Of a stretch of 59,428 nucleotides of DNA, positions 1 through 59,428 are shown in pieces. The notes under the pieces are model-generated. The model had not been told where the DNA came from. It made no database searches and worked only from the letters and a program-made list of their open reading frames with translations. The translations under genes were made by a program, and so were the position numbers. Origin of the DNA: a virus; IMG/VR virus record IMGVR_UViG_2866649352_000001, positions 1 through 59,428 of that record, one strand, 5' to 3'. How positions within the stretch are numbered: position 1 is the first letter of the stretch; each line of letters opens with the position of its first letter.

Positions 1-127
1 GCAATCCACCCACACAAGACGCTCCACGCCTATACCCTCCTTGACCTGCCAAAACACCCGAGCGGAGAGTGTGACATGTCCAGATTTGACCAGCGACGAC
101 GGACTCGATTGTGACAGGACTGTGACA
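1..127. repeat. Terminal direct repeat identical to 59302..59428 (127-bp window-end overlap)
   Basis: Bases 1-127 (gcaatccaccc...ggactgtgaca) recur verbatim as the last 127 bases, so the unique unit is 59,301 bp and circular or circularly permuted. Confidence 0.95.
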
Positions 128-186
128 CCAACTGTGTCACGGACTCTGCCCTGCTCAGAGCTTACTTCTTTCCTCCGAACGAGGGT

Positions 187-212
187 GAACCCCCGGATGT
201 CTCCGGGGGTTC
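187..212 (-). terminator. Stem-loop 3' of the BldC-like gene
   Basis: gaacccccgga-tgtc-tccgggggttc forms an 11-bp stem directly after the minus-strand stop at 218. Confidence 0.6.
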
Positions 213-217
213 ATGCG

Positions 218-418
218 CTACTCCGACGTCTCTGGCTCTCCGTGGAGGAAGGCGAGCACCTCGGACTCGCGGTACCGGCGGTGGCCACCGGCCGTCCGGA
301 TGGAGTTGATCTTTCCCGCCTTCGCCCACCGCGCCACCGTCTTGGGGTCAACGCGGAACAACGCTGCCACCTCGGCTGGAGTCAGCAGGGGCTCGATCGT
401 TGGCGTGTATTTCGGCAT
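218..418 (-). CDS. BldC-like small MerR/excisionase-family DNA-binding protein (66 aa)
   Basis: MPKYTPTIEPLLTPAEVAALFRVDPKTVARWAKAGKINSIRTAGGHRRYRESEVLAFL closely matches my recollection of Streptomyces BldC (EPLLTPAEVA..FRVDPKTV.RWAKAGKL.SIRT.GGHRRYRE.EV). Start chosen at the ATG preceded by AGGAGA; the longer ORF 218..508 has no RBS. Confidence 0.8.
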   Translation of the reverse strand: MPKYTPTIEPLLTPAEVAALFRVDPKTVARWAKAGKINSIRTAGGHRRYRESEVLAFLHGEPETSE

Positions 419-600
419 GGGTCTCCTGTCGTACATGCGAAGGGACCCCGCCGTCCCGGCGGGGTCCCAGCCGCTAATGATCTCGCTGCGATCCGATCGA
501 TAAACCACCTACCTCTCCTGCGAAGGGTTGGAGCCTCCGGACGTGCCAGCACTGGGGTTTGCCCCAGTCCAAGGGGCGTGCACAGCACGCCCGGAGGAGT

Positions 601-975
601 TCATGCCGCCCACCACTCCACGAAGACGATCTTTCCCTTAGGAGCGGTGTACTTGGTTCCCCAGCAGTTGACGATCTTGTCCACAGTCAGGAGACCCCGG
701 CCGGATTCGTCGAACATGCCGATTTGCTGAGGGTCGCGCTTCTCGGGCGGGATAGGGGAGGCGTCCCAGACCTCTATGCCGTAGACGCCGTCCTCGAAGT
801 AGGCGTCTACCCAGAACGAAGTGGTCTCGCCGTGCCGAATCGCGTTGGTCGCCAGCTCGGAGGCGACTAGCTTTACCAGGTGTACGTCGAGTGGCCAGCC
901 CTGGCTCTCGGCGATCTTCGCCACGTGATCACGAGCGGCTTTGACGTTGACTAGATCCGCGTCGAGTTCGATCAC
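601..975 (-). CDS. Anti-sigma-factor-like ATP-binding protein (HATPase_c_2 type), WhiJ-locus-associated class
   Basis: The motifs LVASELATNAIRHG ... FDESGRGL ... fit a GHKL/SpoIIAB-like kinase fold. GTG start at 975 is preceded by GGAGGGAGG. The upstream part of ORF 601..1167 looks non-coding. Confidence 0.7.
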   Translation of the reverse strand: MIELDADLVNVKAARDHVAKIAESQGWPLDVHLVKLVASELATNAIRHGETTSFWVDAYFEDGVYGIEVWDASPIPPEKRDPQQIGMFDESGRGLLTVDKIVNCWGTKYTAPKGKIVFVEWWAA

Positions 976-1109
976 TTCGGCCTCCCTCCTGCTGTCCGTG
1001 AGTCTGGCAGCGCCTTGACACACGTGCGATGCTGTCCGACAGCGTTGACAGCACTTCTTTGAGGAGGGCCCGGAGAACTGTGGCACGTGACCTAGACCCA
1101 AGCTCCAAC
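976..1109. promoter_or_regulatory. Divergent intergenic control region between the ATPase and XRE genes
   Basis: Two TTGACA hexamers (1015-1020, 1045-1050); a 13-bp palindrome GCTGTCCGACAGC (1031-1043); a half-site GCTGTCCG repeated at 991-998. Confidence 0.4.
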
Positions 1110-1877
1110 ATGTGGGACTGGATCGCGATCCAGCTCCGACATGAGCGAGAGAAGCAGAACTGGTCAACGGCGCAGGTCGGACGCCTGCTGAACACTGACC
1201 GGTCGAACATCACGCACATCGAGGCGGGGAGGCGGCACCTCGCCGCAGATCAGGCCGCCAAGCTCGACACCGCGTGGGACACGGGGGGCCGCTTCGCCCA
1301 GATGGTGGACTACGCCCAATCGACGTATCACCCTGACTGGAACCGGGAAAGGCGGACGTACGAGCAGAACGCGACCGCAATCAAGACGTTCCACGCAACC
1401 CTCATCCCTGGGTTGCTCCAAAGCGAGGAGTACGCGCGTGCAGTCTTTGTGGCAGGTGGACGAGCGGATGTCGATGCAGCGGTGGCGGCGCGTCTGGCGC
1501 GACAGGAGGTCCTGAAGCGCCCTGGCGTGAGGCTCTGGGTGCTGCTGGATGAGGCGGTGCTGCTTCGGCCGGTTGGTGGTCCGGCCGTCTGGGCACGCCA
1601 GCTCTCCCATCTACTGAATGCCTCGGAGCAGCCCGATACCGTCCTGCGCATCATCCCATTGGCCTACGGTGAGTACCCTGGTATGGACGGCCCCATAACC
1701 ATTTTCACCATGGACGGCAAGGACGTGGCCTGGACGGACGCTCGGTCCGGGGGTCGGCTGGTGACGGACCCGGCAGCGCTGGACCGATACCGGGTTGAGT
1801 TCGACATGATCGGAGCCGACGCCTTGAGCCGGACTGAGTCGCGACGGCTGCTGACTGAGAAACTGGAGGCATTGTAG
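1110..1877 (+). CDS. XRE-family HTH regulator with DUF5753-like C-terminal domain (WhiJ-like)
   Basis: N-terminal HTH (WSTAQVGRLLNTDRSNITHIEAGRR). The C-terminal ...FHATLIPGLLQSEEYARAV...ARLARQEVL... is typical of Streptomyces WhiJ/Scr1-type XRE proteins. Start taken at ATG 1110. Confidence 0.75.
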   Translation: MWDWIAIQLRHEREKQNWSTAQVGRLLNTDRSNITHIEAGRRHLAADQAAKLDTAWDTGGRFAQMVDYAQSTYHPDWNRERRTYEQNATAIKTFHATLIPGLLQSEEYARAVFVAGGRADVDAAVAARLARQEVLKRPGVRLWVLLDEAVLLRPVGGPAVWARQLSHLLNASEQPDTVLRIIPLAYGEYPGMDGPITIFTMDGKDVAWTDARSGGRLVTDPAALDRYRVEFDMIGADALSRTESRRLLTEKLEAL

Positions 1878-2059
1878 TGATCCACTGGAGGAAGTCTTCG
1901 CGCAGCGATTCGCGTGGAGAGTGTGTCGAGCTGGCCGAGCTGGACAGCTCTGTAGGCATCCGAGACAGCAAGAACCCGGACACCCCCCACCTCACTGTCG
2001 GCCGCGAGGCCCTGTCGGGCCTCCTCAGCCGGATCAAGGCCGGCGAGTTGGACCTGTAG
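1877..2059 (+). CDS. DUF397 domain protein
   Basis: WRKSSRSDSRGECVELA....VGIRDSKNPD.P.L is the DUF397 signature. GTG start overlaps the XRE stop (TAGTG), indicating translational coupling. Confidence 0.8.
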   Translation: MIHWRKSSRSDSRGECVELAELDSSVGIRDSKNPDTPHLTVGREALSGLLSRIKAGELDL

Positions 2060-2067
2060 AACCGCTT

Positions 2068-2088
2068 GACCGGCCTCCAGGGCCGGTC
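2068..2088 (+). terminator. Stem-loop after the DUF397 gene
   Basis: gaccggcc-tccag-ggccggtc lies 9 nt after the stop. Confidence 0.5.
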
Positions 2089-2222
2089 CTAGGCTTCTCT
2101 GTGTGAGGCCGTCACCGTTGCGGCCTAGCAGTTTGGACTTTGGTTCACCTAGCTCGACCCAATCCACGGCCTCACCCCAAGAACCTCCCCTCCGGGGGAG
2201 GTTTTTTGGCTATTCTGGGCTC

Positions 2223-2504
2223 ATGAAGGGCAGAATCCTCCTTTTCGGGGCAGTTTTGGCCGTTGCGACGGCCTGTGGGGCGTCTCAGGACGACCAGATC
2301 GTCATGAAGGACCCATCCAACGGGAAAGAGCGGACCTTCAAGGAGGTCCGAGACATGTTCGCGGACGGTTCGGTCACGACCGGAGGCGAGTCCTGTGCCA
2401 CTTTCGTGTCGTTCGGGGCCAAGGACCAGGGGATCGAGTTCCCGGCCGGACAAGCTGAGTTCGTGAAAGCCTGCGAAGAAGGCTTGAAGGCCAAGTCGAA
2501 TTAG
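2223..2504 (+). CDS. Secreted lipoprotein (93 aa)
   Basis: MKGRILLFGAVLAVATAC is a signal peptide plus lipobox (A-T-A-C). Start taken at ATG 2223 inside ORF 2103..2504. Confidence 0.6.
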   Translation: MKGRILLFGAVLAVATACGASQDDQIVMKDPSNGKERTFKEVRDMFADGSVTTGGESCATFVSFGAKDQGIEFPAGQAEFVKACEEGLKAKSN

Positions 2505-3539
2505 GAATGGCTGAAATGGCCTCTGAACGAGTCTCGGCCCGGACTCGTTCCCTCTCCACCCGGATTAGCCCTGAGGCTCTTAGGAGCCGAATGAGCGCCA
2601 TTTAGAGGCATATGGGACTCCGCGGGGAGTCCCGGTTTTACCATTTCGTGATCTTGGAAGTTTTCCGAGGTGGGATAAGGAATTTTGGTGACGAAACGAC
2701 TACGTTTCGCACTTTCTATTTTCGTACATTTCCGGAGAGGGGAGACGAGTCTCTCCCGCACCCCCGGACGAATGAAGGTACCCCCCCAGGGGTAGGCTGA
2801 CCTGCGGCAACACACTCCCACGCGTGATCACCCTCACTGTATGTGACAGTCATCACTCAATCACATTCAGTGCACGCCGTGCACTGTGATCTGCGCTAAC
2901 ACCATGTGAGTGTGTCACTCACATCATCAACAGTGTGTAGCCACATTGAGTGCATACCTCACGCGCATATGCGCACATGTGCGCACGCGCGGATGAATAA
3001 ACCACGCGCGTACGCGATTAACACACACCTCGCCATTGTGCCAACACCCTCTAAACGGCTCTCAGAGGGCCCGTGAGCGCTTGAACCCCCATTCCCTAGT
3101 CCCACTATGGCCCTGGCCCTATTCGCTGCCTGCCTGGTTAGGGGCACTATTCCTACACTCGGTAATCGACCCCTCACGGGGGCCGATGCTCCCTGGCTCG
3201 GTATCTCGGTTCGGTAACGAAACGCTGCCAGCACCCAAACCCTGCCAAGTGAGCGTCAAGTGAGCTTCCCTCGCGCGTACGCGCGCGAGAGGGAGGCTCG
3301 CGCGTGCGTTGGTTCTTTCATCCGGGCGGGCCGGGACACGCTCCCCGCTCCACGGAGCGTAGTTTCAGAACTCTTTTCAGTGAGTTTCTGAGCCCTGACC
3401 TGGAGAAACGCAAGTCCTCTAAAATATCTTGCTCTTACCTATTGTGACCTGCGGAAACGACCTAAAGCCGCAGGTCAGAAGAACGCACAACCTGTTAAAA
3501 CAGGGTGTTAGCACGTCGTGTGTTTGCTAGCTTTTCGGT

Positions 3540-3925
3540 TGTCAGCAACACGGACCGCCACCACGGGGCCCGGGAAGCAGACGGAGGAACGAAACCCGGC
3601 AACGACGACCGGGAGGGCAGGGACCAAACCGAGGTTCGCGAAGATGCCCATAGTCAGCCGTAGACACTTACGGGCAGGCTCGAACGGAACGTTGGGAAAC
3701 GTGCCGGGCGCGAAAGTGGCGCTTGAAGCCTCGTGAGAAAAATCGCGGGTGAACTAGATGGCTTCGCGGACTATGGCCGGTAGGTCGCCAGCCCAAAGGT
3801 AGCGGGTGAACACGCGCTTACCGTGGGAAACCACCGCCGAAAGGCGGTAGGTCCGGCGGTAACTAGGCAGTCGTACCCGGCGTAAAGCCTTCAACTCAGA
3901 CGCTCGGAAAGTCCTCTGACCAAAG
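3540..3925 (+). ncRNA. Candidate structured RNA or long structured leader (unclassified)
   Basis: Plus-strand GNRA-capped helices: cggaacgtt-GGGA-aacgtgccg (3685-3706), gtgg-GAAA-ccac (3823-3834), cgcc-GAAA-ggcg (3835-3846), a GAAA-containing loop at 3708-3722. Further helices at 3595-3613 and 3658-3673. Internal repeats GCGGGTGAAC x2 and GGTAGGTC x2. No convincing ORF. Confidence 0.25.
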
Positions 3926-3933
3926 GATGGATC

Positions 3934-4266
3934 ATGTACCAACGTCAGATGCAGCGTCCGGACTTCGACGCCAAAAAAGACTTCTCCCAAGCGGAACCTA
4001 CTGACCGTCACCACTACCGGAATAACGGTCTGGGCCGCAGGATGCTCCACCTGTCCAGCGGTAAGGGTACGCGTACGGGAGTGGGCGAGACTAAGCCGTT
4101 CACGGCTGCTCGTAAGTCTCCCCGTAAGCAGAGTTCCGCGCCAAAGGGCTACCCGCCCGCGCGGATGTCGAGTCCGAAGAATGCCGCAGCGCACGAAAAG
4201 CGTATGGCGACGCTTCGCGAACGTCACCCGGACGTTTACGCCCGAATGATGCGTGAAGCCAGCTAG
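3934..4266 (+). CDS. Hypothetical basic protein (110 aa)
   Basis: ATG preceded by AAAGGATGG and followed by a clear terminator. Arg/Lys-rich. Preferred over the antisense ORF 3754..4227. Confidence 0.5.
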   Translation: MYQRQMQRPDFDAKKDFSQAEPTDRHHYRNNGLGRRMLHLSSGKGTRTGVGETKPFTAARKSPRKQSSAPKGYPPARMSSPKNAAAHEKRMATLRERHPDVYARMMREAS

Positions 4267-4279
4267 TACTGTCCGATAA

Positions 4280-4308
4280 AGGCCGACCCTTTTGGGTCGG
4301 CCTTTTTC
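4280..4308 (+). terminator. Intrinsic terminator
   Basis: aggccgaccc-ttttg-ggtcggcct followed by TTTTT. Confidence 0.75.
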
Positions 4309-4322
4309 CTTTGGGAGGGTTA

Positions 4323-4550
4323 ATGGACCTCGCGTTCAGTCCCGGCTACTTCCCGAACGACTTCGGGGGGACGGACATCCTGACCGGCAACGGGGAGTTC
4401 TGTGGCCGGACTGGTCGAACCAAGTTCGACACGTGGGCCGCCGCCATCCCCGATGGGGCGGGTTCGATCGCCATTCTGGGGGCCAACTTCGAGACGGACA
4501 ACGATGCACAGGTGTGCATCTTCCGTGCCCTCGCGAAAAGGGGCTACTGA
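4323..4550 (+). CDS. Hypothetical protein (75 aa)
   Basis: ATG after GGGAGGG; stop overlaps the next start (TGATG). Confidence 0.55.
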   Translation: MDLAFSPGYFPNDFGGTDILTGNGEFCGRTGRTKFDTWAAAIPDGAGSIAILGANFETDNDAQVCIFRALAKRGY

Positions 4551-4705
4551 TGAACCTCGGCAAGCTGAACCGCGACAAGCTGATCGAGGCCGCCGCTAGG
4601 CGCGGCATCCCAGTGGAGGAACTGGAGAAGGCTCTACGGGAGAACAAGACGCTTGTCGCACGTCACGGCGCGACGCATTCGGCCACTTTTTTTGGCCAGT
4701 TTTAG
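4550..4705 (+). CDS. Hypothetical protein (51 aa)
   Basis: MNLGKLNRDKLIEAAARRGIPVEELEKAL...; coupled start. Confidence 0.5.
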   Translation: MNLGKLNRDKLIEAAARRGIPVEELEKALRENKTLVARHGATHSATFFGQF

Positions 4706-4724
4706 CAGGTCGTTAGCAGACCAT
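4692..4724 (+). promoter_or_regulatory. Conserved promoter-like element, copy A (divergent)
   Basis: T-run, TTGGCC, 16-nt spacer, and tandem 11-mers TAGCAGGTCGT TAGCAGACCAT. Same architecture as the copies at 43069, 47564 and 51408. Confidence 0.45.
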
Positions 4725-4854
4725 TAGTGATGAGGTCTCGTGCCTGTCATCTCGACTAGGCCGAAACGTACGCCCATTGCCGTACGTCGCACGCTGACAT
4801 TGCGTGCCCGATGAGTGCCTGTCATCGGTCCGGAAAACCTTCAGGAGGATTTCC

Positions 4855-5049
4855 ATGGTGATCGTGGACCAGAAGTTCAACATGCCGGTCGGCTCCCTGG
4901 TGGAGGACGTCGATTACCCGCAGGACGGGGTATTCCGTATCACCGAGCGGCCTCACACCACGGCATACGGCACCGAAGTGGGTGTCGTGAACGCTGCCGG
5001 AAGGCGGTTCACGGACTACGCGATCTTCTTCAAGCCGCTCGCCCGGTAA
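4855..5049 (+). CDS. Hypothetical protein (64 aa)
   Basis: ATG preceded by CAGGAGGA. Confidence 0.55.
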   Translation: MVIVDQKFNMPVGSLVEDVDYPQDGVFRITERPHTTAYGTEVGVVNAAGRRFTDYAIFFKPLAR

Positions 5050-5077
5050 TGACGAGCCGTTGGCTTGTGTCCACTGA

Positions 5078-5410
5078 ATGACTCGTCTGGTCATGGATGA
5101 CGTGCGGGATTACCCAAACGAGCCATGGCCGTTTAAGCCATTCAACGTGACAGGAGGGCAAGTGAAGTACGGGTACGAGGTCATTTACGTCGAGCCTGGC
5201 GAGGGCGTGGAAGTCGGGTCAACAGGTCGAGTCTTCGACACCATGAAGGAAGCCGCGGAAGAACTGAGCGTGATCTACGGCGACAACGAGATCCTTCAGG
5301 TGACCTTTACCGTCCACCCCAACCGGGTCATTACCCGGAGGGAAGTCGTCCGCGAAATCGCGGAGATGCGCGGACTGTCCGTCACGGAGTACTACCAGCG
5401 CACTTCCTGA
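5078..5410 (+). CDS. Hypothetical protein (110 aa)
   Basis: ORF track; coding-like composition. Confidence 0.55.
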   Translation: MTRLVMDDVRDYPNEPWPFKPFNVTGGQVKYGYEVIYVEPGEGVEVGSTGRVFDTMKEAAEELSVIYGDNEILQVTFTVHPNRVITRREVVREIAEMRGLSVTEYYQRTS

Positions 5411-5436
5411 CAACACACCAGATGGAGGGATGACAT

Positions 5437-5613
5437 ATGGCCAAGCAGGGCGCCAAGGGTAAGAAGATCGGGCGGAACAAGGTGAAGTGCGAGCGCTACC
5501 GCGCGAAGGGGACGCGGGAGCAGAACAAGGAACGTCGTCGGCTGAAGCGAGAGGGAAAGCTCGCTGTGCGCAAGATGCTGCGTGAGGCCGCCGAGCGGGT
5601 GGACGCCGCGTAG
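5437..5613 (+). CDS. Hypothetical highly basic protein (58 aa; below ORF-track cutoff)
   Basis: Hand-translated: MAKQGAKGKKIGRNKVKCERYRAKGTREQNKERRRLKREGKL...; ATG after GGAGGGA. Confidence 0.45.
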   Translation: MAKQGAKGKKIGRNKVKCERYRAKGTREQNKERRRLKREGKLAVRKMLREAAERVDAA

Positions 5614-5618
5614 CGATC

Positions 5619-5747
5619 ATGTGCCACGTCTACATCGATGAAAACTGGACCGTCCAACGGGACGAGTGTGACTACCCGGAGGACGACTACTGCCCAACTC
5701 CCGAGGAGTTGGACGAGATGGAGTGGGAGGCCACGGAAGGGCTCTGA
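5619..5747 (+). CDS. Hypothetical acidic protein (42 aa; below cutoff)
   Basis: Hand-translated: MCHVYIDENWTVQRDECDYPEDDYCPTPEELDEMEWEATEGL; followed by a terminator. Confidence 0.35.
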   Translation: MCHVYIDENWTVQRDECDYPEDDYCPTPEELDEMEWEATEGL

Positions 5748-5766
5748 CGAGTCGTCGGATCTCATC

Positions 5767-5797
5767 GAGGCACCTGGTGATACCCAGGTGCCTCTTT
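5767..5797 (+). terminator. Intrinsic terminator
   Basis: gaggcacctgg-tgatac-ccaggtgcctc followed by TTT. Confidence 0.7.
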
Positions 5798-5832
5798 GCA
5801 TTCTTACGAATCGTTTCTACTGAGGAGATGAG

Positions 5833-5994
5833 ATGAGCGACTACCGATGGAACGGCGCCTACATGCCGGGCGCCAGGAAGGTCAACGGCAACAAGGGCAT
5901 CATGCGTGCCCTGAAGAAGCTAAAGCGTCAGCAGGCCGAGACGCGGAACGCGCAGACGCCGGCCGAACGTCGGCGCAAGAACCGGGTGGCCTGA
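5833..5994 (+). CDS. Hypothetical basic protein (53 aa; below cutoff)
   Basis: Hand-translated: MSDYRWNGAYMPGARKVNGNKGIMRALKKLKRQQAETRNAQTPAERRRKNRVA; GAGGAG upstream. Confidence 0.4.
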   Translation: MSDYRWNGAYMPGARKVNGNKGIMRALKKLKRQQAETRNAQTPAERRRKNRVA

Positions 5995-5995
5995 G

Positions 5996-6784
5996 ATGGT
6001 CGTTTCTCTGGTGAAGGACTACGTCCACACCTTCCCGTACCCGTATGACGACCTCTGGTTCAAGATGTCGCCTGCGTTCCGCTTCCTGGTGGACAGCGGC
6101 GTGATCGACCTGGAGAAGGGCGCCGAGATCCCTTACCGGTGCGAAGGCGTAGACGAGATCGCCTTCGAGCTGGACGGGCCGTGGTCGGGTTCGGACTACT
6201 CCGGGGATGACATCACCGAGTCGAACCAGCGATCCCTGGCCCGTGACTACAAGGACATCGTGATCGACTCCACGAGGTACTGGGGCCACAGCCCCTACGG
6301 CCTCCAGGTGGACGTCTACTTCGGATGGGGTGAGAACGCCGATCACGCCATGGACCTGGCCGAGAACCTTGTCAGCCTGAAGCACGACTACCCGTTGTAC
6401 GACGAAGAGGACAACTCCAAGCTGCTCGACGAGCGCGCGGAGCGGGCGTGGGACGGATACATGGAGTCGGACATCGCGTCCGACATCGAGAAGCGTCTCG
6501 GGATCGATCTGGATCTCAGGACGGACAAGGCCGGTGAAATCTTCTGGGAGACGTGCAGCGATCACGAGATTTACCCAGAGGCCGAGGGACACCGAGACGT
6601 CCTCATGCGGGGGACCGGTGATGAGGAATTCCAGATCGATCTGGCGCGGCGTGTGCTGGAAGCACAGGGGCCCGAGTTCCCCGACTACCTCTACGACCTG
6701 ACGGACCTCGGTTACGAGGTCCTGGCCGACTACATGGTGAAGCAGTTCGAGGGCCAGTGCCCTGGCCAGATGAGCATTCTCTGA
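5996..6784 (+). CDS. Hypothetical acidic protein (262 aa)
   Basis: Long ORF, Asp/Glu-rich; no family recognised. Confidence 0.6.
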   Translation: MVVSLVKDYVHTFPYPYDDLWFKMSPAFRFLVDSGVIDLEKGAEIPYRCEGVDEIAFELDGPWSGSDYSGDDITESNQRSLARDYKDIVIDSTRYWGHSPYGLQVDVYFGWGENADHAMDLAENLVSLKHDYPLYDEEDNSKLLDERAERAWDGYMESDIASDIEKRLGIDLDLRTDKAGEIFWETCSDHEIYPEAEGHRDVLMRGTGDEEFQIDLARRVLEAQGPEFPDYLYDLTDLGYEVLADYMVKQFEGQCPGQMSIL

Positions 6785-6795
6785 GGGTGTGACAG

Positions 6796-7032
6796 GTGTT
6801 CAACTACGACCCCGCTAAGGACTGGGACAACAGGAACAACCCCAAACCGCACTACCGGCTGTACCTGGACCGTGATGGCAAGCCCTGCATCATCTGTGTC
6901 CAGGACTTCGACTACATGGATTACGAGGACAGCCGGTTTCTCAGCGACGAGGGTTACGACACCGAGGCTGAAGCCGAGGTCGGTCTTCTGCTGCTGAGGG
7001 CCAAAGCAGCCCAGATCCTGGGCCTTCTCTAG
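6796..7032 (+). CDS. Hypothetical protein (78 aa)
   Basis: ORF track; GTG start. Confidence 0.5.
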   Translation: MFNYDPAKDWDNRNNPKPHYRLYLDRDGKPCIICVQDFDYMDYEDSRFLSDEGYDTEAEAEVGLLLLRAKAAQILGLL

Positions 7033-7064
7033 TTCTTTCATCCGACAACGCAAGAGGAGAGCAC

Positions 7065-7337
7065 ATGTTTGAGACGGAGATCAAGCGCGGCGCGGCATAC
7101 CTGGACAGAGTCGATCCGGAATGGGTCAAGAAGATCGACTTGGACCTCCTGAGCATCAACGATCCCAAGGACTGTGTCGTCGGCCAGGTGTTCGGCGACT
7201 TCTGGGAGTGGATGGGCTACTACACCAGTTGGGAGACCGTGCACGAGCACGGTTTCGCCGCTGAGAACGGCGATCACCCCCAACTGACTAAGGAGTGGAA
7301 GGAGTTCATCCGGGAGCGTCAGTCTGAGCAGGCCTGA
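7065..7337 (+). CDS. Hypothetical protein, paralog family A member 1
   Basis: Shares GAA.LD...P.W...IDL..L.....C...Q...GF...LT..W...I..R with 7366..7647 and 8331..8633. Confidence 0.6.
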   Translation: MFETEIKRGAAYLDRVDPEWVKKIDLDLLSINDPKDCVVGQVFGDFWEWMGYYTSWETVHEHGFAAENGDHPQLTKEWKEFIRERQSEQA

Positions 7338-7365
7338 CGCGAGCTAATCGAAAAGGAGAGGACAC

Positions 7366-7647
7366 ATGCTGGACATCGAAGTGAGAGTGAAGGACGGAGC
7401 CGCTTTCCTGGACGAGAAGCGTCCGGGTTGGGCCGATGAGATCGACCTGGAGACGCTCGACGTCGCGGACGGGGACTACTGCGTCCTGGCGCAGCTCTAC
7501 GACGACTACAACACGGGCTACTACGTGCTTGGGCTGGACGACGTCTGGGATAGGCGGGACCTCGGGTTCTCGGCGATCGGGTACGACGAGTATCCCGCGC
7601 TGACGGACGCCTGGCACGCGCTGATCACAGAGCGTCGAGCCGCCTGA
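7366..7647 (+). CDS. Hypothetical protein, paralog family A member 2
   Basis: See 7065..7337. Confidence 0.6.
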   Translation: MLDIEVRVKDGAAFLDEKRPGWADEIDLETLDVADGDYCVLAQLYDDYNTGYYVLGLDDVWDRRDLGFSAIGYDEYPALTDAWHALITERRAA

Positions 7648-7727
7648 GAACGTCGGTAGGGCATCGGGTGCACATCGGTGGATGTGCGCCCTTTTGTTTT
7701 CCCGAAGTTCCGATTGAGAGGAGAGCC

Positions 7728-7907
7728 ATGAACACGGCTGTTGAGGAAGAGGAGCCGGAACCCCTGCACGCTTACCAGGTGACCCCGGAAGACGCCTCCT
7801 TCTTCCGAAAAATGAAAGGCAAGTGGTCATACGGAAACGAGATCGAGGCCGTAACCCTTCCGAGCGGCCGGGTGATCAGCGGGGCCGAGATGAAGAGGTG
7901 GGTGTGA
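7728..7907 (+). CDS. Hypothetical protein (59 aa)
   Basis: ATG after GAGAGGAGAG. Confidence 0.5.
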   Translation: MNTAVEEEEPEPLHAYQVTPEDASFFRKMKGKWSYGNEIEAVTLPSGRVISGAEMKRWV

Positions 7908-8080
7908 TGTTCAAGCTGGAATTCAGGACGGACACGGCAATCTTCAAATCCTCCCCTGTCTTTGAATATTGGAGGATTTTCAACCTGGTAAGGGACCAGG
8001 TTGACGCAGGAGCCCGCGAGGGCACTATCCAGGACACCAACGGCAACACCATCGGCCACTTCGAGATTACGGAGGACTGA
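7907..8080 (+). CDS. Hypothetical protein (57 aa)
   Basis: Coupled start (GTGATG). Confidence 0.45.
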   Translation: MFKLEFRTDTAIFKSSPVFEYWRIFNLVRDQVDAGAREGTIQDTNGNTIGHFEITED

Positions 8081-8319
8081 TGCGGCACTGGACAACGTCT
8101 GACGGTTCGCACGTGTGGGCATGGGAAGACGTTCGAGGCGCGGACTACCGCGCCATCTGGATTCCTGCTAAGGACTCCATAGAGCTGCTCCGTTCCGTCT
8201 CCGCCGGAGCGGGTTGGCCCACGGTCGCGACCGTTTCGGAAGTGTACGACCGTTTCCATGCGAAGCACATCACCGACTCCTGGTACGCGCTCATCTTCCA
8301 CATCGACACAGTGAAATGA
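8080..8319 (+). CDS. Hypothetical protein (79 aa)
   Basis: Coupled start (TGATG). Confidence 0.5.
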   Translation: MRHWTTSDGSHVWAWEDVRGADYRAIWIPAKDSIELLRSVSAGAGWPTVATVSEVYDRFHAKHITDSWYALIFHIDTVK

Positions 8320-8330
8320 GGAGAACTGAC

Positions 8331-8633
8331 ATGGATCTCACCTACGAGGAGCGCGCCAAGGCTGGCGCGGATCTGCTCGACGCGGAGTACCCCAACTGGT
8401 TCGAGGAGATCGACCTCGGAATCCTGAGGCTGGAATCGCCGTGGAACTGCATTTTGTCTCAGGTGTACGACAGCTACAGCCTCGGCATGGACGAGCTGGG
8501 GATCTCAGAGGCGGATGGACAGGCCGCCAATCTCGGGTTCTTCGAGCCGGGGAATGACCCAGAAATCTACATGCTGGGTTACGAGAAGCTCACCGAGGCG
8601 TGGACTGCCGAAATCAACAAGCGGAGGAACTGA
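8331..8633 (+). CDS. Hypothetical protein, paralog family A member 3
   Basis: MDLTYEERAKAGADLLDAEYPNWFEEIDLGILRL...NCILSQVY...LGFF...LTEAWTAEINKRR. Confidence 0.6.
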   Translation: MDLTYEERAKAGADLLDAEYPNWFEEIDLGILRLESPWNCILSQVYDSYSLGMDELGISEADGQAANLGFFEPGNDPEIYMLGYEKLTEAWTAEINKRRN

Positions 8634-8634
8634 C

Positions 8635-8973
8635 ATGACCAAGCCAACCTTTGCGGCCCTGGAGAGCAAGGTGCGCGAACTGGCGAGCGCGAACCCAGAC
8701 TTCGTTTACGACCGTGGCGACTACATCTCGTGCCGCTACAACCCCGATGACTTGCAGCCCGGCTGCTTGTTCGGTCAGGCGTTCATCGCCTTGGGGCACC
8801 CGATTCCGATGCACCTGGACACCAGGCCTATCGACACAGTTCTCAGGATCCTGGCGATCGAGATGACTCCTGAAGAGGAGAGCTGGGCGTGGTACGCCCA
8901 GAAGGGACAGGACCGAGGCAAGCCCTGGGGTGAAGCAGTCAAGAATGCGGATCGCCTGCACCCTCTGAGCTGA
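8635..8973 (+). CDS. Hypothetical protein, paralog family B member 1
   Basis: ...RELASANPDFVYDRGDYISCRYNP...GCLFGQAFIALGHPIP parallels 10624..10968. Confidence 0.6.
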   Translation: MTKPTFAALESKVRELASANPDFVYDRGDYISCRYNPDDLQPGCLFGQAFIALGHPIPMHLDTRPIDTVLRILAIEMTPEEESWAWYAQKGQDRGKPWGEAVKNADRLHPLS

Positions 8974-8989
8974 TTCCCCGATGGACTCT

Positions 8990-9018
8990 GGCACCCGTCC
9001 TCCTTGAGGACGGGTGCC
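8990..9018 (+). terminator. Stem-loop terminator
   Basis: ggcacccgtcc-tccttga-ggacgggtgcc. Confidence 0.6.
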
Positions 9019-9065
9019 GTTGCCTGTCTAGGAGTCAGGTTCATCAAAAGGAGAGGAAGTCAGCA

Positions 9066-9497
9066 ATGGCGAACATCGGGCGACTCGACAAGATCATCGA
9101 CTTGATCACGGCCGAGGAGATCAAGCACGATCAGGGCACATGGACATCCGGCCTCAATGGTGAGGTGAAGCACGGGGAGGAGGGTCAGATTGACGACGAG
9201 CTGAAGTGCGGAACCGCGTGCTGCATCGCGGGTTGGGCCGCCGTCATGTACGCGCCGAAGGGCACGAAGTTCACCGACTACGACGATGTGACCCTGCCGG
9301 ACGGCATCCGCGTGTCGTACCCCTCGTACGGCCGCCAGGTTCTGGACCTGACCTGGGATGAGGCGGATGTCCTCTTCAACGGGGACAACGACCTGGACGA
9401 AATCCAGGAAATGCGAAACGCCCTGGAGGACGGCAGTTTCCATTCGAGGTACCTCGGCTACGAGGACGGAAACGAAGAATGTGAGTGCTGCCGCTGA
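9066..9497 (+). CDS. Hypothetical Cys-rich protein (143 aa)
   Basis: ORF track; KCGTACCIAGWA motif; C-terminal ECECC. Confidence 0.6.
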   Translation: MANIGRLDKIIDLITAEEIKHDQGTWTSGLNGEVKHGEEGQIDDELKCGTACCIAGWAAVMYAPKGTKFTDYDDVTLPDGIRVSYPSYGRQVLDLTWDEADVLFNGDNDLDEIQEMRNALEDGSFHSRYLGYEDGNEECECCR

Positions 9498-9519
9498 TTG
9501 ATGGGCCTCGGATGACTCT

Positions 9520-9546
9520 GGAGCACAGGCCACATGCCTGTGCTCC
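9520..9546 (+). terminator. Stem-loop terminator
   Basis: ggagcacaggc-cacat-gcctgtgctcc. Confidence 0.6.
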
Positions 9547-9599
9547 GGGGCTTTCTTAGGACCGTTCAAGCCTGACACGTCAAACAAAAGGGAGATGAC

Positions 9600-9953
9600 A
9601 TGTCCGCTGCCAAGCCGATGACCATCAGTCGCCGCACTCGGGTCTATCTTGCTCAGAACAACGGTGGTCCGCTCACGCCTCCGCAGCGCAGGCGTTACGA
9701 CAAGAAGAACCGAAAGTGGATGGGCCAGCACACGGCCGAGCTGGAGGCCGTAGCAAGGGGGATAGCCGACAACCACACCAAGAGGCCGGACCTGCCGGTC
9801 GGCCTGGTGCCCTTCGAGGAGATCGCGGAGGAGGTCATCGCTCCGGTGGAGGACTTCCCGGTTGTGGTGCGCCCGTGTGGTGGCACGGACCACTGCGTCA
9901 CCAAGAGCGGCAAGAAGGCCAAGACGACGCACAAGGGATGCGAGGGGTTCTGA
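9600..9953 (+). CDS. Hypothetical protein (117 aa)
   Basis: ATG after AAAGGGAGA. Confidence 0.55.
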   Translation: MSAAKPMTISRRTRVYLAQNNGGPLTPPQRRRYDKKNRKWMGQHTAELEAVARGIADNHTKRPDLPVGLVPFEEIAEEVIAPVEDFPVVVRPCGGTDHCVTKSGKKAKTTHKGCEGF

Positions 9954-10108
9954 TGAAGGAGCTGCTGATCGAGGTCTATTGGGACGGGCATTCCCGGACA
10001 TGGTCTGTCCACGTCCGTCGAACGCTCGATCACGACTGGGAGGAACTCGTCGGCTCGGAGGACGACCTAAGCGACCTCCTGACTGAGGCTCACGACATCG
10101 TGAATTGA
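9953..10108 (+). CDS. Hypothetical protein (51 aa)
   Basis: Coupled start TGATG. Confidence 0.4.
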   Translation: MKELLIEVYWDGHSRTWSVHVRRTLDHDWEELVGSEDDLSDLLTEAHDIVN

Positions 10109-10119
10109 GGGAGGTTCTG

Positions 10120-10389
10120 ATGGAGCTGCATCCGCTTGGAAGGTGGACCACCCTCCCCTGGGGGTGGTCTCGATTCGTCTACAAGGGCGAGCCCTACAGC
10201 GTGCTTCGCAAAAGATACGGCGTCTGGCTCGTTTACCGGGAAGGACGAGACGATGACGATTGGGCGGTGAGGGTCTGGGCCACATTCCCCATGACTGCCT
10301 CACTACGCCATGAGCCGGACCAGCAGTGGTCCACACCCAACGACATCGACGTCACCATGTTCACAGCACTCCAGAGGATAGGGGACTGA
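10120..10389 (+). CDS. Hypothetical protein (89 aa)
   Basis: ATG after GGGAGG. Confidence 0.5.
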   Translation: MELHPLGRWTTLPWGWSRFVYKGEPYSVLRKRYGVWLVYREGRDDDDWAVRVWATFPMTASLRHEPDQQWSTPNDIDVTMFTALQRIGD

Positions 10390-10391
10390 CG

Positions 10392-10562
10392 GTGATCGAT
10401 GACCCCGAGGTGTGGGTGACTCTCGCGACCGCCATGCAGCGTCAGATCCGGGAGCTGAACCGGCTCATTCGAGCCGCTGAGAAAGACGGATACGACTCTG
10501 CCGGCCTGAAAGAGGATCTCGCCCGCGCCAAGCGTGCGCGCGACTACGTCACCGCTGCCTAA
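10392..10562 (+). CDS. Hypothetical protein (56 aa)
   Basis: GTG start; followed by a terminator. Confidence 0.4.
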   Translation: MIDDPEVWVTLATAMQRQIRELNRLIRAAEKDGYDSAGLKEDLARAKRARDYVTAA

Positions 10563-10575
10563 GTAGACGTTCACG

Positions 10576-10601
10576 AGGCCCGCTAGATGGCGGGCCTTTT
10601 T
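10576..10601 (+). terminator. Intrinsic terminator
   Basis: aggcccgc-tagatg-gcgggcct followed by TTTTT. Confidence 0.7.
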
Positions 10602-10623
10602 CATGCCCAGATAGGGAGAGCAG

Positions 10624-10968
10624 ATGACTGAGACGCTGACATTCAAGCAGATCGAGAACGAGGTTCGCCGACTGGCGGCGGAGAATCCCGATTTCGTATA
10701 CGAGTCCTATCACGGATCGTGCTTCTACAACCCCACGGAACGGGCGGGGAAGCAGTACGGGGCGTGCATTTTCGGGCAGGCGTTCACCAATCTCGGGACC
10801 CCCGTGCCCGATGGAATCGACGAGGACTACATCGGGTCCGTTCTTCCGAACATGGGCATTGAGACCACGCTCGACCAGTACGAATGGGCGGGAACGGTGC
10901 AATACCAGCAAGACCAGGGCTGCGCGTGGGCGCTGGCCGTTGCCCTGGCCGACGACGAACGCCGCTGA
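10624..10968 (+). CDS. Hypothetical protein, paralog family B member 2
   Basis: ...RRLAAENPDFVYESYHGSCFYNP...ACIFGQAFTNLGTPVP. Confidence 0.6.
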   Translation: MTETLTFKQIENEVRRLAAENPDFVYESYHGSCFYNPTERAGKQYGACIFGQAFTNLGTPVPDGIDEDYIGSVLPNMGIETTLDQYEWAGTVQYQQDQGCAWALAVALADDERR

Positions 10969-10987
10969 TCTGATCCGATTTGGGAGG

Positions 10988-11012
10988 GGCCACCTCTTCA
11001 AGGTGGCCTTTT
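10988..11012 (+). terminator. Intrinsic terminator
   Basis: ggccacct-cttca-aggtggcc followed by TTTT. Confidence 0.7.
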
Positions 11013-11014
11013 CC

Positions 11015-11368
11015 ATGTCCGATCAAATCACAACCCTACTGTCGAGACAGGAGAGAGAGTTGAGTGAGGACGAGAACGTTGAACTGTTCCAGAGCAAGCG
11101 CCTCATATGGACAGGCATCTTCGCAACCTTCGTGCAGGACCTGATCAACCAGGGTGCTCCCAGCTCGGAGCTGGACAAGCGTGCTCTGGACGCATTGGAC
11201 GGTCTGATCGCGGTCGTGGACAAGAAGCTGCCTGAGGGCTGCTGGTGGGCCGTGGGTTCTTCCGCCATCTGGGGCCCTCCCGGCTCCGTCCTGCCGGACA
11301 TCGACTCTCTCATGGAGGAGCTGATCGCGGATGCCCGCGCAAATTTGGAAGCCCAAGGAGAGGAATGA
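11015..11368 (+). CDS. Hypothetical protein (117 aa)
   Basis: Internal ATG of ORF 10811..11368, directly after the terminator. Confidence 0.5.
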   Translation: MSDQITTLLSRQERELSEDENVELFQSKRLIWTGIFATFVQDLINQGAPSSELDKRALDALDGLIAVVDKKLPEGCWWAVGSSAIWGPPGSVLPDIDSLMEELIADARANLEAQGEE

Positions 11369-11523
11369 GTAGTTACGAGACATACGCCAATGAGGAAGGC
11401 GAAAGCGTCACTCACAGGGTGACACGAGACGGCTTGGTCCTCGAAGCGGATCTCGATGATCCGGAGGACGTTCGCAACATTCCCTACTTCTGGGAACACC
11501 AGTCCCCGGCTGATTACAACTAA
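11365..11523 (+). CDS. Hypothetical protein (52 aa)
   Basis: ATGA-coupled start. Confidence 0.4.
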   Translation: MSSYETYANEEGESVTHRVTRDGLVLEADLDDPEDVRNIPYFWEHQSPADYN

Positions 11524-11571
11524 CAGGAAGGCAGCTCCGCAGGGCTGCCAAGACGATGCCCTCCCGAGGGC

Positions 11572-11844
11572 ATGGAAAGGCACACAATGCTGTTCGAGAA
11601 CGACGTTTACCCGCTCACCGACAACCCGTACAACGGCTTCGCTACGGAGGCTGAGGCCGTATCGAAGGTGGCAGCCAAGTTCGCCCTCGTGATGCGGCTG
11701 CTCACTGGCGACTTCACGTGTGAGGGTTTGATCCACGCTTTCGGTGAGATGGCCATCACCGACCCGGAGCTGGCGATGACCGCTCTGGACAAGGTCGAGG
11801 AGGCTCACCAGGCCGACCCCAGCCGGGGCCTGCTTCAGCGCTGA
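11572..11844 (+). CDS. Hypothetical protein (about 85-90 aa)
   Basis: ORF track; start could instead be ATG 11587. Confidence 0.5.
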   Translation: MERHTMLFENDVYPLTDNPYNGFATEAEAVSKVAAKFALVMRLLTGDFTCEGLIHAFGEMAITDPELAMTALDKVEEAHQADPSRGLLQR

Positions 11845-11931
11845 TGTTCGCCGGATGGGATTGGTTCTTCGCGACCCTGGCCGTCCTCTGGACGGTCGGG
11901 GTCGTGGGGTCCTGGCGTGAATGGAGACAGC

Positions 11932-12117
11932 ATGTTTCGCGGACTAAGCGTCGATGAGCTGTATGAGCTGGCAGGAAGACTTCGCCGTGCGGCTATACGG
12001 GTTCCGGACAGCGATACGAGTGCGGAACTCGCTGAGATTTACGTTGAAGTCCTTGATCACGTCTGGCTGGAGGAGTTCTTCGACGCCCAGGAGCGAGAGT
12101 CCGGATATGTTTTCTGA
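11932..12117 (+). CDS. Hypothetical protein (61 aa)
   Basis: ATG after GGAGA. A 37-aa hydrophobic ORF (11844..11957) overlaps upstream and is unresolved. Confidence 0.45.
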   Translation: MFRGLSVDELYELAGRLRRAAIRVPDSDTSAELAEIYVEVLDHVWLEEFFDAQERESGYVF

Positions 12118-12298
12118 GCTAACCGACGAGGAGCTGTGTGCGCTCGAAGAAATCCTTTACCGAGGCAAGAACCGGGCCCTACCTGTGAACCTCGATGCTC
12201 CGTACGCCATGGATATCTGGGATGACGTTTTCGGGGCCTGGGACGACGCCACTGACGAGATGCGAAGAAGGAACTGGACCCACATAAAACGAGTGTGA
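12107..12298 (+). CDS. Hypothetical acidic protein (63 aa)
   Basis: Tail of ORF 11954..12298, from the ATG at 12107. Confidence 0.45.
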   Translation: MFSELTDEELCALEEILYRGKNRALPVNLDAPYAMDIWDDVFGAWDDATDEMRRRNWTHIKRV

Positions 12299-12312
12299 TG
12301 GGTTTGGTTACG

Positions 12313-12344
12313 GCGAGGCCCCCTTCTTTGGAAGGGGGCCTCGC
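12313..12344 (+). terminator. Stem-loop terminator
   Basis: gcgaggccccctt-ctttgg-aagggggcctcgc. Confidence 0.7.
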
Positions 12345-12378
12345 TATTTCCATGCCTGGACAGTCGAAAGGAGAGCCA

Positions 12379-12498
12379 ATGACTCAGGTCGAGGTGGGGT
12401 TTGGGCTGCTGCTGATCGGGAGCAATGCCCATTTGCTGGCTATCTATCTGCTGCTCCGCGAGAGGCTGCGGAAGGGAGGAGAACGCGATGAAGGGTGA
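12379..12498 (+). CDS. Small membrane protein (39 aa)
   Basis: ATG after AAAGGAGAG; hydrophobic core GFGLLLIGSNAHLLAIYLLL. Confidence 0.4.
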   Translation: MTQVEVGFGLLLIGSNAHLLAIYLLLRERLRKGGERDEG

Positions 12499-12676
12499 TA
12501 AGCCTACGAACTGGTGGATCGTCAAAGACGGGGCCGAAGAGGAGATCGCCGTTGTGTACGGCGAGGACATCGGTGACGCCATCGACGCCGCCATCGATGA
12601 GACCGGACTCATGGGGGGCTTCTACGTCCGCCGGCTCAAGGAAGAGGCGGCGAGGAACCGAGGGCTGATCGCATGA
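12488..12676 (+). CDS. Hypothetical acidic protein (62 aa)
   Basis: Tail of ORF 12425..12676. Confidence 0.45.
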   Translation: MKGDKPTNWWIVKDGAEEEIAVVYGEDIGDAIDAAIDETGLMGGFYVRRLKEEAARNRGLIA

Positions 12677-12864
12677 TCTTCGGTCAGTTCGTGCGGCGGG
12701 TTCTTCCCCTGGACTGCGTCCAGTGTCGGTACTTCAACTCCATCGGCAACAACGGACACATCATCTGCAAGAGGTACTGGAAGTGGTCCAACCACAACAT
12801 CACCTACAGGGAAGCGCGCTTCTGGAAGCGCTGGCATGAGTGCAACAAGGAGGACTTTGAGTAA
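12673..12864 (+). CDS. Hypothetical Cys/Trp-rich protein (63 aa)
   Basis: ATGA-coupled start; CVQC...C...C pattern suggests metal binding. Confidence 0.45.
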   Translation: MIFGQFVRRVLPLDCVQCRYFNSIGNNGHIICKRYWKWSNHNITYREARFWKRWHECNKEDFE

Positions 12865-13028
12865 GCCCGACGAGAAGAAGGTCAAGAAGGCCATCAAGTC
12901 GGAAGCGATCAAGCGGGTTCCGAAGACGGACCCGAAGGCATTGGACAAGATCAAGGACAGGACTAGGGGTAAATGATGGATCCCGAGAAGCCGTTCAAGG
13001 AGCTGGCGAAGCTCATCGAGGAGCAACT

Positions 13029-13238
13029 GTGACGAACCTGGCGCCGTCACGCGCCATGGGCGCGATTGAGACGTATGAGGCCGACAACGCTCACCGCTAC
13101 AGCGGTGAGAGCGAAGCGGTGAAGCTGGCAGACCTGATCGCCGACGTTCTTCTCTTTGCGAAGGCGGAGGGGCTCGACTACGAGTTCATTCTCGACTACG
13201 CGAGGATTGCCTTCGAGGAAGAAGAGGACGAGGTGTGA
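13029..13238 (+). CDS. Hypothetical protein (69 aa)
   Basis: GTG after GAGGAG. Confidence 0.5.
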   Translation: MTNLAPSRAMGAIETYEADNAHRYSGESEAVKLADLIADVLLFAKAEGLDYEFILDYARIAFEEEEDEV

Positions 13239-13486
13239 AGCGTTACGGGCTTCTGGAATGGGGCTCCGATTTTGACCGGGAGCCCGCCATCTTCATTGGC
13301 TTCACCATCTCCGACATTCGTCTTGGGGCGATGGAGCATCTCGAAGCCCTCGGGGACGAGTTCGAAGTTCCGTTCCCCGATGAGCGGGACCCGGTCTGTG
13401 TAAGGCGTTGGTGGCGAGAGATGTGGGAGGCAACTACGTCTCCGATGCTCACCATTTTTTCTGAAGATGAGGTTATCCATGTGTGA
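13235..13486 (+). CDS. Hypothetical protein (83 aa)
   Basis: GTGA-coupled start. Confidence 0.5.
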   Translation: MKRYGLLEWGSDFDREPAIFIGFTISDIRLGAMEHLEALGDEFEVPFPDERDPVCVRRWWREMWEATTSPMLTIFSEDEVIHV

Positions 13487-13550
13487 CGTGGCGCTCTGCG
13501 CCGACGACGAGGTGTTTGTCACGCCATAGTGGCTGACTAGAAAGGGAGAT

Positions 13551-13820
13551 GTGGTGTCCACCTACACGCGCAGTGATGGTAAGAAGATGCTCGGGTTTTT
13601 CCCGATCGAAGCTCAGCTCGTCCAGGAAGCAATCTCCGATGCTGAAGAGAGCCTCCGAGAGGCCCGGAATTACTTCAGTGGCGAAGACACCGTGGTTGAC
13701 AGTCTTGAGGGCGAGCTGCTGAACGCCCTCAAGCATCTAGAGCGGGCCCTACGCGTGGTTGCGATCGTTGACGAGCGCGCCCGGATCGTCAGCGTCGAGC
13801 TAAGTGAAGAGGAGTTCTGA
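13551..13820 (+). CDS. Hypothetical protein (89 aa)
   Basis: GTG after AAAGGGAGA. Confidence 0.5.
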   Translation: MVSTYTRSDGKKMLGFFPIEAQLVQEAISDAEESLREARNYFSGEDTVVDSLEGELLNALKHLERALRVVAIVDERARIVSVELSEEEF

Positions 13821-14074
13821 TGAACACCAACATAAAAATTGCCGCTGTCCTGGTCCTCGTGGCGGTGCTGCTGATCGGCGCTTCCGCCGTGGCATGTAGC
13901 TCGGCCGGCGGATCCGGTGGCGGGGGTGGCATCGAGCTTGAGATCGACACCGATCGGCACAAGACGAAGCGTCCTCGGACGACTAAGGCTCCGCGTGTGA
14001 ACAAACCGACCCACAAGGCCCCGACGACCACGAAGGCGCCCTCTAACAAGGCGCCTGCTTCCACCAAGAAGTAG
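13820..14074 (+). CDS. Lipoprotein with Gly-run and Lys/Thr/Pro-rich tail (84 aa)
   Basis: Signal peptide IAAVLVLVAVLLIGASAVAC with a lipobox. Confidence 0.55.
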   Translation: MNTNIKIAAVLVLVAVLLIGASAVACSSAGGSGGGGGIELEIDTDRHKTKRPRTTKAPRVNKPTHKAPTTTKAPSNKAPASTKK

Positions 14075-14093
14075 CAGGTACTGATTCGGTCTG

Positions 14094-14115
14094 GGCCGGT
14101 CCTTCGGGACCGGCC
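14094..14115 (+). terminator. Stem-loop terminator
   Basis: ggccggtcc-ttcg-ggaccggcc. Confidence 0.6.
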
Positions 14116-14155
14116 TTATCCGTGTCCGTATCCGTGGATTTGGAGGAGAGGAGAT

Positions 14156-15430
14156 ATGGCCGAGAAGAAGACTCCAGTAGTCAGCGAAGTAGCCTTTGAC
14201 AACGTCTTCGGCAAGATGGCCGATGAGCTGGATCCGCACTGCGAAGGCGCAAAGATCGGCGTGATGCTGACTTTGATGTCAGCCTTCAGTGGTTACATCG
14301 GCCCTGATATTCGGGTGAAGATGGGCAGCGGGACCGCGCCCATGTCTATCTGGGCCGTTCTCGTGGGGGAGTCCGGCACAGGCCGGAAGGGCGCCACGGC
14401 TCGGGTAGCGATGCCCATCGTCCGTCGAGCCTTCAACAAGTGGGCGACTACCAGCATCGTTGATGAGGGTGTTCCGGCAACCGCCCTCGGCCTCCTGGCC
14501 GAGCTGGCGGACCGAGACGGGGCTTCCTGCTTCTTCCTGGAGGAAGAGGGAGACGACTTCGTTGGGGCGACCAAGAACAGCCGGAAACTTGGTCCCATGT
14601 TCCGGAAGGTCTGGGACGGCAGCCCGATCGGGCACAAGACAGCGAAGACGAACGTCCGTGTCGATGAGCCTCACATTGGCTTTGTGCTGCACGTCCAGCC
14701 GGACAACTGGGCTGCGATCACTGGCACCCTGAACGCGAGTGGTGGCACGTTCAACCGCTTCTTGCTCGTCTGGGTTGAGCAGTCGAAGACGGTGGACCTC
14801 TACCGGAGCGACGAGGAGGAGGCCGCTTACGCGGCGACTCAGAAGACTCTAGCCGATCGCCTTCGAGAGATGGGAACCCACGCCGCAAACCTCGGTAGGG
14901 ATGACCCGATAGACGTGACTCCGGATGTCGCCCGGCGCATCAAGGAATGGCACCGGCCTAAGTGCGAGGACCTGACCAAGGGCAACAAGGTCCTCGCCAA
15001 CATGTCCGAGAGAGCGCTTGCCTACATGGTTCGGCTCGCTGGCCTGATGGCCGTCGCCGATGGTCGGGACCAAGTCAGCATTGCCGATCTGGACAGCGCC
15101 CTTGCGATCGTCACCTACTCCGTGGATTCCGTTCGATACATCCTGCCGGAAACGGGAGGCGAGAGTCTCCGTCAGAAGATCCTCTACGTACTGGACGAAG
15201 CGCGGAACGAGAACGGCGAACCACAACCCGTTTCTCGGTCACAGTTGTGGGAGGAAATCGGCAAGCACATCAAGGCCGAGACGATAGAGAACGAGGCTGA
15301 GAAGTGCCCCAATATTCGCATGTGGAAGGGCAAATCCACAGGCGGGAGACCCCCTTTGTATATGCAGATCATTGACGACTTCGAGGAAGTCGAAGAGGCA
15401 GAGGAGGATTTGGTTTGCTCCGCTGTCTGA
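14156..15430 (+). CDS. DUF3987-like P-loop protein (helicase/primase-associated class)
   Basis: 424 aa with VLVGESGTGRKGA (Walker A-like); overall resemblance to DUF3987 phage and plasmid proteins. Family call is from memory. Confidence 0.5.
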   Translation: MAEKKTPVVSEVAFDNVFGKMADELDPHCEGAKIGVMLTLMSAFSGYIGPDIRVKMGSGTAPMSIWAVLVGESGTGRKGATARVAMPIVRRAFNKWATTSIVDEGVPATALGLLAELADRDGASCFFLEEEGDDFVGATKNSRKLGPMFRKVWDGSPIGHKTAKTNVRVDEPHIGFVLHVQPDNWAAITGTLNASGGTFNRFLLVWVEQSKTVDLYRSDEEEAAYAATQKTLADRLREMGTHAANLGRDDPIDVTPDVARRIKEWHRPKCEDLTKGNKVLANMSERALAYMVRLAGLMAVADGRDQVSIADLDSALAIVTYSVDSVRYILPETGGESLRQKILYVLDEARNENGEPQPVSRSQLWEEIGKHIKAETIENEAEKCPNIRMWKGKSTGGRPPLYMQIIDDFEEVEEAEEDLVCSAV

Positions 15431-16155
15431 CTCCGAAGTGCCGGACCGAACTCCCGTGGTCGGGTAAGGGCAGGAAGCCGAAGTACTGCCAGGTTCACAA
15501 GGCCACCAACGCCAGGAAGAAGAACACCCAGAGGAAGAGGAGGGTAGACAGACACAAGAAGGGACGGGCGGCGTCGCGCTTCGGCGAGCTGTGGCTAACG
15601 GATGGCAAGCCCATCCGCCGGGAGGCGTCCCAAGTCTGGGGAGCCACGGGTGAGAGCGACGATGACGTTTTCAACCGTTCCGGTGTCTTCCACAAGACAG
15701 GCCCTGACGGGCTCCCAGGGCTCGGACATTCGATTCCCACAACGGATGAGTACGGAGATGTCCGGTGGGCTCTTTCGGAGCTTCAGAGGCTCTCTGAGGG
15801 CCATGTGGAGATGGACGAGAGCGGGCTGATCCCCGAGGGTACCGACCCTCGCCTCCTGGAGGCTCGGGAGTGGCTGAAGGCCAACCCCGGATGGTGGAAG
15901 TTCGAGTCCGACGACGAAGGCCGGCCGAAGGGTTCACCGGCCGACGAGCACACCCACTTTTCGAAGGACATCCGGGAGACCGCCATGGTTCATGGCGGGA
16001 GCTACACCGATTCCCCGGACGAGTCCACGAGGAACGACAGGTGCTCGTTCTGCTGGAGCTGGAACCCGCTGATCGTTTTCGACGAGTTCTGTTCCGCGGA
16101 GTGCGCATTCGACTACATCACAACATTCGGTATGGATGGGAGACGGCATGGCTGA
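15415..16155 (+). CDS. Hypothetical protein with N-terminal zinc-ribbon-like and basic segment
   Basis: CLTPKC...KYCQVHK, then a Lys/Arg-rich stretch; TTG start after GGAGGA. Confidence 0.5.
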   Translation: MLRCLTPKCRTELPWSGKGRKPKYCQVHKATNARKKNTQRKRRVDRHKKGRAASRFGELWLTDGKPIRREASQVWGATGESDDDVFNRSGVFHKTGPDGLPGLGHSIPTTDEYGDVRWALSELQRLSEGHVEMDESGLIPEGTDPRLLEAREWLKANPGWWKFESDDEGRPKGSPADEHTHFSKDIRETAMVHGGSYTDSPDESTRNDRCSFCWSWNPLIVFDEFCSAECAFDYITTFGMDGRRHG

Positions 16156-16384
16156 CAACGCAACGCCCGGTGACTTTTTCGTCGATTGGGGGGACCTGGA
16201 CAACCCTCGGATTCGGCTCAAGGAAGAGGCTCCTCCGGGGAGCTTTGACAGGAGGTATGGCTACACCTTCCCGTGGTGCAAGGCGGTCATCAAAAAGCAC
16301 GCGCAGGAAAGGATAGATCATTGGACCAAGGTGAAGCGGGCCACCCAGGCGCTTCGAGTGAAGGACGTCAAGGGGGACGCCTAA
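16148..16384 (+). CDS. Hypothetical protein (78 aa)
   Basis: ATG after GGGAGA inside ORF 16136..16384. Confidence 0.45.
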   Translation: MADNATPGDFFVDWGDLDNPRIRLKEEAPPGSFDRRYGYTFPWCKAVIKKHAQERIDHWTKVKRATQALRVKDVKGDA

Positions 16385-16840
16385 GTGATCCCCCGGGATC
16401 CGTGGGCAAGGGTCCCCGAGGATGAACGCGTCCGCCTGGTGGTGGTTGTCGGGTGTAGTCGGGCCAAGCGGGACAGGCCGGCTGATGCCGGGGAGCTGTA
16501 TACCGGCAGCTTCCACAAGCTGTGCATGGAGACGGCTAGGAGCCTACGGCCTGACAGGCTGTTCGTTCTGTCTGCCCGATACGGCCTGGTCGGACCAGGC
16601 CACCCCATGAGGCCCTACGACACCAGGATCGGGGATCCGGACCAGGTGAAGCCTGCTCGCCTGGTGCGACAGGCCAAGATGATGGGCTGCTGGCAGTCGG
16701 ACCTGACGATCGTCCTCGCGGGCCGTGAGTACGTCGAGCTGGCGCGCAAGGTTTGGCCTGACGCGGTCGCTCCTCTGGAGGGAGCGAGAGGGATCGCAGC
16801 GATGCGACGGATCCTTGCGGAAATCCGAGATAGGAAATAG
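16385..16840 (+). CDS. Hypothetical protein (151 aa)
   Basis: ORF track; GTG start; the pattern VVVGCSRAKR...LYTGSFHKL...VLSARYGLV...PYD is conserved-looking but the family is not confidently named. Confidence 0.55.
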   Translation: MIPRDPWARVPEDERVRLVVVVGCSRAKRDRPADAGELYTGSFHKLCMETARSLRPDRLFVLSARYGLVGPGHPMRPYDTRIGDPDQVKPARLVRQAKMMGCWQSDLTIVLAGREYVELARKVWPDAVAPLEGARGIAAMRRILAEIRDRK

Positions 16841-16854
16841 CCCCATTCTGTGAC

Positions 16855-16878
16855 GCCGGTCTTCGGACCGGCTTTTTT
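16855..16878 (+). terminator. Intrinsic terminator
   Basis: gccggtc-ttcg-gaccggc followed by TTTTTT. Confidence 0.8.
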
Positions 16879-16901
16879 CATGCCAAATTGGAGGAGGAAC
16901 T

Positions 16902-17447
16902 ATGGACGTCGCCGAGGTGATGGATTCGATCGAGTCTTCGCTGACGGGCCTTTTCAGCCAGATGGAGATCGCCGAGGAGGAAATTGAGCTGGCGCAGAAG
17001 CGCCACGGTGAACCGCTGCTGCTCCGGGACACTGATGGACGGCCGGTCAACATGGACGAGATGGGTCCGATCTGGCATTCGTTCCGACTACTGGGCCCCG
17101 ATCCAGACCGCGGATTTCCGGAACGGATGGAAACCGAGCTGCTCTACCGGCAGCACTGCGCCGAGCTGCTGGATCGCGTGGCCGAAGGGTTGGACACTCG
17201 CGCCGCCACGGGGGCGGAGCTGGTCATTGCGTTGTCGGAGGCGAGCATGGTGGCTCCGCTGACCAGCTCGGGCGCGGGGCTCTACCTGAAGCTGATGACG
17301 CGCTACTTCCCCGAGACGCTCGGGGCTTCCTTCGAGGAGGTCGGCCTGGAGGTGAAGGACTACCAGAAGCTCCACGGTCAGCAGATGGAGCAGGACGAGC
17401 TGTTCCTGAGGAAGAAGCTCCGTCAGGACTGGCGGGTGCAGAAGTGA
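16902..17447 (+). CDS. Hypothetical protein (181 aa)
   Basis: ATG after GGAGGAGGA. Confidence 0.6.
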   Translation: MDVAEVMDSIESSLTGLFSQMEIAEEEIELAQKRHGEPLLLRDTDGRPVNMDEMGPIWHSFRLLGPDPDRGFPERMETELLYRQHCAELLDRVAEGLDTRAATGAELVIALSEASMVAPLTSSGAGLYLKLMTRYFPETLGASFEEVGLEVKDYQKLHGQQMEQDELFLRKKLRQDWRVQK

Positions 17448-17647
17448 GCGACGAAAGCCCGCCCGACCTCGTCAAGAGCAGGGCACCCACAGTGTGGGAT
17501 GTGGTTCGATGGCCTGAGTACTACATCAGCGGGCCTGGACGACAGCAGGCCGGGGAGACGCGGTGCGATCATGGGTACAAGCTCACGGACTCCTGCCCCG
17601 GCTGTGACGTGGACAAGGAAGACCTCCGGGAGAAGCTGAACAAGTAA
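17444..17647 (+). CDS. Hypothetical protein (67 aa)
   Basis: GTGA-coupled start; C.H...C.GC motif. Confidence 0.5.
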   Translation: MSDESPPDLVKSRAPTVWDVVRWPEYYISGPGRQQAGETRCDHGYKLTDSCPGCDVDKEDLREKLNK

Positions 17648-17666
17648 TCCGTAAACGACGAAACCG

Positions 17667-17699
17667 CCCCTAGCCAACATGGGCTAGGGGCTTTGTTTT
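17667..17699 (+). terminator. Intrinsic terminator
   Basis: cccctagcc-aacatg-ggctagggg followed by CTTTGTTTT. Confidence 0.7.
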
Positions 17700-17721
17700 A
17701 GAAACTAAAGGGAGAAACAGG

Positions 17722-18051
17722 ATGGCTACTGAGATCAAGACGCTTCTGCTCGACGACATTGACGGCTCCGAGGCCAAGGAGACGATCACCTTCAGCTTGG
17801 ACGGGGAAAGTTTCGAGATCGACCTGAACGACAAGAACGCGGCGAAGCTGCGTAAGGCCCTGCACCCCTTCATGGAGAAGGGACGTCGGCAGAAGGCCAC
17901 CAGGCGACCGGCTGGGACGAGCAAGCCCGACGCCAGTCGGGAGCGGAACCAGGAGATTCGGCAGTGGGCGAAGGACAAGGGGATTAAGGTAAACGAGCGG
18001 GGCCGGATCCCGATCCACATCGTGCAGCGCTACGAGGCCGCGAACTCCTGA
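17722..18051 (+). CDS. lsr2: Lsr2-like nucleoid-associated protein
   Basis: N-terminal LLLDDIDGSEAKETITFSLDGESFEIDLNDKNAAKLRKAL, a basic linker, and C-terminal IRQWAKDKGIKVNERGRIPIHIVQRY (AT-hook-like RGR). This is the classic Lsr2 two-domain layout. Confidence 0.85.
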   Translation: MATEIKTLLLDDIDGSEAKETITFSLDGESFEIDLNDKNAAKLRKALHPFMEKGRRQKATRRPAGTSKPDASRERNQEIRQWAKDKGIKVNERGRIPIHIVQRYEAANS

Positions 18052-18196
18052 GGAGGAAGACCGTTGGATCGATCATCGCTACGCGATCAAGTCCAGCGAG
18101 CCGTCGATGCCAGCGATGGTGAGTACGGCATCGACAGCTTGGACCACGACGAGTTCTGGACAATCGTGTTCGACCACAGCATCGATTGAGGGTGCC

Positions 18197-18388
18197 ATGA
18201 GTACACACGAGATCAGTCACCTCGACACCATTGAGATCGTTCTCCCGCGAGAGACCGGTCACGCGACCGTCCGAGTCACGGGTAGCGGGGAGATCCTCAT
18301 CAACGTCATCGATGACGACGGGAACGAGAAGGGCTTCTTCGCCAAGATCGACGACATCGTGAAGTCTCCCGAGGAGTTGGGCGCCTAG
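18197..18388 (+). CDS. Hypothetical protein (63 aa)
   Basis: ATG after GAGGG. A further 41-aa ORF at 18064..18189 (TTG after GAGGAGGA) is possible. Confidence 0.45.
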   Translation: MSTHEISHLDTIEIVLPRETGHATVRVTGSGEILINVIDDDGNEKGFFAKIDDIVKSPEELGA

Positions 18389-18406
18389 TCCAGAAACGAG
18401 AAAAGC

Positions 18407-18436
18407 GGGGCACCCCTTCGGGGGTGCCCCTTTCTC
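18407..18436. terminator. Bidirectional terminator between convergent plus and minus gene blocks
   Basis: ggggcacccc-ttcg-ggggtgcccc, flanked by A-run and T-run. Confidence 0.75.
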
Positions 18437-18501
18437 TTAGTTCCTATTTCCCACTGAAGTAGTAGGAAATCACAAGAACCCGCGCCGGATTTTCGACGGG
18501 A

Positions 18502-18762
18502 TTACAGCTTGTCCTTCACGTAGGCCACAACCGTTCCGACCACGGCCAGGCGGAGAGTCTCCATCAGGCTCGGTAGGTCGAACTCGCCCTCGACGGGCAC
18601 GGTCACGAGGACTGTCGCCACAGTCGAGAACACGGCAGCGAGCAGACCAACGGCAAGGGCGATACCTACACGCTTCACGCGGGACACCGACTCGGAAGTC
18701 AGCTCCCCATCGTCCAGGACGTCGAAGGCGACGTCCTTAGCAGTGTCCTTCAGTTCACTCAT
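18502..18762 (-). CDS. Membrane protein, holin candidate (86 aa)
   Basis: Hydrophobic segments VGIALAVGLLAAVFSTVATVLVTV and LRLAVVGTVVAYV; lies downstream of the endolysin. Confidence 0.5.
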   Translation of the reverse strand: MSELKDTAKDVAFDVLDDGELTSESVSRVKRVGIALAVGLLAAVFSTVATVLVTVPVEGEFDLPSLMETLRLAVVGTVVAYVKDKL

Positions 18763-18889
18763 TCGGACTCCTCAGATTGAGATAGATCACGTCAGGCCGG
18801 GCGTCCCACACGAGGACGCATGGGACGCCAAGCAGCAAAAGCAAGATGACGGTGACGAGGATCGGATGCGCCTTCAGTAGGCGCATCAT
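18755..18889 (-). CDS. Small single-TM protein (44 aa; below cutoff), lysis-cassette member
   Basis: Hand-translated: MMRLLKAHPILVTVILLLLLGVPCVLVWDARPDVIYLNLRSPNE; ATGA overlap with the endolysin stop. Confidence 0.4.
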   Translation of the reverse strand: MMRLLKAHPILVTVILLLLLGVPCVLVWDARPDVIYLNLRSPNE

Positions 18890-19647
18890 GTGACCGGCGA
18901 CTCCCATGTGGCACGCCAGGTGTTCGGGCCAACGATGCCGTCAACCGACAGACCCTTCTCGGCCTGGAAGCGACGACACACGGTCTTCGAGGCAGGGCCG
19001 TACCAACCGTCAACGGCGATGTCCCAACCGCGGTCCTTCATCCGCTGCTGCCACTTACGGCACGTCTCCGTCTTACGAAGAGGCGGGTACTGGAGCATCG
19101 GGCCGGGGAAGGCGGGAGCCTTCTCGGTCTTCGGCTTGGGCTTCGGGGTAGCGGGCTTGCTGGGTGCAGGGGTATCCAGCTCCCAGTCGGGACGGCCGTA
19201 GCCGGCCACTGTGGAGGCGTCGCGGACACGACGCTTCACAGCGTCGGAAGTGTTGGCCTCAATGGTCTGGATTCGGCCATCGCCGAGAACCTTCTCAATG
19301 ATTCCAACGTGGTCGATGGCACCAACGGAGTTGGTTGCTCCCCAGTCAAAGAAGACGATGTCGCCGGGCTTCGCCTTCTTCAGGTTGGCGACCGTTCCTG
19401 TGTACCAGCGCTTGGCCTTCTGGAAGTCCTGCGCGTGCCAAACCGTGTAGGCGCGATCTCCGCCTGGGAGGACGGCCGAGGCGTTGCCGCTGTGCCGGGC
19501 CCAGTAGGTGATGGCCATGTCGCACCACGCAGCGCGCAGGAACGCGTCCCCGTGGCGGTTGGCGTATTCCTTAGTGATCTTGTTTGGACGGCCCGAGAGA
19601 CCGATGTCGGCACGAGCCACCTTGAGCAGGTCGGTTGGACCAGCCAT
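18886..19647 (-). CDS. Endolysin: N-terminal CHAP/NlpC-like amidase-peptidase plus C-terminal peptidoglycan-binding domain
   Basis: Motifs AAWCDM...DHVGII (Cys/His), a Pro/Lys linker, and C-terminal CRKWQQRMKDRGWDIAVDGWYGPASKTVCRRFQAEKGLSVDGIVGPNTW (PG_binding_1-like). Confidence 0.8.
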   Translation of the reverse strand: MAGPTDLLKVARADIGLSGRPNKITKEYANRHGDAFLRAAWCDMAITYWARHSGNASAVLPGGDRAYTVWHAQDFQKAKRWYTGTVANLKKAKPGDIVFFDWGATNSVGAIDHVGIIEKVLGDGRIQTIEANTSDAVKRRVRDASTVAGYGRPDWELDTPAPSKPATPKPKPKTEKAPAFPGPMLQYPPLRKTETCRKWQQRMKDRGWDIAVDGWYGPASKTVCRRFQAEKGLSVDGIVGPNTWRATWESPVT

Positions 19648-19781
19648 CAGCTTCCCACCCCTCGGAAGAAACCGTTCTCGTCCGGAATGCCGTACAGCTC
19701 CCGGAGAACCTCCTCTTCGTTCTCGACGGTGCGATCAGCACCGTTCTTTGGCTCCACAGGGAGCCCTTCGTTTTCGGCCAT
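19647..19781 (-). CDS. Hypothetical acidic protein (44 aa; below cutoff)
   Basis: Hand-translated: MAENEGLPVEPKNGADRTVENEEEVLRELYGIPDENGFFRGVGS; GGAGG RBS; stop overlaps the endolysin ATG. Confidence 0.4.
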   Translation of the reverse strand: MAENEGLPVEPKNGADRTVENEEEVLRELYGIPDENGFFRGVGS

Positions 19782-19790
19782 TTGGCCTCC

Positions 19791-20057
19791 TCACTTCACG
19801 AATGTCTGCGCTACGAAAAGGGCGACGGCGACCACCGCCGCGATAAGGGCGGAGGTCACGTTTGGCGAGACCTTGTCTTGCTTGTCCTTCTCAATCGCCC
19901 GGATGCGGATCTCGTGATCCGCCTGCTCTTCCCGGGTATCCGCTAGGAGTGTGGCGATTTCCGCGAGCTTCTCCGCAACCTTGCTTAGCTGCCTATTCGT
20001 TTCGATCTGCTGCTCGTAGAACTTCTCTTGGAGAGCAGAGAACTTGTCCTCTGTCAA
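19791..20057 (-). CDS. Coiled-coil protein with C-terminal TM anchor (88 aa)
   Basis: The C-terminal segment TSALIAAVVAVALFVAQTFVK is hydrophobic; lies upstream of the endolysin. Confidence 0.5.
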   Translation of the reverse strand: MTEDKFSALQEKFYEQQIETNRQLSKVAEKLAEIATLLADTREEQADHEIRIRAIEKDKQDKVSPNVTSALIAAVVAVALFVAQTFVK

Positions 20058-20078
20058 CGGAATCCTTGGGCGTGAAAA

Positions 20079-20109
20079 GGCCGCCCTTCTTCTCTGAGGA
20101 AGGGCGGCC
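20079..20109 (-). terminator. Stem-loop after the tail fiber gene
   Basis: ggccgccctt-cttctctgagg-aagggcggcc. Confidence 0.55.
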
Positions 20110-20124
20110 GTTGAGACTTGGTTC

Positions 20125-22266
20125 TTACGCAGCCACGAGGGCGACGGTGTATCCGCCTGCGTCGCCAGCGGTAACGTTCGCCGTGGCCGTGGCCAGAGGA
20201 ACGGTCTGCGGAGTGGCGACAGTCTGACCGGTGGCCATCATTCCGATGGACGTCGGAACGCCTCCGTACTGCTCGCGCCTGAGGGTCGCAGTGGCGTCAT
20301 TCTTGGTAAGTGATGTGATCGTCGAACCACGGCCCCAGTAGAAGCGTGCGACAACGGCGGGCGCCGAGTTCACAGCCAGGGCTGGAGCAACAAAGTTCCC
20401 GTTGATGTCGTCAACGGTGCCGTCCGAATCCAGCACCGTCGCGGCTGTGTAGCCCAGGACGATGCACGACATCAGCGCAGCCGTTCCCGTAAGCGTGAAG
20501 GTGTTCGAAGCGATCTCCGCAGCCTGCGCCACATACAGTGCAGACCTGGAGCCGGAGGCTCCATAGCTTCGGAGCAGTGTCCATCCCGCAGGAGGCGTCA
20601 TGGTCCCCTGCGTGTTCCAGCCGATGCAGGCAACGAGAGTGTCTCCGTCTGTCGCTGGCAGCGTGATGGAAGTGGAGTTCACCGATAGGCCGTCAGCATC
20701 GACGAAGGTCGGTGCCTCGGTAGCGTCAGGAACGACAGTTCCACCCTGGAGAGGTGACCACCCACCCGTTACACGCATATTCAGCGTTGGCGGAGTCGTC
20801 CCAGGGTTGATCCAAAGGTCTCCAGGCTCTGCCTGGAGAGGCTTGGGACCCGTGAATACCCTGGCATTACCAATGTTCGGTGCGTAGACCGTACCGTCCG
20901 CCGCGAATCCCGCCATCGGAATGTTATTCAGGTCGGCGACCTGGAACGCGTCGTTCGTCTGTCCATTCAGAAGACGAATACGAACAGGGACCCTTGTCGG
21001 AGCGGAAGGGATGACCCGCAGCTCTCCATACTCGTTGAAGTATCCAGTGCGCTCCCAAACAGGAGCTGCATCGGTACCCGTGTTGTAGAAAATGGCGAAG
21101 GTATCTGGAGCACTCGGCCTATCACCCGCAGGAATCCGAATGTTCAGAGCCTGTGTGGTGACGTTTCCGTCCGGGATACGAATCGAGCTTCCACCCGCTG
21201 TCAGTACGACGTCGCCAGGGTCTAGGACGTCACCGGGCTCCGGTGCGCCTGGGGCGACCTCTGTGTAGACCGGCTCGACGAGAATGCTCCTCATGATGAT
21301 GATGATCTGAACGCCGGCTCGGTCGCTTCGGTGCATGGTGCGGACAAAGTAGGTCTCACCGGGAGTCAGCCCGGAGATCAGCTTGCGCCTAGTCGAGCCC
21401 GACCAATACTCCATCTGCTGTCCGGCAGCGTCATCAACATTCGGAGCGACGACTACCGCTCCAGAGGCATTCTCTTCTCGAATCTCGAATCCGCAGTAAG
21501 CGGACGAGCTACCCTGCGCCTCAAGCTGGGCGTAGACGGTGATGAAGACCTGCCCCGAAGGCGGAGCCTCGAATGTCGTGGACACCTGAGGAGAACCCGC
21601 AATCCACGCAGTAGACGTGGTCTGCTGGGTAGCGGAGGAACCTGCTTCCTTTACTTCAATCCGCTCCGAAGAGATCGGGTACCAAGGCGACCAGAAGGGC
21701 TGACCATTGGAGTCGAGCTTGCCCAGGAAAACAGTTCCAGCGCCATCGGCGCTGGCGTCATAGATCATCCCGCCCGGCGAGGCCGGAGGCATCGCGGTAG
21801 GTAGGTAGGGACGGACCCGGTTGCCGATGAACCACCTGGCGTCGGTAGCCGTTCCCCAGTCCTCCGCAGTGACCTCAGCGGCCGGGGGCTGTGTCCACAG
21901 GCCGATCGGGCAGCGGTCGGGGCCGACGTTGCTTCCGTTCTGCTCGGTCAGCAGGACGGGGGTGATGGTCTTGGTCACCTCGTCGAGCTGGAGCACGACG
22001 AGGTCTGTGCGATCAGTGGCACCCGCGTTGGCAACGGTACTGATGACCTTCGGAGCTGTCAGTCGGTAGTGGAAACCGGAAACCTGAGCGTCGCCAACGT
22101 TGACCTGAATAGTGTTGGGTTCGGGGCCTGGCTCAATGGTCAGATCAGTTGTGCCGGGATGACCGTAAACGCCGGTGTCCTGGTAGCCCTCGGTCATCGC
22201 TGCCCAGTCCTCTTCGGTTACAAAGGCGCCGGGACCGGTGGAAAAAGGGTAAGCCTTCTCAGTCAT
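20125..22266 (-). CDS. Tail fiber / receptor-binding minor tail protein (713 aa)
   Basis: Large Gly/Thr/Ala-rich ORF, last in the tail module; ATG at 22266 overlaps the upstream stop. Confidence 0.6.
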   Translation of the reverse strand: MTEKAYPFSTGPGAFVTEEDWAAMTEGYQDTGVYGHPGTTDLTIEPGPEPNTIQVNVGDAQVSGFHYRLTAPKVISTVANAGATDRTDLVVLQLDEVTKTITPVLLTEQNGSNVGPDRCPIGLWTQPPAAEVTAEDWGTATDARWFIGNRVRPYLPTAMPPASPGGMIYDASADGAGTVFLGKLDSNGQPFWSPWYPISSERIEVKEAGSSATQQTTSTAWIAGSPQVSTTFEAPPSGQVFITVYAQLEAQGSSSAYCGFEIREENASGAVVVAPNVDDAAGQQMEYWSGSTRRKLISGLTPGETYFVRTMHRSDRAGVQIIIIMRSILVEPVYTEVAPGAPEPGDVLDPGDVVLTAGGSSIRIPDGNVTTQALNIRIPAGDRPSAPDTFAIFYNTGTDAAPVWERTGYFNEYGELRVIPSAPTRVPVRIRLLNGQTNDAFQVADLNNIPMAGFAADGTVYAPNIGNARVFTGPKPLQAEPGDLWINPGTTPPTLNMRVTGGWSPLQGGTVVPDATEAPTFVDADGLSVNSTSITLPATDGDTLVACIGWNTQGTMTPPAGWTLLRSYGASGSRSALYVAQAAEIASNTFTLTGTAALMSCIVLGYTAATVLDSDGTVDDINGNFVAPALAVNSAPAVVARFYWGRGSTITSLTKNDATATLRREQYGGVPTSIGMMATGQTVATPQTVPLATATANVTAGDAGGYTVALVAA

Positions 22267-23645
22267 CAAATTCTCTCATTCGTCTTCTCAACCAGCCTCC
22301 GCAGCCTTCGCAGTTCCCGGTAGACATAGGGCGTGCTCGAACTGGACTCTGTTCCGATGGTCGGCTTGATCGTCCACATTTCCTCGGCCTTGCAGCCGAG
22401 GCGAACTTCCTGGACCTGCTGTCGCAGGACTCCATCGGAGTCCGGGATGTTGGGGGGAAGAATGGAAGTGTCGATCAGAACTCGGACGACGTTTCCGATG
22501 CCGTAATGGACACCGAAGGTGCACGTCGGAATGTCCTGGACATCAAGACTGATCTGACCCTTGACGCCGTTCTCCACGAAATACACCGTGGCGGCCGTGT
22601 CGAACTTCAGATCCTCGACGCTGTTGTTGGGCGGCTCGGGCATGACGCCACCAACGACATTCGGGTGCCACTTCGTGTCACGCACATCGGCGTAAGCCTC
22701 GGTGGTGCGGTTCCAATAAGCCTCAATGGCCTCTCGACCCCAACCCGGATCCGACCATCCGGGAGGGTTGTGGAGGTTGTTCTTGACGTAGCGGTAGTAC
22801 CTTCGCGGATTGGCGTCAGTAGGGGTCGCACCCGAGAGGGTGACCCTGGTAGCTGAAGGGGCCTCGGAGACAATCTGCTGGCCGACGAGGTTTCCAACCT
22901 GCTCGTCGAAGACGACCGTCCCCGACTTGTCCGTAGCTGGAGCCACCCGAAGATGGATCTTCTCCGTCGTTGGATCCCAGTAGAAGCGGGTGTCGAGGTT
23001 GGCCCTCCGGCTCAGCTCGAATACCGGCTCCGCAATGGACTTCAGGTGAATCCCCGAGAAGCCCTTCCACAGATCGTCGTTCGGCAGTGATGTAGCAGAC
23101 GATGGAGCTTCGTTGGGCAGCTCCATGAAGGGAATCCTGCGACTCAGATCGTTGAAAGTGTCAACGTACGGAATCTTGAAATTCTGTAGGACCAGATGCC
23201 AGATCCACTCTGCGGAGTTCTCAGCAACGAGGCTCAGGGTCGAGCCAATCTGAAGCTCGCCGTCCCAGTCACCCTCTGTCTCCCGATTCCAGGTGTCCTC
23301 CGCATCGTTTCGGGCAATGCGCTCGTCGAACCACATGTTGTCGCACGAGCCGTTAACGGTGAGTGTTCCGGGGTCGTCCTTGGTCTTCGTTGACTTGATG
23401 GACGTGATCGGGCCAGTGAAAACCGGTGTGGTCTGTCCCTCAATGAAGATGACGACGCCGCGGCCTGGCTTGATAAGCCTGGCCTGTGTGGAACTGGACG
23501 GCATCTCGATCGTGAATGAACCGATGGCAAGGTGGCGGATGATGGCCTCGACGGAGTTGTACTCATCCAGTTCAGCGATCAGGGGCATTCGCCAATCGGG
23601 GTTCTTGGGAGCCTCCCTTAGGTACACTCGAAACTCGCTCATCAC
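22266..23645 (-). CDS. Minor tail protein (tail-tip/baseplate hub-like, 459 aa)
   Basis: Position after the distal tail protein; coupled starts. Confidence 0.6.
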   Translation of the reverse strand: MMSEFRVYLREAPKNPDWRMPLIAELDEYNSVEAIIRHLAIGSFTIEMPSSSTQARLIKPGRGVVIFIEGQTTPVFTGPITSIKSTKTKDDPGTLTVNGSCDNMWFDERIARNDAEDTWNRETEGDWDGELQIGSTLSLVAENSAEWIWHLVLQNFKIPYVDTFNDLSRRIPFMELPNEAPSSATSLPNDDLWKGFSGIHLKSIAEPVFELSRRANLDTRFYWDPTTEKIHLRVAPATDKSGTVVFDEQVGNLVGQQIVSEAPSATRVTLSGATPTDANPRRYYRYVKNNLHNPPGWSDPGWGREAIEAYWNRTTEAYADVRDTKWHPNVVGGVMPEPPNNSVEDLKFDTAATVYFVENGVKGQISLDVQDIPTCTFGVHYGIGNVVRVLIDTSILPPNIPDSDGVLRQQVQEVRLGCKAEEMWTIKPTIGTESSSSTPYVYRELRRLRRLVEKTNERI

Positions 23646-24607
23646 ATCCCCAGGTACTTCGTGCGGTAGGTGAAAGAAGCTGCGCCTGGTTCCGTGGTGA
23701 GGCCGTCAATTGAGACCGTGTTGACACCGGGGTCGATGTACCAGAAGCGGGGGTTGGTCCCCAGAGCGCTCCAGGTGATGTCCACTCCTGCGGAGGTGGA
23801 AAGCTTCACCTGCCCGGGTGTGGTGACGAGCGTCGCCGTCTCCCCGGCTTCGAGCTGGAGGCCGTCGATGACCAGCGACTCTTCGGGGCTGTAGTTGGTC
23901 TCCGCCCGGACCAGGGCGAACGGTTCATTGATCGGTCCCTGGAGGTGCCACGTGGGCTTGACGCTCACCGAGCCCGGATAGAAGAAAGAAGTCTCAGACA
24001 CGAAGGTCGGCGCGGGGGAGACCTTGAAGCCGCCCGTCAGTCCGTCAACGGAGACGAACTCCTCGCCCTCGGGCGGGAAGAAGGGGACCTGCTCCTCGAA
24101 GGTCAGGAAGTCGATTCGTGTGTCCTCGCGGGCTCGGAACCATGGGTCGGTGCTCCGCAGGATGAGGCCGTACTTGAGATGACGTAGCCCCGCTACGTCC
24201 TGGTCCTCATCGCCCTCAAGGCCGGACTTGTAGTAGACCTCGATCTCTCGCTGGGGCTCAGGGGTATCGGCCTCGTCGTATTCCGCTGTGACGAGACGAG
24301 CCATGCGTCGAGCCATCCGGGACGGTGGCAGCGCCTCCAGGAGACGGCGCTTGGTGGCAACCAGCTCGGGGCGGGAGTCCCCGACGAGAGTGAGGGGGAG
24401 GAAAATCTCCCTAGCTAGAGCCCTCTGGGCTCGGGGGAACTCGCCATCACGAGCCGGGTACTCGTCGGCCTGGACGTCCCAGGGCGGCATGTCGAGCCCC
24501 TTGGCTCCCTTACGAAGCCAGATGGAGCCGTGGAGGTCCCCCATGGCCAGGAGGGGAATCTGAGAGCCGTCAACCCCTTCCAGGGTGACCATGGGGAACT
24601 GATCCAC
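23642..24607 (-). CDS. Distal tail protein-like minor tail protein (321 aa)
   Basis: Immediately downstream of the tape measure; GTG after AAGGAGA. Confidence 0.6.
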   Translation of the reverse strand: MDQFPMVTLEGVDGSQIPLLAMGDLHGSIWLRKGAKGLDMPPWDVQADEYPARDGEFPRAQRALAREIFLPLTLVGDSRPELVATKRRLLEALPPSRMARRMARLVTAEYDEADTPEPQREIEVYYKSGLEGDEDQDVAGLRHLKYGLILRSTDPWFRAREDTRIDFLTFEEQVPFFPPEGEEFVSVDGLTGGFKVSPAPTFVSETSFFYPGSVSVKPTWHLQGPINEPFALVRAETNYSPEESLVIDGLQLEAGETATLVTTPGQVKLSTSAGVDITWSALGTNPRFWYIDPGVNTVSIDGLTTEPGAASFTYRTKYLGM

Positions 24608-24618
24608 GGTGAATCTCC

Positions 24619-27600
24619 TTATGCTGCATAAAGCGCGTCCGCGTAGGAAAGCGCTGTGACAATCGTCTTTTCAGTGGGCACATACGGCGCCGCATCGACC
24701 TGGACGTTGTAGGTCGGTCCGCTGTCCGATTCGGTACGAGTCGAGATGCGCATCAGCTCACGGAGCTGGTTGTCCGCGCCGCGCTTCCACGCGGTGAAGA
24801 ACGCGCTTCCGGACTCATCGGTCGCCGCTGCCATTGGCTGGAACTCCGCCGTTACCGGCTCCGACAGAGCGGTGAACGTGGTGAAGTTCTGAGGCACGAA
24901 GTTCTGCGGAACGAGGTTGTTCGGCGCAGGCACATTCTGTGTCTGGACATTCACACGAGCGGTGACGGTTGTGTTCAGCCGGCGAAGCTGCGCGAGCATT
25001 CGCTCAACCGAGCTTCGGACCGACGATTCCGCCTGACTCATGGACGAGCGGATGGAGGCTACAAAGGCCGTCAGTCGCCCGTAGGCGGCCGACCTACTTA
25101 CCAGGCTCCGAAGAGTGGCAAGCATGTTGTTCGTCCAGTCACGGACGGACTGAGCGGCTAGAACCATGTATCCCGAGACTCGTCCCGCGAATACCGAGAA
25201 CTGCCCACCCGTCTGGCCTGCGGAGGCCGATAGTCCCGAGAGCTGCATGGAGGCGTTGTTAGCCGAAGCTCCTGCTCGGTTGAGGGAGGTGGCTAGTCCA
25301 CTGCTTCCGGCATTGAGACGAACGACAGCGCTAGCGGCCCTGCTGGCGTTTCCAGCCACCTGGCCCATCTGCCAGCCCGCCCAGGCGGCCTGTGCGCCGA
25401 CCCTGTTCAGGATCCAGTTGAGCCAGTTGGCCTGCGCGTTGAACTGCTGGACGAAGCCGGTCATCAGAGCAACTTGCCCGCCAAGAATCTGCATTGGGGT
25501 GTTCAGCCCGACGATTTCATTGCTGAGTAGCCGGAACTGCTGGACAGCTCCCTGCACACCCTGGGCGACCTTCTGGCGGAACACTTCCATGCCCTGCCAG
25601 GTCTGGAATGCAGCCGTGGAGCTGAGAAGAGTCTTCTGCATTTCCGTTGGCAGCTTCGCGAATGACGCGGCGATCTTAGGCGTCATCGACGCCATGATCT
25701 GGTTGATCTGCTCCATCTTCGCCTGGAACTGCTCCGGCGTGCGGGACTCCTCCATGGCGGCCTGAACAATGCCAGGCAGCCGGCCGAAGTTCTGCTGGAA
25801 TGCCTCGACGGCCTGAGCCGACTTGAGCTGAGAGCTGTTAACCAGCAGGCCGAGCTGCTCGTCGATCTTCTTGATGACAGAATCATCGACGTTGACGCCT
25901 TCAGCCTTTAGGGCGGCGATCAGGTTGTTCCGGATCTTCTCGCGGAAACGATCCGAGTCCGCCATCAGCTTGTTCATCTGATTCTTGATGGCGATGAGCG
26001 ATGAGTTACCCGAAGCGTCGATCTGCTTGGAAACCTGATCCCACGACTTCTTCCACTCGCCCGAGACCTTTCCGCCTGCGTCCTCCCACTGCTGACTTAG
26101 TGTGATCAGCTTCTGTCCGAGACCCTTAACGTGGGCGCTCATCTTGTCGTCGGCGAAGGACAGCATGATTCCCAGGCGGTTCTGGTAATTGTTGATGCCC
26201 TTAGAGATGTTGGCAGTGTGCCTACCAACCGATGCGTCGAGCTGGCGGAGACCGATGTTTACTCGGTCGCGAGCCGACTTCTCCTGGCGGACGACCTTCC
26301 GGAACTCATTGACAGAGAGATCGATACCGCTATCGATCGTTCCCGAAAGCTTTTCCCACTCGTTCTTCATGGTGGAGAACGAATTCCCGATAATCCCTGT
26401 GATCTGGGTTCCCCACTTGAGCAGGACACTTCCGAGCTTGATGATTCCAGAAGTGATGTTCGCCAGACCCTGAACGACATCGGGATCGTCCAGCGCGTCG
26501 CCGAGATTGTTAATCGCCTCAGCCAGGGCATCGAAGATTCCCGGCGCCATCTGGGCGAAAGCGGTCGCAATCTTGTGGATGCCAGGAGTGGCATCGCGAA
26601 TGGCATCACCCAGACTCGACGCAGCGAGAGTGAATGTCCGGGAGTTGGTCGAGAAGGTGTCGAACAGTGCCACGAAGGCATTGGTGAAGGACTCGATTAC
26701 CGCAGGCGAGAACGTAGCGAACTCGCCCATCCAACGAGCCAGGGCCGCCTGGATCCGGTCGAGACCGGATACTAGGAAGTTGAACCCGGTAGCGAACGCT
26801 GGAGCGTACTGGGAAAGGTTGCTAGCGAACCCGCCGATGACGGATCCAAGCCCGGCGATTCCCAGCGAGAAGATCCTCATGGAACCGCTGGAGTTCAGCC
26901 TGTCGAGAGCCGCGTTCACTCCTGCTAGGGAGTTGAGCGCGAAATCCTTCAGACCAGAACGCAGCGGACGCAGGGCCTTAGCCGACTGATCGAAGGCTGA
27001 CGAGAGCTGCTTGTAGAGGGGCGTGCCCTTCTTCAGGTTCCTGTTCAGCCCTACAATCGAATCGGAGAAGAGATCGACCAGCGGCTGCGCTACGGTCAGC
27101 AGCGTGCTACGGAGGGTCTTTCCCAGCTCCGCGAACTGCTTCTTGACCTTGTCGTTCTCATCTCCCATGGAGATGAGGGCTGCTGTGACACCAGCGAAGA
27201 TCGCTGGAAGCGCGAGAAGCGCGGCAGCGCCTACAACCACGGAACCGATAGCGGCAACGGCACCAATAGCGGCGACGATCAGGGCGCCGAGCGTGTTGAT
27301 TACCGCAACGAGAATTCCGACGACCACACCAATGGCCAGTAGCGAAGCTACGACCTGGGCGATCACGGTGGCGAGGTTGCCCATCCTGCCTGTGGTGCCG
27401 CCGACAGCGCTGGCTAGGTTGCCGAAGACTCGCTGTCCGAGATTTCCGAACTGGCCCATGGCGCTGAACGCAAGAGAGATTCCCCTGAGGACTCCCGCGA
27501 GGGCGGCACGGGCGACATTTCCGACACCAGAGAAGACGTTTCCGAAGAGACGTCCGAGACGGCCTAGCCGGTCCCTATCGACATCGACCTCAACCTCGAT

Positions 27601-28578
27601 GCGGTGATTCCGCATCCGGAGCATCTCGAAGACGCGGTTGATGCGGTCGTAATCAATGTCAACATCGACGTCCAGGCGCTCACGACGGATACGAGCCAGC
27701 TCCCGACGAAGCAGGCCGATCTTCCGGTAGAAGTTCTCCGTCTCAAGCTCAACCTCGACGGGAATCGGGCGACCGAGCTTGCGATACTCACGCTCCAGGA
27801 CACGGAAGCCCTGCCGAAGCCGCCTTTGCAGCTCGTTCTCACGAGCAAGCCTGTCCCTGTCGGTCTGCTCCTGGATCCTCCGTGCCTCGCGGAGGCTCTG
27901 GATCAGGTCGAAATTCCGCCTCAGCTCCTGGCCGGCCTCCTTGAAGTCCCTGCCAAGAGATCCGATCCACCTGCGGATGTCGCGGATGTTCCGAGGATCG
28001 ACCTCGACCTCGACGAGGATCTCGTTGTTGCGGCCGAGGGCCCGCAGCTTGGTGCGAAGGTTCTTATCGTCGAAGTCCAGGTTGATTCGCTGGATTCGAC
28101 TGCGGTCTAGGTCAGCAAGTCGGTTGAGGGCCTCATCCCCGATGAAGCGGTACCGGATCTTGGCAGTCCGGTTTCGAGCCACCCGATTCAGCGCTGCCTC
28201 AGCCCGGCCTGTATCCGCATCGGCCTGAACGTTCGTCTCGCGAGGACGAGAAAGGGCGTCTAGCTTCGCCTCAACCTCACCGAGGTTGAGGTTGACCTTC
28301 ATGTCGAGCTGCTTGTTGCGCTTCTGAGCGACGAACCTGTTGAGCTTGGTCTGCGCAGCGCGCGTGTCCAGCTCGACGCGCATCTTCAGATTGCGGAAGC
28401 GCTTCTGAAGCTTCTTGAGCTTCGTCTCAGCGGCACGGGTATCAAGCTCGACTCGCATGTCGATGTCGCGCTTGTCGTACTTCTTGAGGAGCTTCTCTAC
28501 TTCACGGGTGAAGCCATCGGTATCCGGGACGACCTTGATGTTGATACGGCCGTGTTCGCTACCGCCGGGTCCGGCCAT
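24619..28578 (-). CDS. Tape measure protein (1319 aa)
   Basis: Longest ORF; N-terminal repeated coiled-coil (KLKKLQKRFRNLKMRVELDTRAA x2), a central hydrophobic block, and an Ala/Ser/Gln-rich helical remainder. Confidence 0.9.
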   Translation of the reverse strand: MAGPGGSEHGRINIKVVPDTDGFTREVEKLLKKYDKRDIDMRVELDTRAAETKLKKLQKRFRNLKMRVELDTRAAQTKLNRFVAQKRNKQLDMKVNLNLGEVEAKLDALSRPRETNVQADADTGRAEAALNRVARNRTAKIRYRFIGDEALNRLADLDRSRIQRINLDFDDKNLRTKLRALGRNNEILVEVEVDPRNIRDIRRWIGSLGRDFKEAGQELRRNFDLIQSLREARRIQEQTDRDRLARENELQRRLRQGFRVLEREYRKLGRPIPVEVELETENFYRKIGLLRRELARIRRERLDVDVDIDYDRINRVFEMLRMRNHRIEVEVDVDRDRLGRLGRLFGNVFSGVGNVARAALAGVLRGISLAFSAMGQFGNLGQRVFGNLASAVGGTTGRMGNLATVIAQVVASLLAIGVVVGILVAVINTLGALIVAAIGAVAAIGSVVVGAAALLALPAIFAGVTAALISMGDENDKVKKQFAELGKTLRSTLLTVAQPLVDLFSDSIVGLNRNLKKGTPLYKQLSSAFDQSAKALRPLRSGLKDFALNSLAGVNAALDRLNSSGSMRIFSLGIAGLGSVIGGFASNLSQYAPAFATGFNFLVSGLDRIQAALARWMGEFATFSPAVIESFTNAFVALFDTFSTNSRTFTLAASSLGDAIRDATPGIHKIATAFAQMAPGIFDALAEAINNLGDALDDPDVVQGLANITSGIIKLGSVLLKWGTQITGIIGNSFSTMKNEWEKLSGTIDSGIDLSVNEFRKVVRQEKSARDRVNIGLRQLDASVGRHTANISKGINNYQNRLGIMLSFADDKMSAHVKGLGQKLITLSQQWEDAGGKVSGEWKKSWDQVSKQIDASGNSSLIAIKNQMNKLMADSDRFREKIRNNLIAALKAEGVNVDDSVIKKIDEQLGLLVNSSQLKSAQAVEAFQQNFGRLPGIVQAAMEESRTPEQFQAKMEQINQIMASMTPKIAASFAKLPTEMQKTLLSSTAAFQTWQGMEVFRQKVAQGVQGAVQQFRLLSNEIVGLNTPMQILGGQVALMTGFVQQFNAQANWLNWILNRVGAQAAWAGWQMGQVAGNASRAASAVVRLNAGSSGLATSLNRAGASANNASMQLSGLSASAGQTGGQFSVFAGRVSGYMVLAAQSVRDWTNNMLATLRSLVSRSAAYGRLTAFVASIRSSMSQAESSVRSSVERMLAQLRRLNTTVTARVNVQTQNVPAPNNLVPQNFVPQNFTTFTALSEPVTAEFQPMAAATDESGSAFFTAWKRGADNQLRELMRISTRTESDSGPTYNVQVDAAPYVPTEKTIVTALSYADALYAA

Positions 28579-28594
28579 GGGGCGTCCTCCCTAT

Positions 28595-29367
28595 CTAGTT
28601 CTTGGGGGCAGGGATGACAGCTCCGGGGCCGATTTCCTGCTTCTCTAGTGGCTCTCCTCTAAGCGCAGCCAGCAGTGGGTTAGGCAGGCGGTTCTCGTCC
28701 TGCTTGCGCTTTGCATCGCCGGGCCTTGGGAATGGCTCGGGCTTCTTAGGTGTCTTCTTGCTGTTGACCGTGACGAAGTACCAGGACAGAACCTGAATGG
28801 CGTCGATGACGCTCGCCAGCATTTCCGAGTTCCGGTTCCATCCGATCCACTCGGCACCGCCCCTCAGGGCGGTCATGAACGAGGACTCCGGTGGGAGGTG
28901 CTCCAAGAGGGCGAGGCAATAGCGCGGAGAAAGCTTGCCTGTCACCAGGTCGTGAATGTCGATCCGGTGATACCTGGAAAGGTCAGAAGCTATCTCCGCG
29001 CCGTACTCGTCGATCAGCTCTCGGAGTCGGAGGCTTCCCCCGCCTCCGGGTCACTCTCCAGCCATGCCTCAAGAATGCGAACTCGGACCGTAGGAGGCAG
29101 ATCCTTAACGGACGCGTCCCACTCCGTCTTCTTGTCAGCAGCGGCCTTCATGATGCGGTCGATCGCATCGACTCGCTTCTCGAAATCCGAGTCCTCGTCG
29201 GTGACGGTCGGTAGAAGCGCGTTCACAACCTTGGTCTCGGCATCGTTCAGCAGGTTGATCGGGCGAAGAAGGATGTTCTTCCCATTCTTCCCGACGAACG
29301 TCAGACCCTTTTCCTGGTACTCCCTCTCCAGGTCCGCTACCAGGTCGTCGTACTTTAGAGTAGCCAT
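28595..29367 (-). CDS. Tail assembly chaperone, long form via -1 programmed frameshift (GT-like)
   Basis: The -1 frame is open from the GGGGGAA run (29035-29041) straight into ORF 28595..28945 (...GSLRLRELIDEYGAEIASDLSRYHRIDIHDLVTGKLSPRYCLALLEH...). Confidence 0.65.
29014..29367 (-). CDS. Tail assembly chaperone, short form (G-like)
   Basis: Lies between the major tail and tape measure genes. Start taken at MATLKYDD; the upstream TTG would require a rare TTA codon. Confidence 0.7.
   Translation of the reverse strand: MATLKYDDLVADLEREYQEKGLTFVGKNGKNILLRPINLLNDAETKVVNALLPTVTDEDSDFEKRVDAIDRIMKAAADKKTEWDASVKDLPPTVRVRILEAWLESDPEAGEASDSES
29035..29041 (-). promoter_or_regulatory. Putative -1 frameshift slippery run
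   Basis: Minus-strand GCG-GGG-GAA (G5AA), 7 codons before the G stop. Confidence 0.5.
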
Positions 29368-29476
29368 TTGTAAGTCCAATCGAGTAGGTGTGTGGGTTTG
29401 AAAAACCCCCCGAGCGCGCCACCCACTGAGCGCGCCCGAGGGGCAGTCGTTTTGAACCGATCAGTTCAAAATCAGA

Positions 29477-30097
29477 TCAAGAAAGAGAGATGCGCTGGCT
29501 GATCTCGCCCTGGCCCGCTACGCCAGTGCCGTAGGTCTGAGCGCCGAGAATGGTCGCCCGGACAGGCATCTCCGACAGGGCCGCAGGGTCATAGGTGATG
29601 GAGTCAGCACCGATGATGGAAACCTTCTTGAAGTGCTGGGAAACCAGGTGCTGGCCGTCCACGGCCAGGACCAGCAGGGCCTTTTCCTGCGCCACTGGCG
29701 AGTCAGGAATAACGAAGGACTGGTCTGGCGCCACGCCAATGACGGTTCCGCCGCCGTAGTAGAGCTGGTATGTCTCTAGCGTGAAGGAAGCGAGATTGAT
29801 CGTTACCGAGTAGGTGCGAGTCGGGTTTGTGGTGCGGAGGTTGGCTGTCTGCCAAGTTCCCAGGGTCTCTGGGTCGTCACCATCGGAGGTGAACTCAAGG
29901 CCATTCTCAAGCGAGGTGTGGCCTACGGCCTTCCACAGTGGAGTGGAAGGCGGACCCGGATCCTGCATCTCCGCGCCCCAAGTAGTGGGGTCGGTGTAGT
30001 CGAAACCAGTGTCGATGGTCGGCTTCGCGGTTCCAACGTTGGCGACATAGACGTAACCGGTCGCCGGGTTCATAGCGTTATCGGGCAGAACTGCCAT
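29477..30097 (-). CDS. Major tail protein (206 aa)
   Basis: Position upstream of the chaperones; size and composition are typical. Confidence 0.75.
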   Translation of the reverse strand: MAVLPDNAMNPATGYVYVANVGTAKPTIDTGFDYTDPTTWGAEMQDPGPPSTPLWKAVGHTSLENGLEFTSDGDDPETLGTWQTANLRTTNPTRTYSVTINLASFTLETYQLYYGGGTVIGVAPDQSFVIPDSPVAQEKALLVLAVDGQHLVSQHFKKVSIIGADSITYDPAALSEMPVRATILGAQTYGTGVAGQGEISQRISLS

Positions 30098-30110
30098 TAA
30101 CGCTCTCCTT

Positions 30111-30563
30111 TCAAGGAAGAAGCGGTGCGGAGGTAAGCCGGAACATGCCCTCGTAAAGGACCGAATCCGGGTGCTTACTCGTCAGGCCCTCGTACTGGTA
30201 TCCAAGGGGGCTGAGTTCTCGCACCTTCGTAAGGACCCCCGGCGTGGTTGCAGCGGGGACGTTTTGGTTTGTGTACCTATTGAGGCAGGCCGTCTTGAGG
30301 GCCTTCTCGACATGCCGAATGGCTGTGTTTCCGGATGCCTGGTCAAGGGCGTAGACCTTGACAACTACGTCACGGACTTGGAGACGGACGGAGTTGACAG
30401 GTGCGCCGCCGTTCCACTTCACAGTGATGAACGGCATCAAATCCGCCCAGTCGAGGGGCGGCTTGACGAATACCCGAGTCGCAATCTCCGGTGGAACGTA
30501 TTCGAGTAGCGCGTCCTGGACCAGACGGTCAATGTCAGGCATTAGGGGGACGTCAGTGATCAA
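30111..30563 (-). CDS. Tail terminator / head-tail joining protein (150 aa)
   Basis: Synteny between the HK97 gp10-like gene and the major tail gene. Confidence 0.55.
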   Translation of the reverse strand: MITDVPLMPDIDRLVQDALLEYVPPEIATRVFVKPPLDWADLMPFITVKWNGGAPVNSVRLQVRDVVVKVYALDQASGNTAIRHVEKALKTACLNRYTNQNVPAATTPGVLTKVRELSPLGYQYEGLTSKHPDSVLYEGMFRLTSAPLLP

Positions 30564-30865
30564 AGGATCTCCCTTAGTAGGTGAATTCCCTCGACACGCT
30601 CGCTGGTCTCACGACCCCACAGCACCTTGAAGTGACCGAACTCAAGAGGAACCGAATACCCGGCCGTAGCCGAAACCCAGTAGTCCTTGTCATTGGCACG
30701 GCGGACGTTGATGCTTCCGATGAAATTTCCGCTGTCCACGTGGCCCCCGGCCACAGCAGCGGCAATCCACTTAGCCTTGAACTCCTCGGCGGTCGCTCGA
30801 ACCGCCTGGTTGACGACAGGCATTCCGGCTACGTATTCATCGTCGATGTAGAGTTCGTAGCTCAT
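30560..30865 (-). CDS. HK97 gp10-like tail completion/neck protein (101 aa)
   Basis: MSYELYIDDEY...; ATGA overlap with the upstream stop; the C-terminal ...GYSVPLEFGH... resembles the gp10 family. Confidence 0.55.
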   Translation of the reverse strand: MSYELYIDDEYVAGMPVVNQAVRATAEEFKAKWIAAAVAGGHVDSGNFIGSINVRRANDKDYWVSATAGYSVPLEFGHFKVLWGRETSERVEGIHLLREIL

Positions 30866-31260
30866 ACATCTCCCCGTAGCTCGATGGTTGCCTTCCAGAA
30901 CTGATTGCGCTTCCAGATCCAAAGCTCGGGCTGGTCCACAACGGTCCATTCCCTGCCGCGCACTTCAACGCGCGTCCACCGGTCGAACCGAAGGGACGGG
31001 TCGTACTTGACGTAAAGGAACATTCGCGCCACTTCAGCGAAGCCCTGCTCCTGGTACCTCTGATTCAGAGCCCAGCCAGCACCCGAGAAAGAAGCGGGGA
31101 TTGGAATGCCCTTGACGGTGACTGGAGCGCCCTCAGGCGGTTCATAAGCGCCGTTAGGAAGTCGTGCGGCCTTACCGGGCTTCTGGCCTCGGTAGCCGTC
31201 GTCGAGAAGGACGAGGGGCCAAATGACGATGTCCTCGGTGGCCCTGTCTAGGAGTGCCAT
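30862..31260 (-). CDS. Head closure / head-tail adaptor protein (132 aa)
   Basis: Synteny. Confidence 0.5.
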   Translation of the reverse strand: MALLDRATEDIVIWPLVLLDDGYRGQKPGKAARLPNGAYEPPEGAPVTVKGIPIPASFSGAGWALNQRYQEQGFAEVARMFLYVKYDPSLRFDRWTRVEVRGREWTVVDQPELWIWKRNQFWKATIELRGDV

Positions 31261-31268
31261 GGGACCCC

Positions 31269-31925
31269 CTAGACCTGGTAGTTCGTGTAGAGGGCGCGCG
31301 TCCAGGGTGAGGTGTCGTCGTCATAGCGCCAGCGAGCCCGCCACTTGTAGTGACCGGACACAGAGGGAGCCGGGTAGATGACCCGCCATGCGGGGTAGCC
31401 GCCGTCAGAGATGTCGAGCGACTCAACGAAGACGTGGTCAGCCCAGGTCCACCCATCGGGGGACGTCTGGAACTGGACGAGGCCCTCTTCGAGCGTGCGG
31501 CCGAGGATGATGATGTTGTCCGGCCAGTGGACGAGGTCTGAGACCTCGAAGTAGGGCTCGGGCAGGGCCGGGCCGCGAAGCGGAGAGACCAGGCGGAGAC
31601 TGGACGCACGAGGTGTGGTCCACCTCAGGTAGGCGTCGAGCGCTGCCAGGGAGCTGGCCGAGAGGATCTCGTTGGTGCCGACGAATCCGGTTCCCAGGTC
31701 GCCGATCCGCTCGTCATCGATACCGGGATCGACGTTGAGCATCCTCCGGACCTCGATCAGGGCAACAGCCTTGATGGCTCCGGGAACGGGATCGGTGAAG
31801 GTGCGTCGGCAATACGCCTCGATCGAGTCGGAGACGTTCTGAATGAAGGACTCGACACGCGTTAGGGCATCGCCGGTATAGGTCTGTCCGGTCTGGACGC
31901 TGACTTCAGCAGCAGTGATTAGCAT
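31269..31925 (-). CDS. Head-tail connector (gp6-like N-terminus) with extended C-terminal domain (218 aa)
   Basis: MLITAAEVSVQTGQTYTGDALTRVESFIQNVSDSIEAYCRRTF is gp6-like. Confidence 0.6.
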   Translation of the reverse strand: MLITAAEVSVQTGQTYTGDALTRVESFIQNVSDSIEAYCRRTFTDPVPGAIKAVALIEVRRMLNVDPGIDDERIGDLGTGFVGTNEILSASSLAALDAYLRWTTPRASSLRLVSPLRGPALPEPYFEVSDLVHWPDNIIILGRTLEEGLVQFQTSPDGWTWADHVFVESLDISDGGYPAWRVIYPAPSVSGHYKWRARWRYDDDTSPWTRALYTNYQV

Positions 31926-31985
31926 TGGGAACTCCCCAGATAGCGGGGAGGGACCCCTCGAAAGGGGTCCCGTCCCAAAGTCGAA

Positions 31986-33038
31986 TCAGGCAGCCGGCGG
32001 AACGATCTCGGTACGAGTCGCCACAACCATCTGCTCGGTACGGATCGCCTTGGCGTCGTAGACCAGGCGCGACTTCACGGCCGAGGTGAAGTCCTCCTGC
32101 GGCTGGTACGCCTGCATCTCTGCAAGAGGCAGAACCATCGAAATGGCGTTGGTCGAACCCATCACCATGGAGAACTTCGCCGCGCCAGTGTGAAGCGGCT
32201 GAACCAGCTTCTTGGTACGGACCGAGGAAGTGTTCTCAAGGGTGTTGGAGACCATGACCGGCACGCCAAGGATCTGGCCGATAGCGCCAGTAGGCATCAC
32301 GGCCCCGCCACCCCAGTGAGCGGCGTCGATGAACGCTTCTGTCTTCAGCAGCTCGGCGCGAACCGAAGGCGCGATGATCAGGTAACGGTCCTGTGGAGCG
32401 TGGTTGAGGTCCAGCTCCGTCAGCATGTCCACGATCGTTGTGTAGATCGCGTTAGCAGTTCCCGGAATGACCTTCTGCGCAATCGAGCCGTGCAGAGCAG
32501 GGATTGCATTGAAGTCCGCCAGGACGGTCGGAACGACGGCCGAAGGGCTGGCGTTGAGGTCCTTTCCAAGGACCGCGGCCTGGATGGTCTGCGCCACTAG
32601 CGCGTCGATCGCGTACGCAGTCTTACGAGCACGCTGGGAAACCAGGTTGCTCATCAGGTCGATTCCGGCCTGAGTCTGTAGCTGGTGGAGCGAATCCACG
32701 TGGAAGCGGAACGACGAACCCTTTTGAACCGTCATCTTGATGTACTCAAGAGCGGCCTTGTCCATCTCATTCGAGGCAAACGAATCGTACGCCTGCTTGA
32801 GACCGAAGTCGTTCACGGTGTCAAGGAAGTGGGGGATATGGATTACATCTCCACCGCGCTTGAACTCGCCCTCGTAGTTCCGGTTAGTGATTGTGGCAGA
32901 ACCTAGAACAAGCGACCCCTCAAGGTCGTTTAGAAGCTGGCTCGTCCAAATCTTCGGAATGAAGAGGTTGTTAGTAGTCTGAAGCGGATGCCCAACCGCG
33001 GAATCGGTGTAGACACCACCTGTAAAGGCTTCAGCCAT
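31986..33038 (-). CDS. Major capsid protein (350 aa)
   Basis: Position after the scaffold gene; strong RBS AAAGGAGA; size is typical. Confidence 0.8.
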   Translation of the reverse strand: MAEAFTGGVYTDSAVGHPLQTTNNLFIPKIWTSQLLNDLEGSLVLGSATITNRNYEGEFKRGGDVIHIPHFLDTVNDFGLKQAYDSFASNEMDKAALEYIKMTVQKGSSFRFHVDSLHQLQTQAGIDLMSNLVSQRARKTAYAIDALVAQTIQAAVLGKDLNASPSAVVPTVLADFNAIPALHGSIAQKVIPGTANAIYTTIVDMLTELDLNHAPQDRYLIIAPSVRAELLKTEAFIDAAHWGGGAVMPTGAIGQILGVPVMVSNTLENTSSVRTKKLVQPLHTGAAKFSMVMGSTNAISMVLPLAEMQAYQPQEDFTSAVKSRLVYDAKAIRTEQMVVATRTEIVPPAA

Positions 33039-33115
33039 AGGTGCGTTTCTCCTTTAAGCGCACACAACAAAGGCCCTACGGGATTCCCGTAGGGCCTCGC
33101 AGTGTTAAGGGGGTC

Positions 33116-33712
33116 TTAGAGCTGTCCCCGCATCAGCGCATCTAGCCGGCCTTCCTCGCGCGCCTTATTGATCTGGGCGGGAGTCATTCGTTCCAGGTCG
33201 GCGTAAGAGAGCTGTCCAGCGTTGCTGTTGCTCTGGGCGCCGATGTTCAGATCGGCTGCTGTCTTCTCAAACTTGCGCTTGCCGCCGGAGAGGGAAGAAA
33301 GAAGTTCAAGGTTGGGCTCACCTTCAGGGGTGAACACCTTGTTGGGGTCTAGGAGGCCAAGGACCTCCTCAGGGACGCCAGCCGTGGCGGCAGCGGCCTT
33401 GAGCTTCAGGCTCTTGACCTCTGCGTCGGACTCAGCCTTCCCGGCCTCTCGTCCACGCTGCTCGGCTTCACGGACCGCCCGCTCCGTCTCGGAAAGGTTG
33501 GCAGTCTCGTAGTCCTGGACCTTCTTCCAAAGGTCCTTCTTCTCGCCCTCTTCCTTGCGCATCAGGGACTTGTACTTTTCACGGTCGTTCTTCAGCTCGG
33601 CAATCTCGGCCAGGGCCTCTTCAAGGGACTGAGGCCCCTTCGGGGCATCGTCCGCCGGCTGGTTGTTAGCCTCTCCCGTAGTAGCCGGGGAAGTAGGCTG
33701 GGTGTCACTCAT
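33116..33712 (-). CDS. Scaffolding protein (198 aa)
   Basis: Charged, coiled-coil Glu/Lys/Ala-rich protein between the portal and capsid genes. Confidence 0.7.
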   Translation of the reverse strand: MSDTQPTSPATTGEANNQPADDAPKGPQSLEEALAEIAELKNDREKYKSLMRKEEGEKKDLWKKVQDYETANLSETERAVREAEQRGREAGKAESDAEVKSLKLKAAAATAGVPEEVLGLLDPNKVFTPEGEPNLELLSSLSGGKRKFEKTAADLNIGAQSNSNAGQLSYADLERMTPAQINKAREEGRLDALMRGQL

Positions 33713-33792
33713 TCAGTTAGCTCCATCTCGGAAAAGGAAACGAACGTAGGCATCTCGCCTACGTTCGTGTTAGTGACTGGTTGCTAGATTGC

Positions 33793-35184
33793 CTAGCGAG
33801 ACGCCTTCTCCTTCTGGCGTTCGGCTGTAGCCGACTTAGGAGACGACGAAGACTTGTTGGCACCATTAGCGCCAGGAGCACCGGGAGTACCCGGAGCAGG
33901 CATTAGCTTGTGCTCTCCGTACTTCTTCTGAAGCTCGAAGTCGCGCTTCATCTCTTCCTCGCGCATCTGATCGAAACGCGCGATGGTCTGAGGCGAGTAG
34001 CCATAGTCCTCCCAAAGCTGACGCTTCGGGATCTCCAGTGTTTCCTTGGCCTTGCCAAGGGCATCCACGAGAGCGGACATCTGACGGTGCTCTGGATCGC
34101 CCCAGATGACTTCGGCATCCCATGCCTCTGCTCGGGCATCGCCCTTCACTTCAAAGGCGAGGCGAAGCGCCTCTTCCCACGACTCACCGAAGTGAAGCAT
34201 TCGCTCTCGTGCCTTAGCTACGAGGCCCGCTTCAGCGGCGGTAATGGACTCACCCGAAGGTGCCTGTCCGCCGTTCAGAAGGAAGTAGTGAAATGGCACA
34301 CGGCTCTGCGAAGCCATGTGCTGGACGAGCATGTCAATGAGCTTGACGTAGTTTCCCAGATCGGCAGCCGAGAACTCGTGGACACCAACGTTCTCGCCAT
34401 CAAAGGCGAGAATCCTGTCAATGTAGGCCTTGAGCATCGCCTGACGCTCTTCATTCGTGTCCTCGAACGGTTCAAGGCCGGTTAGAACACGCTGAGGGAA
34501 CGCAGCAAACTCACTGGCTACGATCGCGTCGGCACTTACCTTGTTGATCGCGTCCTGCACAGGAATGATCCCGGCCAGCTCCGAGAAGGGCTTCTGCTTC
34601 AGCCTCTTGCGGTTGAGGAGGGGAACGATAGGCACGCGGCCTAGGGGGTTACTGGAACCCTGCGGAGTGCCCCAGGTCTCCTTGCCTCGCTCAGAGGTGT
34701 AGACACCATCGGGAAGCCAAAGAGTGGCGTGGACTACGCCCCAGTCATCGGTGAACTCGCGGTAGCCGGCCTCCAGCTTGCGCCTCGAACCGGGCGCATA
34801 CTGGACGGTGACCTCAGTCGCAGACTCAGGGGTGATGACCGGCTCGTCATCGTCGTCGCCCCAGACAATGAGGTAGGACGATCCCTGCACTAGCGCATCG
34901 ATATGCGCCGCGTTCGAGTCGGCGTCGAGGAAGTTCTTCTGCCAAATCTGCTGGGCGTCCTCGTCGGCGGCCTCCTCGGGGCCCATCCGGAAGCCCTGGA
35001 CGACCAGACGCTCACTGATCGAATCGACGATCAGCGAACAGAAGTTGTCCTTGTAATTCCTGAATAGCTCTCCGAAGATTTCCTGAAACTTCTTCTGCGC
35101 ATAGGAAAGGGGCGTGCTCTCCGCATCGTAGTAGTTAGCGAACTTCCTGCCCTGGGCTTCCTGCGTGTGCAGCTTCCCGGACAT
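33793..35184 (-). CDS. Portal protein (463 aa)
   Basis: Size and position immediately after the large terminase. Confidence 0.8.
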   Translation of the reverse strand: MSGKLHTQEAQGRKFANYYDAESTPLSYAQKKFQEIFGELFRNYKDNFCSLIVDSISERLVVQGFRMGPEEAADEDAQQIWQKNFLDADSNAAHIDALVQGSSYLIVWGDDDDEPVITPESATEVTVQYAPGSRRKLEAGYREFTDDWGVVHATLWLPDGVYTSERGKETWGTPQGSSNPLGRVPIVPLLNRKRLKQKPFSELAGIIPVQDAINKVSADAIVASEFAAFPQRVLTGLEPFEDTNEERQAMLKAYIDRILAFDGENVGVHEFSAADLGNYVKLIDMLVQHMASQSRVPFHYFLLNGGQAPSGESITAAEAGLVAKARERMLHFGESWEEALRLAFEVKGDARAEAWDAEVIWGDPEHRQMSALVDALGKAKETLEIPKRQLWEDYGYSPQTIARFDQMREEEMKRDFELQKKYGEHKLMPAPGTPGAPGANGANKSSSSPKSATAERQKEKASR

Positions 35185-35241
35185 GTAGTCGATCCACTGG
35201 ATGGGGTTTTGTGGCTTGTGTATGACGGCCTCCTTTCCTAG

Positions 35242-36864
35242 CTAGTAAGTGCGCATTCGGGCCTTGCGGCGGATCTTCATTCGGCCATCTGCGATGGCCT
35301 CACCACGGGCGGCGTATGCCAGGACCGCCGCCATCGCGGCGTCGATCTTCTTCTTGGAGCCCTTGGATTCCTTGGTGATGAGAACGCCCTGGGGGACCTC
35401 GAAGGTCACGGCGTTAGTGATGTGCTGGCGCAGGATCTTGTCGCCGTCATGGCAGATCTCATTGCCTAGAAGAACGGCGGTATGAAAGCGCTCGATCGCG
35501 GCGGCCATCTGCTTGACGCGCTGAGGCGGGAACTCGAAGACGATGTCCCGGCCTTCCTTATCCAGCTCCTTGAAGTCAAGCGACCAGAAACCAATCTGGT
35601 TCTGCCACTGGTTGGGGTCACAGTAGACCCACTCGACCTTGTAGGTCTCGTTGGCGAGCCTCATGGCTCGGTCCACGAGGAACGGGTTAACCTGCCAGTC
35701 CTCGTCCCGTTCGTCCTTTTCCTGAATGTGGATCAGGAACAGCTTCCCGTCGCGGAGACGGCAGCCGACAATGGCTGTGGAATCGGACCGGAGGGAGCCG
35801 TCGAAGCCGATGGCGATCTGGTCGCCCGGCTTGATCGGGTCGTTCCGATCGAAAAGGCTCTCCCACGTGTACTTGTCGATCCAGTTGTCTGCCGATTCCA
35901 TGATTTGGTTGCAGTAGAATCGGTAAAAGACCGCCTTCGGGGTGAGCGGGTCTGTAGCCTTCGAAACCAGACCAGTGACGGGAGCCCAGTAGGAATCTCC
36001 GTACGCGTCCCGGAGGGCCGCAAGAACAGCCTCAGAGTCCGTCAGGTCCTCTACAGGAGCACCTTCACGGCAGTCGTAGAGAAGCTCTGGGAAGTCCTGT
36101 AGGAACTTCTCATAGGTCCGCTGAGCGACGCTCTCCTCATTTGGGTTGAAGGCGTTGGTCGTCTGCATCAAGCGCGAGCCATCGGCCATCGTCTTGTCAG
36201 CGTTACGCTGAAGCGTCTCAAAGACGGTGGGGCCGCCATTCGAGGAGACCCAGTGATGGGTCTCATCGCAAATGACAAAGGTCGGACGGGCACCCTCAAG
36301 TCCACGAGAGGACGAGGCAACTGGCTCAATGCGACCAGGCCGGCCGTCAAGGAACTGGATCCGCTCCTTGCCGATGTCGAGCCCGTAGACGTGCTCGGCG
36401 GGACTTTCCGAGAGCATTCCCCGGATCATGTCGCGGGTCTGCTCGGTCTGGTCTAGAGAGGTGGCAGCGATCTGCACGACGGGCAGCGGAACAGGAATGC
36501 CGATGGGCATTCCCTTGTCGTCTCGGCCACCGAAGCGACAAGGACCGATGAACTCGATGATCGCCAGAGCGGCGAGCAGGGGAGTCTTCCCCCAACCCTT
36601 CGAGCGACGGAGGCTGACCTCTCGATACAGCCAAGGACTGTCCTCTTCCGTGACAGTCGCCTCGTCCTTGATCGCGTAGGCCCAGAGAATGAAGCGCTTC
36701 TGCTCGGCGGTGAACTGCCACGGCTCGCCAGCATGGCGGCCGTCAGGGTGGACGATGTAGGTCTCACACCAGCGGAGAATCTGATATCCGAGAGTGTCCT
36801 TCGGATGCGGAACGCCCTTGGGAAGATTTCCGGTCTGCGGTTCCCAGTCCATTGGGTACGCCAC
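35242..36864 (-). CDS. terL: Terminase large subunit (540 aa)
   Basis: Walker A-like SKGWGKTPLLA; VICDETHHW (Walker B-like); C-terminal nuclease-like IGFDGS...D; GTG after AAGGGGG. Confidence 0.85.
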   Translation of the reverse strand: MAYPMDWEPQTGNLPKGVPHPKDTLGYQILRWCETYIVHPDGRHAGEPWQFTAEQKRFILWAYAIKDEATVTEEDSPWLYREVSLRRSKGWGKTPLLAALAIIEFIGPCRFGGRDDKGMPIGIPVPLPVVQIAATSLDQTEQTRDMIRGMLSESPAEHVYGLDIGKERIQFLDGRPGRIEPVASSSRGLEGARPTFVICDETHHWVSSNGGPTVFETLQRNADKTMADGSRLMQTTNAFNPNEESVAQRTYEKFLQDFPELLYDCREGAPVEDLTDSEAVLAALRDAYGDSYWAPVTGLVSKATDPLTPKAVFYRFYCNQIMESADNWIDKYTWESLFDRNDPIKPGDQIAIGFDGSLRSDSTAIVGCRLRDGKLFLIHIQEKDERDEDWQVNPFLVDRAMRLANETYKVEWVYCDPNQWQNQIGFWSLDFKELDKEGRDIVFEFPPQRVKQMAAAIERFHTAVLLGNEICHDGDKILRQHITNAVTFEVPQGVLITKESKGSKKKIDAAMAAVLAYAARGEAIADGRMKIRRKARMRTY

Positions 36865-36875
36865 CGGTCACCCCC

Positions 36876-37301
36876 TTAGTCGTCGTTTAGTTCCGCAAAC
36901 AGCTCCAGGTCTGCTTCGATGGTTGGCGGTTCGTCTTCTTGGTTCTTCTGGGCGCTCTTGAGCGCATTGACCTTCAGTCGCATACGGTCACCGATGGTTG
37001 CCCCGAGCAGGCTTTCGCACTGGCGAAGCTCGGCTGCCACGAAGTGAGAGCCGGTCTTGATGAACTTCTCGTGCAGTCGTGCCATACGGCGAAGCGTCAG
37101 CCAGTCGGTAGGCATGAACCACTGCGCCTGCTCGCTGTCCGCCCATACGTCGAAGTAGAGCTGCGTCTCGGCGGAGAACGAGCTGCGGTTGGGGAGCTTG
37201 GTGAGACGCTTGTCAATCGGGCCTGCGTACTCCACCAGGTGCGAGGTGTCCACGAGGTTGCGACGAACCGCGTTCGCCTTGGCCGGCCTGCCTCTTGCCA
37301 T
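36876..37301 (-). CDS. terS: Terminase small subunit (141 aa)
   Basis: MARGRPAKANAVRRN... N-terminus; position upstream of terL. Confidence 0.7.
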   Translation of the reverse strand: MARGRPAKANAVRRNLVDTSHLVEYAGPIDKRLTKLPNRSSFSAETQLYFDVWADSEQAQWFMPTDWLTLRRMARLHEKFIKTGSHFVAAELRQCESLLGATIGDRMRLKVNALKSAQKNQEDEPPTIEADLELFAELNDD

Positions 37302-37341
37302 GCGACACCTCCCCCGTGTGCGTGTGGATGAAAGAACTAAG

Positions 37342-37415
37342 TGGTGACCCCGGCGGGAATCGAACCCGCACCACGAGGGTGAGAACCTCGCAACCTCCCG
37401 TTAGTCCACGGGGCC
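37342..37415 (-). tRNA. tRNA-Glu (CTC)
   Basis: Hand-folded cloverleaf: acceptor GGCCCCG/CGGGGTC, anticodon loop TTCTCAC, T-loop TTCGATT, CCA encoded. Confidence 0.8.
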
Positions 37416-37416
37416 G

Positions 37417-37490
37417 TGGCTCCAGGACAAGGATTCGAACCTCGATTGCCGGGTTCAGAGCCCGGCGTCCTACCGTTAGACGATCCTGGA
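37417..37490 (-). tRNA. tRNA-Gln (CTG)
   Basis: Acceptor TCCAGGA/TCCTGGA, anticodon loop CTCTGAA, T-loop TTCGAAT, G73, CCA encoded. Confidence 0.8.
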
Positions 37491-37495
37491 ATGAG

Positions 37496-37568
37496 TTGGC
37501 TAGGCAGGAGTCGAACCCGCACCTTGCGCTTTAGGAGAGCGACGCTCTGTCCATTGAGCTACTAGCCA
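37496..37568 (-). tRNA. tRNA-Arg (CCT)
   Basis: Acceptor TGGCTAG/CTAGCCA, anticodon loop CTCCTAA, T-loop TTCGACT. Confidence 0.75.
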
Positions 37569-37569
37569 G

Positions 37570-37652
37570 CGGAGAATCAGGGATTCGAACCCCGGACGGT
37601 TTTACCCGCGACGGCCTAGCAAGCCGCTGCCATACCATTTGACGAATTCTCC
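37570..37652 (-). tRNA. tRNA-Ser (GCT), class II
   Basis: Acceptor GGAGAAT/ATTCTCC, anticodon loop TTGCTAG, long variable arm, 83 nt. Confidence 0.7.
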
Positions 37653-37653
37653 A

Positions 37654-37728
37654 TGGAGCCCCACACCGGAGTTGAACCGGTATCCTCTGATTGGAAGTCA
37701 GACATCATTGCCGTTAGACCAGTAGGGC
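37654..37728 (-). tRNA. tRNA-Gly (TCC)
   Basis: Acceptor GCCCTAC/GTGGGGC (one G-U), anticodon loop CTTCCAA, T-loop TTCAACT, CCA encoded. Confidence 0.75.
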
Positions 37729-37794
37729 AAGTACACTCTTTGGCTCCGCCGCATGTATGTCTGCGGACTTTGACGGGTAGAGTGCGGACCTTTG

Positions 37795-37867
37795 AGCCCC
37801 TACGAGGTGCTGCCCCCCGCTTTCCTGCTTACAAGGCAGGTACATTCGCTGATATGTTATAAGGGCT
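37795..37867 (-). tRNA. Candidate non-canonical tRNA-Thr (TGT)
   Basis: 73-nt element with an 8-bp acceptor AGCCCTTA/TAGGGGCT, D stem ACAT/ATGT, a perfect anticodon arm CCTGC-CTTGTAA-GCAGG and T stem CGGGG/CCTCG. The T-loop is GGCAGCA (no TTC) and the D-loop has no GG. Confidence 0.35.
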
Positions 37868-37935
37868 GGTTTTCCCACCAGGACCCATAGTCCCTCCATC
37901 TCCTCAGGGTGCTACCCCTCGGATTAACGGGAACG

Positions 37936-38022
37936 CGGAAAGCGGAGGACTCGAACCCCAACAGCAATGCCATCCACCCGTTTTCGAGACGGGGGCCGCA
38001 CCCACAGGCGACATCACTTTCC
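37936..38022 (-). tRNA. tRNA-Ser (CGA), class II
   Basis: Acceptor GGAAAGT/GCTTTCC, anticodon arm CCCGT-CTCGAAA-ACGGG, T-loop TTCGAGT, 87 nt. Confidence 0.7.
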
Positions 38023-38066
38023 ATCGCACGTCGATATTTTTACACGCCTCGACGGCGGGGCGAGAG

Positions 38067-38139
38067 TTGGTCATGTGGGAATTGAACCCACCATCTTCCG
38101 CGTATCAGACGGATGCTTTCACCACTAAGCTAATGACCA
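38067..38139 (-). tRNA. tRNA-Ile (GAT)
   Basis: Acceptor TGGTCAT/ATGACCA, anticodon loop CTGATAC, T-loop TTCAATT. Confidence 0.7.
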
Positions 38140-38141
38140 AG

Positions 38142-38215
38142 TGGAGCCTGAGAGATTCGAACTCTCGGCCTCTGGTTTGCAAGACCAGCGCTCTAACCAT
38201 CTGAGCTAAGGCCCC
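38142..38215 (-). tRNA. tRNA-Ala (TGC)
   Basis: GGGGCCTTAGCTCAGATGGTTAGAGC..., anticodon loop CTTGCAA, T-loop TTCGAAT, A73. Confidence 0.85.
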
Positions 38216-38610
38216 ATGTACTTTCCTGCGCAAGACCTACCGCAGAACGGTCCGGCCTTGCCTTGCTTCCTGTTGTGTCGCACCTTGCGAGCTTCCTTCT
38301 TTGAAGGCGTCTCACAGACAGGGCAGATGAACTCATACCACTCGACGCTCAACCTCAGAGCTGCACTCTTCTTTGCGTTCTCAGAACGAGTGAGCACGGC
38401 AAGGTTGCTGAGATCGTCGTTGGTCTTGTCCTCGTCGATGTGGTCAACGGTTTCGTCCGTGTCGAGCACCCGGCCGAGATGCTGTTCCATCAGGTGCCGG
38501 GAGTAGAGCTTGGTTGTGCGCTTGCCGTTGTCAGTAAGAACCACGTACCTACGCCCGGCAAGCGGTCCACTGTTGTGGACGTAAGGGCCGTTGACCCTGA
38601 GCATAGACAC
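38206..38610 (-). CDS. HNH homing-type endonuclease inserted in the tRNA array (134 aa)
   Basis: The motif ...VDHIDEDKTNDDLSNLAVLTRSEN... is HNH; C-terminal CPVC...C..SC. The last 10 nt, including the TAG stop, are the first 10 nt of tRNA-Ala. Confidence 0.8.
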   Translation of the reverse strand: MSMLRVNGPYVHNSGPLAGRRYVVLTDNGKRTTKLYSRHLMEQHLGRVLDTDETVDHIDEDKTNDDLSNLAVLTRSENAKKSAALRLSVEWYEFICPVCETPSKKEARKVRHNRKQGKAGPFCGRSCAGKYMGP

Positions 38611-38623
38611 GATCCTTTCGAAG

Positions 38624-38696
38624 TAGGCTCGGAGGGACTCGAACCCTCACTACACGGTTTCTAAGACCGCTCTCTCTACCATTGGAGTACGAGCCT
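38624..38696 (-). tRNA. tRNA with anticodon TAG (Leu codon CUA/CUG) but class I (short variable arm) body
   Basis: Acceptor AGGCTCG/CGAGCCT, D-loop AATGGTAG, anticodon arm GCGGT-CTTAGAA-ACCGT, 5-nt variable loop GTAGT, T arm GAGGG-TTCGAGT-CCCTC, A73. Confidence 0.65.
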
Positions 38697-38704
38697 AAGA
38701 AAAT

Positions 38705-38729
38705 ATGGGGTTGGTGGATTCGAACCACC
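38705..38729 (-). pseudogene. Orphan tRNA 3' half (T arm plus acceptor 3' strand) without a matching 5' half
   Basis: Perfect T arm GGTGG-TTCGAAT-CCACC followed by AACCCCA. No complementary TGGGGTT occurs in the next 100 nt (38730-38801), which instead forms GC-rich hairpins. Confidence 0.4.
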
Positions 38730-38801
38730 TCGCGTACCGCAGAGCCAGCCGCTTTCCCATGTGTCCGCGTCCGGACGCCCCGCCCGCCGTCGCGGGCTTT
38801 G

Positions 38802-38875
38802 CTGACCATGCAGGACTCGAACCTGCACCACCGGGATTAACAGTCCCGCGCACTACCTAGTTATGCTAATGGCCA
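38802..38875 (-). tRNA. tRNA-Asn (GTT)
   Basis: Acceptor TGGCCAT/ATGGTCA, anticodon arm CGGGA-CTGTTAA-TCCCG, T-loop TTCGAGT. Confidence 0.8.
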
Positions 38876-38920
38876 TTGAAGAGAAAATGAGGGGGCGCTA
38901 GCTTCCCCCTCATCATGATG

Positions 38921-38993
38921 TAGGTCCACCAGGATTCGAACCTGGACAACTCCGGGTAAGAGCCGGATGCACTGGCCGTTATGCTATAGACCC
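38921..38993 (-). tRNA. tRNA-Lys (CTT)
   Basis: Acceptor GGGTCTA/TGGACCT (two G-U), anticodon arm TCCGG-CTCTTAC-CCGGA, T-loop TTCGAAT. Confidence 0.75.
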
Positions 38994-39049
38994 ATGACGT
39001 AGGCTGTACCGTGCTACGCCCCACGGGAGGGGATTTACAGAACCCTCAG

Positions 39050-39122
39050 TGTGACTCCCAGGAATCGAACCTGAGACCTGCCGGGCTTCAACCGGCCGCT
39101 CTTCCAACTGAGCTAGAGCCAC
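39050..39122 (-). tRNA. tRNA-Phe (GAA)
   Basis: GTGGCTCTAGCTCAGTTGG..., anticodon arm GCCGG-TTGAAGC-CCGGC, T-loop TTCGATT. Confidence 0.85.
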
Positions 39123-39123
39123 A

Positions 39124-39198
39124 TGGAAGCGCCAACGAGATTCGAACTCGTATGAAGCAGGGTTGCAATCTGCTGCCTCACCATTCAGCCATGGCGCT
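39124..39198 (-). tRNA. tRNA-Cys (GCA)
   Basis: Acceptor AGCGCCA/TGGCGCT, anticodon loop TTGCAAC, U73 discriminator, CCA encoded. Confidence 0.75.
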
Positions 39199-39202
39199 TC
39201 GG

Positions 39203-39277
39203 CGATCCGTACCGGATTCGAACCGGCAACCTTCGGCGTGACAAGCCGATGCTCTAACCTGATTGAGCTAACAGACC
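39203..39277 (-). tRNA. tRNA-Asp (GTC)
   Basis: Acceptor GGTCTGT/ACGGATC (G-U pairs), anticodon arm TCGGC-TTGTCAC-GCCGA, G73. Confidence 0.75.
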
Positions 39278-39282
39278 GAGAG

Positions 39283-39354
39283 TACCCGTTCCAGGATTCG
39301 AACCCGGATTCCGAGGTTCGTAGCCTCGTGCTCTATCCGTTGAACTAAACGGGC
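39283..39354 (-). tRNA. tRNA-Arg (ACG)
   Basis: Acceptor GCCCGTT/AACGGGT, anticodon arm CGAGG-CTACGAA-CCTCG, T-loop TTCGAAT. Confidence 0.8.
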
Positions 39355-39406
39355 ATAGAGCAGGCGGAGCCTGCTCCAAGAGGGGACAACCTACGTTGTC
39401 CCTGAG

Positions 39407-39479
39407 GGTGACCAGAGGGAGTTGAACCCTCGCCTACAGGATCACAACCTGTCGTGCAAACCCTTTACACCTTGGCCAC
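39407..39479 (-). tRNA. tRNA-His (GTG)
   Basis: Acceptor GTGGCCA/TGGTCAC, anticodon arm ACAGG-TTGTGAT-CCTGT, C73; no encoded G-1 seen. Confidence 0.75.
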
Positions 39480-39481
39480 AG

Positions 39482-39553
39482 TAGATCCTCTTGGATTCGA
39501 ACCAAGGCCAACCTGTTTGTAGGACAGGCGCTCTTCCGCTGAGCTAAGGATCC
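39482..39553 (-). tRNA. tRNA-Val (TAC)
   Basis: Acceptor GGATCCT/AGGATCT, anticodon arm CCTGT-CCTACAA-ACAGG, with C rather than U at position 33, which is atypical. Confidence 0.65.
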
Positions 39554-39579
39554 ATAAGCACGGCGGAGCCGTGCTGACG

Positions 39580-39652
39580 TCGCGGACGCCTGGAGTTGCA
39601 CCAGGGGCCTTCGGGTTATGAGCCCGCTGCTCTACTACTGAGCTACGCCGCG
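39580..39652 (-). tRNA. tRNA-Met-type (CAT); initiator, elongator or Ile2 identity unresolved
   Basis: 5' CGCGGCG TA GCTC...; anticodon arm GCGGG-CTCATAA-CCCGA (three G-C pairs next to the loop); T arm CCTGG-TGCAACT-CCAGG (non-canonical loop); acceptor 3' strand CG(T)CCGCG needs one bulged T. Confidence 0.55.
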
Positions 39653-39710
39653 TAGTGGCTTTTGACCGGAGCCTCCAACCGGAACGATTCTTATGGCGTC
39701 GATCTACCCG

Positions 39711-39783
39711 TATACCCAGAGGGATTCGAACCCCCACCCCCGTGGTCCCAAACCACGTGCTCTAGCCATTAAGCTACGGGTAT
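39711..39783 (-). tRNA. tRNA-Pro (TGG)
   Basis: Acceptor ATACCCG/TGGGTAT, anticodon arm CGTGG-TTTGGGA-CCACG, T-loop TTCGAAT. Confidence 0.75.
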
Positions 39784-39926
39784 ATGTTTGTGGGCTGGTG
39801 AGTCTGTCAAGTACTCACACTTAGCTGTGAACAGAGCCCACTGAAATCCGGACCTCACATGCTGACGGAGTCAGCAGGCTTGAACCTGCAAGCTCCGCTT
39901 GCATGTAAGGGAACGGATGGTTTAAG

Positions 39927-39999
39927 CACGACGGGTAGGACTCGAACCTACACACACTGGTTTTGGAGACCAGCGCTCTTCCAATTGAGCTACCGACGC
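39927..39999 (-). tRNA. tRNA-Trp (CCA)
   Basis: Acceptor GCGTCGG/CCGTCGT (one U-U mismatch), anticodon arm CTGGT-CTCCAAA-ACCAG, G73. Confidence 0.7.
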
Positions 40000-40000
40000 A

Positions 40001-40083
40001 TGGTGCGCAGGGTAGGAGTCGAACCTACACAGCCAAGGGCGCCTGGTTTACAGCCAGGGCGACTCGCCAATGTCCGCCTACGC
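40001..40083 (-). tRNA. tRNA-Tyr (GTA), class II
   Basis: Acceptor GCGTAGG/CCTGCGC, anticodon arm CCTGG-CTGTAAA-CCAGG, 13-nt variable arm, CCA encoded. Confidence 0.75.
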
Positions 40084-40229
40084 ATGTTCCCTCCACTCTT
40101 GGCAGGCCGTCTGAGAGACCCTCAACCGCGTTACGGAGGGGCTTGGTGGGGGCGCCAGGCGGGAGAGGGGACCTGGCGCCCCAAGGCCGGGGGAGCGGCT
40201 CAGAGAGCGCTCAACCGCGACCAGGTCTG

Positions 40230-40391
40230 TCACGCTTCGATCCACACGACGGGGCCGGAGGAGAACTTCCCAACGCGGACTTCGTCTACGTCTCCCATCT
40301 CGACTTCGCCGTACCCCATGTACTCCAGGACCTGGACCGGAAGGTCCTGTGGGACCTCCTGAAGCTTCTCGATCAGCTCCGCTACCGTCAT
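40230..40391 (-). CDS. Hypothetical acidic protein (53 aa)
   Basis: MTVAELIEKLQEVPQDLPVQVLEYMGYGEVEMGD...; ATGA overlap with the HNH stop. Confidence 0.45.
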   Translation of the reverse strand: MTVAELIEKLQEVPQDLPVQVLEYMGYGEVEMGDVDEVRVGKFSSGPVVWIEA

Positions 40392-40738
40392 CGGCTCTCC
40401 CTCGATCGCTGGAGGCCCCTCCGGGCCTCCTCCTGTGTCTTCTTCCGACTGTCGTCGGGGCAGAGGGTCTGAAGGTTGTTCTTCGACCATCGGCCCTTCT
40501 CCGCAACCGGGTTGATGTGATCAACGATGTTGCCAGGCCGCCCACACTTGACGCAGCGGCCCTTGTCCCTCCGGAGCACATCGCGACGGAGGCTCTCCCA
40601 GTTCCCCGGCCTGGCGGCCTGCCACCGGCCCTTGGCGTTGGCGCCCTTGGTGAAGGGCGCCGGCCTGTGCTCGTCGCAGTGGCTACCCCGAGTAGCCACC
40701 TTCCGGCAGTCGAGGCAGAGCCGCGGGGCTCTGGGCAT
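40388..40738 (-). CDS. HNH endonuclease (terminase-associated type, 116 aa)
   Basis: CLDC...HC..H, then C.KCGRPGNIVDHINPVAEKG...NNLQTLC is HNH with zinc knuckles; GGAGG RBS. Confidence 0.8.
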   Translation of the reverse strand: MPRAPRLCLDCRKVATRGSHCDEHRPAPFTKGANAKGRWQAARPGNWESLRRDVLRRDKGRCVKCGRPGNIVDHINPVAEKGRWSKNNLQTLCPDDSRKKTQEEARRGLQRSRESR

Positions 40739-40765
40739 CAGCCCCTCCGGATGAAAGAAGTTTCT

Positions 40766-40860
40766 CTAAGAGCCACCGAAGGTGGCTCTCTTAAGAGAGA
40801 CAGCCCTTTAGGGGCTGTCTCTAAGTAAGTAGTTAGTAGCAACCCCTTAGGGGTTGCTTA
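40766..40860. repeat. Three consecutive strong hairpins upstream of the late (minus-strand) operon
   Basis: Hairpins agagccacc-gaa-ggtggctct (extended imperfectly), gagacagccc-ttta-ggggctgtctc and agcaacccc-ttag-gggttgct, separated by TAAG/TAGT-rich linkers with stops in all frames. Confidence 0.7.
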
Positions 40861-40949
40861 ACCAGTTGGGTCGTCGGTCGTTCGGGACTTCGTCCCTCTC
40901 TCCCTCCTCCCAGGGAGAGTGATGTGCCTCAGGAGGCCGAAGCGTGGCA

Positions 40950-41330
40950 CCGAGCCAGTGTGACCTTTGTCACAGGACCGGAGGTCAGACCTTATGTGGC
41001 CACTGTGACCTGGGCCATGTCACCTCACAGCGGCCGAGTAGGCACGGAAGGTAACTGTTCACACACTGTGATCGCTCGGAGTGCGATTCCAGATTGAACG
41101 ATCAACCGTCGAGACCTGCGCAAATGTCGGGGACGCGACGGTTGTGGCCGAGGTTTACTTGCGTTTCGGTCAAGACTCGACCAAGAGGTCAAGCCGCCGA
41201 CCTCCCCGTTGTCCGGTTCGCGGAGATGTGCATACAGTGACAGCCGCCACGGAGGGTGAATGCAAGTGCAGGGGGGTGGTCGGAAGGGTTTCAGTGACAG
41301 TGCGTGTCCAAGGTGGTGACAGTCCGTTCA
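40950..41330. promoter_or_regulatory. Cluster of GTGACA(G)/TGTCAC motifs, some as inverted repeats (operator-like)
   Basis: tgtgac-cttt-gtcaca (40959-40974); gtgac-N9-gtcac (41005-41023); GTGACAG at 41237, 41294 and 41316. Confidence 0.45.
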
Positions 41331-41390
41331 CCAACTGGGGTCTGACCTGGGGGATCTCCCGAAAAACGGGGACAGGGTGAGAGCGGCAAG

Positions 41391-41426
41391 TTACAGCAGC
41401 TTGATAGCAGTGTGTTAGCGTCAGCC
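41391..41426 (+). promoter_or_regulatory. Conserved promoter-like element, copy E (divergent)
   Basis: ACAGCAGCTTGA TAGCAGTGTGT TAGCGTCAGCC shows 11-nt phasing as in the other copies; lies 60 nt upstream of the HTH gene. Confidence 0.35.
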
Positions 41427-41486
41427 TGCCAAGGGCCCATCGGGCCCAGACCAGCTCTGACCCCCACAAGCGAGGTGTGCTTCCCC

Positions 41487-41963
41487 ATGGCCCGACCTAG
41501 GAAGGTAGAAGACGAAGTACTCGTCCAAATGGTCCTGGACGAGATCCCTTACGCCGAAATCGCGAGTGAGGTCGGCGTGACGATCTCTGGCGTGAATCAG
41601 AGAGTTCGCCAACTACGGCGAGCGGGCAAGCTCCCGCCCGTGAAGTACGTGGACCATAAATGGGCGATTCCGTGGACCATCGCCACTGAGCACCAGAAGA
41701 ACCGGGTTGCGATGTATCTACGGTGGCTTTCCAGGACGGCCCAGGGCGATGAAATCCTCCAGGAGAATCGCAACACTGCGCTTAGGTGGGCCCAGACGCT
41801 AGTAGACGAGAATCGCGACGTCGATTATGACCGAGACGCGCCACCAAACGATCTGAGCAAGCAGGGGGGATTCTTCCTCAGGGAGGCAGACCCTGAGAAT
41901 TGGCACCTGAAGATGGTTTTGGACAAGGCCAAGGCAGGTGTCCTCAAGAACAAGAAGCGCTGA
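41487..41963 (+). CDS. HTH DNA-binding protein (158 aa), first gene of the rightward block
   Basis: IPYAEIASEVGVTISGVNQRVRQLRRAG is an HTH of sigma-region-4/LuxR-like shape. Confidence 0.55.
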   Translation: MARPRKVEDEVLVQMVLDEIPYAEIASEVGVTISGVNQRVRQLRRAGKLPPVKYVDHKWAIPWTIATEHQKNRVAMYLRWLSRTAQGDEILQENRNTALRWAQTLVDENRDVDYDRDAPPNDLSKQGGFFLREADPENWHLKMVLDKAKAGVLKNKKR

Positions 41964-42003
41964 CGCCGAGGTCAGCTCTTTGGCCCCGCATACAGGAGAG
42001 TGT

Positions 42004-42258
42004 ATGTCCGTGACGTCTGTAGGCTACGCCGGCCCGAAAGAGCCACAGGCACCCGTGGGAGAGGCGGTCGAGCTTCACGAGGGAATGACGGTGCAGGACT
42101 ACGAGGACGGAACGCTGGTGGAAATCTCCGCACCAATCGGTGCTCCTGTGGTTGTTCACCCGATCCCGGAGGGCGGGGTCTGGGCGCAGTCGTTCGAGCA
42201 CCGTGGCGTGTGCTACGTCGCCATCTGGTATCCGGATCAACATCTCGGATTCAACTGA
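42004..42258 (+). CDS. Hypothetical protein (84 aa)
   Basis: ATG after AGGAGAG. Confidence 0.5.
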   Translation: MSVTSVGYAGPKEPQAPVGEAVELHEGMTVQDYEDGTLVEISAPIGAPVVVHPIPEGGVWAQSFEHRGVCYVAIWYPDQHLGFN

Positions 42259-42268
42259 AAGGAGCAGT

Positions 42269-43057
42269 ATGACGGAGGGAAAGCGGCGATATTCCCCCTC
42301 CAGACTCCAGACATACACAACCTGCGGTCACGCGTACTACCTGGAGAAGTTCGTCCGGGAACCGCAACGGCAAGCAGTTTGGTTCATCCAAGGAACGGCC
42401 GTTCACAGCGCCATCGAGGCGTACGAGCGGTCGTTCCGCATGTCGGCCCCCGAAATGCCCCTAGAGGTCTTTGAGGCGACGTGGCACCTGGAGATGGAGA
42501 AGGCGTACAAGGAGCAGCCCGACGAGTCCATGTGGATGGTCGGTGGCCGTAGGAAGCTCTCTACGGACCGTGAGAAGCGCTTCGAGATGGGGCGCAACCA
42601 AGTACTCGACTACATCGGGTACCACGCCCCAGACGGCCGTATGAGGCCCGCTGAGATCGTTCCGGGCGAACCGGCCGTCGAGGTCGGGTTCGAGCTGGAC
42701 TTCGGTGAGTTCCTTTGCATCGGCTACATCGACATGGTTGTCGAGGATCAAGAGACCGGCCTCTGGTTTCCAGAGGACTGGAAGACAGGCTCGAAGCTGC
42801 CAGTCGATCCCTTCCAGATCGGGACGTACGGCATCGCCCTCAAGGAGCTGACGGGACAGGAAGTCCCGTGGGGTGGTTACTGGGACTGCCGGAACAACGA
42901 GCTGGTGACCAAGGACCTGACGCCCTACACGAAGGACGTTGTTGGGAACTGGTACCGCCAGTTCCACGAGGGGATCAAGGCGGGTGTGTTCCTGCCCAAT
43001 CCGGGCGACGCGTGCTTCACCTGCACGGTGAAGCCGACTTGCGTCTACGCCGCGTAG
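42269..43057 (+). CDS. Cas4/RecB-like PD-(D/E)XK exonuclease with Fe-S cysteine cluster
   Basis: N-terminal C (TTCGHAYY), GYIDMV...EDWKTG (D...ExK), C-terminal CFTCTVKPTC; AAAGGAG RBS. Confidence 0.75.
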   Translation: MTEGKRRYSPSRLQTYTTCGHAYYLEKFVREPQRQAVWFIQGTAVHSAIEAYERSFRMSAPEMPLEVFEATWHLEMEKAYKEQPDESMWMVGGRRKLSTDREKRFEMGRNQVLDYIGYHAPDGRMRPAEIVPGEPAVEVGFELDFGEFLCIGYIDMVVEDQETGLWFPEDWKTGSKLPVDPFQIGTYGIALKELTGQEVPWGGYWDCRNNELVTKDLTPYTKDVVGNWYRQFHEGIKAGVFLPNPGDACFTCTVKPTCVYAA

Positions 43058-43068
43058 GTCTCTCTTTT

Positions 43069-43101
43069 TTGACTCATTACAGCACATCGTTAGCACAGTG
43101 A
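43069..43101 (+). promoter_or_regulatory. Conserved promoter-like element, copy B
   Basis: T-run, TTGACT, 16-nt spacer, cAGCACATCGT TAGCACAGTGA, then GAGGAGG RBS. Confidence 0.5.
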
Positions 43102-43112
43102 GAGGAGGTGCT

Positions 43113-43925
43113 TTGAGTCTCTCTAGTTTGGATGCAGCCCTCCGGACTAACAGGGAATCCGGTCAACCTTTGCCTTCGGTGTGGCAGTCCCTCACGGACG
43201 CGACGGCCGTCTTCCGTAGGCCCCAGCTCGTGGTCATCGCTTCGGCCCCTGGCGTGGGTAAGAGCGCCCTGGCGCTCAACCTGGCCGTCCGTTCGGGTTC
43301 GAGCTGCATCTACTTCAGTGCGGACTCGGGGCCTGGCACGCAGCTCGTCCGGACGGTTTCCATCCTCACCGGCCGGGAGACCGGTGTAGTTCAGAAGGCC
43401 ATGGAATCCGGCTATCCGTTCACGGAGGAGCTGCGGCCTGTCCGCAACATCTGGTGGGAGTTCGACGCAGGCCCGAGCTTGGACCTGATTGACCGATCCG
43501 TGACAGCGCACGGCTATCTCGGGGCCTACCCCGACATGACGATAATCGACAACTTGATGAACGTCGATGCCGAAGGCGAATCCGAGGCGAAGGCCCACAA
43601 GGACACTCTTCTGTTCGGGCTTGAACTAGCCCGAAGTCGGAACATGTGCGTGATAGTCCTGGCCCACCTTATTGGTGAATACGAGGACGGGATCACACCC
43701 CCGCCACTGTCGGCGCTGATGAACAAGATCGGGAAGATTCCCGAAATGGTCCTCACTCTCTACAACCTGGAAAACCCGCTCGGTGGTAGCGAACTGGGAG
43801 TGGCCATCGTCAAGAACCGCGATGGAATCGCGGATGCAGCGGCCCGATATGGCGTCAGCCTTCGCAAAGACCTTTCCCGAATGACCATTGAGGATCTCAA
43901 CAACGGAGGGTTGATCGCAGCATGA
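43113..43925 (+). CDS. DnaB-like replicative helicase (RecA-fold C-terminal domain type)
   Basis: Walker A IASAPGVGKSALALN, Walker B-like MTIIDNL. TTG start 5 nt after GAGGAGG; the track start at 43098 lies inside the promoter-like element. Confidence 0.7.
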   Translation: MSLSSLDAALRTNRESGQPLPSVWQSLTDATAVFRRPQLVVIASAPGVGKSALALNLAVRSGSSCIYFSADSGPGTQLVRTVSILTGRETGVVQKAMESGYPFTEELRPVRNIWWEFDAGPSLDLIDRSVTAHGYLGAYPDMTIIDNLMNVDAEGESEAKAHKDTLLFGLELARSRNMCVIVLAHLIGEYEDGITPPPLSALMNKIGKIPEMVLTLYNLENPLGGSELGVAIVKNRDGIADAAARYGVSLRKDLSRMTIEDLNNGGLIAA

Positions 43926-44062
43926 TAAAGCGACGTGATGACGGCCGTGGCCTCTACATCGAGGTTGGACCGGTGTTCCTGGTTTTCAACGGGTGGGTTT
44001 ATGGGTTCCAGCTTGGAATCTGGCGACTGCTCGACATTGCGATTTGGGAAAAGAGGGTCTGA
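43922..44062 (+). CDS. Small hydrophobic protein (46 aa; below cutoff)
   Basis: Hand-translated: MIKRRDDGRGLYIEVGPVFLVFNGWVYGFQLGIWRLLDIAIWEKRV; ATGA coupling. Confidence 0.35.
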   Translation: MIKRRDDGRGLYIEVGPVFLVFNGWVYGFQLGIWRLLDIAIWEKRV

Positions 44063-44226
44063 TGTGTTGCAACCTGGATGAAGTGCCCGAGATCTTCTTC
44101 GTAGATGAAGAGGGGGATCGCGTTTACTCGGGGGAGTTCGCCATCCTCAGTGTGAACCTGGGTCACTGGGTGTTTGATCGGGACGACATCACGTTCATTG
44201 TCCGAAGGAAGGACGATGACACGTAA
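44062..44226 (+). CDS. Hypothetical protein (54 aa)
   Basis: TGATG coupling; MCCNLDEVPEIFFVDEEGDRVY... Confidence 0.4.
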   Translation: MCCNLDEVPEIFFVDEEGDRVYSGEFAILSVNLGHWVFDRDDITFIVRRKDDDT

Positions 44227-44671
44227 GGGATACAGGCCATGCGCGAAGTGCGGCAGGAATAGAGCAGAAAGGTTCTTCACATCTAATCGCGGACGAATCT
44301 GCGAGACCTGCCGCAAGAAGACCCGATCGAAGGCGAGCCACGAAGCCAGGGTCACAGCGACCTACGGCCTGCTGGCCGGAGAGTACGACCAGCTCTTCAA
44401 GGCCCAGGGCGGCGTCTGTGCGGGCTGCCTACAGCCTCGCACACAACGGTTGTCGGTAGACCACGACCACAAGTCACAGCTCGTTAGAGGGCTTCTCTGC
44501 CGCCGCTGCAACGGACACGTCCTGCCGTACTCGAAGGACTCACCTGAGACCCTTCGCCGGCTGGCTGACTACTTGGAGAACCCGCCTGCGCTTCGCATTC
44601 TCGGCAAGCGCTATTACCAGGGCGAGGACAAGTCCAAGCGAAAGAGGAAAAAGCGAAATGTCGTACGTTGA
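44216..44671 (+). CDS. Recombination endonuclease VII-family protein
   Basis: C..C...C..C N-terminus; GGVCAGC...LSVDHDHKSQLVRGLLCRRCNG is the Endonuclease_7 signature. Confidence 0.8.
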   Translation: MTRKGYRPCAKCGRNRAERFFTSNRGRICETCRKKTRSKASHEARVTATYGLLAGEYDQLFKAQGGVCAGCLQPRTQRLSVDHDHKSQLVRGLLCRRCNGHVLPYSKDSPETLRRLADYLENPPALRILGKRYYQGEDKSKRKRKKRNVVR

Positions 44672-44843
44672 CCTGAACGTCGAGATCGATACAGAGGACC
44701 TGGCTCGGGAGTTGGCCTGGGGCGAGAGCCACGAGTCGTTGATCGATTTCGTCCTGGGGTTGGACCTTCGGGTTGGTGACTCCAGCTTCACCAAGAACCT
44801 GATCGCAGAGCTGGAGAAGTCCATCGAGGACGAGGGGGTCTGA
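44658..44843 (+). CDS. Hypothetical acidic protein (61 aa)
   Basis: ORF track. Confidence 0.45.
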   Translation: MSYVDLNVEIDTEDLARELAWGESHESLIDFVLGLDLRVGDSSFTKNLIAELEKSIEDEGV

Positions 44844-44844
44844 A

Positions 44845-45033
44845 ATGACGTACCTGGAGCATGAGGTCACTCTTGACCTTGATCTCGACGAGCTTGCCGT
44901 CGAGATGAGCCAGAACCTCCTGCGTTTCGAGATCGAGGACTTCATCGTCGAACTCGTCGAGCACGAGGAGAGCGACGAAATGGCTCGAAACCTTCTGCGT
45001 TTCCTGACTGACTACCTTGAGGAGAGTAACTGA
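44845..45033 (+). CDS. Hypothetical acidic protein (62 aa)
   Basis: ORF track. Confidence 0.45.
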   Translation: MTYLEHEVTLDLDLDELAVEMSQNLLRFEIEDFIVELVEHEESDEMARNLLRFLTDYLEESN

Positions 45034-45034
45034 C

Positions 45035-45262
45035 ATGAAGGTCCGTAAGGAAGAGATCAAGGTCACCAAGAACATTCTTGAGATGACTGACGATGAGTTG
45101 CGAATGCTTGCGGCGCTCGCTGACTTCCCGAGTTGGCTCCGCCAGACGGAGAAGGCTCGTGAGTTCCTGGAGGAGCTTCACGAGAAGGCCGGTGGTGACA
45201 CCGGTTTCGAGTTCGTCACCGCTGACGAGTACTTCGATATGACGCCTTCGAAGTTTGCCTGA
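45035..45262 (+). CDS. Hypothetical protein (75 aa)
   Basis: Internal ATG of ORF 45017..45262. Confidence 0.45.
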   Translation: MKVRKEEIKVTKNILEMTDDELRMLAALADFPSWLRQTEKAREFLEELHEKAGGDTGFEFVTADEYFDMTPSKFA

Positions 45263-45645
45263 TGGATCTCGACATCGTTCCGATTCTTGAGCACTACGGA
45301 TTTGATGTCCCCGATCCGGAGCCGGGCGAAGCCTGGACGAAAGTGCTCTGCGAATTCCATGGCGAGTCGAATGCTTCGGCGAGCTACAACCAGTACGCAT
45401 TCCATTGCTTCGCCTGTGGCGTGAAGGGAGATGCGATAGCAATCATCATGGGGAGGGAGGAAGTGGATTTTGCTGGTGCCAAGCAGTTCTACGAAGGAGT
45501 GGTTGGAGAAGGCGTCACTGAGGTACCACGAGCAGCTAACACCGGCCGCCGTCGAGTATCTGACCGGTCCCGATCGAGGGCTAACCGAGGAAACGATCGA
45601 GCGGTTCCGGCTCGGGGTCGTAGACGACCCTCTTCCCGGCCATGA
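45262..45645 (+). CDS. DNA primase N-terminal zinc-binding (CHC2) domain protein
   Basis: CEFHGESNASASYNQYAFHCFACGVKGDAIAII is zf-CHC2. The last ~50 aa are Arg-rich and low-complexity, and overlap the next ORF. Confidence 0.65.
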   Translation: MDLDIVPILEHYGFDVPDPEPGEAWTKVLCEFHGESNASASYNQYAFHCFACGVKGDAIAIIMGREEVDFAGAKQFYEGVVGEGVTEVPRAANTGRRRVSDRSRSRANRGNDRAVPARGRRRPSSRP

Positions 45646-46105
45646 GGGCTACCGAGGCCGGATCGTCATTCCCTACCTGACGAACTACGGGGTGACCACA
45701 CTCCGGTTCCGGAAGCTTGGTGGTGACGAGAAGTACAAATACCTGTCCCTTCCGGGAGACCCATCACGGATCTTCAACCCGGCGGAGTTGGAGAAGGGCC
45801 ACAGGTCCATCTGCGTATCCGAAGGTGAATTCGACTGCATGGTCGCCATGCAGTGCGACCTGCCTTGCATCGGAATCCCTGGAGTAGATCACTGGGACCC
45901 CATCCTGGCGATCCTGCTGAGTCCGTATGAGCACGTCTTTCTGCTCCAGGACGCGGGCGACGCAGGACAGCAGATGGCCGATCGGATGGCGAAGGAACTT
46001 CGCCACAACCTCAGGCCCATCGTGATGGGCGACGACGACACGACTTCTTTCTTCCTTCAGCACGGGAGGGATGGACTCAGAAACAAGGTGATTGGCAATG
46101 GCTAA
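45470..46105 (+). CDS. DNA primase Toprim/catalytic-core domain protein
   Basis: AVEYLTGPDRGLTEETIERFRLGV..., CVSEGEFDCM (Toprim E), LLQDAGDAG (DxD). TTG start 6 nt after GGGAGGGAGGAAG. Confidence 0.7.
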   Translation: MLVPSSSTKEWLEKASLRYHEQLTPAAVEYLTGPDRGLTEETIERFRLGVVDDPLPGHEGYRGRIVIPYLTNYGVTTLRFRKLGGDEKYKYLSLPGDPSRIFNPAELEKGHRSICVSEGEFDCMVAMQCDLPCIGIPGVDHWDPILAILLSPYEHVFLLQDAGDAGQQMADRMAKELRHNLRPIVMGDDDTTSFFLQHGRDGLRNKVIGNG

Positions 46106-46388
46106 GTACTTCCTGGACATGGACATGGGCCTAGACGACGTGGCCGACGTTTTTCGGCAGAACGGCTGGGAGTACGCAGCCCGCGGAGTCTACGGGGTTC
46201 CGGAGGCCGAGGATCTCTCTCGCCAGGTGATGGTCCTGGCGGCCGAGCTGGATCGCAACGAGACGGACTACATCCATCAAGGCCGGCTGGCTGTGCTCCG
46301 CGACCCGGAGGTCAACGGAACTTGCCAGGTGGCGCTGATTGTCGGCTATCTCTACAACGAAGACGTGGAGGCTTTTGAGGATGCCTGA
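46098..46388 (+). CDS. Hypothetical protein (96 aa)
   Basis: ATG after AAGGTGA. Confidence 0.5.
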   Translation: MAKYFLDMDMGLDDVADVFRQNGWEYAARGVYGVPEAEDLSRQVMVLAAELDRNETDYIHQGRLAVLRDPEVNGTCQVALIVGYLYNEDVEAFEDA

Positions 46389-46794
46389 GTACGAGATCGG
46401 TCACATCTACAGGGATCGTATGGGCGACGAGTGGAAAGTCGTCAACGACCTCGAATTCGTCATGTGGGACCCCGATGGCCAGAAGTGGTACGAGAACAGC
46501 CCCTGCACCATCTCCTCAGTCGAGAGGTTCTGGTCTCCGCTGGTTCTCATCGGGGAAGTCCCCGAGAACCACGACCCGATCAACAGCCCGCGCCACTACG
46601 CGGACGGATGGTCCAACGGTGCCGAAGTCATCGACATCGCAGAGCATCTGACGTTCAACCGTGGCGCCGCTGTGAAGTACCTCGCCCGTGCTGGCCGAAA
46701 GGACCCCGAGACTGAGCTGGAGGACCTGAAGAAGGCGCAGTGGTTTGTGAATAGGGAGGTGGCACTCCTTGAAGCGGGTCGTAGTAATCAGTGA
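46381..46794 (+). CDS. DUF3310-like protein
   Basis: The C-terminal INSPRHYADGWSNGAEVIDIAEHLTFNRGAAVKYLARAGRKD...DLKKAQWFVNREV matches the DUF3310 pattern from memory. Confidence 0.55.
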   Translation: MPEYEIGHIYRDRMGDEWKVVNDLEFVMWDPDGQKWYENSPCTISSVERFWSPLVLIGEVPENHDPINSPRHYADGWSNGAEVIDIAEHLTFNRGAAVKYLARAGRKDPETELEDLKKAQWFVNREVALLEAGRSNQ

Positions 46795-47572
46795 TGTCCA
46801 GATGCCCTATGAATCAAAGCGGATGCTGAAGAACGTCATTGACTTCATTGGCGTCTGGCAGCCGGACGAGGTTTACCAGATCGGGGACCTCATGGACTAC
46901 CCGACTCCGTCTCGGTGGTCGAAGGGAACTCGGGACGAGTTCGCCCAGCTCGTCAAGGAGCACAGCGAGTACGGGAAGCGCAACTTCCTCGATCCTCTCC
47001 GGGCCGTCTACGACGGGCCGGTAGGCGTGTTGGAGGGCAACCACGACGAGCGGCCTCGGGTCTACCTGACCAAGGAAGCTCCAGCTCTGGCCGAGTTCCA
47101 GGATGTTGTGCACTTCAGCACCCTGTTGGATTTCGACGGCTTCGGAGTGAGCCACACGCCCGCCTTTCACAAGGTCGGACCTGACACCGTGCTCGTTCAT
47201 GGCCACGAGATCAAGGGCTACTCGTCCGTCGCAGGGACGACTGCTTACAACCATGCTCGGAAGGCTGGAGCCAATGTCATCTGCGGACACACTCACCGTC
47301 TTGGAATACGACGAGAGACTTTCGGAAACAGTTCAACGGGATATACGACCCGATGGGGATTCGAAGTCGGACATCTCATGGCAATGGATAAGGCCGGATA
47401 CCTTGGCGCTGGTGGAGTCGCGAACTGGCAGGCGGGTTTTGGTCTGCTCTACGTCGGCGACTACGACGTCCAGCCCGTAGAGGTGGACGTCAATCGGGAT
47501 GGCTCCTTCGTCGTCGAAGGCACCCGCTATGGCGCTCTGAAGAGGGGCCCCGGTGGTCGTTTTTCGGTCTAG
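46769..47572 (+). CDS. Calcineurin-like metallophosphoesterase
   Basis: Motifs ISDVQMP, GDLMD, GNHDE, VHGHE, GHTH. Confidence 0.75.
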   Translation: MKRVVVISDVQMPYESKRMLKNVIDFIGVWQPDEVYQIGDLMDYPTPSRWSKGTRDEFAQLVKEHSEYGKRNFLDPLRAVYDGPVGVLEGNHDERPRVYLTKEAPALAEFQDVVHFSTLLDFDGFGVSHTPAFHKVGPDTVLVHGHEIKGYSSVAGTTAYNHARKAGANVICGHTHRLGIRRETFGNSSTGYTTRWGFEVGHLMAMDKAGYLGAGGVANWQAGFGLLYVGDYDVQPVEVDVNRDGSFVVEGTRYGALKRGPGGRFSV

Positions 47573-47597
47573 TTTTAGCACATTGTTAGCACATTGA
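47564..47597 (+). promoter_or_regulatory. Conserved promoter-like element, copy C
   Basis: T-run, CGGTCT, 16-nt spacer, and TAGCACATTGT TAGCACATTGA (a near-perfect tandem 11-mer). Confidence 0.5.
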
Positions 47598-47611
47598 GAG
47601 TAGGTGAGAAC

Positions 47612-48355
47612 TTGTTTGAGCAGGTGACCCTTGAGCAGCTCATGGAGCTGGCTTCTCGGGCTGGGAAGGAGGTCGCCCGGAAGTATCCGGGGGTTGAGGC
47701 CGAGGACATCGCCTCGGAGGCTCTCTCCTCCCTCATGGAGAAGCTTGACCGCGTTGCGGAGATGGCCCCTGGCTACCTCTACGAGGTGCTGCGTCGGGGT
47801 GGTCTCACCTACGCGGCTGCCCAGCGCTACCAGTACATCGTTGAGTCCAGCCAGTACGTCTACACACCCAAGGAAGTTCGGGCGCTGCTGGAGCATTGCT
47901 ACTACGACCCGGCCGCGTGGGATGTCCCGACCGGTGAGGACGACTGGCTGAGTGCCGAGATCGACGGACAGTCAATCGGTGTCGCTCTGATCGACATCAA
48001 GGTCGCCATGAAGGCGATCTCGCCCGCCCACCGGAACGCCCTGGAGTGCCGGTTCTACAAGGGCGATACCTCGGTGGAGCGGAAGCTGATCTCTCGCGCC
48101 ATCGATTCACTCGTCCGCGCCCTGAATCGGAAGATCAACGGCTTCGAAGGCGACTTCGAGGGCCGAAGGTCGATGTCGAATGGCGAGGCGCAGAGGCGAA
48201 TCTCCTACGAGATGGAACAGGACTCGTCCTACCGGTCCGATGCGCTGGACGAGTATCACGACATCCGGTCAGCTACTGCGGTTGCACGGGATTTCCAGGA
48301 CCCACCCGGAACATGGTTCGACTGGTCGAAGTACACACAAAAGGAGGCGGCTTGA
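47612..48355 (+). CDS. Sigma-70-family (ECF-like) factor candidate
   Basis: Region-2-like VEAEDIASEALSSLMEKL and region-4-like ISPAHRNALECRFYKGDTSVERKLISRAIDSLVRAL. Start is uncertain: TTG 47612 or TTG 47594. Confidence 0.5.
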   Translation: MFEQVTLEQLMELASRAGKEVARKYPGVEAEDIASEALSSLMEKLDRVAEMAPGYLYEVLRRGGLTYAAAQRYQYIVESSQYVYTPKEVRALLEHCYYDPAAWDVPTGEDDWLSAEIDGQSIGVALIDIKVAMKAISPAHRNALECRFYKGDTSVERKLISRAIDSLVRALNRKINGFEGDFEGRRSMSNGEAQRRISYEMEQDSSYRSDALDEYHDIRSATAVARDFQDPPGTWFDWSKYTQKEAA

Positions 48356-50457
48356 TAGAGCCGAACTTTGGACCTAACGGCAAGGACATCTACGAGCGCA
48401 CCTATAGCAGGACCAAGCCTGACGGCACCAAGGAGACCTGGTTTGAGACCGTTAAGCGGGTAGCGGTCGGAAACGCTTCGCTCGTCCACGGCTCCGTCGA
48501 GGACGACGAGATTCCGCAGCTTCGGGAGCTGATGCACAGCTTCGCGATTCTTCCTGCTGGTCGTCACCTGTGGGCTTCCGGCGTCCAGGGCCGACAGTTC
48601 CTCTTCAACTGCTGGCACTCGGGTTGGGCTGACACGGTCTCCTCGCACTTCTACTTCACCTTCATGCGCCTCATGGAAGGTGGGGGAGTCGGGGCTACCT
48701 ACTCGACGGAGAAGACCCGGACGTACGGGCCTGTGAAGCAGGCCGTTGAAGTCCACGTGGTGTGCGACAAGGAGCACCAGGACTACGAGGCCATGCGGGA
48801 CGCGGGGCTTCTTTCATCCGTCTACTCGTCGGACTATCAGGGTGCCTACTTCGAGGTGGAAGACTCCCGAGAGGGATGGGCTGAAGCCCTCGTAGACCTC
48901 CTAGAGGCCGCGTGGAACGACAACACCTCTCCGGTGCGGGTCTACGACGTCTCTCGGGTGAGGCCGGCTGGGGCCAGGCTGAAGACCTTTGGTGGCCATG
49001 CGAGCGGTCCCATGCCGCTCGCCACGATGCTGAGGGACGTTGGGGATGTCCTGGAGGATCTGTTCCTCGGCAACAGCATTACCGTCGAGGGAAATTCGGC
49101 TTTTATCGGCCTATCTCTCGATCCGATCTCCGCAATGGAGATCGACCACGCCATCGCTCAATGTGTGGTCGCTGGGGGCAATCGGCGCTCCGCGCGGATG
49201 TCCATCATGCCGTGGGATGACCCGTACATCTTTGACTTCATCAAGCTGAAGGAGGATACCGATTCCCACTGGTCCACCAACATCAGTGTTCAGGTCGATG
49301 AAGAGTTCTTCTACCACCTGAATCAGGAACCTGAGGATGAGCCGTGGTCCGGGTACGTTGCGGATCAGGTTCATTGGCAGGAGCGTGCCAAGAGCGTCCT
49401 AAAGGCCGTAGCTGAAGGAATGCTGAGGAACGGCGAGCCGGGCATCTGGAACAAGTCCTACAGCAACGTGGGCGAAGTCCACGAGGTCTCCAGCACGAAC
49501 CCCTGTGGTGAGATCCCACTTCCTGAGTGGGGAGCCTGCGTCCTCGGGCATGTGAATCTGGAAGCCTTCGCTCCGAAGGAGCCTGGGCAGGCGTTTGCCC
49601 TTGGCGAAGCGGTTCAGGCCGCGAAGCTGATGACTCGATTCCTGATCCGGGCCACCTTCGGAGACATCCTCGATGAGCGAGCCCGCGAGGTCATGGATCG
49701 GGACCGACGTATTGGAGTCGGTCTTTTCGGTTTCCAGGCTGCTTTCGCCAAGATGGGGATCAAGTACTCGGACATCCCGAGTAGCTGGGAAGCTCGGATA
49801 ATTCTCTTCGAGTTGAACAGGGCGGTTCGCCAGGAGGCGAGGGACTACGCCTTCCAACTCCGCATCCCGGAACCGATCAAGGTGACCACGGTGGCCCCTA
49901 CGGGGACCATTGCGAAGCTTCCGGGGACGAGTGAGGGCATTCACCCGATCTTCTCTCGGCACTTCATCCGAAGGATCCGTTTCTCAACCCTGGACCCTAG
50001 CCAGATTGAGCGAGTTCAGGAGTTCATCGATCAGGGTTACCACGTCGAGGACTGCCTCTACGCGGACAACACCGTTGTTGTCGAAATCCCCACAAGGGAT
50101 CGCCTGGTCGATGAAGTCGTTGCCCTTGGCTACGACCCGTCGATTGTCCAGTCCGCCGACGAGGTTTCCCTAGTAGACATGCTTCGGGTTCAGGGTCTCG
50201 TCCAGGACTGCTACGCCGATAATGCGGTGTCCTTCACCGTCAACCTGGATCCCAGCAAGTACACGGCGGAGCAGCTCATGGCGGCGCTGAAGCTCTATGG
50301 GCCTCACCTGAAGGGGACCACGGTCTTTCCCGACCAGTCCAGGCCGCAGGCACCGTATGAGCGGATCTCGGAAGCTGATTTCGCCCTCTACCAGATGACA
50401 CAAGTCGGTGAGGGTGTTGACGAAGAGTGCGCCTCTGGCGCGTGCTCGGTTCGATAA
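48352..50457 (+). CDS. nrdJ: Class II (adenosylcobalamin-dependent) ribonucleotide reductase
   Basis: 701 aa; active-site STNPCGEIPLPEWGACVLGHVNL; TTG start 5 nt after AAGGAGG. The track's 48046 start is an off-target N-terminal extension overlapping the sigma-like gene. Confidence 0.8.
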   Translation: MIEPNFGPNGKDIYERTYSRTKPDGTKETWFETVKRVAVGNASLVHGSVEDDEIPQLRELMHSFAILPAGRHLWASGVQGRQFLFNCWHSGWADTVSSHFYFTFMRLMEGGGVGATYSTEKTRTYGPVKQAVEVHVVCDKEHQDYEAMRDAGLLSSVYSSDYQGAYFEVEDSREGWAEALVDLLEAAWNDNTSPVRVYDVSRVRPAGARLKTFGGHASGPMPLATMLRDVGDVLEDLFLGNSITVEGNSAFIGLSLDPISAMEIDHAIAQCVVAGGNRRSARMSIMPWDDPYIFDFIKLKEDTDSHWSTNISVQVDEEFFYHLNQEPEDEPWSGYVADQVHWQERAKSVLKAVAEGMLRNGEPGIWNKSYSNVGEVHEVSSTNPCGEIPLPEWGACVLGHVNLEAFAPKEPGQAFALGEAVQAAKLMTRFLIRATFGDILDERAREVMDRDRRIGVGLFGFQAAFAKMGIKYSDIPSSWEARIILFELNRAVRQEARDYAFQLRIPEPIKVTTVAPTGTIAKLPGTSEGIHPIFSRHFIRRIRFSTLDPSQIERVQEFIDQGYHVEDCLYADNTVVVEIPTRDRLVDEVVALGYDPSIVQSADEVSLVDMLRVQGLVQDCYADNAVSFTVNLDPSKYTAEQLMAALKLYGPHLKGTTVFPDQSRPQAPYERISEADFALYQMTQVGEGVDEECASGACSVR

Positions 50458-50465
50458 GGAGAGAG

Positions 50466-50789
50466 ATGCCTAGCTACGACAAGAACATCTACTACAAGCC
50501 GGAGGCTTCCGGTCTAGAGATCGTTGTTGACATCGACATCGCGGGCTCGTGGTCGTTCGACATGTTCGTTGTCTGGCGCGAGACGGCAACTGGCCGTCTC
50601 GGTTACCTGACGGACTCCGGCTGCTCGTGTCCGAGTCCCTTTGAGGACTACACAGCGGAGGACATCAAGTGGGGTGAGCGTTGGGAAATTGCAGAGGCTT
50701 TCACGAAGTGGGTCAATGAGAACCGGGCCTATCACTCCATCAACGATAACGCGATTGTTTCCGTGATCGACAAGGTTGTGAACGCCTGA
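50466..50789 (+). CDS. Hypothetical protein (107 aa)
   Basis: ATG after AAGGAGAGAG. Confidence 0.55.
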   Translation: MPSYDKNIYYKPEASGLEIVVDIDIAGSWSFDMFVVWRETATGRLGYLTDSGCSCPSPFEDYTAEDIKWGERWEIAEAFTKWVNENRAYHSINDNAIVSVIDKVVNA

Positions 50790-50914
50790 TGAAAGTCTCC
50801 AACGGCAAGCGCCATTCCGGCGAAGTCATCATCGGCTGCGTCTTCATGGGCCTCGTTGCCCTGACCCTAATCAACACCCTAGCCATCATTCTCATTGCGA
50901 TTCTCGCACTCTAA
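50789..50914 (+). CDS. Small membrane protein (41 aa; below cutoff)
   Basis: Hand-translated: MKVSNGKRHSGEVIIGCVFMGLVALTLINTLAIILIAILAL. Confidence 0.4.
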   Translation: MKVSNGKRHSGEVIIGCVFMGLVALTLINTLAIILIAILAL

Positions 50915-50923
50915 GGAGACACA

Positions 50924-51388
50924 TTGACTGACAACCCGTTTGAGACCGACAAGCCGGCCGACCCGTGGTCTGACGGCCCCGCCGAGCAGCCCGCCGAAGA
51001 GACCACCCCCGTTGAGGTCTCCGCGACCGTCAAGGCGGGTTCGGGTTATGACGCCCCCTGGCTGGTCGCCCGAGGGCCGAGCGCCAAGGCGATCGTTGCC
51101 GAGATGCGAACCTGGTTCGGTGAGGGCGGCCTGATCCACGCCACGGCCGAGACGGCGAAGGCGTTCAAGAAGGTCACTGGTAACGACAGGCCCGCCGCGA
51201 GTGGCGGGGCTGCTCCATCGCAGCGCTCGCCACAGTCCTCGCTTCCGCCTGGTGTCGAGCCTAAGTCGTGCCAGCACGGCGAGATGGTCTTCCGCAGTGG
51301 AACCAATGCCAAGGGCACGTGGAAGGGCTTCTTCTGTCCGACGCCCAAGGGCACCGAGGGCCAGTGCAAGCCGACCTTCATCAAGTGA
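50924..51388 (+). CDS. Hypothetical protein (154 aa) with C-terminal Cys motif
   Basis: TTG after TAAGGAGA; C.HG...FFCP...GQC. Confidence 0.5.
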   Translation: MTDNPFETDKPADPWSDGPAEQPAEETTPVEVSATVKAGSGYDAPWLVARGPSAKAIVAEMRTWFGEGGLIHATAETAKAFKKVTGNDRPAASGGAAPSQRSPQSSLPPGVEPKSCQHGEMVFRSGTNAKGTWKGFFCPTPKGTEGQCKPTFIK

Positions 51389-51407
51389 CCTGAGCCCAGT
51401 CCTTTTT

Positions 51408-51440
51408 TTGGCTAGTTATAGCACATTGTTAGCACATTGA
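51408..51440 (+). promoter_or_regulatory. Conserved promoter-like element, copy D
   Basis: T-run, TTGGCT, 16-nt spacer, TAGCACATTGT TAGCACATTGA; followed by the hairpin gagggcaccctcc-tccg-ggagggtgccctc and the polA RBS. Confidence 0.5.
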
Positions 51441-51486
51441 GGGCACCCTCCTCCGGGAGGGTGCCCTCCGTCTTGGAGGGAGGGGG

Positions 51487-53484
51487 ATGAAGGGAACTCT
51501 GGTCTTCGACATCGAGACTCACAGCCGGGAACTTCTTTATTCCATGCCGCCCGAAGAGTTCGTCCGGCTGATCGGTTACGCCTGGGGTGATGGCGAAGTC
51601 CACATCACTACGGATCTGGAAGAGATCCGGGAAGCCATCCTCCGAGCCCGATGGATAATCGGGCACAACATCCACGACTTCGACCTTCGAGCCGTCTTCG
51701 GGATCGATTCCAACATCCCCATGCAGCTCGCGGACGAAGGCCGTGTGTACGACACATGGACTCACGCTGCGCTGGTCAATCCAGCGCCCGAGGAGTTCAT
51801 CAACCGGCACGGGAAGAAGACCTTCGCCCGGAAGCCGGAAGAGATGCTCCGATGGTTCGGGCTCGACGAGCAGGCTTACCAGCTCGGAGTGAAGGGGAAG
51901 ACCCACGACCTGAAGGAGTTGGCCTATGAGTTCGGAGACCCCGCGCTTCCCAAGCGGCAGCGGATTGAGGATGGTTACGGAAAGATTCCGGTCACTGACG
52001 AGCGTTATCGAGCGTATCTCGTTGGCGATGTTGAAGCTTCTCGCGCAGTTGGAAAAGCCCTCCTCAAGAAGGGACCACTCGACGCCTACGCGCTCCGAGA
52101 ACAGCGAATAGAGAGCCGTAAGGCGGCGATCTCGTCCAACGGCTGGCGAGTGGACCAGGAAGCCGCTAAGGCCCGCTCGGACGCTCTGAAGGAGCGTCGG
52201 GACGAACTGATGGCGGAGTTGGTCGAGCAGTACGGCTTCCCCACGGAAGGCGATAAGCCGTGGATGTCGAGTGTTGGCAAGGACGCCATCATGGCCGTCC
52301 TGAAGGACCACGGGATCACGTCGAAGACGGTTCCGGACTGGCCCAAGACCGATGGCTACAAGAAGAAGGGTGAGGCAGAAGAGAAGGCCAGGGAGAAGGC
52401 TCGCGAAGCGGAGGAGCTTCGCAGGTTCCTTGAAGAGGAGGGCGAGACTCTCAAACCTCGGTCACTGAAGGCGAAGGAGCGCCAGCTCCGGGAGTTGGAG
52501 GAGAAGTCCGCGGTTCCCGAGTGGTTCGGTCTCAGTCTGTCGGGTGACACGCTCGTCAAGCTGACCGAGGGAACCGAGATTGAAGCTCTCGGCAAGGCCC
52601 TGGCTGAGCTGATGGGGCAGCGGTCCCTGTCCGACCTCGCTCTGGAGTCGGTGTACCCGGACGGCCGTGTTCACCCCGAGATCACCATGCTTCAGCTCTC
52701 GGGGCGGTGGAGCACCACTAAGCCCGGTCTGACGATCTGGACATCCAGGGGTGAGGGCGCCGTCGAGAAGAGCTACTTCGTTCCGGACCAAGAGGATCAC
52801 GTCCTCCTGGAGATTGACCTCTCCAACGCCGATGCCCGCGTGGTCGCGGCCTACAGCGGCGACCAGGAATACGCGGTCAGGTTCCAGCCCGGACAGGACG
52901 GCCACATGCTCAACGCCTGGGCCGCGTGGGGCAAGGAGAAGGTCGGCACCAACAAGAAGGATCCCGTCACTGCGGGATACCGGGACAAGGCCAAGCCCCT
53001 TGGCCATGGCTGGTCCTACGGCGGGCGAGCGAAGACGCTCAGTGCCCAGGCCGGCGTTCCTCTAGAGGACGCCAAGACCTTCGTCAACGGAATGGACGCC
53101 ACCTATTACCGGGTGGTGGCTTGGCAAAACAGGGTCCGCAAGTACGCCAACCAAAAGGGGTTCGTCCAGAACCTCTGGGGTCGCATCATGCGGATCGAGA
53201 AGGGCCGGGAGTTTACCCAGGCGCCTGCCCTTATGGGGCAGTCGGGTACGCGGGAAATCATGTGCGACGCGCTACTGGCGATGTCACACGCCGCTGTGAG
53301 GTCCATCAAGGCTCAGATCCACGACGCCTTTGTCTTCTCCGTTCCCCGCGAAGGATGGGAGCGGTATCGGGATTACCTGCTGAGCAAGATTCAGGCAGTC
53401 ATGGACCCGCCTAACGGTCAGAGGATCGTGTTCCCGGCGGAATGTGGTCCGCCCGGGAGGGACTGGCAGGAAGCCTGCCACTAG
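51487..53484 (+). CDS. polA: Family A DNA polymerase (PolA-like, with N-terminal 3'-5' exonuclease-like domain)
   Basis: N-terminal VFDIET (ExoI). Motif A is LEIDLSNADARVVA, motif B is RDKAKPLGHGWSYGG, motif C is QIHDAFVF. Confidence 0.9.
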   Translation: MKGTLVFDIETHSRELLYSMPPEEFVRLIGYAWGDGEVHITTDLEEIREAILRARWIIGHNIHDFDLRAVFGIDSNIPMQLADEGRVYDTWTHAALVNPAPEEFINRHGKKTFARKPEEMLRWFGLDEQAYQLGVKGKTHDLKELAYEFGDPALPKRQRIEDGYGKIPVTDERYRAYLVGDVEASRAVGKALLKKGPLDAYALREQRIESRKAAISSNGWRVDQEAAKARSDALKERRDELMAELVEQYGFPTEGDKPWMSSVGKDAIMAVLKDHGITSKTVPDWPKTDGYKKKGEAEEKAREKAREAEELRRFLEEEGETLKPRSLKAKERQLRELEEKSAVPEWFGLSLSGDTLVKLTEGTEIEALGKALAELMGQRSLSDLALESVYPDGRVHPEITMLQLSGRWSTTKPGLTIWTSRGEGAVEKSYFVPDQEDHVLLEIDLSNADARVVAAYSGDQEYAVRFQPGQDGHMLNAWAAWGKEKVGTNKKDPVTAGYRDKAKPLGHGWSYGGRAKTLSAQAGVPLEDAKTFVNGMDATYYRVVAWQNRVRKYANQKGFVQNLWGRIMRIEKGREFTQAPALMGQSGTREIMCDALLAMSHAAVRSIKAQIHDAFVFSVPREGWERYRDYLLSKIQAVMDPPNGQRIVFPAECGPPGRDWQEACH

Positions 53485-53490
53485 GGAGTT

Positions 53491-53586
53491 ATGGTCAAAA
53501 GGATAAGTCTTGTCGTTGCCTTCGCTGTGATACTCAACCTCTTGGGTTACTGGATCGGATATTTCCTCGGCGAAGCGCTGTTCTAA
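53491..53586 (+). CDS. Small membrane protein (31 aa; below cutoff)
   Basis: Hand-translated: MVKRISLVVAFAVILNLLGYWIGYFLGEALF. Confidence 0.3.
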   Translation: MVKRISLVVAFAVILNLLGYWIGYFLGEALF

Positions 53587-53604
53587 AGAGAGAGGTACGA
53601 GCAA

Positions 53605-53793
53605 GTGAACGAAGAGATTCAGATTATCCAGCCCATTCTGGGGCTCAAGCCCTTCATCCTGCTTGAATTCTCGGCGGAAGAGGGTTCGGAGGACATCGCC
53701 ATCGGTGTGCAGTTCGGCGGCGGGATCGTCGGCGAAGAGGTTCCCCAGATCCTGGACATGGTTCGAGAGAGCATCGAGGAGCAGTTCGCGTGA
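53605..53793 (+). CDS. Hypothetical acidic protein (62 aa)
   Basis: ORF track; GTG start. Confidence 0.45.
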   Translation: MNEEIQIIQPILGLKPFILLEFSAEEGSEDIAIGVQFGGGIVGEEVPQILDMVRESIEEQFA

Positions 53794-53981
53794 AGCTCGA
53801 AGTCGTTCCACTGCCAGAGCAGCGGATTGGGGACGCCGCAGGGTCCCCGTACCTTTTGGTGATCAGTGAGGTTGGCGACTACCTCCTGAATCTGGATGAG
53901 GCCGAGGTGGAGAAGCTAAAGGAGGACATCGGCGCTGCCGGTGTCCTCTTCTTTGAAGACCCGGTGGAGGTCGTGAAGTGA
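53790..53981 (+). CDS. Hypothetical protein (63 aa)
   Basis: GTGA coupling. Confidence 0.45.
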   Translation: MKLEVVPLPEQRIGDAAGSPYLLVISEVGDYLLNLDEAEVEKLKEDIGAAGVLFFEDPVEVVK

Positions 53982-54251
53982 ATGCCGAAGCGTAAGTACT
54001 TCGTAAAGAACCGAGACTTCTACAACCAGGAGCACCGACAAGGGCATGGCAAGGCCATTGCCCGTGACGTAGAACGTCAGGCCGCCGAGAAGGCGGACCT
54101 TCTTAACCGGATGAAGGCTCGGAACTCTCCAGAGCCTCCACAGGGAAACTGGATTGTCGGCCTTCTGGCCAACCTCGCGGGTATCACACTCGCTGTTGTC
54201 TTTTGGATGATCCTTGTGAGACTGATTGGAGCCTTTTGTGGCTGTTCTTGA
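53982..54251 (+). CDS. Membrane-anchored protein (89 aa)
   Basis: C-terminal TM segment WIVGLLANLAGITLAVVFWMILVRLIGAF. Confidence 0.5.
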   Translation: MPKRKYFVKNRDFYNQEHRQGHGKAIARDVERQAAEKADLLNRMKARNSPEPPQGNWIVGLLANLAGITLAVVFWMILVRLIGAFCGCS

Positions 54252-54936
54252 GTTTAAGGCTTGGCCGAAAACACCTCGGCTGATGAAGCCGATGGTGGTG
54301 ACTGAGAAGATTGACGGCACCAACGGGTGTGTCGTGATCAGCCGCCAGCAGGGGTGGGCGTCCCCCAGCCACAACTTCGTGACGGTTCCCATCGAGAACA
54401 CCGCCGATGCCTATCTGGTTGGTGCTCAGTCGCGGAAGCGAATGCTTCCCATGGGACCGCGAGGGATGGACGACCTCTCTTGGCAGAAGGAGGACAACTC
54501 CGGGTTTGCCAGGTGGGTTCGTGAGAACGCCACGGAGCTGGCGGAGACCCTCGGTGAGGGCTACCACTACGGAGAGTGGTACGGCCAGAAGATCCAGCGA
54601 GGCTATGGCCTCTCTGGTCGCCGGTTCGCTCTGTTCAACGTGAGCCGCTACGCGGATGTCGTGAACGACCCGACAAAGGATCCGATCCCTGGCCTGGAGA
54701 CGGTTCCCGTCCTCTACGAGGGTGAGTTCGACACTCGGATGGTCAAGTACGTCTACGACGACCTCATGACGAACGGCTCTCGGGCCGTGCCTGGCTACAT
54801 GAACCCCGAGGGCGTGATCGTGTTCCACACGGCTTCTCAGCAGGTCTACAAGTACCTCGGTCCGGACGACCGGCCTAAGTCGGTGCTTCAGCTCCAGGCC
54901 CTGCCTGACGGCTCGGCTTTGGCGGAGGCGGCATGA
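54226..54936 (+). CDS. RNA ligase-family nucleotidyltransferase
   Basis: Motif I is TEKIDGTNG (KxDG), motif IV-like is EGVIVFH, then ...VYKYL. The start may be GTG 54238. Confidence 0.6.
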   Translation: MEPFVAVLEFKAWPKTPRLMKPMVVTEKIDGTNGCVVISRQQGWASPSHNFVTVPIENTADAYLVGAQSRKRMLPMGPRGMDDLSWQKEDNSGFARWVRENATELAETLGEGYHYGEWYGQKIQRGYGLSGRRFALFNVSRYADVVNDPTKDPIPGLETVPVLYEGEFDTRMVKYVYDDLMTNGSRAVPGYMNPEGVIVFHTASQQVYKYLGPDDRPKSVLQLQALPDGSALAEAA

Positions 54937-55142
54937 GGAAGCCACTGTTCGAGACCCGCGACGAAGTTGCGAGCAAGGTTGATTGGGAAGGTGGCTTCGA
55001 TGGCGCTCTTTCCTGGGGGATCAAGGTCGAAGACCTTCCCGAGGATGACACCGAGCTGAGGGAGGCTTGGGCGGAGCTGCGCGCCGCCTTCCTTGTGTTC
55101 GACGCAGCCTGTTACAAGGTATCCGCACTTCTCGACTACTGA
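54933..55142 (+). CDS. Hypothetical acidic protein (69 aa)
   Basis: ATGA coupling. Confidence 0.5.
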   Translation: MRKPLFETRDEVASKVDWEGGFDGALSWGIKVEDLPEDDTELREAWAELRAAFLVFDAACYKVSALLDY

Positions 55143-55155
55143 CCAACGCTAATCG

Positions 55156-55186
55156 GGACCGCCCCTCTTCGGGGGCGGTCCTTTTT
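55156..55186 (+). terminator. Intrinsic terminator
   Basis: ggaccgcccc-tcttcg-ggggcggtcc followed by TTTTT. Confidence 0.8.
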
Positions 55187-55197
55187 ATTGGAGTGAA

Positions 55198-55464
55198 ATG
55201 CCTAGATACAGGGTCAACCTGCTTCGCACAACTTTCCTCACGGCCTATGTCGAAGCAGAGGACGAAGACCAGGCCATCGACGAGGCACTCGCCGAGGCGC
55301 CCGGATTCTCTGCAATCGAGAGCGGCTGGGGCTCCTTCGGGAAGTGGTCGGCGGACGCCGACGAATGGCTACTACCCAGCCAGTTCTATGAGAACTACAG
55401 GGAGGACGAGCACGGGCCGGACGTCGAGCCCGGACAGGAAGGAGACGGCGATGACCGTTGGTGA
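55198..55464 (+). CDS. Hypothetical acidic protein (88 aa)
   Basis: ORF track. Confidence 0.5.
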   Translation: MPRYRVNLLRTTFLTAYVEAEDEDQAIDEALAEAPGFSAIESGWGSFGKWSADADEWLLPSQFYENYREDEHGPDVEPGQEGDGDDRW

Positions 55465-55735
55465 GCCTCCGGCCGTAATCATCGGCCGAACCTTGGTCGA
55501 AGCTCGCTTCTGGCGAGCGCACTACGAGGCCGCATATCCGGAGCTAGCTACAGCGAAGGAACTTTCTTCTTTCCAGGACACCCGAGCACTCGCCGGCCTC
55601 CGGGTCGGCCGGATCTTTGTCGCTCCGGATGCGGATAAGGCCCCGAAGTTCTACGAGGTCCTGACGGTCGTCCGGCACATGCAGGCCAAGACGAATGTCT
55701 TCGAGGAACCGATCTTTCTAGGGAGCAGGCTCTAA
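55451..55735 (+). CDS. Hypothetical protein (94 aa)
   Basis: C-terminal part of ORF 55067..55735, from the ATG at 55451. Confidence 0.45.
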   Translation: MTVGEPPAVIIGRTLVEARFWRAHYEAAYPELATAKELSSFQDTRALAGLRVGRIFVAPDADKAPKFYEVLTVVRHMQAKTNVFEEPIFLGSRL

Positions 55736-55986
55736 TGGCTCGATACATCTCGGACGGAGAGAGCGCGGCCTACCGCGCTGTTGTGGTCAGTACCTACACC
55801 TACGAGGACCGTACGAAGGCTGTCTACACGACCTATTACGGCCCGTACGCGACTGCTGCGCCTGCCAAGGCGATGGTGAATCGCCAGAAGAAGCAGGACG
55901 GGAACGCCGTCCATTGGCCCCAGAGGGGTTTCAAGTCGGTGACGGGCCACGTCGAGAAGGCGTCCGATTGGGAGGTCGTTAAGTGA
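55735..55986 (+). CDS. Hypothetical protein (83 aa)
   Basis: TAATG coupling. Confidence 0.5.
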   Translation: MARYISDGESAAYRAVVVSTYTYEDRTKAVYTTYYGPYATAAPAKAMVNRQKKQDGNAVHWPQRGFKSVTGHVEKASDWEVVK

Positions 55987-56357
55987 AGCTCACTGACTGG
56001 CGCGGAAACGAGTATGGGGTGGGAGACCTAGTTCTCTACCCCCGAATGTCCGGACGTTCTTGTGAGGTCCGAGAGGCCAGGGTCCTAGACATCTGGCAAG
56101 TCCACTACGACGACTACAAGTGGAAGCGATGGACCGGTGAAGGTCCGGAGCCGATGAAAACCGTTTTCGACGGTTGGGACGACGACGGAAACCGCGTGGA
56201 TAAAGAGGTCTCTGCTCTGGAGACCCGAATCAAGCTTCGGCCTACGGGCCGATCGTCTCGTGGCTTTATGGACTATTCCTGGAGGAAGGACAACGGGATT
56301 GATGTCAAGGACGTCACTCTGACGATTATCGAGAACATCACGGCTTTGGGGGGCTGA
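55983..56357 (+). CDS. Hypothetical protein (124 aa)
   Basis: GTGA coupling. Confidence 0.5.
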   Translation: MKLTDWRGNEYGVGDLVLYPRMSGRSCEVREARVLDIWQVHYDDYKWKRWTGEGPEPMKTVFDGWDDDGNRVDKEVSALETRIKLRPTGRSSRGFMDYSWRKDNGIDVKDVTLTIIENITALGG

Positions 56358-56647
56358 TGAAGCCTGTAGGTCTGTCCGGCCTGCTGTTGGCCGGCCTCCT
56401 CCTCGCGGCCTGTTCTAGCGGACCAGATGAAGGAGTTGTGACCGACCATCGCCACTCGCCGGAGACGACTGTCTTCGTCAACACGTGCGTCGGTAATCCG
56501 GCAATCTGCACGATGACCCCGATTACCACGGCTGCCTCTTGGGAGCTGCATCTGAAGTGGGGTGAAGACCGGGGCTGGACGTCGGTTAACCCGGCTGCCT
56601 ACTACAAGTGCAAGAACAACATGCGTTATCCGGAGTGTGCCCAATGA
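56357..56647 (+). CDS. Lipoprotein (96 aa)
   Basis: MKPVGLSGLLLAGLLLAAC is a signal peptide plus lipobox. Confidence 0.6.
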   Translation: MKPVGLSGLLLAGLLLAACSSGPDEGVVTDHRHSPETTVFVNTCVGNPAICTMTPITTAASWELHLKWGEDRGWTSVNPAAYYKCKNNMRYPECAQ

Positions 56648-57045
56648 AACTCATCGTCACAGGCTCTCGGTACTGGAAAGACGAAGTCTTCATCTGGAAG
56701 GCGCTCGACGTCTTCATTGGCCACTACGTGGGCCCCGTGACCCTCGTCCACGGGGATTGTCCTCCACGTGAGGACGGCACCAAAGGTGCCGATCGAATCG
56801 CTGACGAGTGGGGTCTCTTCCATCTCGGAGACGACTGGATAGAGCGTCATCCGGCCGAATGGAGCAAGTACGGAAAGCCAGCGGGGATGATCCGTAACAA
56901 GGAAATGGTGAATGCCCATTTGGACGCTGACTACGTCCTTGGCTTTCCTCTCGGCGAGAGCCGGGGAACTCGCGGCTGCATGAAGTACGCCCGTGAGATG
57001 GGGCTAACCGTTGTGAACCTAGGAGAGAAGCAATGGCAAGCGTGA
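56644..57045 (+). CDS. DUF2493 / SLOG-superfamily protein
   Basis: MKLIVTGSRYW...VTLVHGDCP...GADRIADEWG...HPAEWSKYGK.AG..RN..M fits the DUF2493 pattern from memory. Confidence 0.55.
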   Translation: MKLIVTGSRYWKDEVFIWKALDVFIGHYVGPVTLVHGDCPPREDGTKGADRIADEWGLFHLGDDWIERHPAEWSKYGKPAGMIRNKEMVNAHLDADYVLGFPLGESRGTRGCMKYAREMGLTVVNLGEKQWQA

Positions 57046-57428
57046 AGTTTGACAGGCTGGAGATCTTCGTGCCGGACGGCGACGATGATGTTGCGTTCGA
57101 CCTCGACCCGTGGGGCGGCGTCGCCTCCGTGTATGTGAAGCGAGACGAGCTTGTGAAGGCCCTTCAGGACCTCGGCATTGTCCCCGCCAACACCGAGGAG
57201 AACTACGGCTTCTACGGAGCCGTTCTGAAGTACGTCCGGGAGAACTGGGATTCGGACGCGGTAAAGATTCTCGATGTCCGGCAGGAGACCCGAGAGACGG
57301 GTTATTGCGAGACCTGCTACGAGAAGTACGACGTCGTTTACGTCGACTACGAGGACAAGTACGGCGACAGGGAGTCCGACTGGTATTACGGCGACATGGA
57401 AGAGTTCATGCGGAGGCTGACGGACTGA
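57033..57428 (+). CDS. Hypothetical acidic protein (131 aa)
   Basis: ORF track. Confidence 0.55.
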   Translation: MASVKFDRLEIFVPDGDDDVAFDLDPWGGVASVYVKRDELVKALQDLGIVPANTEENYGFYGAVLKYVRENWDSDAVKILDVRQETRETGYCETCYEKYDVVYVDYEDKYGDRESDWYYGDMEEFMRRLTD

Positions 57429-57601
57429 TGACCGTTGAGGAAGCCGTTCAGGCGCTCTTTGAGATTGACAACGGCACAGGCGAGGCCGACCCCGAGTTGG
57501 CCCATGGCGAGGCCGATTACGTCCTGTATCAGTTCGCGCCTGCTGAGGTTCAAAAGGCTTACGACGACCTTTGTGACCGAGTTACTTTCTGGTACGCGTA
57601 G
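57428..57601 (+). CDS. Hypothetical protein (57 aa)
   Basis: TGATG coupling. Confidence 0.4.
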   Translation: MTVEEAVQALFEIDNGTGEADPELAHGEADYVLYQFAPAEVQKAYDDLCDRVTFWYA

Positions 57602-57609
57602 GAGGCTTT

Positions 57610-57777
57610 GTGAACGACCACGACGAAGCCCACCTCTACTCCGACAGTGATGACGAAGGCGTTGAGATCTGTGATGCCTGCGGGGACATTGTTGATGTGG
57701 GCGAACTGAAGTTCGACGAGGACTCGGACATGTACGTCTGTGATGAGTGTCTGGAGAATCCGCCCGATGACATGTGA
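57610..57777 (+). CDS. Small acidic zinc-ribbon protein (55 aa; below cutoff)
   Basis: Hand-translated: VNDHDEAHLYSDSDDEGVEICDACGDIVDVGELKFDEDSDMYVCDECLENPPDDM; TAGGAGG RBS. Confidence 0.4.
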   Translation: MNDHDEAHLYSDSDDEGVEICDACGDIVDVGELKFDEDSDMYVCDECLENPPDDM

Positions 57778-57784
57778 TCCGCTG

Positions 57785-57955
57785 ATGACCCTCCAGGAGA
57801 CAGCAGATTACCTTCACATGTCCCGATCCTGGGTTTACGAGAGAATCCACTCCATCCCCAACTTCAAGGTCGGGGGTAAGCGTCTGTTCCGTAAGAGTGA
57901 AGTGGACAAGTGGCTTGAGGCTTTCCGTAAGGGAAGTCCGCTAGCCCTCCTGTAA
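57785..57955 (+). CDS. xis: Excisionase-family HTH protein (56 aa)
   Basis: MTLQETADYLHMSRSWVYERIHSIPNFKVGGKRLFRKSEVDKWL is an Xis/MerR-type winged helix; convergent with int. Confidence 0.7.
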   Translation: MTLQETADYLHMSRSWVYERIHSIPNFKVGGKRLFRKSEVDKWLEAFRKGSPLALL

Positions 57956-57962
57956 AGCAATT

Positions 57963-57995
57963 GGCCCCACCGGTTTCCGGTGGGGCCCTTTTTTT
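57963..57995. terminator. Bidirectional terminator between xis and int
   Basis: ggccccaccgg-ttt-ccggtggggcc followed by CTTTTTTT. Confidence 0.8.
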
Positions 57996-57999
57996 GTGT

Positions 58000-59211
58000 C
58001 TAGCTTCGGCTGCCCAGAAGAAGCTTCGCCATCTCGGCGGCGATGGCCTTCTTCTCTTCCTCGCTGTGGTCGTATATCTCGACCACGGCCCGGGAGCGCT
58101 GTCCGAGGGCATCCCCAACCGTGTCCCGAGAGGCTCCCAGATCACTCGCGATGGTCGCCCACATGTGCCGTAGGTCGTGGGGAGACGCCGGGGGAAGCTC
58201 TGCGTACCGGCCGAGGCGTCTGAACCGCTCCGTGACGTTACCGGGGTCCATCGGGATACCGGGCAGGAATACCCGTCCCTTCACTGACTTCTTCAGGATC
58301 GGGCGGTCGAAGACCACACCGGTTTCCTCCCAAGGCCCCTCGGCCTTGGCCTTCTCTTGCCGCTCCTTCTGACCGAGGAGGATTTCCTCCAGCAGGTCGT
58401 CCATGTGCAGGACGATCCGCCGGCCGCCCTTCTGGCTGACCTCTACGACCCCTTCAGGGGTAATGGTCCGGTTGGTGGAAGCAACGATACGGTGCTTCTC
58501 AAAGTCGATGTCGGACCATTTGAGGCCCAAGGCCGTTCCCCGGCGAACGCCAGTGGCAGCCATGAAGCACCACAGAGCCCTGAAGGAGGGCTCTGTTTCC
58601 ATCTTCAGGAAGTCGAGGAACTGCTCGACGGTCCATCGCTCCTTGGGGGTGGTCTTCCGATCTGCGTCGTAGTGGAGGGCCTCTTCGCGAAGCTTCCGGA
58701 CGCCACCAGAGACCTTGGTCCAATCCGCGTCCAGGAGGTGGTTCACCACGCCGTAATCCATGATGGCGGAGAGGACAGTCACCCTGTTGACAAGCGTCGT
58801 CGGGACGCGAGGCTCGCCCTTGTACTTGATGGCCCGGATCTTCAGTACCCACTGGTCTACGTGTAGGGGGAGGATCTCATCCAGGGCCATCCCCCCGAGG
58901 TAGGGCTCGATGTCCCTCTTGTACCAGGTCTTCCAGTGGGAGCTGGTCGTGCTCTTGACCGTCTCAGCGGCCCAGAACATCTCCGCCAACTTGTTGAGGG
59001 TCATACTCTTGGTCGGCCGCTTCTTGGCGGCCTGCTGTGCCTTGATCCACTCGACAGCGGCTTTGTGGTCTTTGAGACCGCGCTTCCAGAGCCGTTCGGA
59101 CTTCTTCGTGAACGGGTCCTTGATGCTGACGGCGGCGTCGTAGACGATCTCGCCGTTGGCGAGCGTCCTCGGCCGGATGCTTCCGGCCCCATTCCTCGCC
59201 CTCTTGCCCAT
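58000..59211 (-). CDS. int: Tyrosine integrase (403 aa)
   Basis: Catalytic-domain signatures ...GVRRGTALGLKWSD..., ...HDLRHMWATIASDLG... and ...VEIYDH (R, HxxR, Y). ATG 59211 follows GGAGGG; the TTG at 59226 is the alternative start. Confidence 0.85.
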   Translation of the reverse strand: MGKRARNGAGSIRPRTLANGEIVYDAAVSIKDPFTKKSERLWKRGLKDHKAAVEWIKAQQAAKKRPTKSMTLNKLAEMFWAAETVKSTTSSHWKTWYKRDIEPYLGGMALDEILPLHVDQWVLKIRAIKYKGEPRVPTTLVNRVTVLSAIMDYGVVNHLLDADWTKVSGGVRKLREEALHYDADRKTTPKERWTVEQFLDFLKMETEPSFRALWCFMAATGVRRGTALGLKWSDIDFEKHRIVASTNRTITPEGVVEVSQKGGRRIVLHMDDLLEEILLGQKERQEKAKAEGPWEETGVVFDRPILKKSVKGRVFLPGIPMDPGNVTERFRRLGRYAELPPASPHDLRHMWATIASDLGASRDTVGDALGQRSRAVVEIYDHSEEEKKAIAAEMAKLLLGSRS

Positions 59212-59301
59212 GTCCCTCCAGCTCAACTGTGACAGGAACTACAGCATACGCGCTCCGTCGCCGTGTCGAACGAGGTCAGAGGGATGTGGATCTTGCTTCT
59301 A
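59212..59301. other. attP-candidate intergenic region (continues across the circular junction into 1..186)
   Basis: About 300 bp of non-coding sequence next to int. It contains CTGTGACAGG (59227-59236), TTGTGACAGG (109-118), GTGTGACATG (69-78) and the inverted repeat GTGACAC-N5-GTGTCAC (122-140). The core was not identifiable. Confidence 0.3.
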
Positions 59302-59428
59302 GCAATCCACCCACACAAGACGCTCCACGCCTATACCCTCCTTGACCTGCCAAAACACCCGAGCGGAGAGTGTGACATGTCCAGATTTGACCAGCGACGA
59401 CGGACTCGATTGTGACAGGACTGTGACA
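59302..59428. repeat. Second copy of the 127-bp terminal overlap
   Basis: Identical to 1..127. Confidence 0.95.

Follow-up and report, generated by a model that had tools for sequence, protein, structure and literature searches.

Background

In filamentous actinomycetes, the small DNA-binding protein BldC delays sporulation. It acts as a brake on entry into development, and it is among the most widely conserved of the brakes on actinomycete development. To our knowledge, the ways in which phages handle or exploit the switch of their filamentous hosts from vegetative growth to sporulation are largely unknown.

BldC of Streptomyces coelicolor and S. venezuelae (SCO4091; structures 6AMA and 6AMK) is a lone MerR-type winged helix-turn-helix (wHTH) domain without a dimerization or effector domain, and its structural relation to Xis and RdfS is well established. 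Roles have been assigned to 21 of its residues, in phosphate and base contacts, wing insertion, or the head-to-tail interface (Schumacher et al. 2018, PMC5859096). The closest described phage proteins are the excisionases and Xis-like regulators of actinophages, among them Pukovnik Xis (4J2N), L5/D29 gp36, Brujita gp35, and Brevibacterium AGM2 gp34. The Xis homolog of mycobacteriophage D29, gp36, acts as a regulator of phage genes (PMC12266134). Phages also carry homologs of WhiB- and Lsr2-type host regulators, likewise conserved actinobacterial families, and the BldC family is not among the regulators treated in the article on these phage-borne proteins (PMC8612146). Of the papers found by full-text searches for BldC and phage (open-access PMC, bioRxiv), none describes a phage-encoded BldC homolog, as judged from titles, abstracts, and selected passages. 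AbaA, WhiJ, and BldB are a second group of Streptomyces developmental regulators relevant here; a canonical abaA–whiJ–bldB arrangement of their genes has been described for Streptomyces, and the record number of BldB paralogs, 94, is held by an Actinomadura genome (PMC10294661).

The DNA analyzed here, referred to as the window, is a viral contig of 59,428 nucleotides. A previous reading made from the sequence alone had proposed that it encodes a homolog of BldC distinct from the phage excisionase.

Results and discussion

A BldC-family protein encoded by a phage of Actinomadura

Bases 1-127 of the window were repeated exactly at 59302-59428. This 127-nt terminal overlap indicates that the contig is a closed circle of 59,301 bp (59.3 kb), and on the circular map the features at both ends of the window, namely the integrase gene (int), a set of TGTGACA repeats, and the BldC-like gene, are therefore neighbors. 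The element had been taken for a phage, and the hallmark genes agreed with this: it encodes a terminase, an endolysin, an HNH endonuclease, an exonuclease, a tape measure protein, and a tyrosine integrase, and it carries a tRNA array and, in the structural block, an ORF of 1319 aa. The large terminase was 52-58% identical to those of the Streptomyces phages Ponzi, Success, and Ibantik and of Thermobifida phage P318, and the replication module was syntenic with that of Success. The window is thus a temperate phage related to Success, Ponzi, and Ibantik. When the integrase was used as a query against IMG/VR, only generic integrases at ≤31% identity were found, and no related phages.

The BldC-like gene was located as follows.

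218..418, minus strand: BldC-family winged-HTH gene, 66 aa; ATG at 418, stop TAG at 220-218

Position, strand, and translation were as given in the sequence-only reading, and an AGGAGA ribosome binding site (RBS) lies 6 nt 5' of the ATG. The product is a true member of the BldC family. BldC was the top match among all solved structures in a sequence search, and the alignments to 6AMA (E 2.5e-26) and 6AMK (E 1.5e-24) were ungapped with ~75% identity; length and residue numbering are shared with BldC. The near co-linearity with BldC proposed in the earlier reading, including its core motif, was confirmed by these alignments. The NCBIfam model for the family (NF033787 HTH_BldC) was matched at 100.9 bits against a curated cutoff of 77 (E 2.5e-29), and Pfam HTH_17 (2e-14, 54 bits) and MerR matches spanned residues 11-58. 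The excisionase model TIGR01764 'excise' was matched as well, at 38.9 bits against a cutoff of 28.8. As in Streptomyces BldC, the MerR-type wHTH accounts for the whole protein, with no coiled-coil or effector domain in either the Pfam search or the AlphaFold2 (AF2) model.

A protein identical to this one is already annotated at NCBI as 'BldC family transcriptional regulator', so the family assignment is not new; the interest of the protein lies in its phage context and in the adjoining triad of abaA-, whiJ-, and bldB-like genes described below. The identical NCBI protein comes from Actinomadura sp. KC216 (Thermomonosporaceae, Streptosporangiales), which places the host in Actinomadura and not in Streptomyces. 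The gene differs from bldC of S. coelicolor and S. venezuelae both in its host and in being phage-borne rather than at the chromosomal bldC locus.

The BldC-like protein also matched, at 221-418 and 1e-13, the PADLOC model for mad1, the HTH component of a methylation-associated defense system, while the NCBIfam MADS1 model instead matched the other HTH_17 protein of the window, weakly and under its cutoff. The five scanned neighbors of the gene had no PADLOC match, and no other mad gene was seen adjoining. With no further defense gene alongside, the mad1 match was judged to be generic HTH_17 similarity, and the defense-system reading was dropped as probably reflecting no more than this.

Comparison with cellular BldC and with phage excisionases

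A hidden Markov model was built from 55 non-redundant chromosomal BldC orthologs (Kineosporiales, Jiangellales, Micromonosporales, Propionibacteriales, Frankiales, and other orders). Scores against this model were as follows.

Cellular orthologs: 134-153 bits
BldC-like protein of the window: 117.9 bits
IMG/VR viral homologs: a continuum from 138 down to 55 bits
Xis, Cro, and "excise" proteins of isolated actinophages: 37-50 bits
Other HTH_17 protein of the window (57785..57955): 9.5 bits

Together with the NF033787 match, the distance from the Xis- and Cro-like scores bears out the proposal that the protein belongs with BldC rather than with ordinary phage excisionases. The actinophage Xis-like proteins share with it the HTH_17 wHTH, small size, and proximity to an integrase, and cooperative binding to direct repeats would be expected of both by analogy, but they are only 28-46% identical to it and retain 10-12 of the 21 residues with assigned roles in BldC.

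Structural comparison gave the same picture. The AF2 model (pLDDT 82.5) had an H-H-β-β-H topology with no additional domain. In a Foldseek search with this model, the seven best matches were all chains of 6AMA or 6AMK (target-normalized TM 0.86-0.94, rmsd 0.8-0.9 Å), and the best superposition was on 6AMA (TM 0.94, rmsd 0.8 Å). RacA, SoxR, and Pukovnik Xis made up the next tier, at 25-35% identity; the Foldseek E value was 3.5e-7 for BldC versus 1.6e-2 for Pukovnik Xis (4J2N).

Nineteen of the 21 residues with assigned roles in BldC were identical in the phage protein, the exceptions being T29A and L43A. In the DNA-contact set (A15, D24, K26, T27, T29, R30, W31, K33, K36, H46, R47, R48) 11 of 12 residues were identical, including the DNA-reading K26, R30, H46, R47, and R48, and T29A amounts to the loss of one phosphate contact. 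In the head-to-tail set (F21, V23, and W31 against L11, I40, T42, L43, and G44, plus the E16–R22 salt bridge) 9 of 10 were identical; L11, E16, F21, R22, V23, W31, I40, T42, and G44 were kept, and L43A changes an interface residue. Conservation of the BldC-like fold, the family signature, the DNA-reading residues, and most of the head-to-tail interface is thereby shown.

The two exceptions fall at positions that did not vary among the 29 distinct cellular cores examined. Position 43 is leucine in 29/29 of these cores and alanine, proline, or valine in 13/28 viral homologs. T29A and L43A may alter affinity or cooperativity. Further differences from cellular BldC are found in L37I, at N38, and in R55L and L57F. 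Across the 52-residue core the phage protein was 79-87% identical to cellular copies, which were 85-100% identical among themselves.

These differences set a limit on the resemblance. The phage protein is not a near-copy of BldC at the grade of an ortholog: its gene lies on a circular phage contig, its score lies just below the cellular range, and it departs from BldC at two invariant positions. It is a diverged xenolog or paralog, not an ortholog. It did not cluster with ordinary excisionases, the outcome named in the earlier reading as counting against a BldC homolog. For a neighbor-joining tree (500 bootstraps), the 52 core columns are too short to settle whether it falls inside or outside the cellular clade. 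Its commonest sister in the bootstraps (110/500) was the phage-borne P0120, which shares both T29A and L43A and whose gene belongs to a phage-like operon that also encodes WhiB and a DNA methylase.

A probable accessory cassette next to paralogs of developmental regulators

The gene is preceded on its own strand by an abaA-like gene and is set off by hairpins on both sides. These features and the genes that follow were annotated as listed.

186..213, minus strand: perfect 12-bp hairpin directly past the BldC-like stop, terminator-like but without a U tract (inverted repeat I4; z -4.84)
419..468, minus strand: 5' leader; contains the RBS (AGGAGA) and, 23 nt ahead of the ATG, a GC-rich hairpin with a perfect 12-bp stem (442-468; inverted repeat I5)
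534..597, minus strand: long stem-loop directly past the abaA-like stop (inverted repeat I3; fold)
604..987, minus strand: AbaA-like HATPase_c_2 protein with an anti-sigma-factor-type kinase fold (Pfam 1.7e-09; phrog_12354 7e-15)
1080..1877, plus strand: WhiJ-like XRE-HTH + DUF5753 regulator, divergent from the abaA-like gene (Pfam DUF5753 2.8e-51, HTH_31)
1877..2059, plus strand: BldB-like DUF397 protein; its start overlaps the stop of the whiJ-like gene (Pfam DUF397 3.9e-18)
2103..2504, plus strand: 133-aa protein, closing the accessory island ahead of a gene-poor stretch (ORF list, gene call)

On the circle, the order along the minus strand is the abaA-like gene, the stem-loop, a spacer of ~65 nt, the 5' hairpin, the RBS and BldC-like gene, the 3' hairpin, a 290-bp spacer, and int. 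The region 405-603 folded with a z of -4.28. A scan of 1-2600 found no σ70-type promoter sites, for the BldC-like gene or otherwise, and the 5' hairpin at 442-468 could be a terminator, which would count against independent transcription of the gene.

The abaA–whiJ–bldB-like triad at 604-2059 is complete, with the HATPase_c gene divergent from the XRE-DUF5753 gene and the latter followed by an overlapping DUF397 gene. This is the layout of the clusters described for Streptomyces and Actinomadura; unlike those clusters, the present one is phage-borne, and its products are paralogs of the named developmental regulators (PMC10294661). The WhiJ-like and BldB-like proteins were 33% and 43% identical to gp6 and gp7 of phage Success, respectively. 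Between the two divergent genes, at 988-1079, there are two TTGACA hexamers and a GCTGTCCGACAGC palindrome. The 133-aa protein had no match in NCBIfam, PHROGs, or PADLOC.

Success has the XRE-DUF5753/DUF397 pair and shares the replication module, yet it lacks the BldC-like gene and has a different small HTH gene (gp12) directly upstream of int. More generally, tblastn with the BldC-like protein found no match in Success, Ponzi, Ibantik, or P318, though all four share the terminase. The BldC-like gene would therefore resemble a moron: a candidate accessory cassette beside the triad, in an island with the early genes on one side and int and the TGTGACA repeats on the other. Its absence from Success, the bracketing hairpins, and the three developmental-regulator paralogs alongside favor the reading that the gene encodes an accessory regulator acting on BldC-type sites. 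We prefer this reading tentatively, as one that may well be wrong. Counted against it is that the gene adjoins int and the possible attP repeats, a position that would also fit a recombination directionality factor (RDF).

Position next to the integrase

The features of the int region were as follows.

58000..59226, minus strand: tyrosine integrase (Pfam Phage_integrase 3e-17; phrog_1 4.7e-48)
57785..57955, plus strand: second small wHTH gene, last gene of the rightward replication operon (HTH_17 4.6e-12; TIGR01764 'excise')
59228..59234, plus strand: TGTGACA copy 1, lying ~17 nt 5' of ATG 59211, where int probably starts
70..140, plus strand: TGTGACA direct repeats at 70-76, 110-116, and 121-127 and an inverted variant at 133-140

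The integrase ORF was listed from a TTG at 59226, but the ATG at 59211, with a well-spaced GGAGG upstream, is the likelier start. A separate excisionase-type gene had been reported at 57785..57955, and its two family matches support this; the protein fails the NF033787 BldC model. The gene is convergent with int and is the positional equivalent of gp12 in Success. The description of the BldC-like gene as distinct from an int-linked excisionase held in part. There are indeed two separate genes, but on the circle both small wHTH genes flank int, with the BldC-like gene ~290 bp upstream of int and on the same strand, and the contrast between a linked and an unlinked gene is correspondingly weaker.

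A GTGACA-rich region, also noted earlier, was recovered as well: TGTGACA occurs 13 times (10 unique) versus 5.6 expected, a count reached in 0/100 shuffles. The spacer between int and the BldC-like gene contains four direct copies and one inverted variant, and two copies 11 bp apart resemble integrase arm-type sites. The cluster at 70..140 is a candidate for integrase arm-type sites or an operator, and the repeat cluster may be attP. No attP was located, and the int-proximal region and positions 1-4800 contained no tRNA fragment or other RNA family beyond noise.

On this evidence the BldC-like protein could be an RDF, whether the actual Xis or an additional one, which bends attP or attR arm DNA for Int-mediated excision. 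The 'excise' and HTH_17 matches agree with such a role, as do the shared strand and short distance to int with arm-type-looking repeats in between, and BldC shares its fold and filament formation with λ Xis, Pukovnik Xis, and RdfS. However, the conserved int-proximal slot is occupied by another excise-type HTH both here and in Success, a strong hairpin (186..213) stands between the BldC-like gene and int, the int-proximal intergenic region has no AT-rich direct repeats, and neither attP nor a tRNA fragment was found. Linkage to int also appears not to be conserved in related viral loci, as only 3 of 150 neighbors at 25 loci were tyrosine integrases, and one locus has a serine-integrase-type Gp3-like RDF instead. 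We consider an RDF role unlikely. In particular, the other TIGR01764-type HTH gene, placed like gp12 of Success where the early operon comes closest to int, and the rarity of tyrosine integrases among the neighbors indicate that the BldC-like protein is probably not the primary phage excisionase.

BldC-like genes in other viruses

Among 50,697 GenBank phage records, no BldC-like match exceeded 52% identity, save on an unverified 13.9-kb "Bacteriophage sp." scaffold, and no Streptomyces phage matched at E ≤ 1e-3. The nearest homologs in isolated phages, at 40-52% identity, were divergently oriented from the immunity repressor and annotated as Cro or excise. In IMG/VR, 30 viral-contig loci were matched, of which ~25 had a convincing BldC-like gene. 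Two had unusual architectures: one (L016, 6004-6405) encodes two tandem BldC-like wHTH domains in a single 133-aa protein, and in another (L009, 5977-6444) one BldC-like domain is fused to a C-terminal extension of ~90 aa.

The 150 proteins encoded within ±3 kb of the gene at 25 of the IMG/VR loci were searched with Pfam. They included RecT, DUF3799, PD-(D/E)XK, RusA, DnaB, exonucleases, HNH, Lsr2, DUF397, a holin, and the Gp3-like RDF. WhiB and a methylase are likewise encoded near viral BldC-like genes, so that WhiB and Lsr2, the regulator families already described from phages, and DUF397 are all found beside them. Integrase linkage was rare, with Phage_integrase in 3/150 and Resolvase in 1/150; a home-made integrase HMM recovered one of the three integrases detected by Pfam. 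Most of the viral genes, in the IMG/VR contigs and in a phage fragment from a Microbispora MAG, were in early, recombination, or replication operons. This suggests that phage-directed regulation is the ancestral viral role.

The BldC-like protein of the window might, then, be a transcriptional or architectural regulator of the phage itself, controlling an early/late switch or int expression, with any effect on the host incidental. Besides the operons with DnaB, RecT, PD-(D/E)XK, exonuclease, RusA, WhiB, and methylase genes, the Cro-like position of the homologs in isolated phages favors this role, and D29 gp36, which binds direct repeats and regulates phage genes, provides a precedent (PMC12266134). 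A binding factor is also needed for a 43-nt element that stands at operon starts in four copies, each with tandem 11-bp TTAGCACATTG units. The position of the gene in this phage fits less well; it is outside the early operon and away from the following gene.

41412..41963: candidate repressor (phrog_357)

The distance to this candidate argues against a Cro-position role. Furthermore, the related phage Success does without a BldC-like gene, BldC-type repeats are not enriched in the phage genome, and the 11-bp TTAGCACATTG repeats are at odds with the 9-bp AATTN4C rule. Phage-directed regulation is possible but on balance improbable for this protein.

It might also be asked whether the gene has any selected role, or is a neutral passenger, a fragment derived from a host. 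The best non-self match among 5.8 billion proteins searched was at ≤85% identity over partial length, and a search of genome contigs gave no copy above 85% identity among the 80 matches listed, most of which were chromosomal bldC orthologs. The first of these results would be in keeping with a passenger. Against this, the ORF is intact and has a good RBS, 19/21 functional residues are kept, and similar genes recur in ~25 independent viral contigs. GC3 of the gene is 0.85, compared with 0.755 ± 0.055 for phage genes and an average of 0.845 for cellular bldC genes; this comparison neither marks the gene as foreign to the phage nor dates its acquisition. A neutral passenger is barely credible.

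Possible action on BldC-type sites

The accessory-regulator reading can be extended to a mechanism. As its recognition helix and wing are essentially those of BldC, we infer that the phage protein would, like BldC, assemble cooperatively head to tail on AT-rich direct repeats and would be expected to bind BldC-type sites of the host chromosome. At host sites it would be a mimic, a competitor, or a co-assembling partner of the host BldC, during lysogeny or infection. Expression from a prophage might, as suggested in the earlier reading, delay sporulation or retarget the BldC regulon, and the gene might be dispensable for excision.

The phage genome itself contains 8 matches to the BldC consensus AATTN4CAATTN4C versus 16 expected, none of them in regulatory regions, and no phased AT-rich arrays were found in phage regulatory regions. 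This lack of enrichment makes BldC-type sites of the host the most obvious targets, though the missing consensus matches are weak evidence because BldC reads DNA largely by shape (indirect readout).

A more far-reaching version takes the whole island as a means of hijacking development. The BldC paralog, its interface changed by L43A and its phosphate contact by T29A, would join host BldC in head-to-tail filaments at developmental promoters of the host or displace it there, the AbaA-, WhiJ-, and BldB-like proteins would plug into paralogous networks of the host, and infected or lysogenic hyphae would be held in vegetative growth, as phage replication needs. This full scenario is quite unlikely to be right as it stands; the general idea of host hijack, drawn from gene content, is plausible, and the phage may tune the life cycle of its host. 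If the scenario were true, the ~25 metagenomic viral genes of the BldC family would represent a widespread and undescribed strategy, analogous to phage WhiB and Lsr2 and to the sporulation sigma factors of Bacillus phages. A mere phage regulator or RDF would be an ordinary result. The protein is in addition a natural variant, with the DNA-reading surface of BldC kept and an interface residue changed, that can be used to probe viral use of the BldC regulon, and it is useful for the proposed evolutionary link from Xis-type architectural proteins to BldC-type transcription factors.

Other features of the phage genome

The tRNA array lies on the minus strand at 37342-40083. ARAGORN predicted 20 tRNA genes in it. 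The Rfam total was likewise 20, two of which (37795-37866 and 39581-39651) were extra candidates with weak scores. An array of 20 tRNAs is large for a temperate phage of 59 kb, and the GC content of the phage (~60%) is well under that expected of an Actinomadura host.

The 43-nt element is present at 4683-4725, 43060-43102, 47556-47598, and 51399-51441. Each copy consists of a T-run followed by two tandem 11-bp TTAGCACATTG units and is located directly upstream of a block of plus-strand genes. These elements are probably phage promoter or regulator sites.

In a genome that is otherwise densely coded, the ~1.8 kb at 2505-4310 has hardly any convincing coding potential. No Rfam family was matched in this stretch, and TGTGACA/GTGTCAC motifs occur in it at 2842 and 2912. 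Toward its end there is an ORF of 110 aa with low GC3 (3934-4266), followed by a classical terminator at 4283-4310.

Follow-up and report, generated by a model that had tools for sequence, protein, structure and literature searches.

Filamentous actinobacteria use the WhiJ/AbaA/BldB cassette as a developmental brake, and WhiJ-type clusters, with 10-25 copies per genome in Streptomyces and its relatives, are among the most expanded and least understood modules. The locus described here lies near one end of a 59,428-bp contig of Actinomadura sp. KC216, which in its whole length is called the window below; it does not come from a Streptomyces phage. An initial annotation had likened three adjacent genes to the whiJ locus and had proposed that they act as an immunity switch, as a lysogenic-conversion device or as a toxin-antitoxin (TA) or abortive-infection system.

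The contig carries an exact 127-bp direct repeat at its ends, so that it is a closed circle, 59,301 bp long once the repeat is counted a single time. Because of this circularity the tyrosine integrase gene (int) adjoins the left end of the window, on the side of the triad, so that the integrase-proximal position given in the initial annotation holds on the circle although int is at the opposite end of the window as presented. The carrier of the triad is a bona fide temperate phage, and int is a neighbour of the triad on its genome. A megablast of positions 1-6000 against 50,697 phage records returned zero matches, indicating that this phage has no close sequenced relative, and a scan of genome contigs with the integrase found only Firmicutes and other distant integrases, at no more than 34% identity. 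Near int, the heptamer TGTGACA occurs in four unique copies within approximately 200 bp, out of nine unique copies genome-wide; the window as given contains 13 matches (four in the duplicated end) versus 5.6 +/- 2.2 in shuffled sequences. This cluster, between int and a bldC-like gene, is a candidate for attP, the probable assignment from the sequence, or for integrase arm sites. Rfam searches with a permissive threshold gave no hit on 2400-4400 and just terminator-like noise on 57300-59428, and no tRNA-like attP core was found in these two intervals. The coordinates of all features are collected in Table 1. In the scan of open reading frames, matches to 'Serglycin' were discarded as an artefact of the GS linker joining the frames.

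Table 1. Features of the triad and its surroundings in the window.
Feature	Position	Strand	Basis
Part of int-bldC intergenic region with TGTGACA repeat cluster	1..217 (from 59227-59301 on the circle)	.	repeat counts
BldC-family MerR-like regulator, 66 aa; ATG 418, GGAGA ribosome-binding site	218..418	-	NCBIfam NF033787
Two G+C-rich hairpins directly 3' of the ATPase stop codon	554..591	-	RNA fold
AbaA-like SpoIIAB/RsbW-fold ATP-binding protein, 124 aa	601..975	-	Pfam, AlphaFold2 model
Divergent control region, TGACAG/CTGTC half-sites and palindrome CTGTCCGACAG	976..1058 (83 bp)	.	repeat search
WhiJ-like regulator, XRE HTH and DUF5753	1059..1877	+	Pfam; phrog_9908
BldB-like DUF397 protein, 60 aa	1877..2059	+	Pfam; phrog_10815
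Intrinsic terminator closing the regulator-DUF397 operon	2184..2207	+	CCTCCCC-TCC-GGGGAGG then T-run; terminator scan
Lsr2	17722-18051		encoded by phage
Second HTH_17/excisionase-type protein, convergent with int	57743..57955	+	Pfam HTH_17; TIGR01764 'excise' 41.7 bits; PHROG excisionase families
Tyrosine integrase	58000..59226	-	Pfam Phage_integrase, 63 bits

The three family assignments were borne out by profile searches, in which HATPase_c_2, HTH_31 plus DUF5753, and DUF397 all pass the Pfam curated cut-offs, and all three families already possess PHROG entries. The regulator has matches to HTH_31 (36 bits) and DUF5753 (174 bits, E 2.5e-51), can be aligned over its full length with WhiJ-like proteins of cellular origin, and matches the NCBIfam Sco1979 family at 128 bits, below the equivalog cut-off. 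Its AlphaFold2 model has a pLDDT of 93.6. The DUF5753 part of the model found no significant match in the PDB, where the best hits were PLD-type nuclease domains (E 2e-3, TM 0.37); as, in addition, no His or Lys is invariant in the family, the domain is not called a nuclease here. The start at 1110, called by NCBI and also given in the initial annotation, had to be moved upstream, to TTG 1059 (272 aa) or GTG 1080 (265 aa), since a conserved N-terminal motif, (A/R)xLDPxxSxWxW, precedes ATG 1110 in the alignment of homologues, the ATG of a 77%-identical homologue (locus L006) pairs codon for codon with TTG 1059, and residues 8-17 are modelled with high confidence by AlphaFold. The alternative start GTG 1080 has GGAG 4-5 nt upstream.

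The DUF397 protein (65.8 bits, E 3.9e-18) has both motifs described for this domain by Kaur et al. 2020, CxE (here CVE) and RDS, and is 51% identical to the partner protein in L006. The translational coupling noted initially is present: the GTG start overlaps the TAG of the regulator by 1 nt (TAGTG, 1875-1879), with GGAGG 8 nt upstream. Three natural XRE-DUF5753-DUF397 fusions were found (L008, L014 and L023), which supports a contact between DUF5753 and DUF397.

The divergent gene starts with GTG at 975, behind the ribosome-binding site AGGAGGGAGG, and its product matches HATPase_c_2 (38.4 bits, E 1.5e-9) and, likewise above the curated cut-off, HATPase_c. The N-terminus MIELDA is shared with a 43%-identical homologue (P0122). 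Compared with the PDB by sequence alone, the protein gave nothing significant (E about 0.7), whereas its AlphaFold2 model (pLDDT 91.6) had SpoIIAB, RsbW and UsfX as best structure matches (TM 0.67-0.76). With these anti-sigma serine kinases the modelled protein has in common the Bergerat-fold single-domain architecture, a similar size, and the N-box Asn, G1 Asp and G2 GxG; the SELATNA N-box, Asp71, the SGRGL G2 box and Lys115, all retained, are invariant in its own family. Unlike the kinases, it has a short lid, and D-A-S-P stands in place of the G1 DxGxG box, which is missing throughout the whole family, making nucleotide binding or kinase activity uncertain. A further difference lies in the surroundings, which hold no gene for a sigma or STAS partner, and no sigma70_r2 or STAS domain was found among the phage ORFs scanned; the host may encode such a partner. 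Downstream of the gene, RNA folding of 500-610 on the minus strand gave -53 kcal/mol (z = -2.3), and the two hairpins there, which have no U-tract, may terminate or attenuate transcription before it reaches the bldC-like gene. The cassette is thus bracketed by the terminator on one side and by these hairpins on the other.

The divergent region contains the two TTGACA boxes (1015-1020 and 1045-1050) and the 13-bp palindrome GCTGTCCGACAGC (1031-1043) reported in the initial annotation. A sigma-70 promoter scan of positions 1-3000 gave 0 sites, no -10 can be recognised for either hexamer, and L006 has GTGACA at the first box, so that what is conserved is a core, TGACA(G), and not a -35 box. The hexamers were therefore rejected as -35 boxes and, from sequence, look like members of a set of TGACAG/CTGTC operator half-sites (991-996, 1016-1020, 1032-1036, 1038-1042 and 1046-1051). 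Positions 976-1058 align closely, with invariant columns, to the region upstream of the L006 regulator, and even the ribosome-binding site of the divergent gene and its first two codons are part of the alignment; despite this conserved upstream region, the divergent gene of L006 encodes an unrelated 70-aa protein and no ATPase. This conservation is visible only in the 77%-identical relative, and two chromosomal triads of 43-44% identity, L004 and L005, do not share the TGACAG motif between their divergent genes. A cluster of four half-sites within 70 bp was found genome-wide just here and at 1943, inside the DUF397 gene. Four were reached in 5 of 200 shuffles, which makes the cluster only modestly unusual. 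The palindrome alone showed no enrichment in the phage genome, and the operator-like motif did not recur at its other promoters.

The likeness to the whiJ locus was upheld, as the genes form a canonical whiJ/abaA/bldB-type triad: the three families, their order and their orientation are those of the Streptomyces whiJ locus (SCO4542-4544) and of the abaA/whiJ/bldB paralogue clusters. A repeat-bearing intergenic region is also found in whiJ-type clusters, including iosA-whiJ9-bldB9 of S. venezuelae, where the repeats are CGxxCTCAAC direct repeats and not, as in the phage, TGACAG/CTGTC with an inverted pair. WhiJ9 binds the intergenic repeats, activates the divergent gene and controls iosA, which is not an abaA gene (PMC10294661). 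The swappable divergent gene is thus a further shared trait, and the control region of L006, conserved beside a different regulated gene, mirrors the control of iosA by whiJ9. Chromosomal whiJ clusters differ from this triad, which sits on the circularly closed genome of a temperate Actinomadura phage and shares only 35-47% identity with the cellular copies. The nearest of these (L004, L164, L165 and L166; 40-47% identity, same layout) are from Actinomadura, Actinoallomurus and related metagenomic contigs, and the best homologues overall come from Actinomadura, Actinoallomurus, Spirillospora and Streptomyces. The source of the contig and these actinobacterial best homologues fit the restriction of WhiJ-type clusters to morphologically complex actinobacteria.

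Other phage-borne copies are more distant. XRE-DUF5753 and DUF397 pairs of the same PHROGs (9908 and 10815) lie near the integrase in the phages Samy (SAMYPH_91/90) and Success (gp6/gp7), at 27-32% identity; unlike our phage, these have no divergent HATPase_c_2 gene, and no such domain was found in Success gp5 or Samy 92/93. In IMG/VR, relatives of at most 39% identity were found with an alignment as query, a single regulator sequence having given none. The triad is present in 16 of the 75 IMG/VR loci, a number that is not a count of 16 phage-borne triads because PHROG annotation around four of these loci showed few phage hallmarks. An integrase lies within 6 kb in 28 of the 75 loci, and since this is about what is expected for a 12-kb span on a genome of approximately 40 kb, no enrichment near integrases is claimed. 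No full triad was found in isolated phages, and the searchable literature yielded no report of a phage-borne WhiJ/AbaA/BldB cluster. Our literature searches likewise found no functional characterisation of a phage copy, as the initial annotation had said; the pair had, however, already been deposited from Success and Samy, and that of Samy is expressed: it belongs to a set of 9 genes with over-expression under each of the 10 non-inducing conditions (S3 Table, PMC11302927).

The neighbouring gene also belongs to a developmental family. Its product exceeds the HTH_BldC cut-off of 77 with 100.9 bits, is about 75% identical to S. coelicolor BldC (PDB 6AMA, E 2.5e-26, and likewise 6AMK) and is 70-85% identical to many chromosomal BldC orthologues. 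The gene lies between the triad and int, on the same strand as int and the ATPase gene. BldC is reported to delay entry into development (PMC6428758). The phage protein may be no more than an Xis or a transcription factor of the phage. The second HTH_17 protein, next to int, is the likelier recombination directionality factor. The cassette, like the BldC-family gene and the Lsr2 gene of this phage, takes up a theme seen in other actinophages, which have acquired developmental and nucleoid regulators of WhiB-like, Lsr2-like and BldC-like type, D29 gp36 being reported as BldC-like.

What, then, might the cassette do? With roughly even confidence, we read the triad as a complete WhiJ/AbaA/BldB-type cassette from the host lineage (Thermomonosporaceae), a self-contained and probably lysogen-expressed cargo next to int. 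Among the functions proposed initially, lysogenic conversion by a regulatory cargo fits best, a role that we infer. The WhiJ-like protein would bind the TGACAG/CTGTC repeats of the 83-bp region and control its own operon and, above all, the divergent ATPase promoter. The coupled BldB-like protein would bind the DUF5753 domain of the regulator, and possibly host BldB paralogues, and so render the regulator non-activating. Once this restraint is lifted, the SpoIIAB/RsbW-fold ATPase would be made, and its target in a partner switch would be a host sigma factor or STAS-type antagonist. With the BldC homologue next door and the Lsr2 of the phage contributing, the result would be a shift in the developmental and stress programme of the host that most plausibly prolongs vegetative growth. 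Streptomyces phages replicate in growing cells only (PMC10276819). In the cellular clusters, abaA paralogues are de-repressed upon loss of BldB and over-expression of abaA6 blocks sporulation, while complete deletion of whiJ in S. coelicolor gave no phenotype, and the function of these clusters is only partly known (PMC10294661).

An extension of this reading, which we consider unlikely, is that the phage has assembled an island of captured developmental checkpoint genes (BldC-, AbaA-, WhiJ- and BldB-like, with Lsr2 elsewhere), in which the DUF397 protein would join the host BldB network by hetero-oligomerisation, as BldB paralogues do among themselves (PMC10294661). The outcome might be a vegetative lock, or the timing of excision through an ATPase-bldC-int unit.

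Quite unlikely, in our estimate, is an exclusion system of TA or abortive-infection type that the prophage would express to block other phages; its effector would be the DUF397 protein, the ATPase or both, and the XRE protein would serve as antitoxin or sensor. The integrase-proximal position of the cassette is moron-like, the Samy pair is expressed in lysogens, and XRE/DUF397 pairs have been predicted to be mobile type II TA systems (PMC2701414; Kaur et al.). Scr1/Scr2 (SCO4441/4442) and 14 other S. coelicolor pairs have the same XRE-DUF5753 and DUF397 composition; the phage cassette differs from them in its additional ATPase and in being phage-borne. These cellular pairs, predicted to be TA-like, behave as pleiotropic regulators, and no toxicity resulted from over-expressing 14 DUF397 proteins of S. 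coelicolor or Scr2 (PMC10364602). BldB likewise acts as a regulator of regulators and not as a toxin (PMC10294661). PADLOC gave no significant match to the triad, only a marginal one of the regulator HTH to capH (E 0.008), and this initially proposed role thus found little to sustain it.

The immunity switch of the initial annotation, with the XRE-DUF5753 protein as repressor, the DUF397 protein as co-repressor or anti-repressor and the divergent promoter as the genetic switch, fared still worse, and we regard it as very unlikely. No XRE-type HTH protein other than the regulator was detected among the non-structural genes, its divergent arrangement beside int is usual for CI/Cro modules, the Samy homologue is constitutively expressed in the lysogen, and Austintatious-type phages have an XRE-DUF5753 gene adjoining an annotated repressor and cro. 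Here, however, the divergent partner is an anti-sigma-like ATPase gene and no cro, heading towards bldC and int and away from the lytic genes; a strong terminator stops the regulator operon short of the early genes; and the operator-like motif clusters elsewhere only inside the DUF397 gene. Another 13-bp motif, GTTCTTTCATCCG, does recur, with 5 copies when one mismatch is allowed, of which three have gene-poor or intergenic positions and two lie near gene ends or inside genes, and a separate 'transcriptional repressor' candidate (phrog_357/3929) lies at 41412-41963. Samy, too, encodes a separate putative immunity repressor, SAMYPH_32, alongside its homologous pair, and the closest relatives of the cassette are chromosomal triads.

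Highly doubtful, finally, is a developmental-state sensor in which WhiJ-activated transcription from the ATPase promoter would pass the hairpins, continue along the bldC-like (Xis-like) gene and int, and couple excision or integration to the host BldB/WhiJ network: the three genes follow in that order on the minus strand of the circular map, the hairpins have no U-tract, in L166, L015 and L043, too, the ATPase gene is closely followed by an HTH_17 gene, and BldB paralogues hetero-oligomerise, but the hairpins may terminate transcription, the likelier Xis is encoded beyond int, and approximately 290 bp with the probable attP separate the bldC-like gene from int, so that in the prophage int and the triad may lie apart.

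As a single phage copy with a compact conserved operator region and a natural swapped-cargo relative, the cassette lends itself to cleaner tests of how the regulator binds its operator, of whether DUF397 and DUF5753 interact and of which partner the ATPase has. If it acts on the host, WhiJ, BldB and AbaA would join WhiB and Lsr2 among the developmental regulators co-opted by actinophages, and the effects that phages have on sporulation and metabolite production would gain a mechanism. Without such an action, the cassette is still evidence that phages spread lineage-specific clusters between actinomycete genomes.

All three proteins of the cassette passed the Pfam curated thresholds for the families proposed in the initial annotation: the minus-strand product of 601-975 matched HATPase_c_2/HATPase_c, the plus-strand regulator HTH_31 plus DUF5753 (174 bits for the latter), and the product of 1877-2059 DUF397 (66 bits; both CxE and RDS motifs occur in it). 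The TAGTG overlap of the regulator and DUF397 genes was also found in the sequence, and each protein falls into an existing PHROG (12354 for the ATPase, 9908 for the regulator and 10815 for the DUF397 protein). The ATPase has few relatives (26 matches, the best at 43% identity); its GTG start at 975 has a strong ribosome-binding site, and its N-terminal MIELDA is common to the best homologue. All family-invariant residues are kept (the SELATNA N-box, Asp71, SGRGL and Lys115), and the G1 glycines are absent throughout the family. The AlphaFold model (pLDDT 91.6) has its best structural matches in SpoIIAB, RsbW and Mycobacterium tuberculosis UsfX (TM 0.67-0.76), so the "anti-sigma-like" label is structurally justified, with nucleotide use uncertain.

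The regulator was also modeled well (pLDDT 93.6), and its DUF5753 domain found no significant relative among solved structures. A protein of Actinomadura sp. KC216 matches the product of 1110-1877 with 100% identity. The ATG at 1110 originally taken as the start is internal. A segment conserved in homologues, xLDPxxSxWxW, is encoded before it; TTG 1059 aligns codon for codon with the ATG of a 77%-identical homologue on contig L006; and AlphaFold placed residues 8-17 of the extended protein confidently. Translation is thus predicted to begin upstream, with GTG 1080, which has GGAG upstream, as the alternative to TTG 1059.

In the divergent region, the palindrome GCTGTCCGACAGC is present as described. 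Both TTGACA hexamers noted there exist, but neither has a -10 partner and one is GTGACA in L006; the conserved element around them consists of TGACA(G)/CTGTC half-sites rather than the hexamers as such. The half-site cluster at 991-1051 is one of two in the genome with four half-sites within 70 bp, the other lying inside the DUF397 gene. A terminator scan placed an intrinsic terminator 3' of the DUF397 gene, and two G+C-rich hairpins without a U-tract follow the ATPase gene; with boundaries of this kind on either side, the layout is that of an autonomous insert. Beyond the terminator lies a small gene for a probable lipoprotein without a family match, in a moron-like layout between the terminator and a terminator-like site at 2692-2709. 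The next 1.4 kb or so (2505-3930) contain no convincing ORF, and Rfam matched nothing there at a threshold as loose as E<=1. Palindromes and inverted repeats abound (2959-2996 is one example, the pairing of 2983-3004 with 3310-3331 another); this stretch may serve as a regulatory hub or an origin, or may encode a long non-coding RNA. A real small gene (3934-4266) and then a canonical terminator (4275-4308) come after it.

Of all the relatives, L006 tells most about the cassette, and comparison with it indicates what is conserved. Its DUF397 partner is 51% identical to that of the window, and its upstream region aligns closely with the window's, including the ribosome-binding site and first two codons of the divergent gene, which itself encodes an unrelated protein. 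Since regulator and upstream region are conserved while the divergent gene is not, the regulator-operator unit appears to have been retained and the cargo under one WhiJ-type regulator exchanged, as between the whiJ-abaA clusters and whiJ9-iosA in S. venezuelae (PMC10294661). Three natural single-ORF fusions on IMG/VR contigs provide Rosetta-stone evidence for a putative DUF5753-DUF397 complex.

The next closest regulators, at 40-47% identity, are in Actinomadura, Actinoallomurus and Spirillospora genomes or soil contigs. Precomputed Pfam data showed the triad in four of five inspected contexts (L004, with four DUF397 genes in tandem, L164, L165 and L166); in the fifth, L005, a divergent 141-aa gene without a recorded Pfam match matched our local ATPase profile. 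Genes around these relatives, among them NRPS genes and two-component systems, suggest a chromosomal setting. The pairs of phages Success (gp6/gp7) and Samy (SAMYPH_91/90) are only 27-32% identical to that of the window, and regulators in IMG/VR loci reach at most 39%. Because phage-borne copies are more distant than cellular ones, the cassette looks acquired from a host lineage rather than part of a phage-specific clade. In L166, L015 and L043/L044 too, the ATPase gene is closely followed by an HTH_17 gene, so this four-gene arrangement recurs occasionally.

The first 127 bases of the window exactly repeat the last 127 (1-127 and 59302-59428); the molecule is therefore circular, written linearly, with a real length of 59,301 bp, and the integrase adjoins the triad region from the left. 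The window encodes a large terminase, a 1,319-aa tape-measure-sized ORF, a CHAP/PG-binding endolysin and an HNH endonuclease, together with a family-A DNA polymerase, a class II ribonucleotide reductase and a DnaB-like helicase. Its 20 tRNA genes are an unusually high number for a 59-kb temperate phage. The gp49 homologue may be a sign of a distant, L5-like module for replication and regulation. Megablast of the triad end (1-6000) against 50,697 phage records gave no match, and in GTDB genomes relatives of the integrase reached no more than 34% identity. The window is a temperate actinophage genome, and these comparisons found it no close sequenced relative.

Coordinates of features in the window and on related contigs
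Feature	Position	Strand	Remarks
BldC-family developmental regulator homologue	218-418	-	between triad and integrase
Intrinsic terminator	2184-2207		3' of DUF397 gene
Probable lipoprotein, small	2223-2504	+	signal peptide ending VATAC
Lsr2 homologue	17722-18051	+	dimerisation and DNA-binding domains both present
tRNA array	37342-40083	-	20 genes (ARAGORN), 2 more candidate calls (Rfam); between structural and replication arms
HTH protein, 183 aa	41412-41963	+	PHROG "transcriptional repressor" 357 and 3929; weak HTH_24, Sigma70_r4_2
Mycobacteriophage L5/D29 gp49 homologue	50924-51388	+	replication arm
HTH_17/excise protein, ordinary	57743-57955		beside int
Tyrosine integrase	58000-59226	-	left-hand neighbor of triad region on circle
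TGTGACA repeats (4), inverted TGTCACG nearby	59228-59234, 70-76, 110-116, 121-127		int-bldC intergenic region
GTTCTTTCATCCG sites	3312, 7032, 48808	+	
GTTCTTTCATCCG sites	37325, 40748, 2990	-	
70-aa protein, no known family	L006 25-237	-	in ATPase's place, unrelated to it; behind same operator-like region
XRE-DUF5753 + DUF397 fusions	L008 1460-2536; L014 1837-2937; L023 3480-4949		IMG/VR contigs

The gene between triad and integrase is easily mistaken for an excisionase. Its product scored 100.9 bits on NCBIfam HTH_BldC (cut-off 77), is approximately 75% identical to crystallised Streptomyces BldC (PDB 6AMA) and shares 70-85% identity with many BldC orthologues on chromosomes; the HTH_17/excise protein is the likelier directionality factor. 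BldC is reported to delay developmental entry (PMC6428758). Since replication of Streptomyces phages is confined to growing cells and infection can speed sporulation (PMC10276819), a phage would have reason to encode a developmental brake. The window's Lsr2 is 54% identical to that of L016, an IMG/VR locus that itself bears the triad. The BldC-family neighbor and the Lsr2 gene strengthen a host-directed reading of the triad.

In S. venezuelae, WhiJ9 binds three intergenic repeats and is needed for activation of the divergent gene, BldB binds no DNA and forms hetero-oligomers with paralogues, iosA and every abaA paralogue are de-repressed when BldB is lost, and over-expression of abaA6 blocks sporulation (PMC10294661). 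By analogy, the phage regulator would bind the 991-1051 cluster and gate the ATPase promoter, the coupled DUF397 partner would restrain the regulator, and the ATPase would act through partner switching, its target being a sigma factor or STAS protein of the host; no such partner is encoded among the phage ORFs scanned.

The suggestion that the triad is the immunity switch, its regulator being the phage's own repressor, draws on the regulator's position and its being the sole XRE-type HTH detected in the genome. It is disfavoured by the terminator bounding the operon, the absence of the half-site motif at other phage promoters, and the coexistence of the Samy pair with a separate putative repressor (PMC11302927). 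Two further features count against it. The 183-aa HTH protein is, by its profile matches, a candidate immunity repressor apart from the triad. A separate 13-bp motif, GTTCTTTCATCCG, occurs in five copies at <=1 mismatch, of which three occupy gene-poor or intergenic positions, and three weaker ones, a total of eight reached in none of 100 shuffles; reminiscent of L5-type stoperators, it is a candidate operator/promoter element of the phage's own circuit. More speculatively, the lack of a U-tract in the hairpins might let WhiJ-driven transcripts extend across the bldC-like gene to int as an excision sensor; against this, the TGTGACA cluster between those genes, unlike the AATTxxxx(C) BldC repeat, probably represents integrase arm-type sites, i.e. 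attP, so int would part from the triad in the prophage. A toxin-antitoxin or abortive-infection system, an old prediction for XRE/DUF397 pairs also raised for this triad, is weakly supported and contradicted by 15 non-toxic cellular pairs (PMC10364602); PADLOC gave no significant match to the triad proteins (the regulator HTH being a marginal capH match, E 0.008).

We found no paper on a phage-borne whiJ/abaA/bldB cluster, in keeping with the initial annotation, which knew of no functionally characterised phage copy, but the pair itself is already deposited in Success and Samy. SAMYPH_90 and SAMYPH_91 are among nine genes over-expressed in all 10 non-inducing conditions (Samy S3 Table, PMC11302927), and we found no occurrence of these names in that paper's main text. 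The full triad was not found in INPHARED, where ATPase matches (Gilgamesh, SF1, SF3) and regulator matches fall in different phages; BFVD gave one structural match, from phage Nesbitt. Of 75 IMG/VR regulator loci, 48 adjoin a DUF397 gene and 16 show the triad; few phage hallmarks flank the triad loci inspected, so their viral status is uncertain. The triad is canonical as a cluster, and its context is new and well defined; there, both the mechanism of the cluster and the possible manipulation of actinomycete development by phages become testable.

Follow-up and report, generated by a model that had tools for sequence, protein, structure and literature searches.

The window is the whole stretch of 59,428 nt that was analysed, a circularly assembled temperate siphophage genome (59.3 kb) of Actinomadura sp. 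KC216 whose contig termini share an exact 127-nt overlap. The region of interest, 2505–3933, begins one base past the stop of a lipoprotein-like ORF (2223–2504) and ends before the ATG of gene 1 (110 aa), which opens an early operon of 14 kb extending by way of DUF3987 and DUF6884 to Lsr2. Synteny with relatives holds for this operon downstream of the gap, and the relatives' version additionally contains ArdA. The gene 1 protein gave no record in an exact-sequence look-up. The gene is real: L024 has a 108-aa homologue at the equivalent location, with the common motifs TDRHH[WY]RNNGLG, GVGET, PKG[FY]PPAR and ERHP[ED]VYAR. Upstream lie the HTH_31/DUF5753 and DUF397 genes (1029–2059), while the integrase (58000–59226, minus strand) is found beyond the circular junction; the earlier placement of the region immediately after the lysogeny module is roughly correct.

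The gap is non-coding. Third-position GC periodicity is 0.3–0.6 in the flanking genes, 0.00–0.15 in 2431–3600 and does not exceed 0.20 from there to 3933. The gap has 25 ORFs with at least 30 aa, and none is protein-like; they are without Shine–Dalgarno sequences and their translations are implausible. In a six-frame comparison with relatives, frame-specific conservation was absent, and the parts that align match equally in all six frames. The ORF-poor stretch of ∼1.4 kb described in the sequence-only reading is thus real, with exact stop-to-gene-1 boundaries, and it is conserved among relatives as non-coding DNA, without the conserved coding frame that would have spoken against that reading. 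One or more unannotated genes could be sought in a 72-aa ORF (3518–3736, plus strand) and a 47-aa ORF (3508–3651, minus strand), which overlap a weak GC3 bias, and a 52-aa gene has been called inside the gap of one relative (L011). Given the periodicity, the ORF inspection and the six-frame comparison, and since independent annotators left the gap gene-free in 13 relatives, we rejected hidden genes as highly improbable.

A gene-free stretch of ∼1.3–2.4 kb (both ends summed for linear records) is present at the equivalent site in all 13 relatives obtained, namely nine Streptosporangiales prophages or contigs, three Streptomyces phages and the Thermobifida phage P318. Four of these relatives are recorded as linear virion genomes, whose physical ends are located within this stretch, with 282 + 1166, 265 + 1187, 549 + 823 and 826 + 1598 gene-free nucleotides at the two ends of Ponzi, Success, Ibantik and P318, respectively. 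The large terminase subunit TerL (35242–36864, minus strand) shows 52–58% identity to those of the same four phages. The distance from the cos anchor described below to gene 1 is 1211 nt here. The relatives measured give 1186–1505 nt, with the exception of Ibantik (843 nt); the value for Success (∼1207 nt) follows hand correction of a misplaced automatic anchor. Megablast and blastn searches of 50,697 phage records, with the gap region and with 24 kb of the genome as queries, gave no match, and blastn of the gap against Streptomyces phage junctions gave only noise except at the cos flanks. IMG/VR yielded no match to three flanking proteins, and eight IMG/VR contigs containing GGCAGGCTCG-N2-3-GGAACGT were dismissed as chance matches. 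Scans with the 262-aa family found five loci in genomes and one in metagenomes.

The gap is also rich in structure, as had been proposed. It contains 14 perfect hairpins (arm of at least 6, loop of at most 8), compared with 8.5 ± 2.9 per 1429-nt window genome-wide; this number is attained in 32 of 580 windows, the highest-ranking of which lie in the tRNA cluster or overlap the gap. Hairpins with arms of at least 8 number seven, with ∼1.9 expected. All five hairpins named previously exist, although displaced by 1–18 nt: two lie at 2525–2550 and 2614–2633 (previously 2543–2568 and 2622–2641) and the others at 2692–2709, 3338–3360 and 3445–3477. Fold z-scores on the plus and minus strands are −6.2 and −5.9 for 2505–3000, −4.6 and −1.9 for 3000–3500, and −2.0 and −1.2 for 3480–3940, the whole leader; the near-equal values in the first interval point to a property of the DNA. 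The AT-richer patch at 2640–2740 is confirmed (43.6% GC versus 59.9% for the genome). Within the gap the plus strand switches from pyrimidine-rich to purine-rich, a feature common to the relatives. The coordinates of the individual elements are collected in Table 1. The first hairpin probably forms a transcript 3′ end or a terminator. The second is terminator-like and was not reported by a terminator scan, which needs at least five T in the eight bases past the stem.

Table 1. Features assigned to the gap 2505–3933 and its downstream boundary.
Feature	Position	Strand	Basis or remark
Hairpin, 9-bp arms	2525–2550	+	Just past the stop of the upstream plus-strand operon; position only
GC-rich hairpin, 8-bp arms, then GGTTTT	2614–2633	+	End of the HTH/DUF397/lipoprotein operon
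cosB-like block, AT-richer, best-conserved DNA of the gap	2634–2742		Alignment A1, virion left ends
Predicted cosN	2740–2757		Palindrome GGGAGA-CGAGTC-TCTCCC, centre 2748.5; spacing from CGTAC
cosQ-like conserved C-run GGTACCCCCCCAGGGGTA	2777–2794		34 nt inside the predicted right end
Region-restricted motif CTGACCTGCGG, copy 1	2797–2807	+	Conserved placement beside the C-run in relatives
Spacer, pyrimidine-rich on the plus strand	2810–3390		Composition, palindromes, both-strand fold scores
Promoter-like CTGACC, 19-nt spacer, TAAAAT	3395–3425	+	Pattern match only; spacer long
Inverted repeat TGACCTGCGG/CCGCAGGTCA, 10-bp arms, 13-nt loop	3445–3477		Fold z = −6.0
Extended −10-like TGCTAGCTT, sole one in the gap	3525–3533	+	Pattern match only; alternative early promoter
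Conserved hairpin CCCGG-CAACGACGA-CCGGG	3595–3613	+	In the purine-rich leader, close to its 5′ end
Structured RNA domain, 143 nt	3631–3773	+	Covariance model R1; helices closed by CGAAG/CUUCG
Irregular hairpin, ∼20 bp, GAAA loop	3818–3862	+	z = −4.9; core CCACCGC/GCGGTGG
Gene 1 (first early gene, 110 aa)	3934–4266	+	AAGGA Shine–Dalgarno and ATG (at 3934) within 3923–3936

The most solid element of the gap, overlooked in the sequence-only reading, is a probable cos packaging site, which is expected to be internal given the circular assembly. The block 2634–2742 corresponds to the first ∼110 bp of a virion left end, and the left termini of Success, Ponzi, Ibantik and P318 are colinear with it; it contains the inverted repeat 2692–2709 and a CGTACA anchor (2723–2728), shows invariant runs in alignment A1 and has 66% identity to L009 over 159 nt. 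The 3′ cohesive end of P318, with the overhang CGCCGGGGGCC, has been mapped experimentally (PMC6893835), and the right end of that phage, when flipped, begins with these 11 nt. In P318, Success and Ponzi the cut falls 20 nt past the start of CGTAC. Applying the same spacing here predicts the equivalent of the 11-nt 3′ overhang at about 2743–2753 (±15 nt), on which the palindrome of the predicted cosN is centred. Such twofold symmetry is shared with the 3′-overhang cos sites of actinophages and with the lambda scheme, from which the labels cosB and cosQ are borrowed by analogy only. A further element, GGTA(T/C)(T)ACCCC, is separated from the cut by 31–36 nt in P318 and Success; two divergent groups of relatives (hereafter G1 and G2) also have it, as do L018, L019 and L021. 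The resulting chain of CGTAC, 20 nt, cut, 31–36 nt and GGTA..CCCC occurs colinearly not only in this phage but also in P318, Success, Ponzi, L019 and both the G1 and the G2 relatives. The likeness to the 3′-overhang sites of phages with related TerL extends to the AT-rich conserved block on the first-packaged side.

The overhang sequence itself differs: that predicted here is AGACGAGTCTC, whereas the overhangs of P318, Ponzi and Success are C-rich, (C/T/G)GCCCCC(G/T)GCG. The actual cut may therefore be displaced by some bases, for instance towards the C-run (2780–2789). A cut at 2779, beside the C-run, had been considered and was replaced by ∼2743, as the multiple alignment with P318, Success and L019 shows the C-run to be a second, downstream element. 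A cos site at this position would explain both the AT-richer patch and the hairpins at ∼2690–2795.

Right of the predicted cut, the spacer contains perfect GC-rich palindromes at 2868–2886, 2904–2924, 2963–2985 and 3270–3304, and GCGCACATGTGCGC occurs at an equal offset from cos in L019; we suggest that the spacer is probably protein-binding DNA at the last-packaged end. The search for repeats gave no iterons, no parS arrays and no tandem repeats beyond one 10-mer in 2.5 copies, and the direct repeats are short and irregular; iterons and parS arrays were rejected. A generic σ70 scan of the gap found no promoter. The two promoter candidates, at 3395 (19-nt spacer) and 3525 (−10 only), are weak pattern matches. 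The inverted repeat between them is either an operator candidate or the 5′ stem-loop of the leader.

The purine-rich leader, of ∼400–500 nt, would be highly folded, with nested helices and numerous GNRA-capped hairpins. Aligning all leaders globally with MAFFT gave no interpretable result. The hairpin near the 5′ end shows 92.6% identity over 27 nt with L009, and L008 retains its equivalent with a different stem, CGCCC/GGGCG. The 143-nt domain, which has nested helices and an internal GNRA-capped hairpin, is matched over its full length by covariance model R1, built from the prophages L008, L009 and L010 only (26.4 bits, E ≃ 0.002), with no match on the reverse strand. In this match 96.4% of cells are paired, with nine compensatory pairs, and 0 of 500 shuffles equalled it, figures that amount to about one independent comparison, as the phage is set against three near-identical sequences in an alignment fitted to the model. 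The fold z-scores of the domain are −3.4 (plus) and −2.0 (minus). A second-round model, R2, did not find it in the G2 relatives, L019, L021, Success, Ponzi or Ibantik. The core of the irregular hairpin recurs in the G2 relatives 60–75 nt upstream of gene 1, and their leader hairpins show compensatory pairs and many G–U pairs.

The homologous RNA of the G1 relatives finishes, before gene 1, with a tRNA-like module, comprising a T-loop (GGTTCGATTCC) and an acceptor-like stem, and an intrinsic terminator; its core is 94% identical between genera, compared with ∼70% for the remaining gap. The tRNA-like piece of L010 is an ARAGORN call only and is under the Rfam tRNA cut-off. The leader of the present phage has neither T-arm nor terminator and so leads directly into gene 1. 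ARAGORN detected no tRNA or tmRNA in the gap, and Rfam 15 (4227 models), at gathering and permissive thresholds, gave only chance-level matches there, with no family attaining even the permissive threshold in 2000–4400, so that the Rfam/Infernal scan proposed previously assigns no family.

These observations are best accommodated, in our judgement probably, by a virion genome-end junction (cos) joined to an early-operon control region with a folded untranslated leader. The hairpins in 2505–2633 would close the upstream accessory/lysogeny operon, and 2634–2794 would form a 3′-overhang cos consisting of the AT-rich cosB-like block, a symmetric cosN at ∼2743–2753 and the C-run as a cosQ-like element. 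Terminase would cut at this site and package leftward in sequence coordinates, in which case the ∼1.15 kb right of the cut would be packaged last and presumably injected first. This segment would begin with the palindrome-rich, pyrimidine-rich and probably protein-bound spacer and continue with an early promoter at ∼3395–3533, where the TGACCTGCGG inverted repeat may act as an operator; from this promoter an untranslated leader reaching to 3933 would be transcribed ahead of the early operon.

By analogy, this layout of cos, control region and leader is one already known from mycobacteriophage L5. The right ends of L5, D29 and StarStuff comprise cos, ∼625 bp, Pleft with its operator, a stable noncoding RNA of ∼500 nt and the first right-arm gene; no phage RNA is more abundant than that made from these ∼500 nt separating Pleft from the gene, it occurs as four stable species, and the region is toxic to the host (PMC5712189). 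As here, ∼1.1–1.2 kb of gene-free DNA separates the cohesive end from a long early operon pointing away from it, ORFs conserved among relatives are absent, no other part of the genome is as divergent and the hosts are Actinobacteria. In contrast to L5, the promoter, operator and RNA of the present phage are predictions only, and some of its relatives add the tRNA-like 3′ module. To our knowledge, no such module has been described for L5.

The L5 precedent gives weight to a different account of the leader, as one or more discrete, stable noncoding RNAs made at very high levels early and acting in trans on the host (takeover, toxicity or anti-defence). The tRNA-like module and terminator of the G1 RNA indicate a separate transcription unit, and its core is conserved well above the rest of the gap. 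However, the leader of this phage continues into gene 1, and blastn (word size 11, 2400–4300 against the 50,697 phage records) detected no similarity to the L5 region; we regard this account as possible, if on balance unlikely. A 3′ third that is plausibly a structured RNA agrees with the earlier suggestion of noncoding RNA, but expression from the prophage, as then envisaged, is unsupported, as the position of the leader places it in the early lytic operon, as in L5. We are slightly more reserved about an extension of this idea, in which phages of the Actinomadura/Spirillospora lineage, and perhaps of a wider clade, carry an undescribed structured RNA at the last-packaged and probably first-entering end, made before any protein and serving as a stable effector. 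Host takeover, an anti-defence decoy or an RNase P/Z-processed unit would be examples of its role, and it would be an analogue, with a defined fold, of the toxic right-end RNA of L5.

Immunity and replication were both raised in the sequence-only reading. The gap could be mainly an immunity or operator centre, its palindromes and TGACCTGCGG being sites where a putative repressor would bind to keep the early operon silent in lysogens: in the whole genome TGACCTGCGG has three copies, all in the gap region, one pair of which forms the 10-bp inverted repeat by the promoter-like sites; TTGACAG-N4-TTNGACAG is present in four to five copies in the G1 relatives, and two of these overlap good promoters; and the L5 operator is located at Pleft (PMC5712189). 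Against this, CTGACCTG is shared by the G1 and G2 groups despite their divergence, whereas operators specific to one immunity type normally differ, and the genome has no dispersed stoperator-like motif, in contrast to the genome-wide stoperators of L5. We consider such a centre unlikely; an immunity role is possible only as a candidate operator at the early promoter. Less probable still is that the spacer is a replication origin or other DNA-level initiation site. Its dense perfect palindromes with fold scores equal on both strands, a local minimum of the cumulative GC skew at ∼3.3–3.6 kb and one palindrome position-conserved in L019 would fit an origin, but the lack of iterons and tandem repeats, the poor conservation of the spacer among relatives and the location of the helicase, primase and PolA block at 41–57 kb, ∼40 kb distant, argue otherwise. 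The spacer is not AT-rich, the AT-rich patch being part of the cos block, and the cumulative skew rises monotonically, so that its minimum merely marks a single break in strand composition and is uninformative for an origin. A partition centre finds no support either, as iterons are lacking and the neighbouring genes, which were screened, encode no Rep or Par domains.

The cos and leader arrangement sets a biologically meaningful genome start and end for this phage and about a dozen related prophages and accounts for ∼1.4 kb of gene-less DNA in a densely packed genome. It would extend the L5-type architecture (cohesive end, spacer, early promoter, noncoding RNA leader and early operon) to Streptosporangiales and Streptomyces phages, which suggests convergent or ancient selection for a noncoding leading end. 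The RNA domain and the tRNA-like module of the relatives are concrete probes of leader-RNA function. In the relatives the putative structured RNA measures 450–900 nt, with a near-invariant core of ∼140 nt and, at its end, a terminator together with a tRNA-like module that lacks a D-arm.

The first and last 127 nt of the window (1–127 and 59302–59428) form an exact direct repeat, so the window is a circular assembly with a unique genome of ∼59 301 bp and an arbitrary start. The phage is a temperate siphophage, and its main features are collected in the table. Its large terminase subunit (TerL) shares 52–58% identity with those of the Streptomyces phages Ponzi, Success and Ibantik and of the Thermobifida phage P318. 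No DNA-level alignment of the window was found among 50 697 phage records; relatives were reached via homologues of the 262-residue protein, in Actinomadura oligospora, two Spirillospora, Sphaerisporangium, several Nonomuraea and metagenomes.

Features of the window and gene-free ends of the four linear virion records
Feature	Position	Strand	Remark
HTH_31/DUF5753 and DUF397 gene pair	1029–2059		
Promoter-like CTGACC-19-TAAAAT	3395–3425		
10-bp inverted repeat TGACCTGCGG/CCGCAGGTCA	3445–3477		Between both promoter-like sites
TGCTAGCTT	3525–3533		Single extended −10 element
Long operon	3934 to ∼18 kb	+	Includes DUF3987, DUF6884 and Lsr2 genes
262-residue protein gene	5996–6784		
Cluster of 20 tRNA genes	37342–40083	−	Terminase genes on one side, replication module on the other
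Structural genes		−	
Tyrosine integrase	58000–59226	−	
Success, gene-free ends			265 nt left, 1187 nt right
Ponzi, gene-free ends			282 nt left, 1166 nt right
Ibantik, gene-free ends			549 nt left, 823 nt right
P318, gene-free ends	1–826 (left), 46448–48045 (right)		826 nt left, 1598 nt right

The limits of the gap proposed in the sequence-only reading (2505–3933) are exact: a lipoprotein-like ORF reaches its stop at 2504, and the first early gene (gene 1) begins with the ATG at 3934, served by an AAGGA ribosome-binding site. Gene 1 (3934–4266, + strand) has an unusually weak GC3 bias (∼0.65), and its basic, low-complexity product of 110 residues has no Pfam or PHROG match, yet is conserved in the relative L024; we regard the gene as real because L024 has a clear 108-residue homologue at the same position. 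Third-position GC periodicity (maximum minus minimum) collapses to 0.00–0.15 across 2431–3600, compared with 0.3–0.6 in the flanking genes, and the 25 short ORFs of the gap would give implausible peptides. Every relative whose contig extends far enough has a gene-free stretch in the same place, directly 5′ of the syntenic + strand operon, with lengths of 1432, 1940, 1694, 1531, 1497, 1670, 1505, ∼1340 and ∼1310 nt. Alignable gaps are 62–84% identical within groups. A six-frame comparison of these alignable gaps matches all frames on both strands alike, with no conserved frame, so conservation is at the nucleotide level and not that of a reading frame; the region thus withstands the refuting condition of a conserved coding frame that the sequence-only reading had set.

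The gap is also packed with hairpins, as had been claimed: it contains 14 perfect hairpins with arms of at least 6 nt (8.5 ± 2.9 per equal-sized window), seven of them with arms of at least 8 nt (∼1.9 expected), and the top windows in a ranking by hairpin density either overlap the gap or fall in the tRNA cluster. The five hairpins singled out earlier all exist, at positions 1 to 18 nt from those originally assigned, and the AT-richer patch at 2640–2740 (43.6% GC versus 59.9% overall) was correctly recognized. Fold z-scores on the + strand are −6.2 for 2505–3000, −4.6 for 3000–3500 and −2.0 for 3480–3940. The reverse strand of 2505–3000 scores −5.9, level with the + strand; the excess in this part thus stems from the DNA itself, through its perfect palindromes, and is not evidence for RNA.

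The physical ends of all four linear virion records fall within the equivalent gene-free stretch. For P318, experiments showed 3′ cohesive ends with the overhang CGCCGGGGGCC (PMC6893835), whose reverse complement forms the initial 11 nt of the right end of its record once that end is flipped. The P318 junction is even larger than that of the window and, unlike the window, is very T-rich at its right end (for example the run GGTTTTTGTGAGTTTGGGTTTTTAG). When virion ends were joined in window orientation and aligned with the prophage gaps, a colinear chain emerged, consisting of a CGTAC(A/T) anchor, a cut 20 nt past the anchor start and GGTA(T/C)(T)ACCCC 31–36 nt past the cut. In the window, CGTACA (2723) and GGTACCCCCCC (2777) are spaced in the same way, which predicts an overhang at ∼2743–2753, centred on the palindrome GGGAGA-CGAGTC-TCTCCC (2740–2757), whose twofold symmetry is what a nicking site should show. 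The predicted overhang is unlike those of the Streptomyces and Thermobifida phages, which are C-rich, and the cut position is therefore given to within about ±15 nt. Segment 2634–2742, the AT-richer patch and counterpart of the end packaged first, is the best-conserved DNA of the whole gap (66% identity over 159 nt to L009, one of the Spirillospora/A. oligospora relatives, with long invariant runs); by analogy with lambda, it is termed cosB-like and the C-run at 2777 cosQ-like. The anchor lies 1211 nt from gene 1, compared with 1186–1505 nt in the measured relatives except Ibantik (843 nt); the value for Success (∼1207 nt) uses a hand-corrected anchor, the automatic one having been misplaced. 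We conclude that cos very probably lies within 2720–2800, and the predicted site belongs to the P318/Success type as a new member.

In the ∼1.15 kb to the right of cos, the + strand starts out pyrimidine-rich and then becomes purine-rich, as is the operon's coding strand; the switch comes at ∼3450–3500 in the window and sooner in relatives. Perfect GC-rich palindromes lie within 2810–3390, which is poorly conserved apart from GCGCACATGTGCGC, an identical 14-bp palindrome in the window (2971–2984) and in the Nonomuraea prophage L019 (3817–3830) that lies 248 and 240 nt, respectively, from the cos anchor within unalignable flanking DNA. Similar GTGCGCAC/GCGCGC palindromes are present 120–380 nt inside the right end in Ibantik, Success, Ponzi and the further relative L021. 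Promoter-like elements occur only at the composition switch, and the motif of the inverted repeat between them has three copies, confined to the gap region. Much better promoters (TTGACA-17/18-TAGATT/TAAGGT) lie 710–850 nt 5′ of gene 1 in the Spirillospora/A. oligospora relatives. A motif TTGACAG-N4-TT(N)GACAG, absent from the window, occurs in four to five copies per gap in L009 (7480–7650 and 8290–8320) and at equivalent places in L010 and L008; two copies make these near-consensus promoters and one lies directly against the gene 1 ribosome-binding site, pointing to a promoter and operator in one.

A covariance model (130 positions, 43 pairs) seeded with L008, L009 and L010 alone had a single non-seed match above noise in 280 kb: window 3631–3773 (+ strand), at full length and in the syntenic position (26.4 bits, E ≃ 0.002). 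In the resulting four-sequence alignment 96.4% of cells pair and nine pairs are kept through changes on both sides, values reached by none of 500 shuffles, while slid controls pair at only 25–40%; three of the sequences barely differ, and the alignment was made to fit the model, so the result amounts to one independent comparison and not to statistical proof. The segment folds with z = −3.4 on the + strand versus −2.0 on the − strand. It is preceded by a hairpin (3595–3613) with 92.6% identity to L009 over 27 nt, kept in L008 with another stem, and followed by a GAAA-capped hairpin of ∼20 bp (3818–3862; z = −4.9). In the Nonomuraea/Sphaerisporangium group, the 150 nt just ahead of gene 1 can fold into four hairpins, in which eight pairs are compensatory and many are G–U; this argues for + strand RNA structure. 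A second-round model found the domain in no other group of relatives, an IMG/VR pattern scan gave chance matches only and an Rfam scan of the gap matched no family. The putative structured leader domain has not been described before, and on balance we slightly favour 3540–3933 being a transcribed, structured leader.

A tRNA-like module is present at the leader 3′ end in L010 (8706–8777), L009 (∼8160–8262), L008 (∼1430–1508) and L024 (∼150–215). It comprises an acceptor-like stem, one long hairpin and a T-arm with GGTTCGATTCC, with no D-arm in L008 and L024; ARAGORN calls the L010 module tRNA-Gly(tcc), yet it scores under the Rfam tRNA threshold. In L008–L010 the terminator GGGCAAAAAATTTGCCC follows the module. 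The window has lost both the T-arm and the terminator.

The suggestions that the gap is a replication origin, a partition centre or a source of RNA expressed from the prophage found no direct support, and no tandem repeats or iterons were found in 2810–3390. Among described systems, the right end of Cluster A mycobacteriophages comes closest. In L5, ∼625 bp separate the start site of Pleft from the right cohesive end, and the repressor operator overlaps Pleft; the ∼500 nt between Pleft and gene 89 have no conserved ORF, are toxic to the host and give rise to an RNA more abundant than any other phage transcript, which occurs as four stable species of 100–500 nt (PMC5712189). The predicted elements of the window, as read from its sequence, stand in identical order and have nearly the same dimensions. 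There is neither sequence similarity nor a stoperator-like dispersed motif, and the region is therefore taken to work like the L5 right end and is not classified as a member. The gap is probably a composite of packaging site, non-coding leading end and early-operon control region. It is real, conserved and largely explicable, and of mild interest for its leader domain, the tRNA-like 3′ module of its relatives and its palindrome field.

Directly 3′ of the homologue of the 262-residue early gene, the Logan contig L007 carries a type II hammerhead ribozyme (2696–2763, + strand; Rfam RF02276, 54 bits against a gathering score of 37, E = 5 × 10^-8), with no counterpart at threshold in the window. 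Success has eight tRNA genes at the position matching the tRNA cluster of the window. The Ponzi TerL (22753–24365) is split in the annotation into two CDSs, one for the ATPase domain and one for the nuclease domain, with 116 nt between them; in tblastn the two merge into one match to the window TerL with 97% coverage, which suggests an intervening element or a frameshift.
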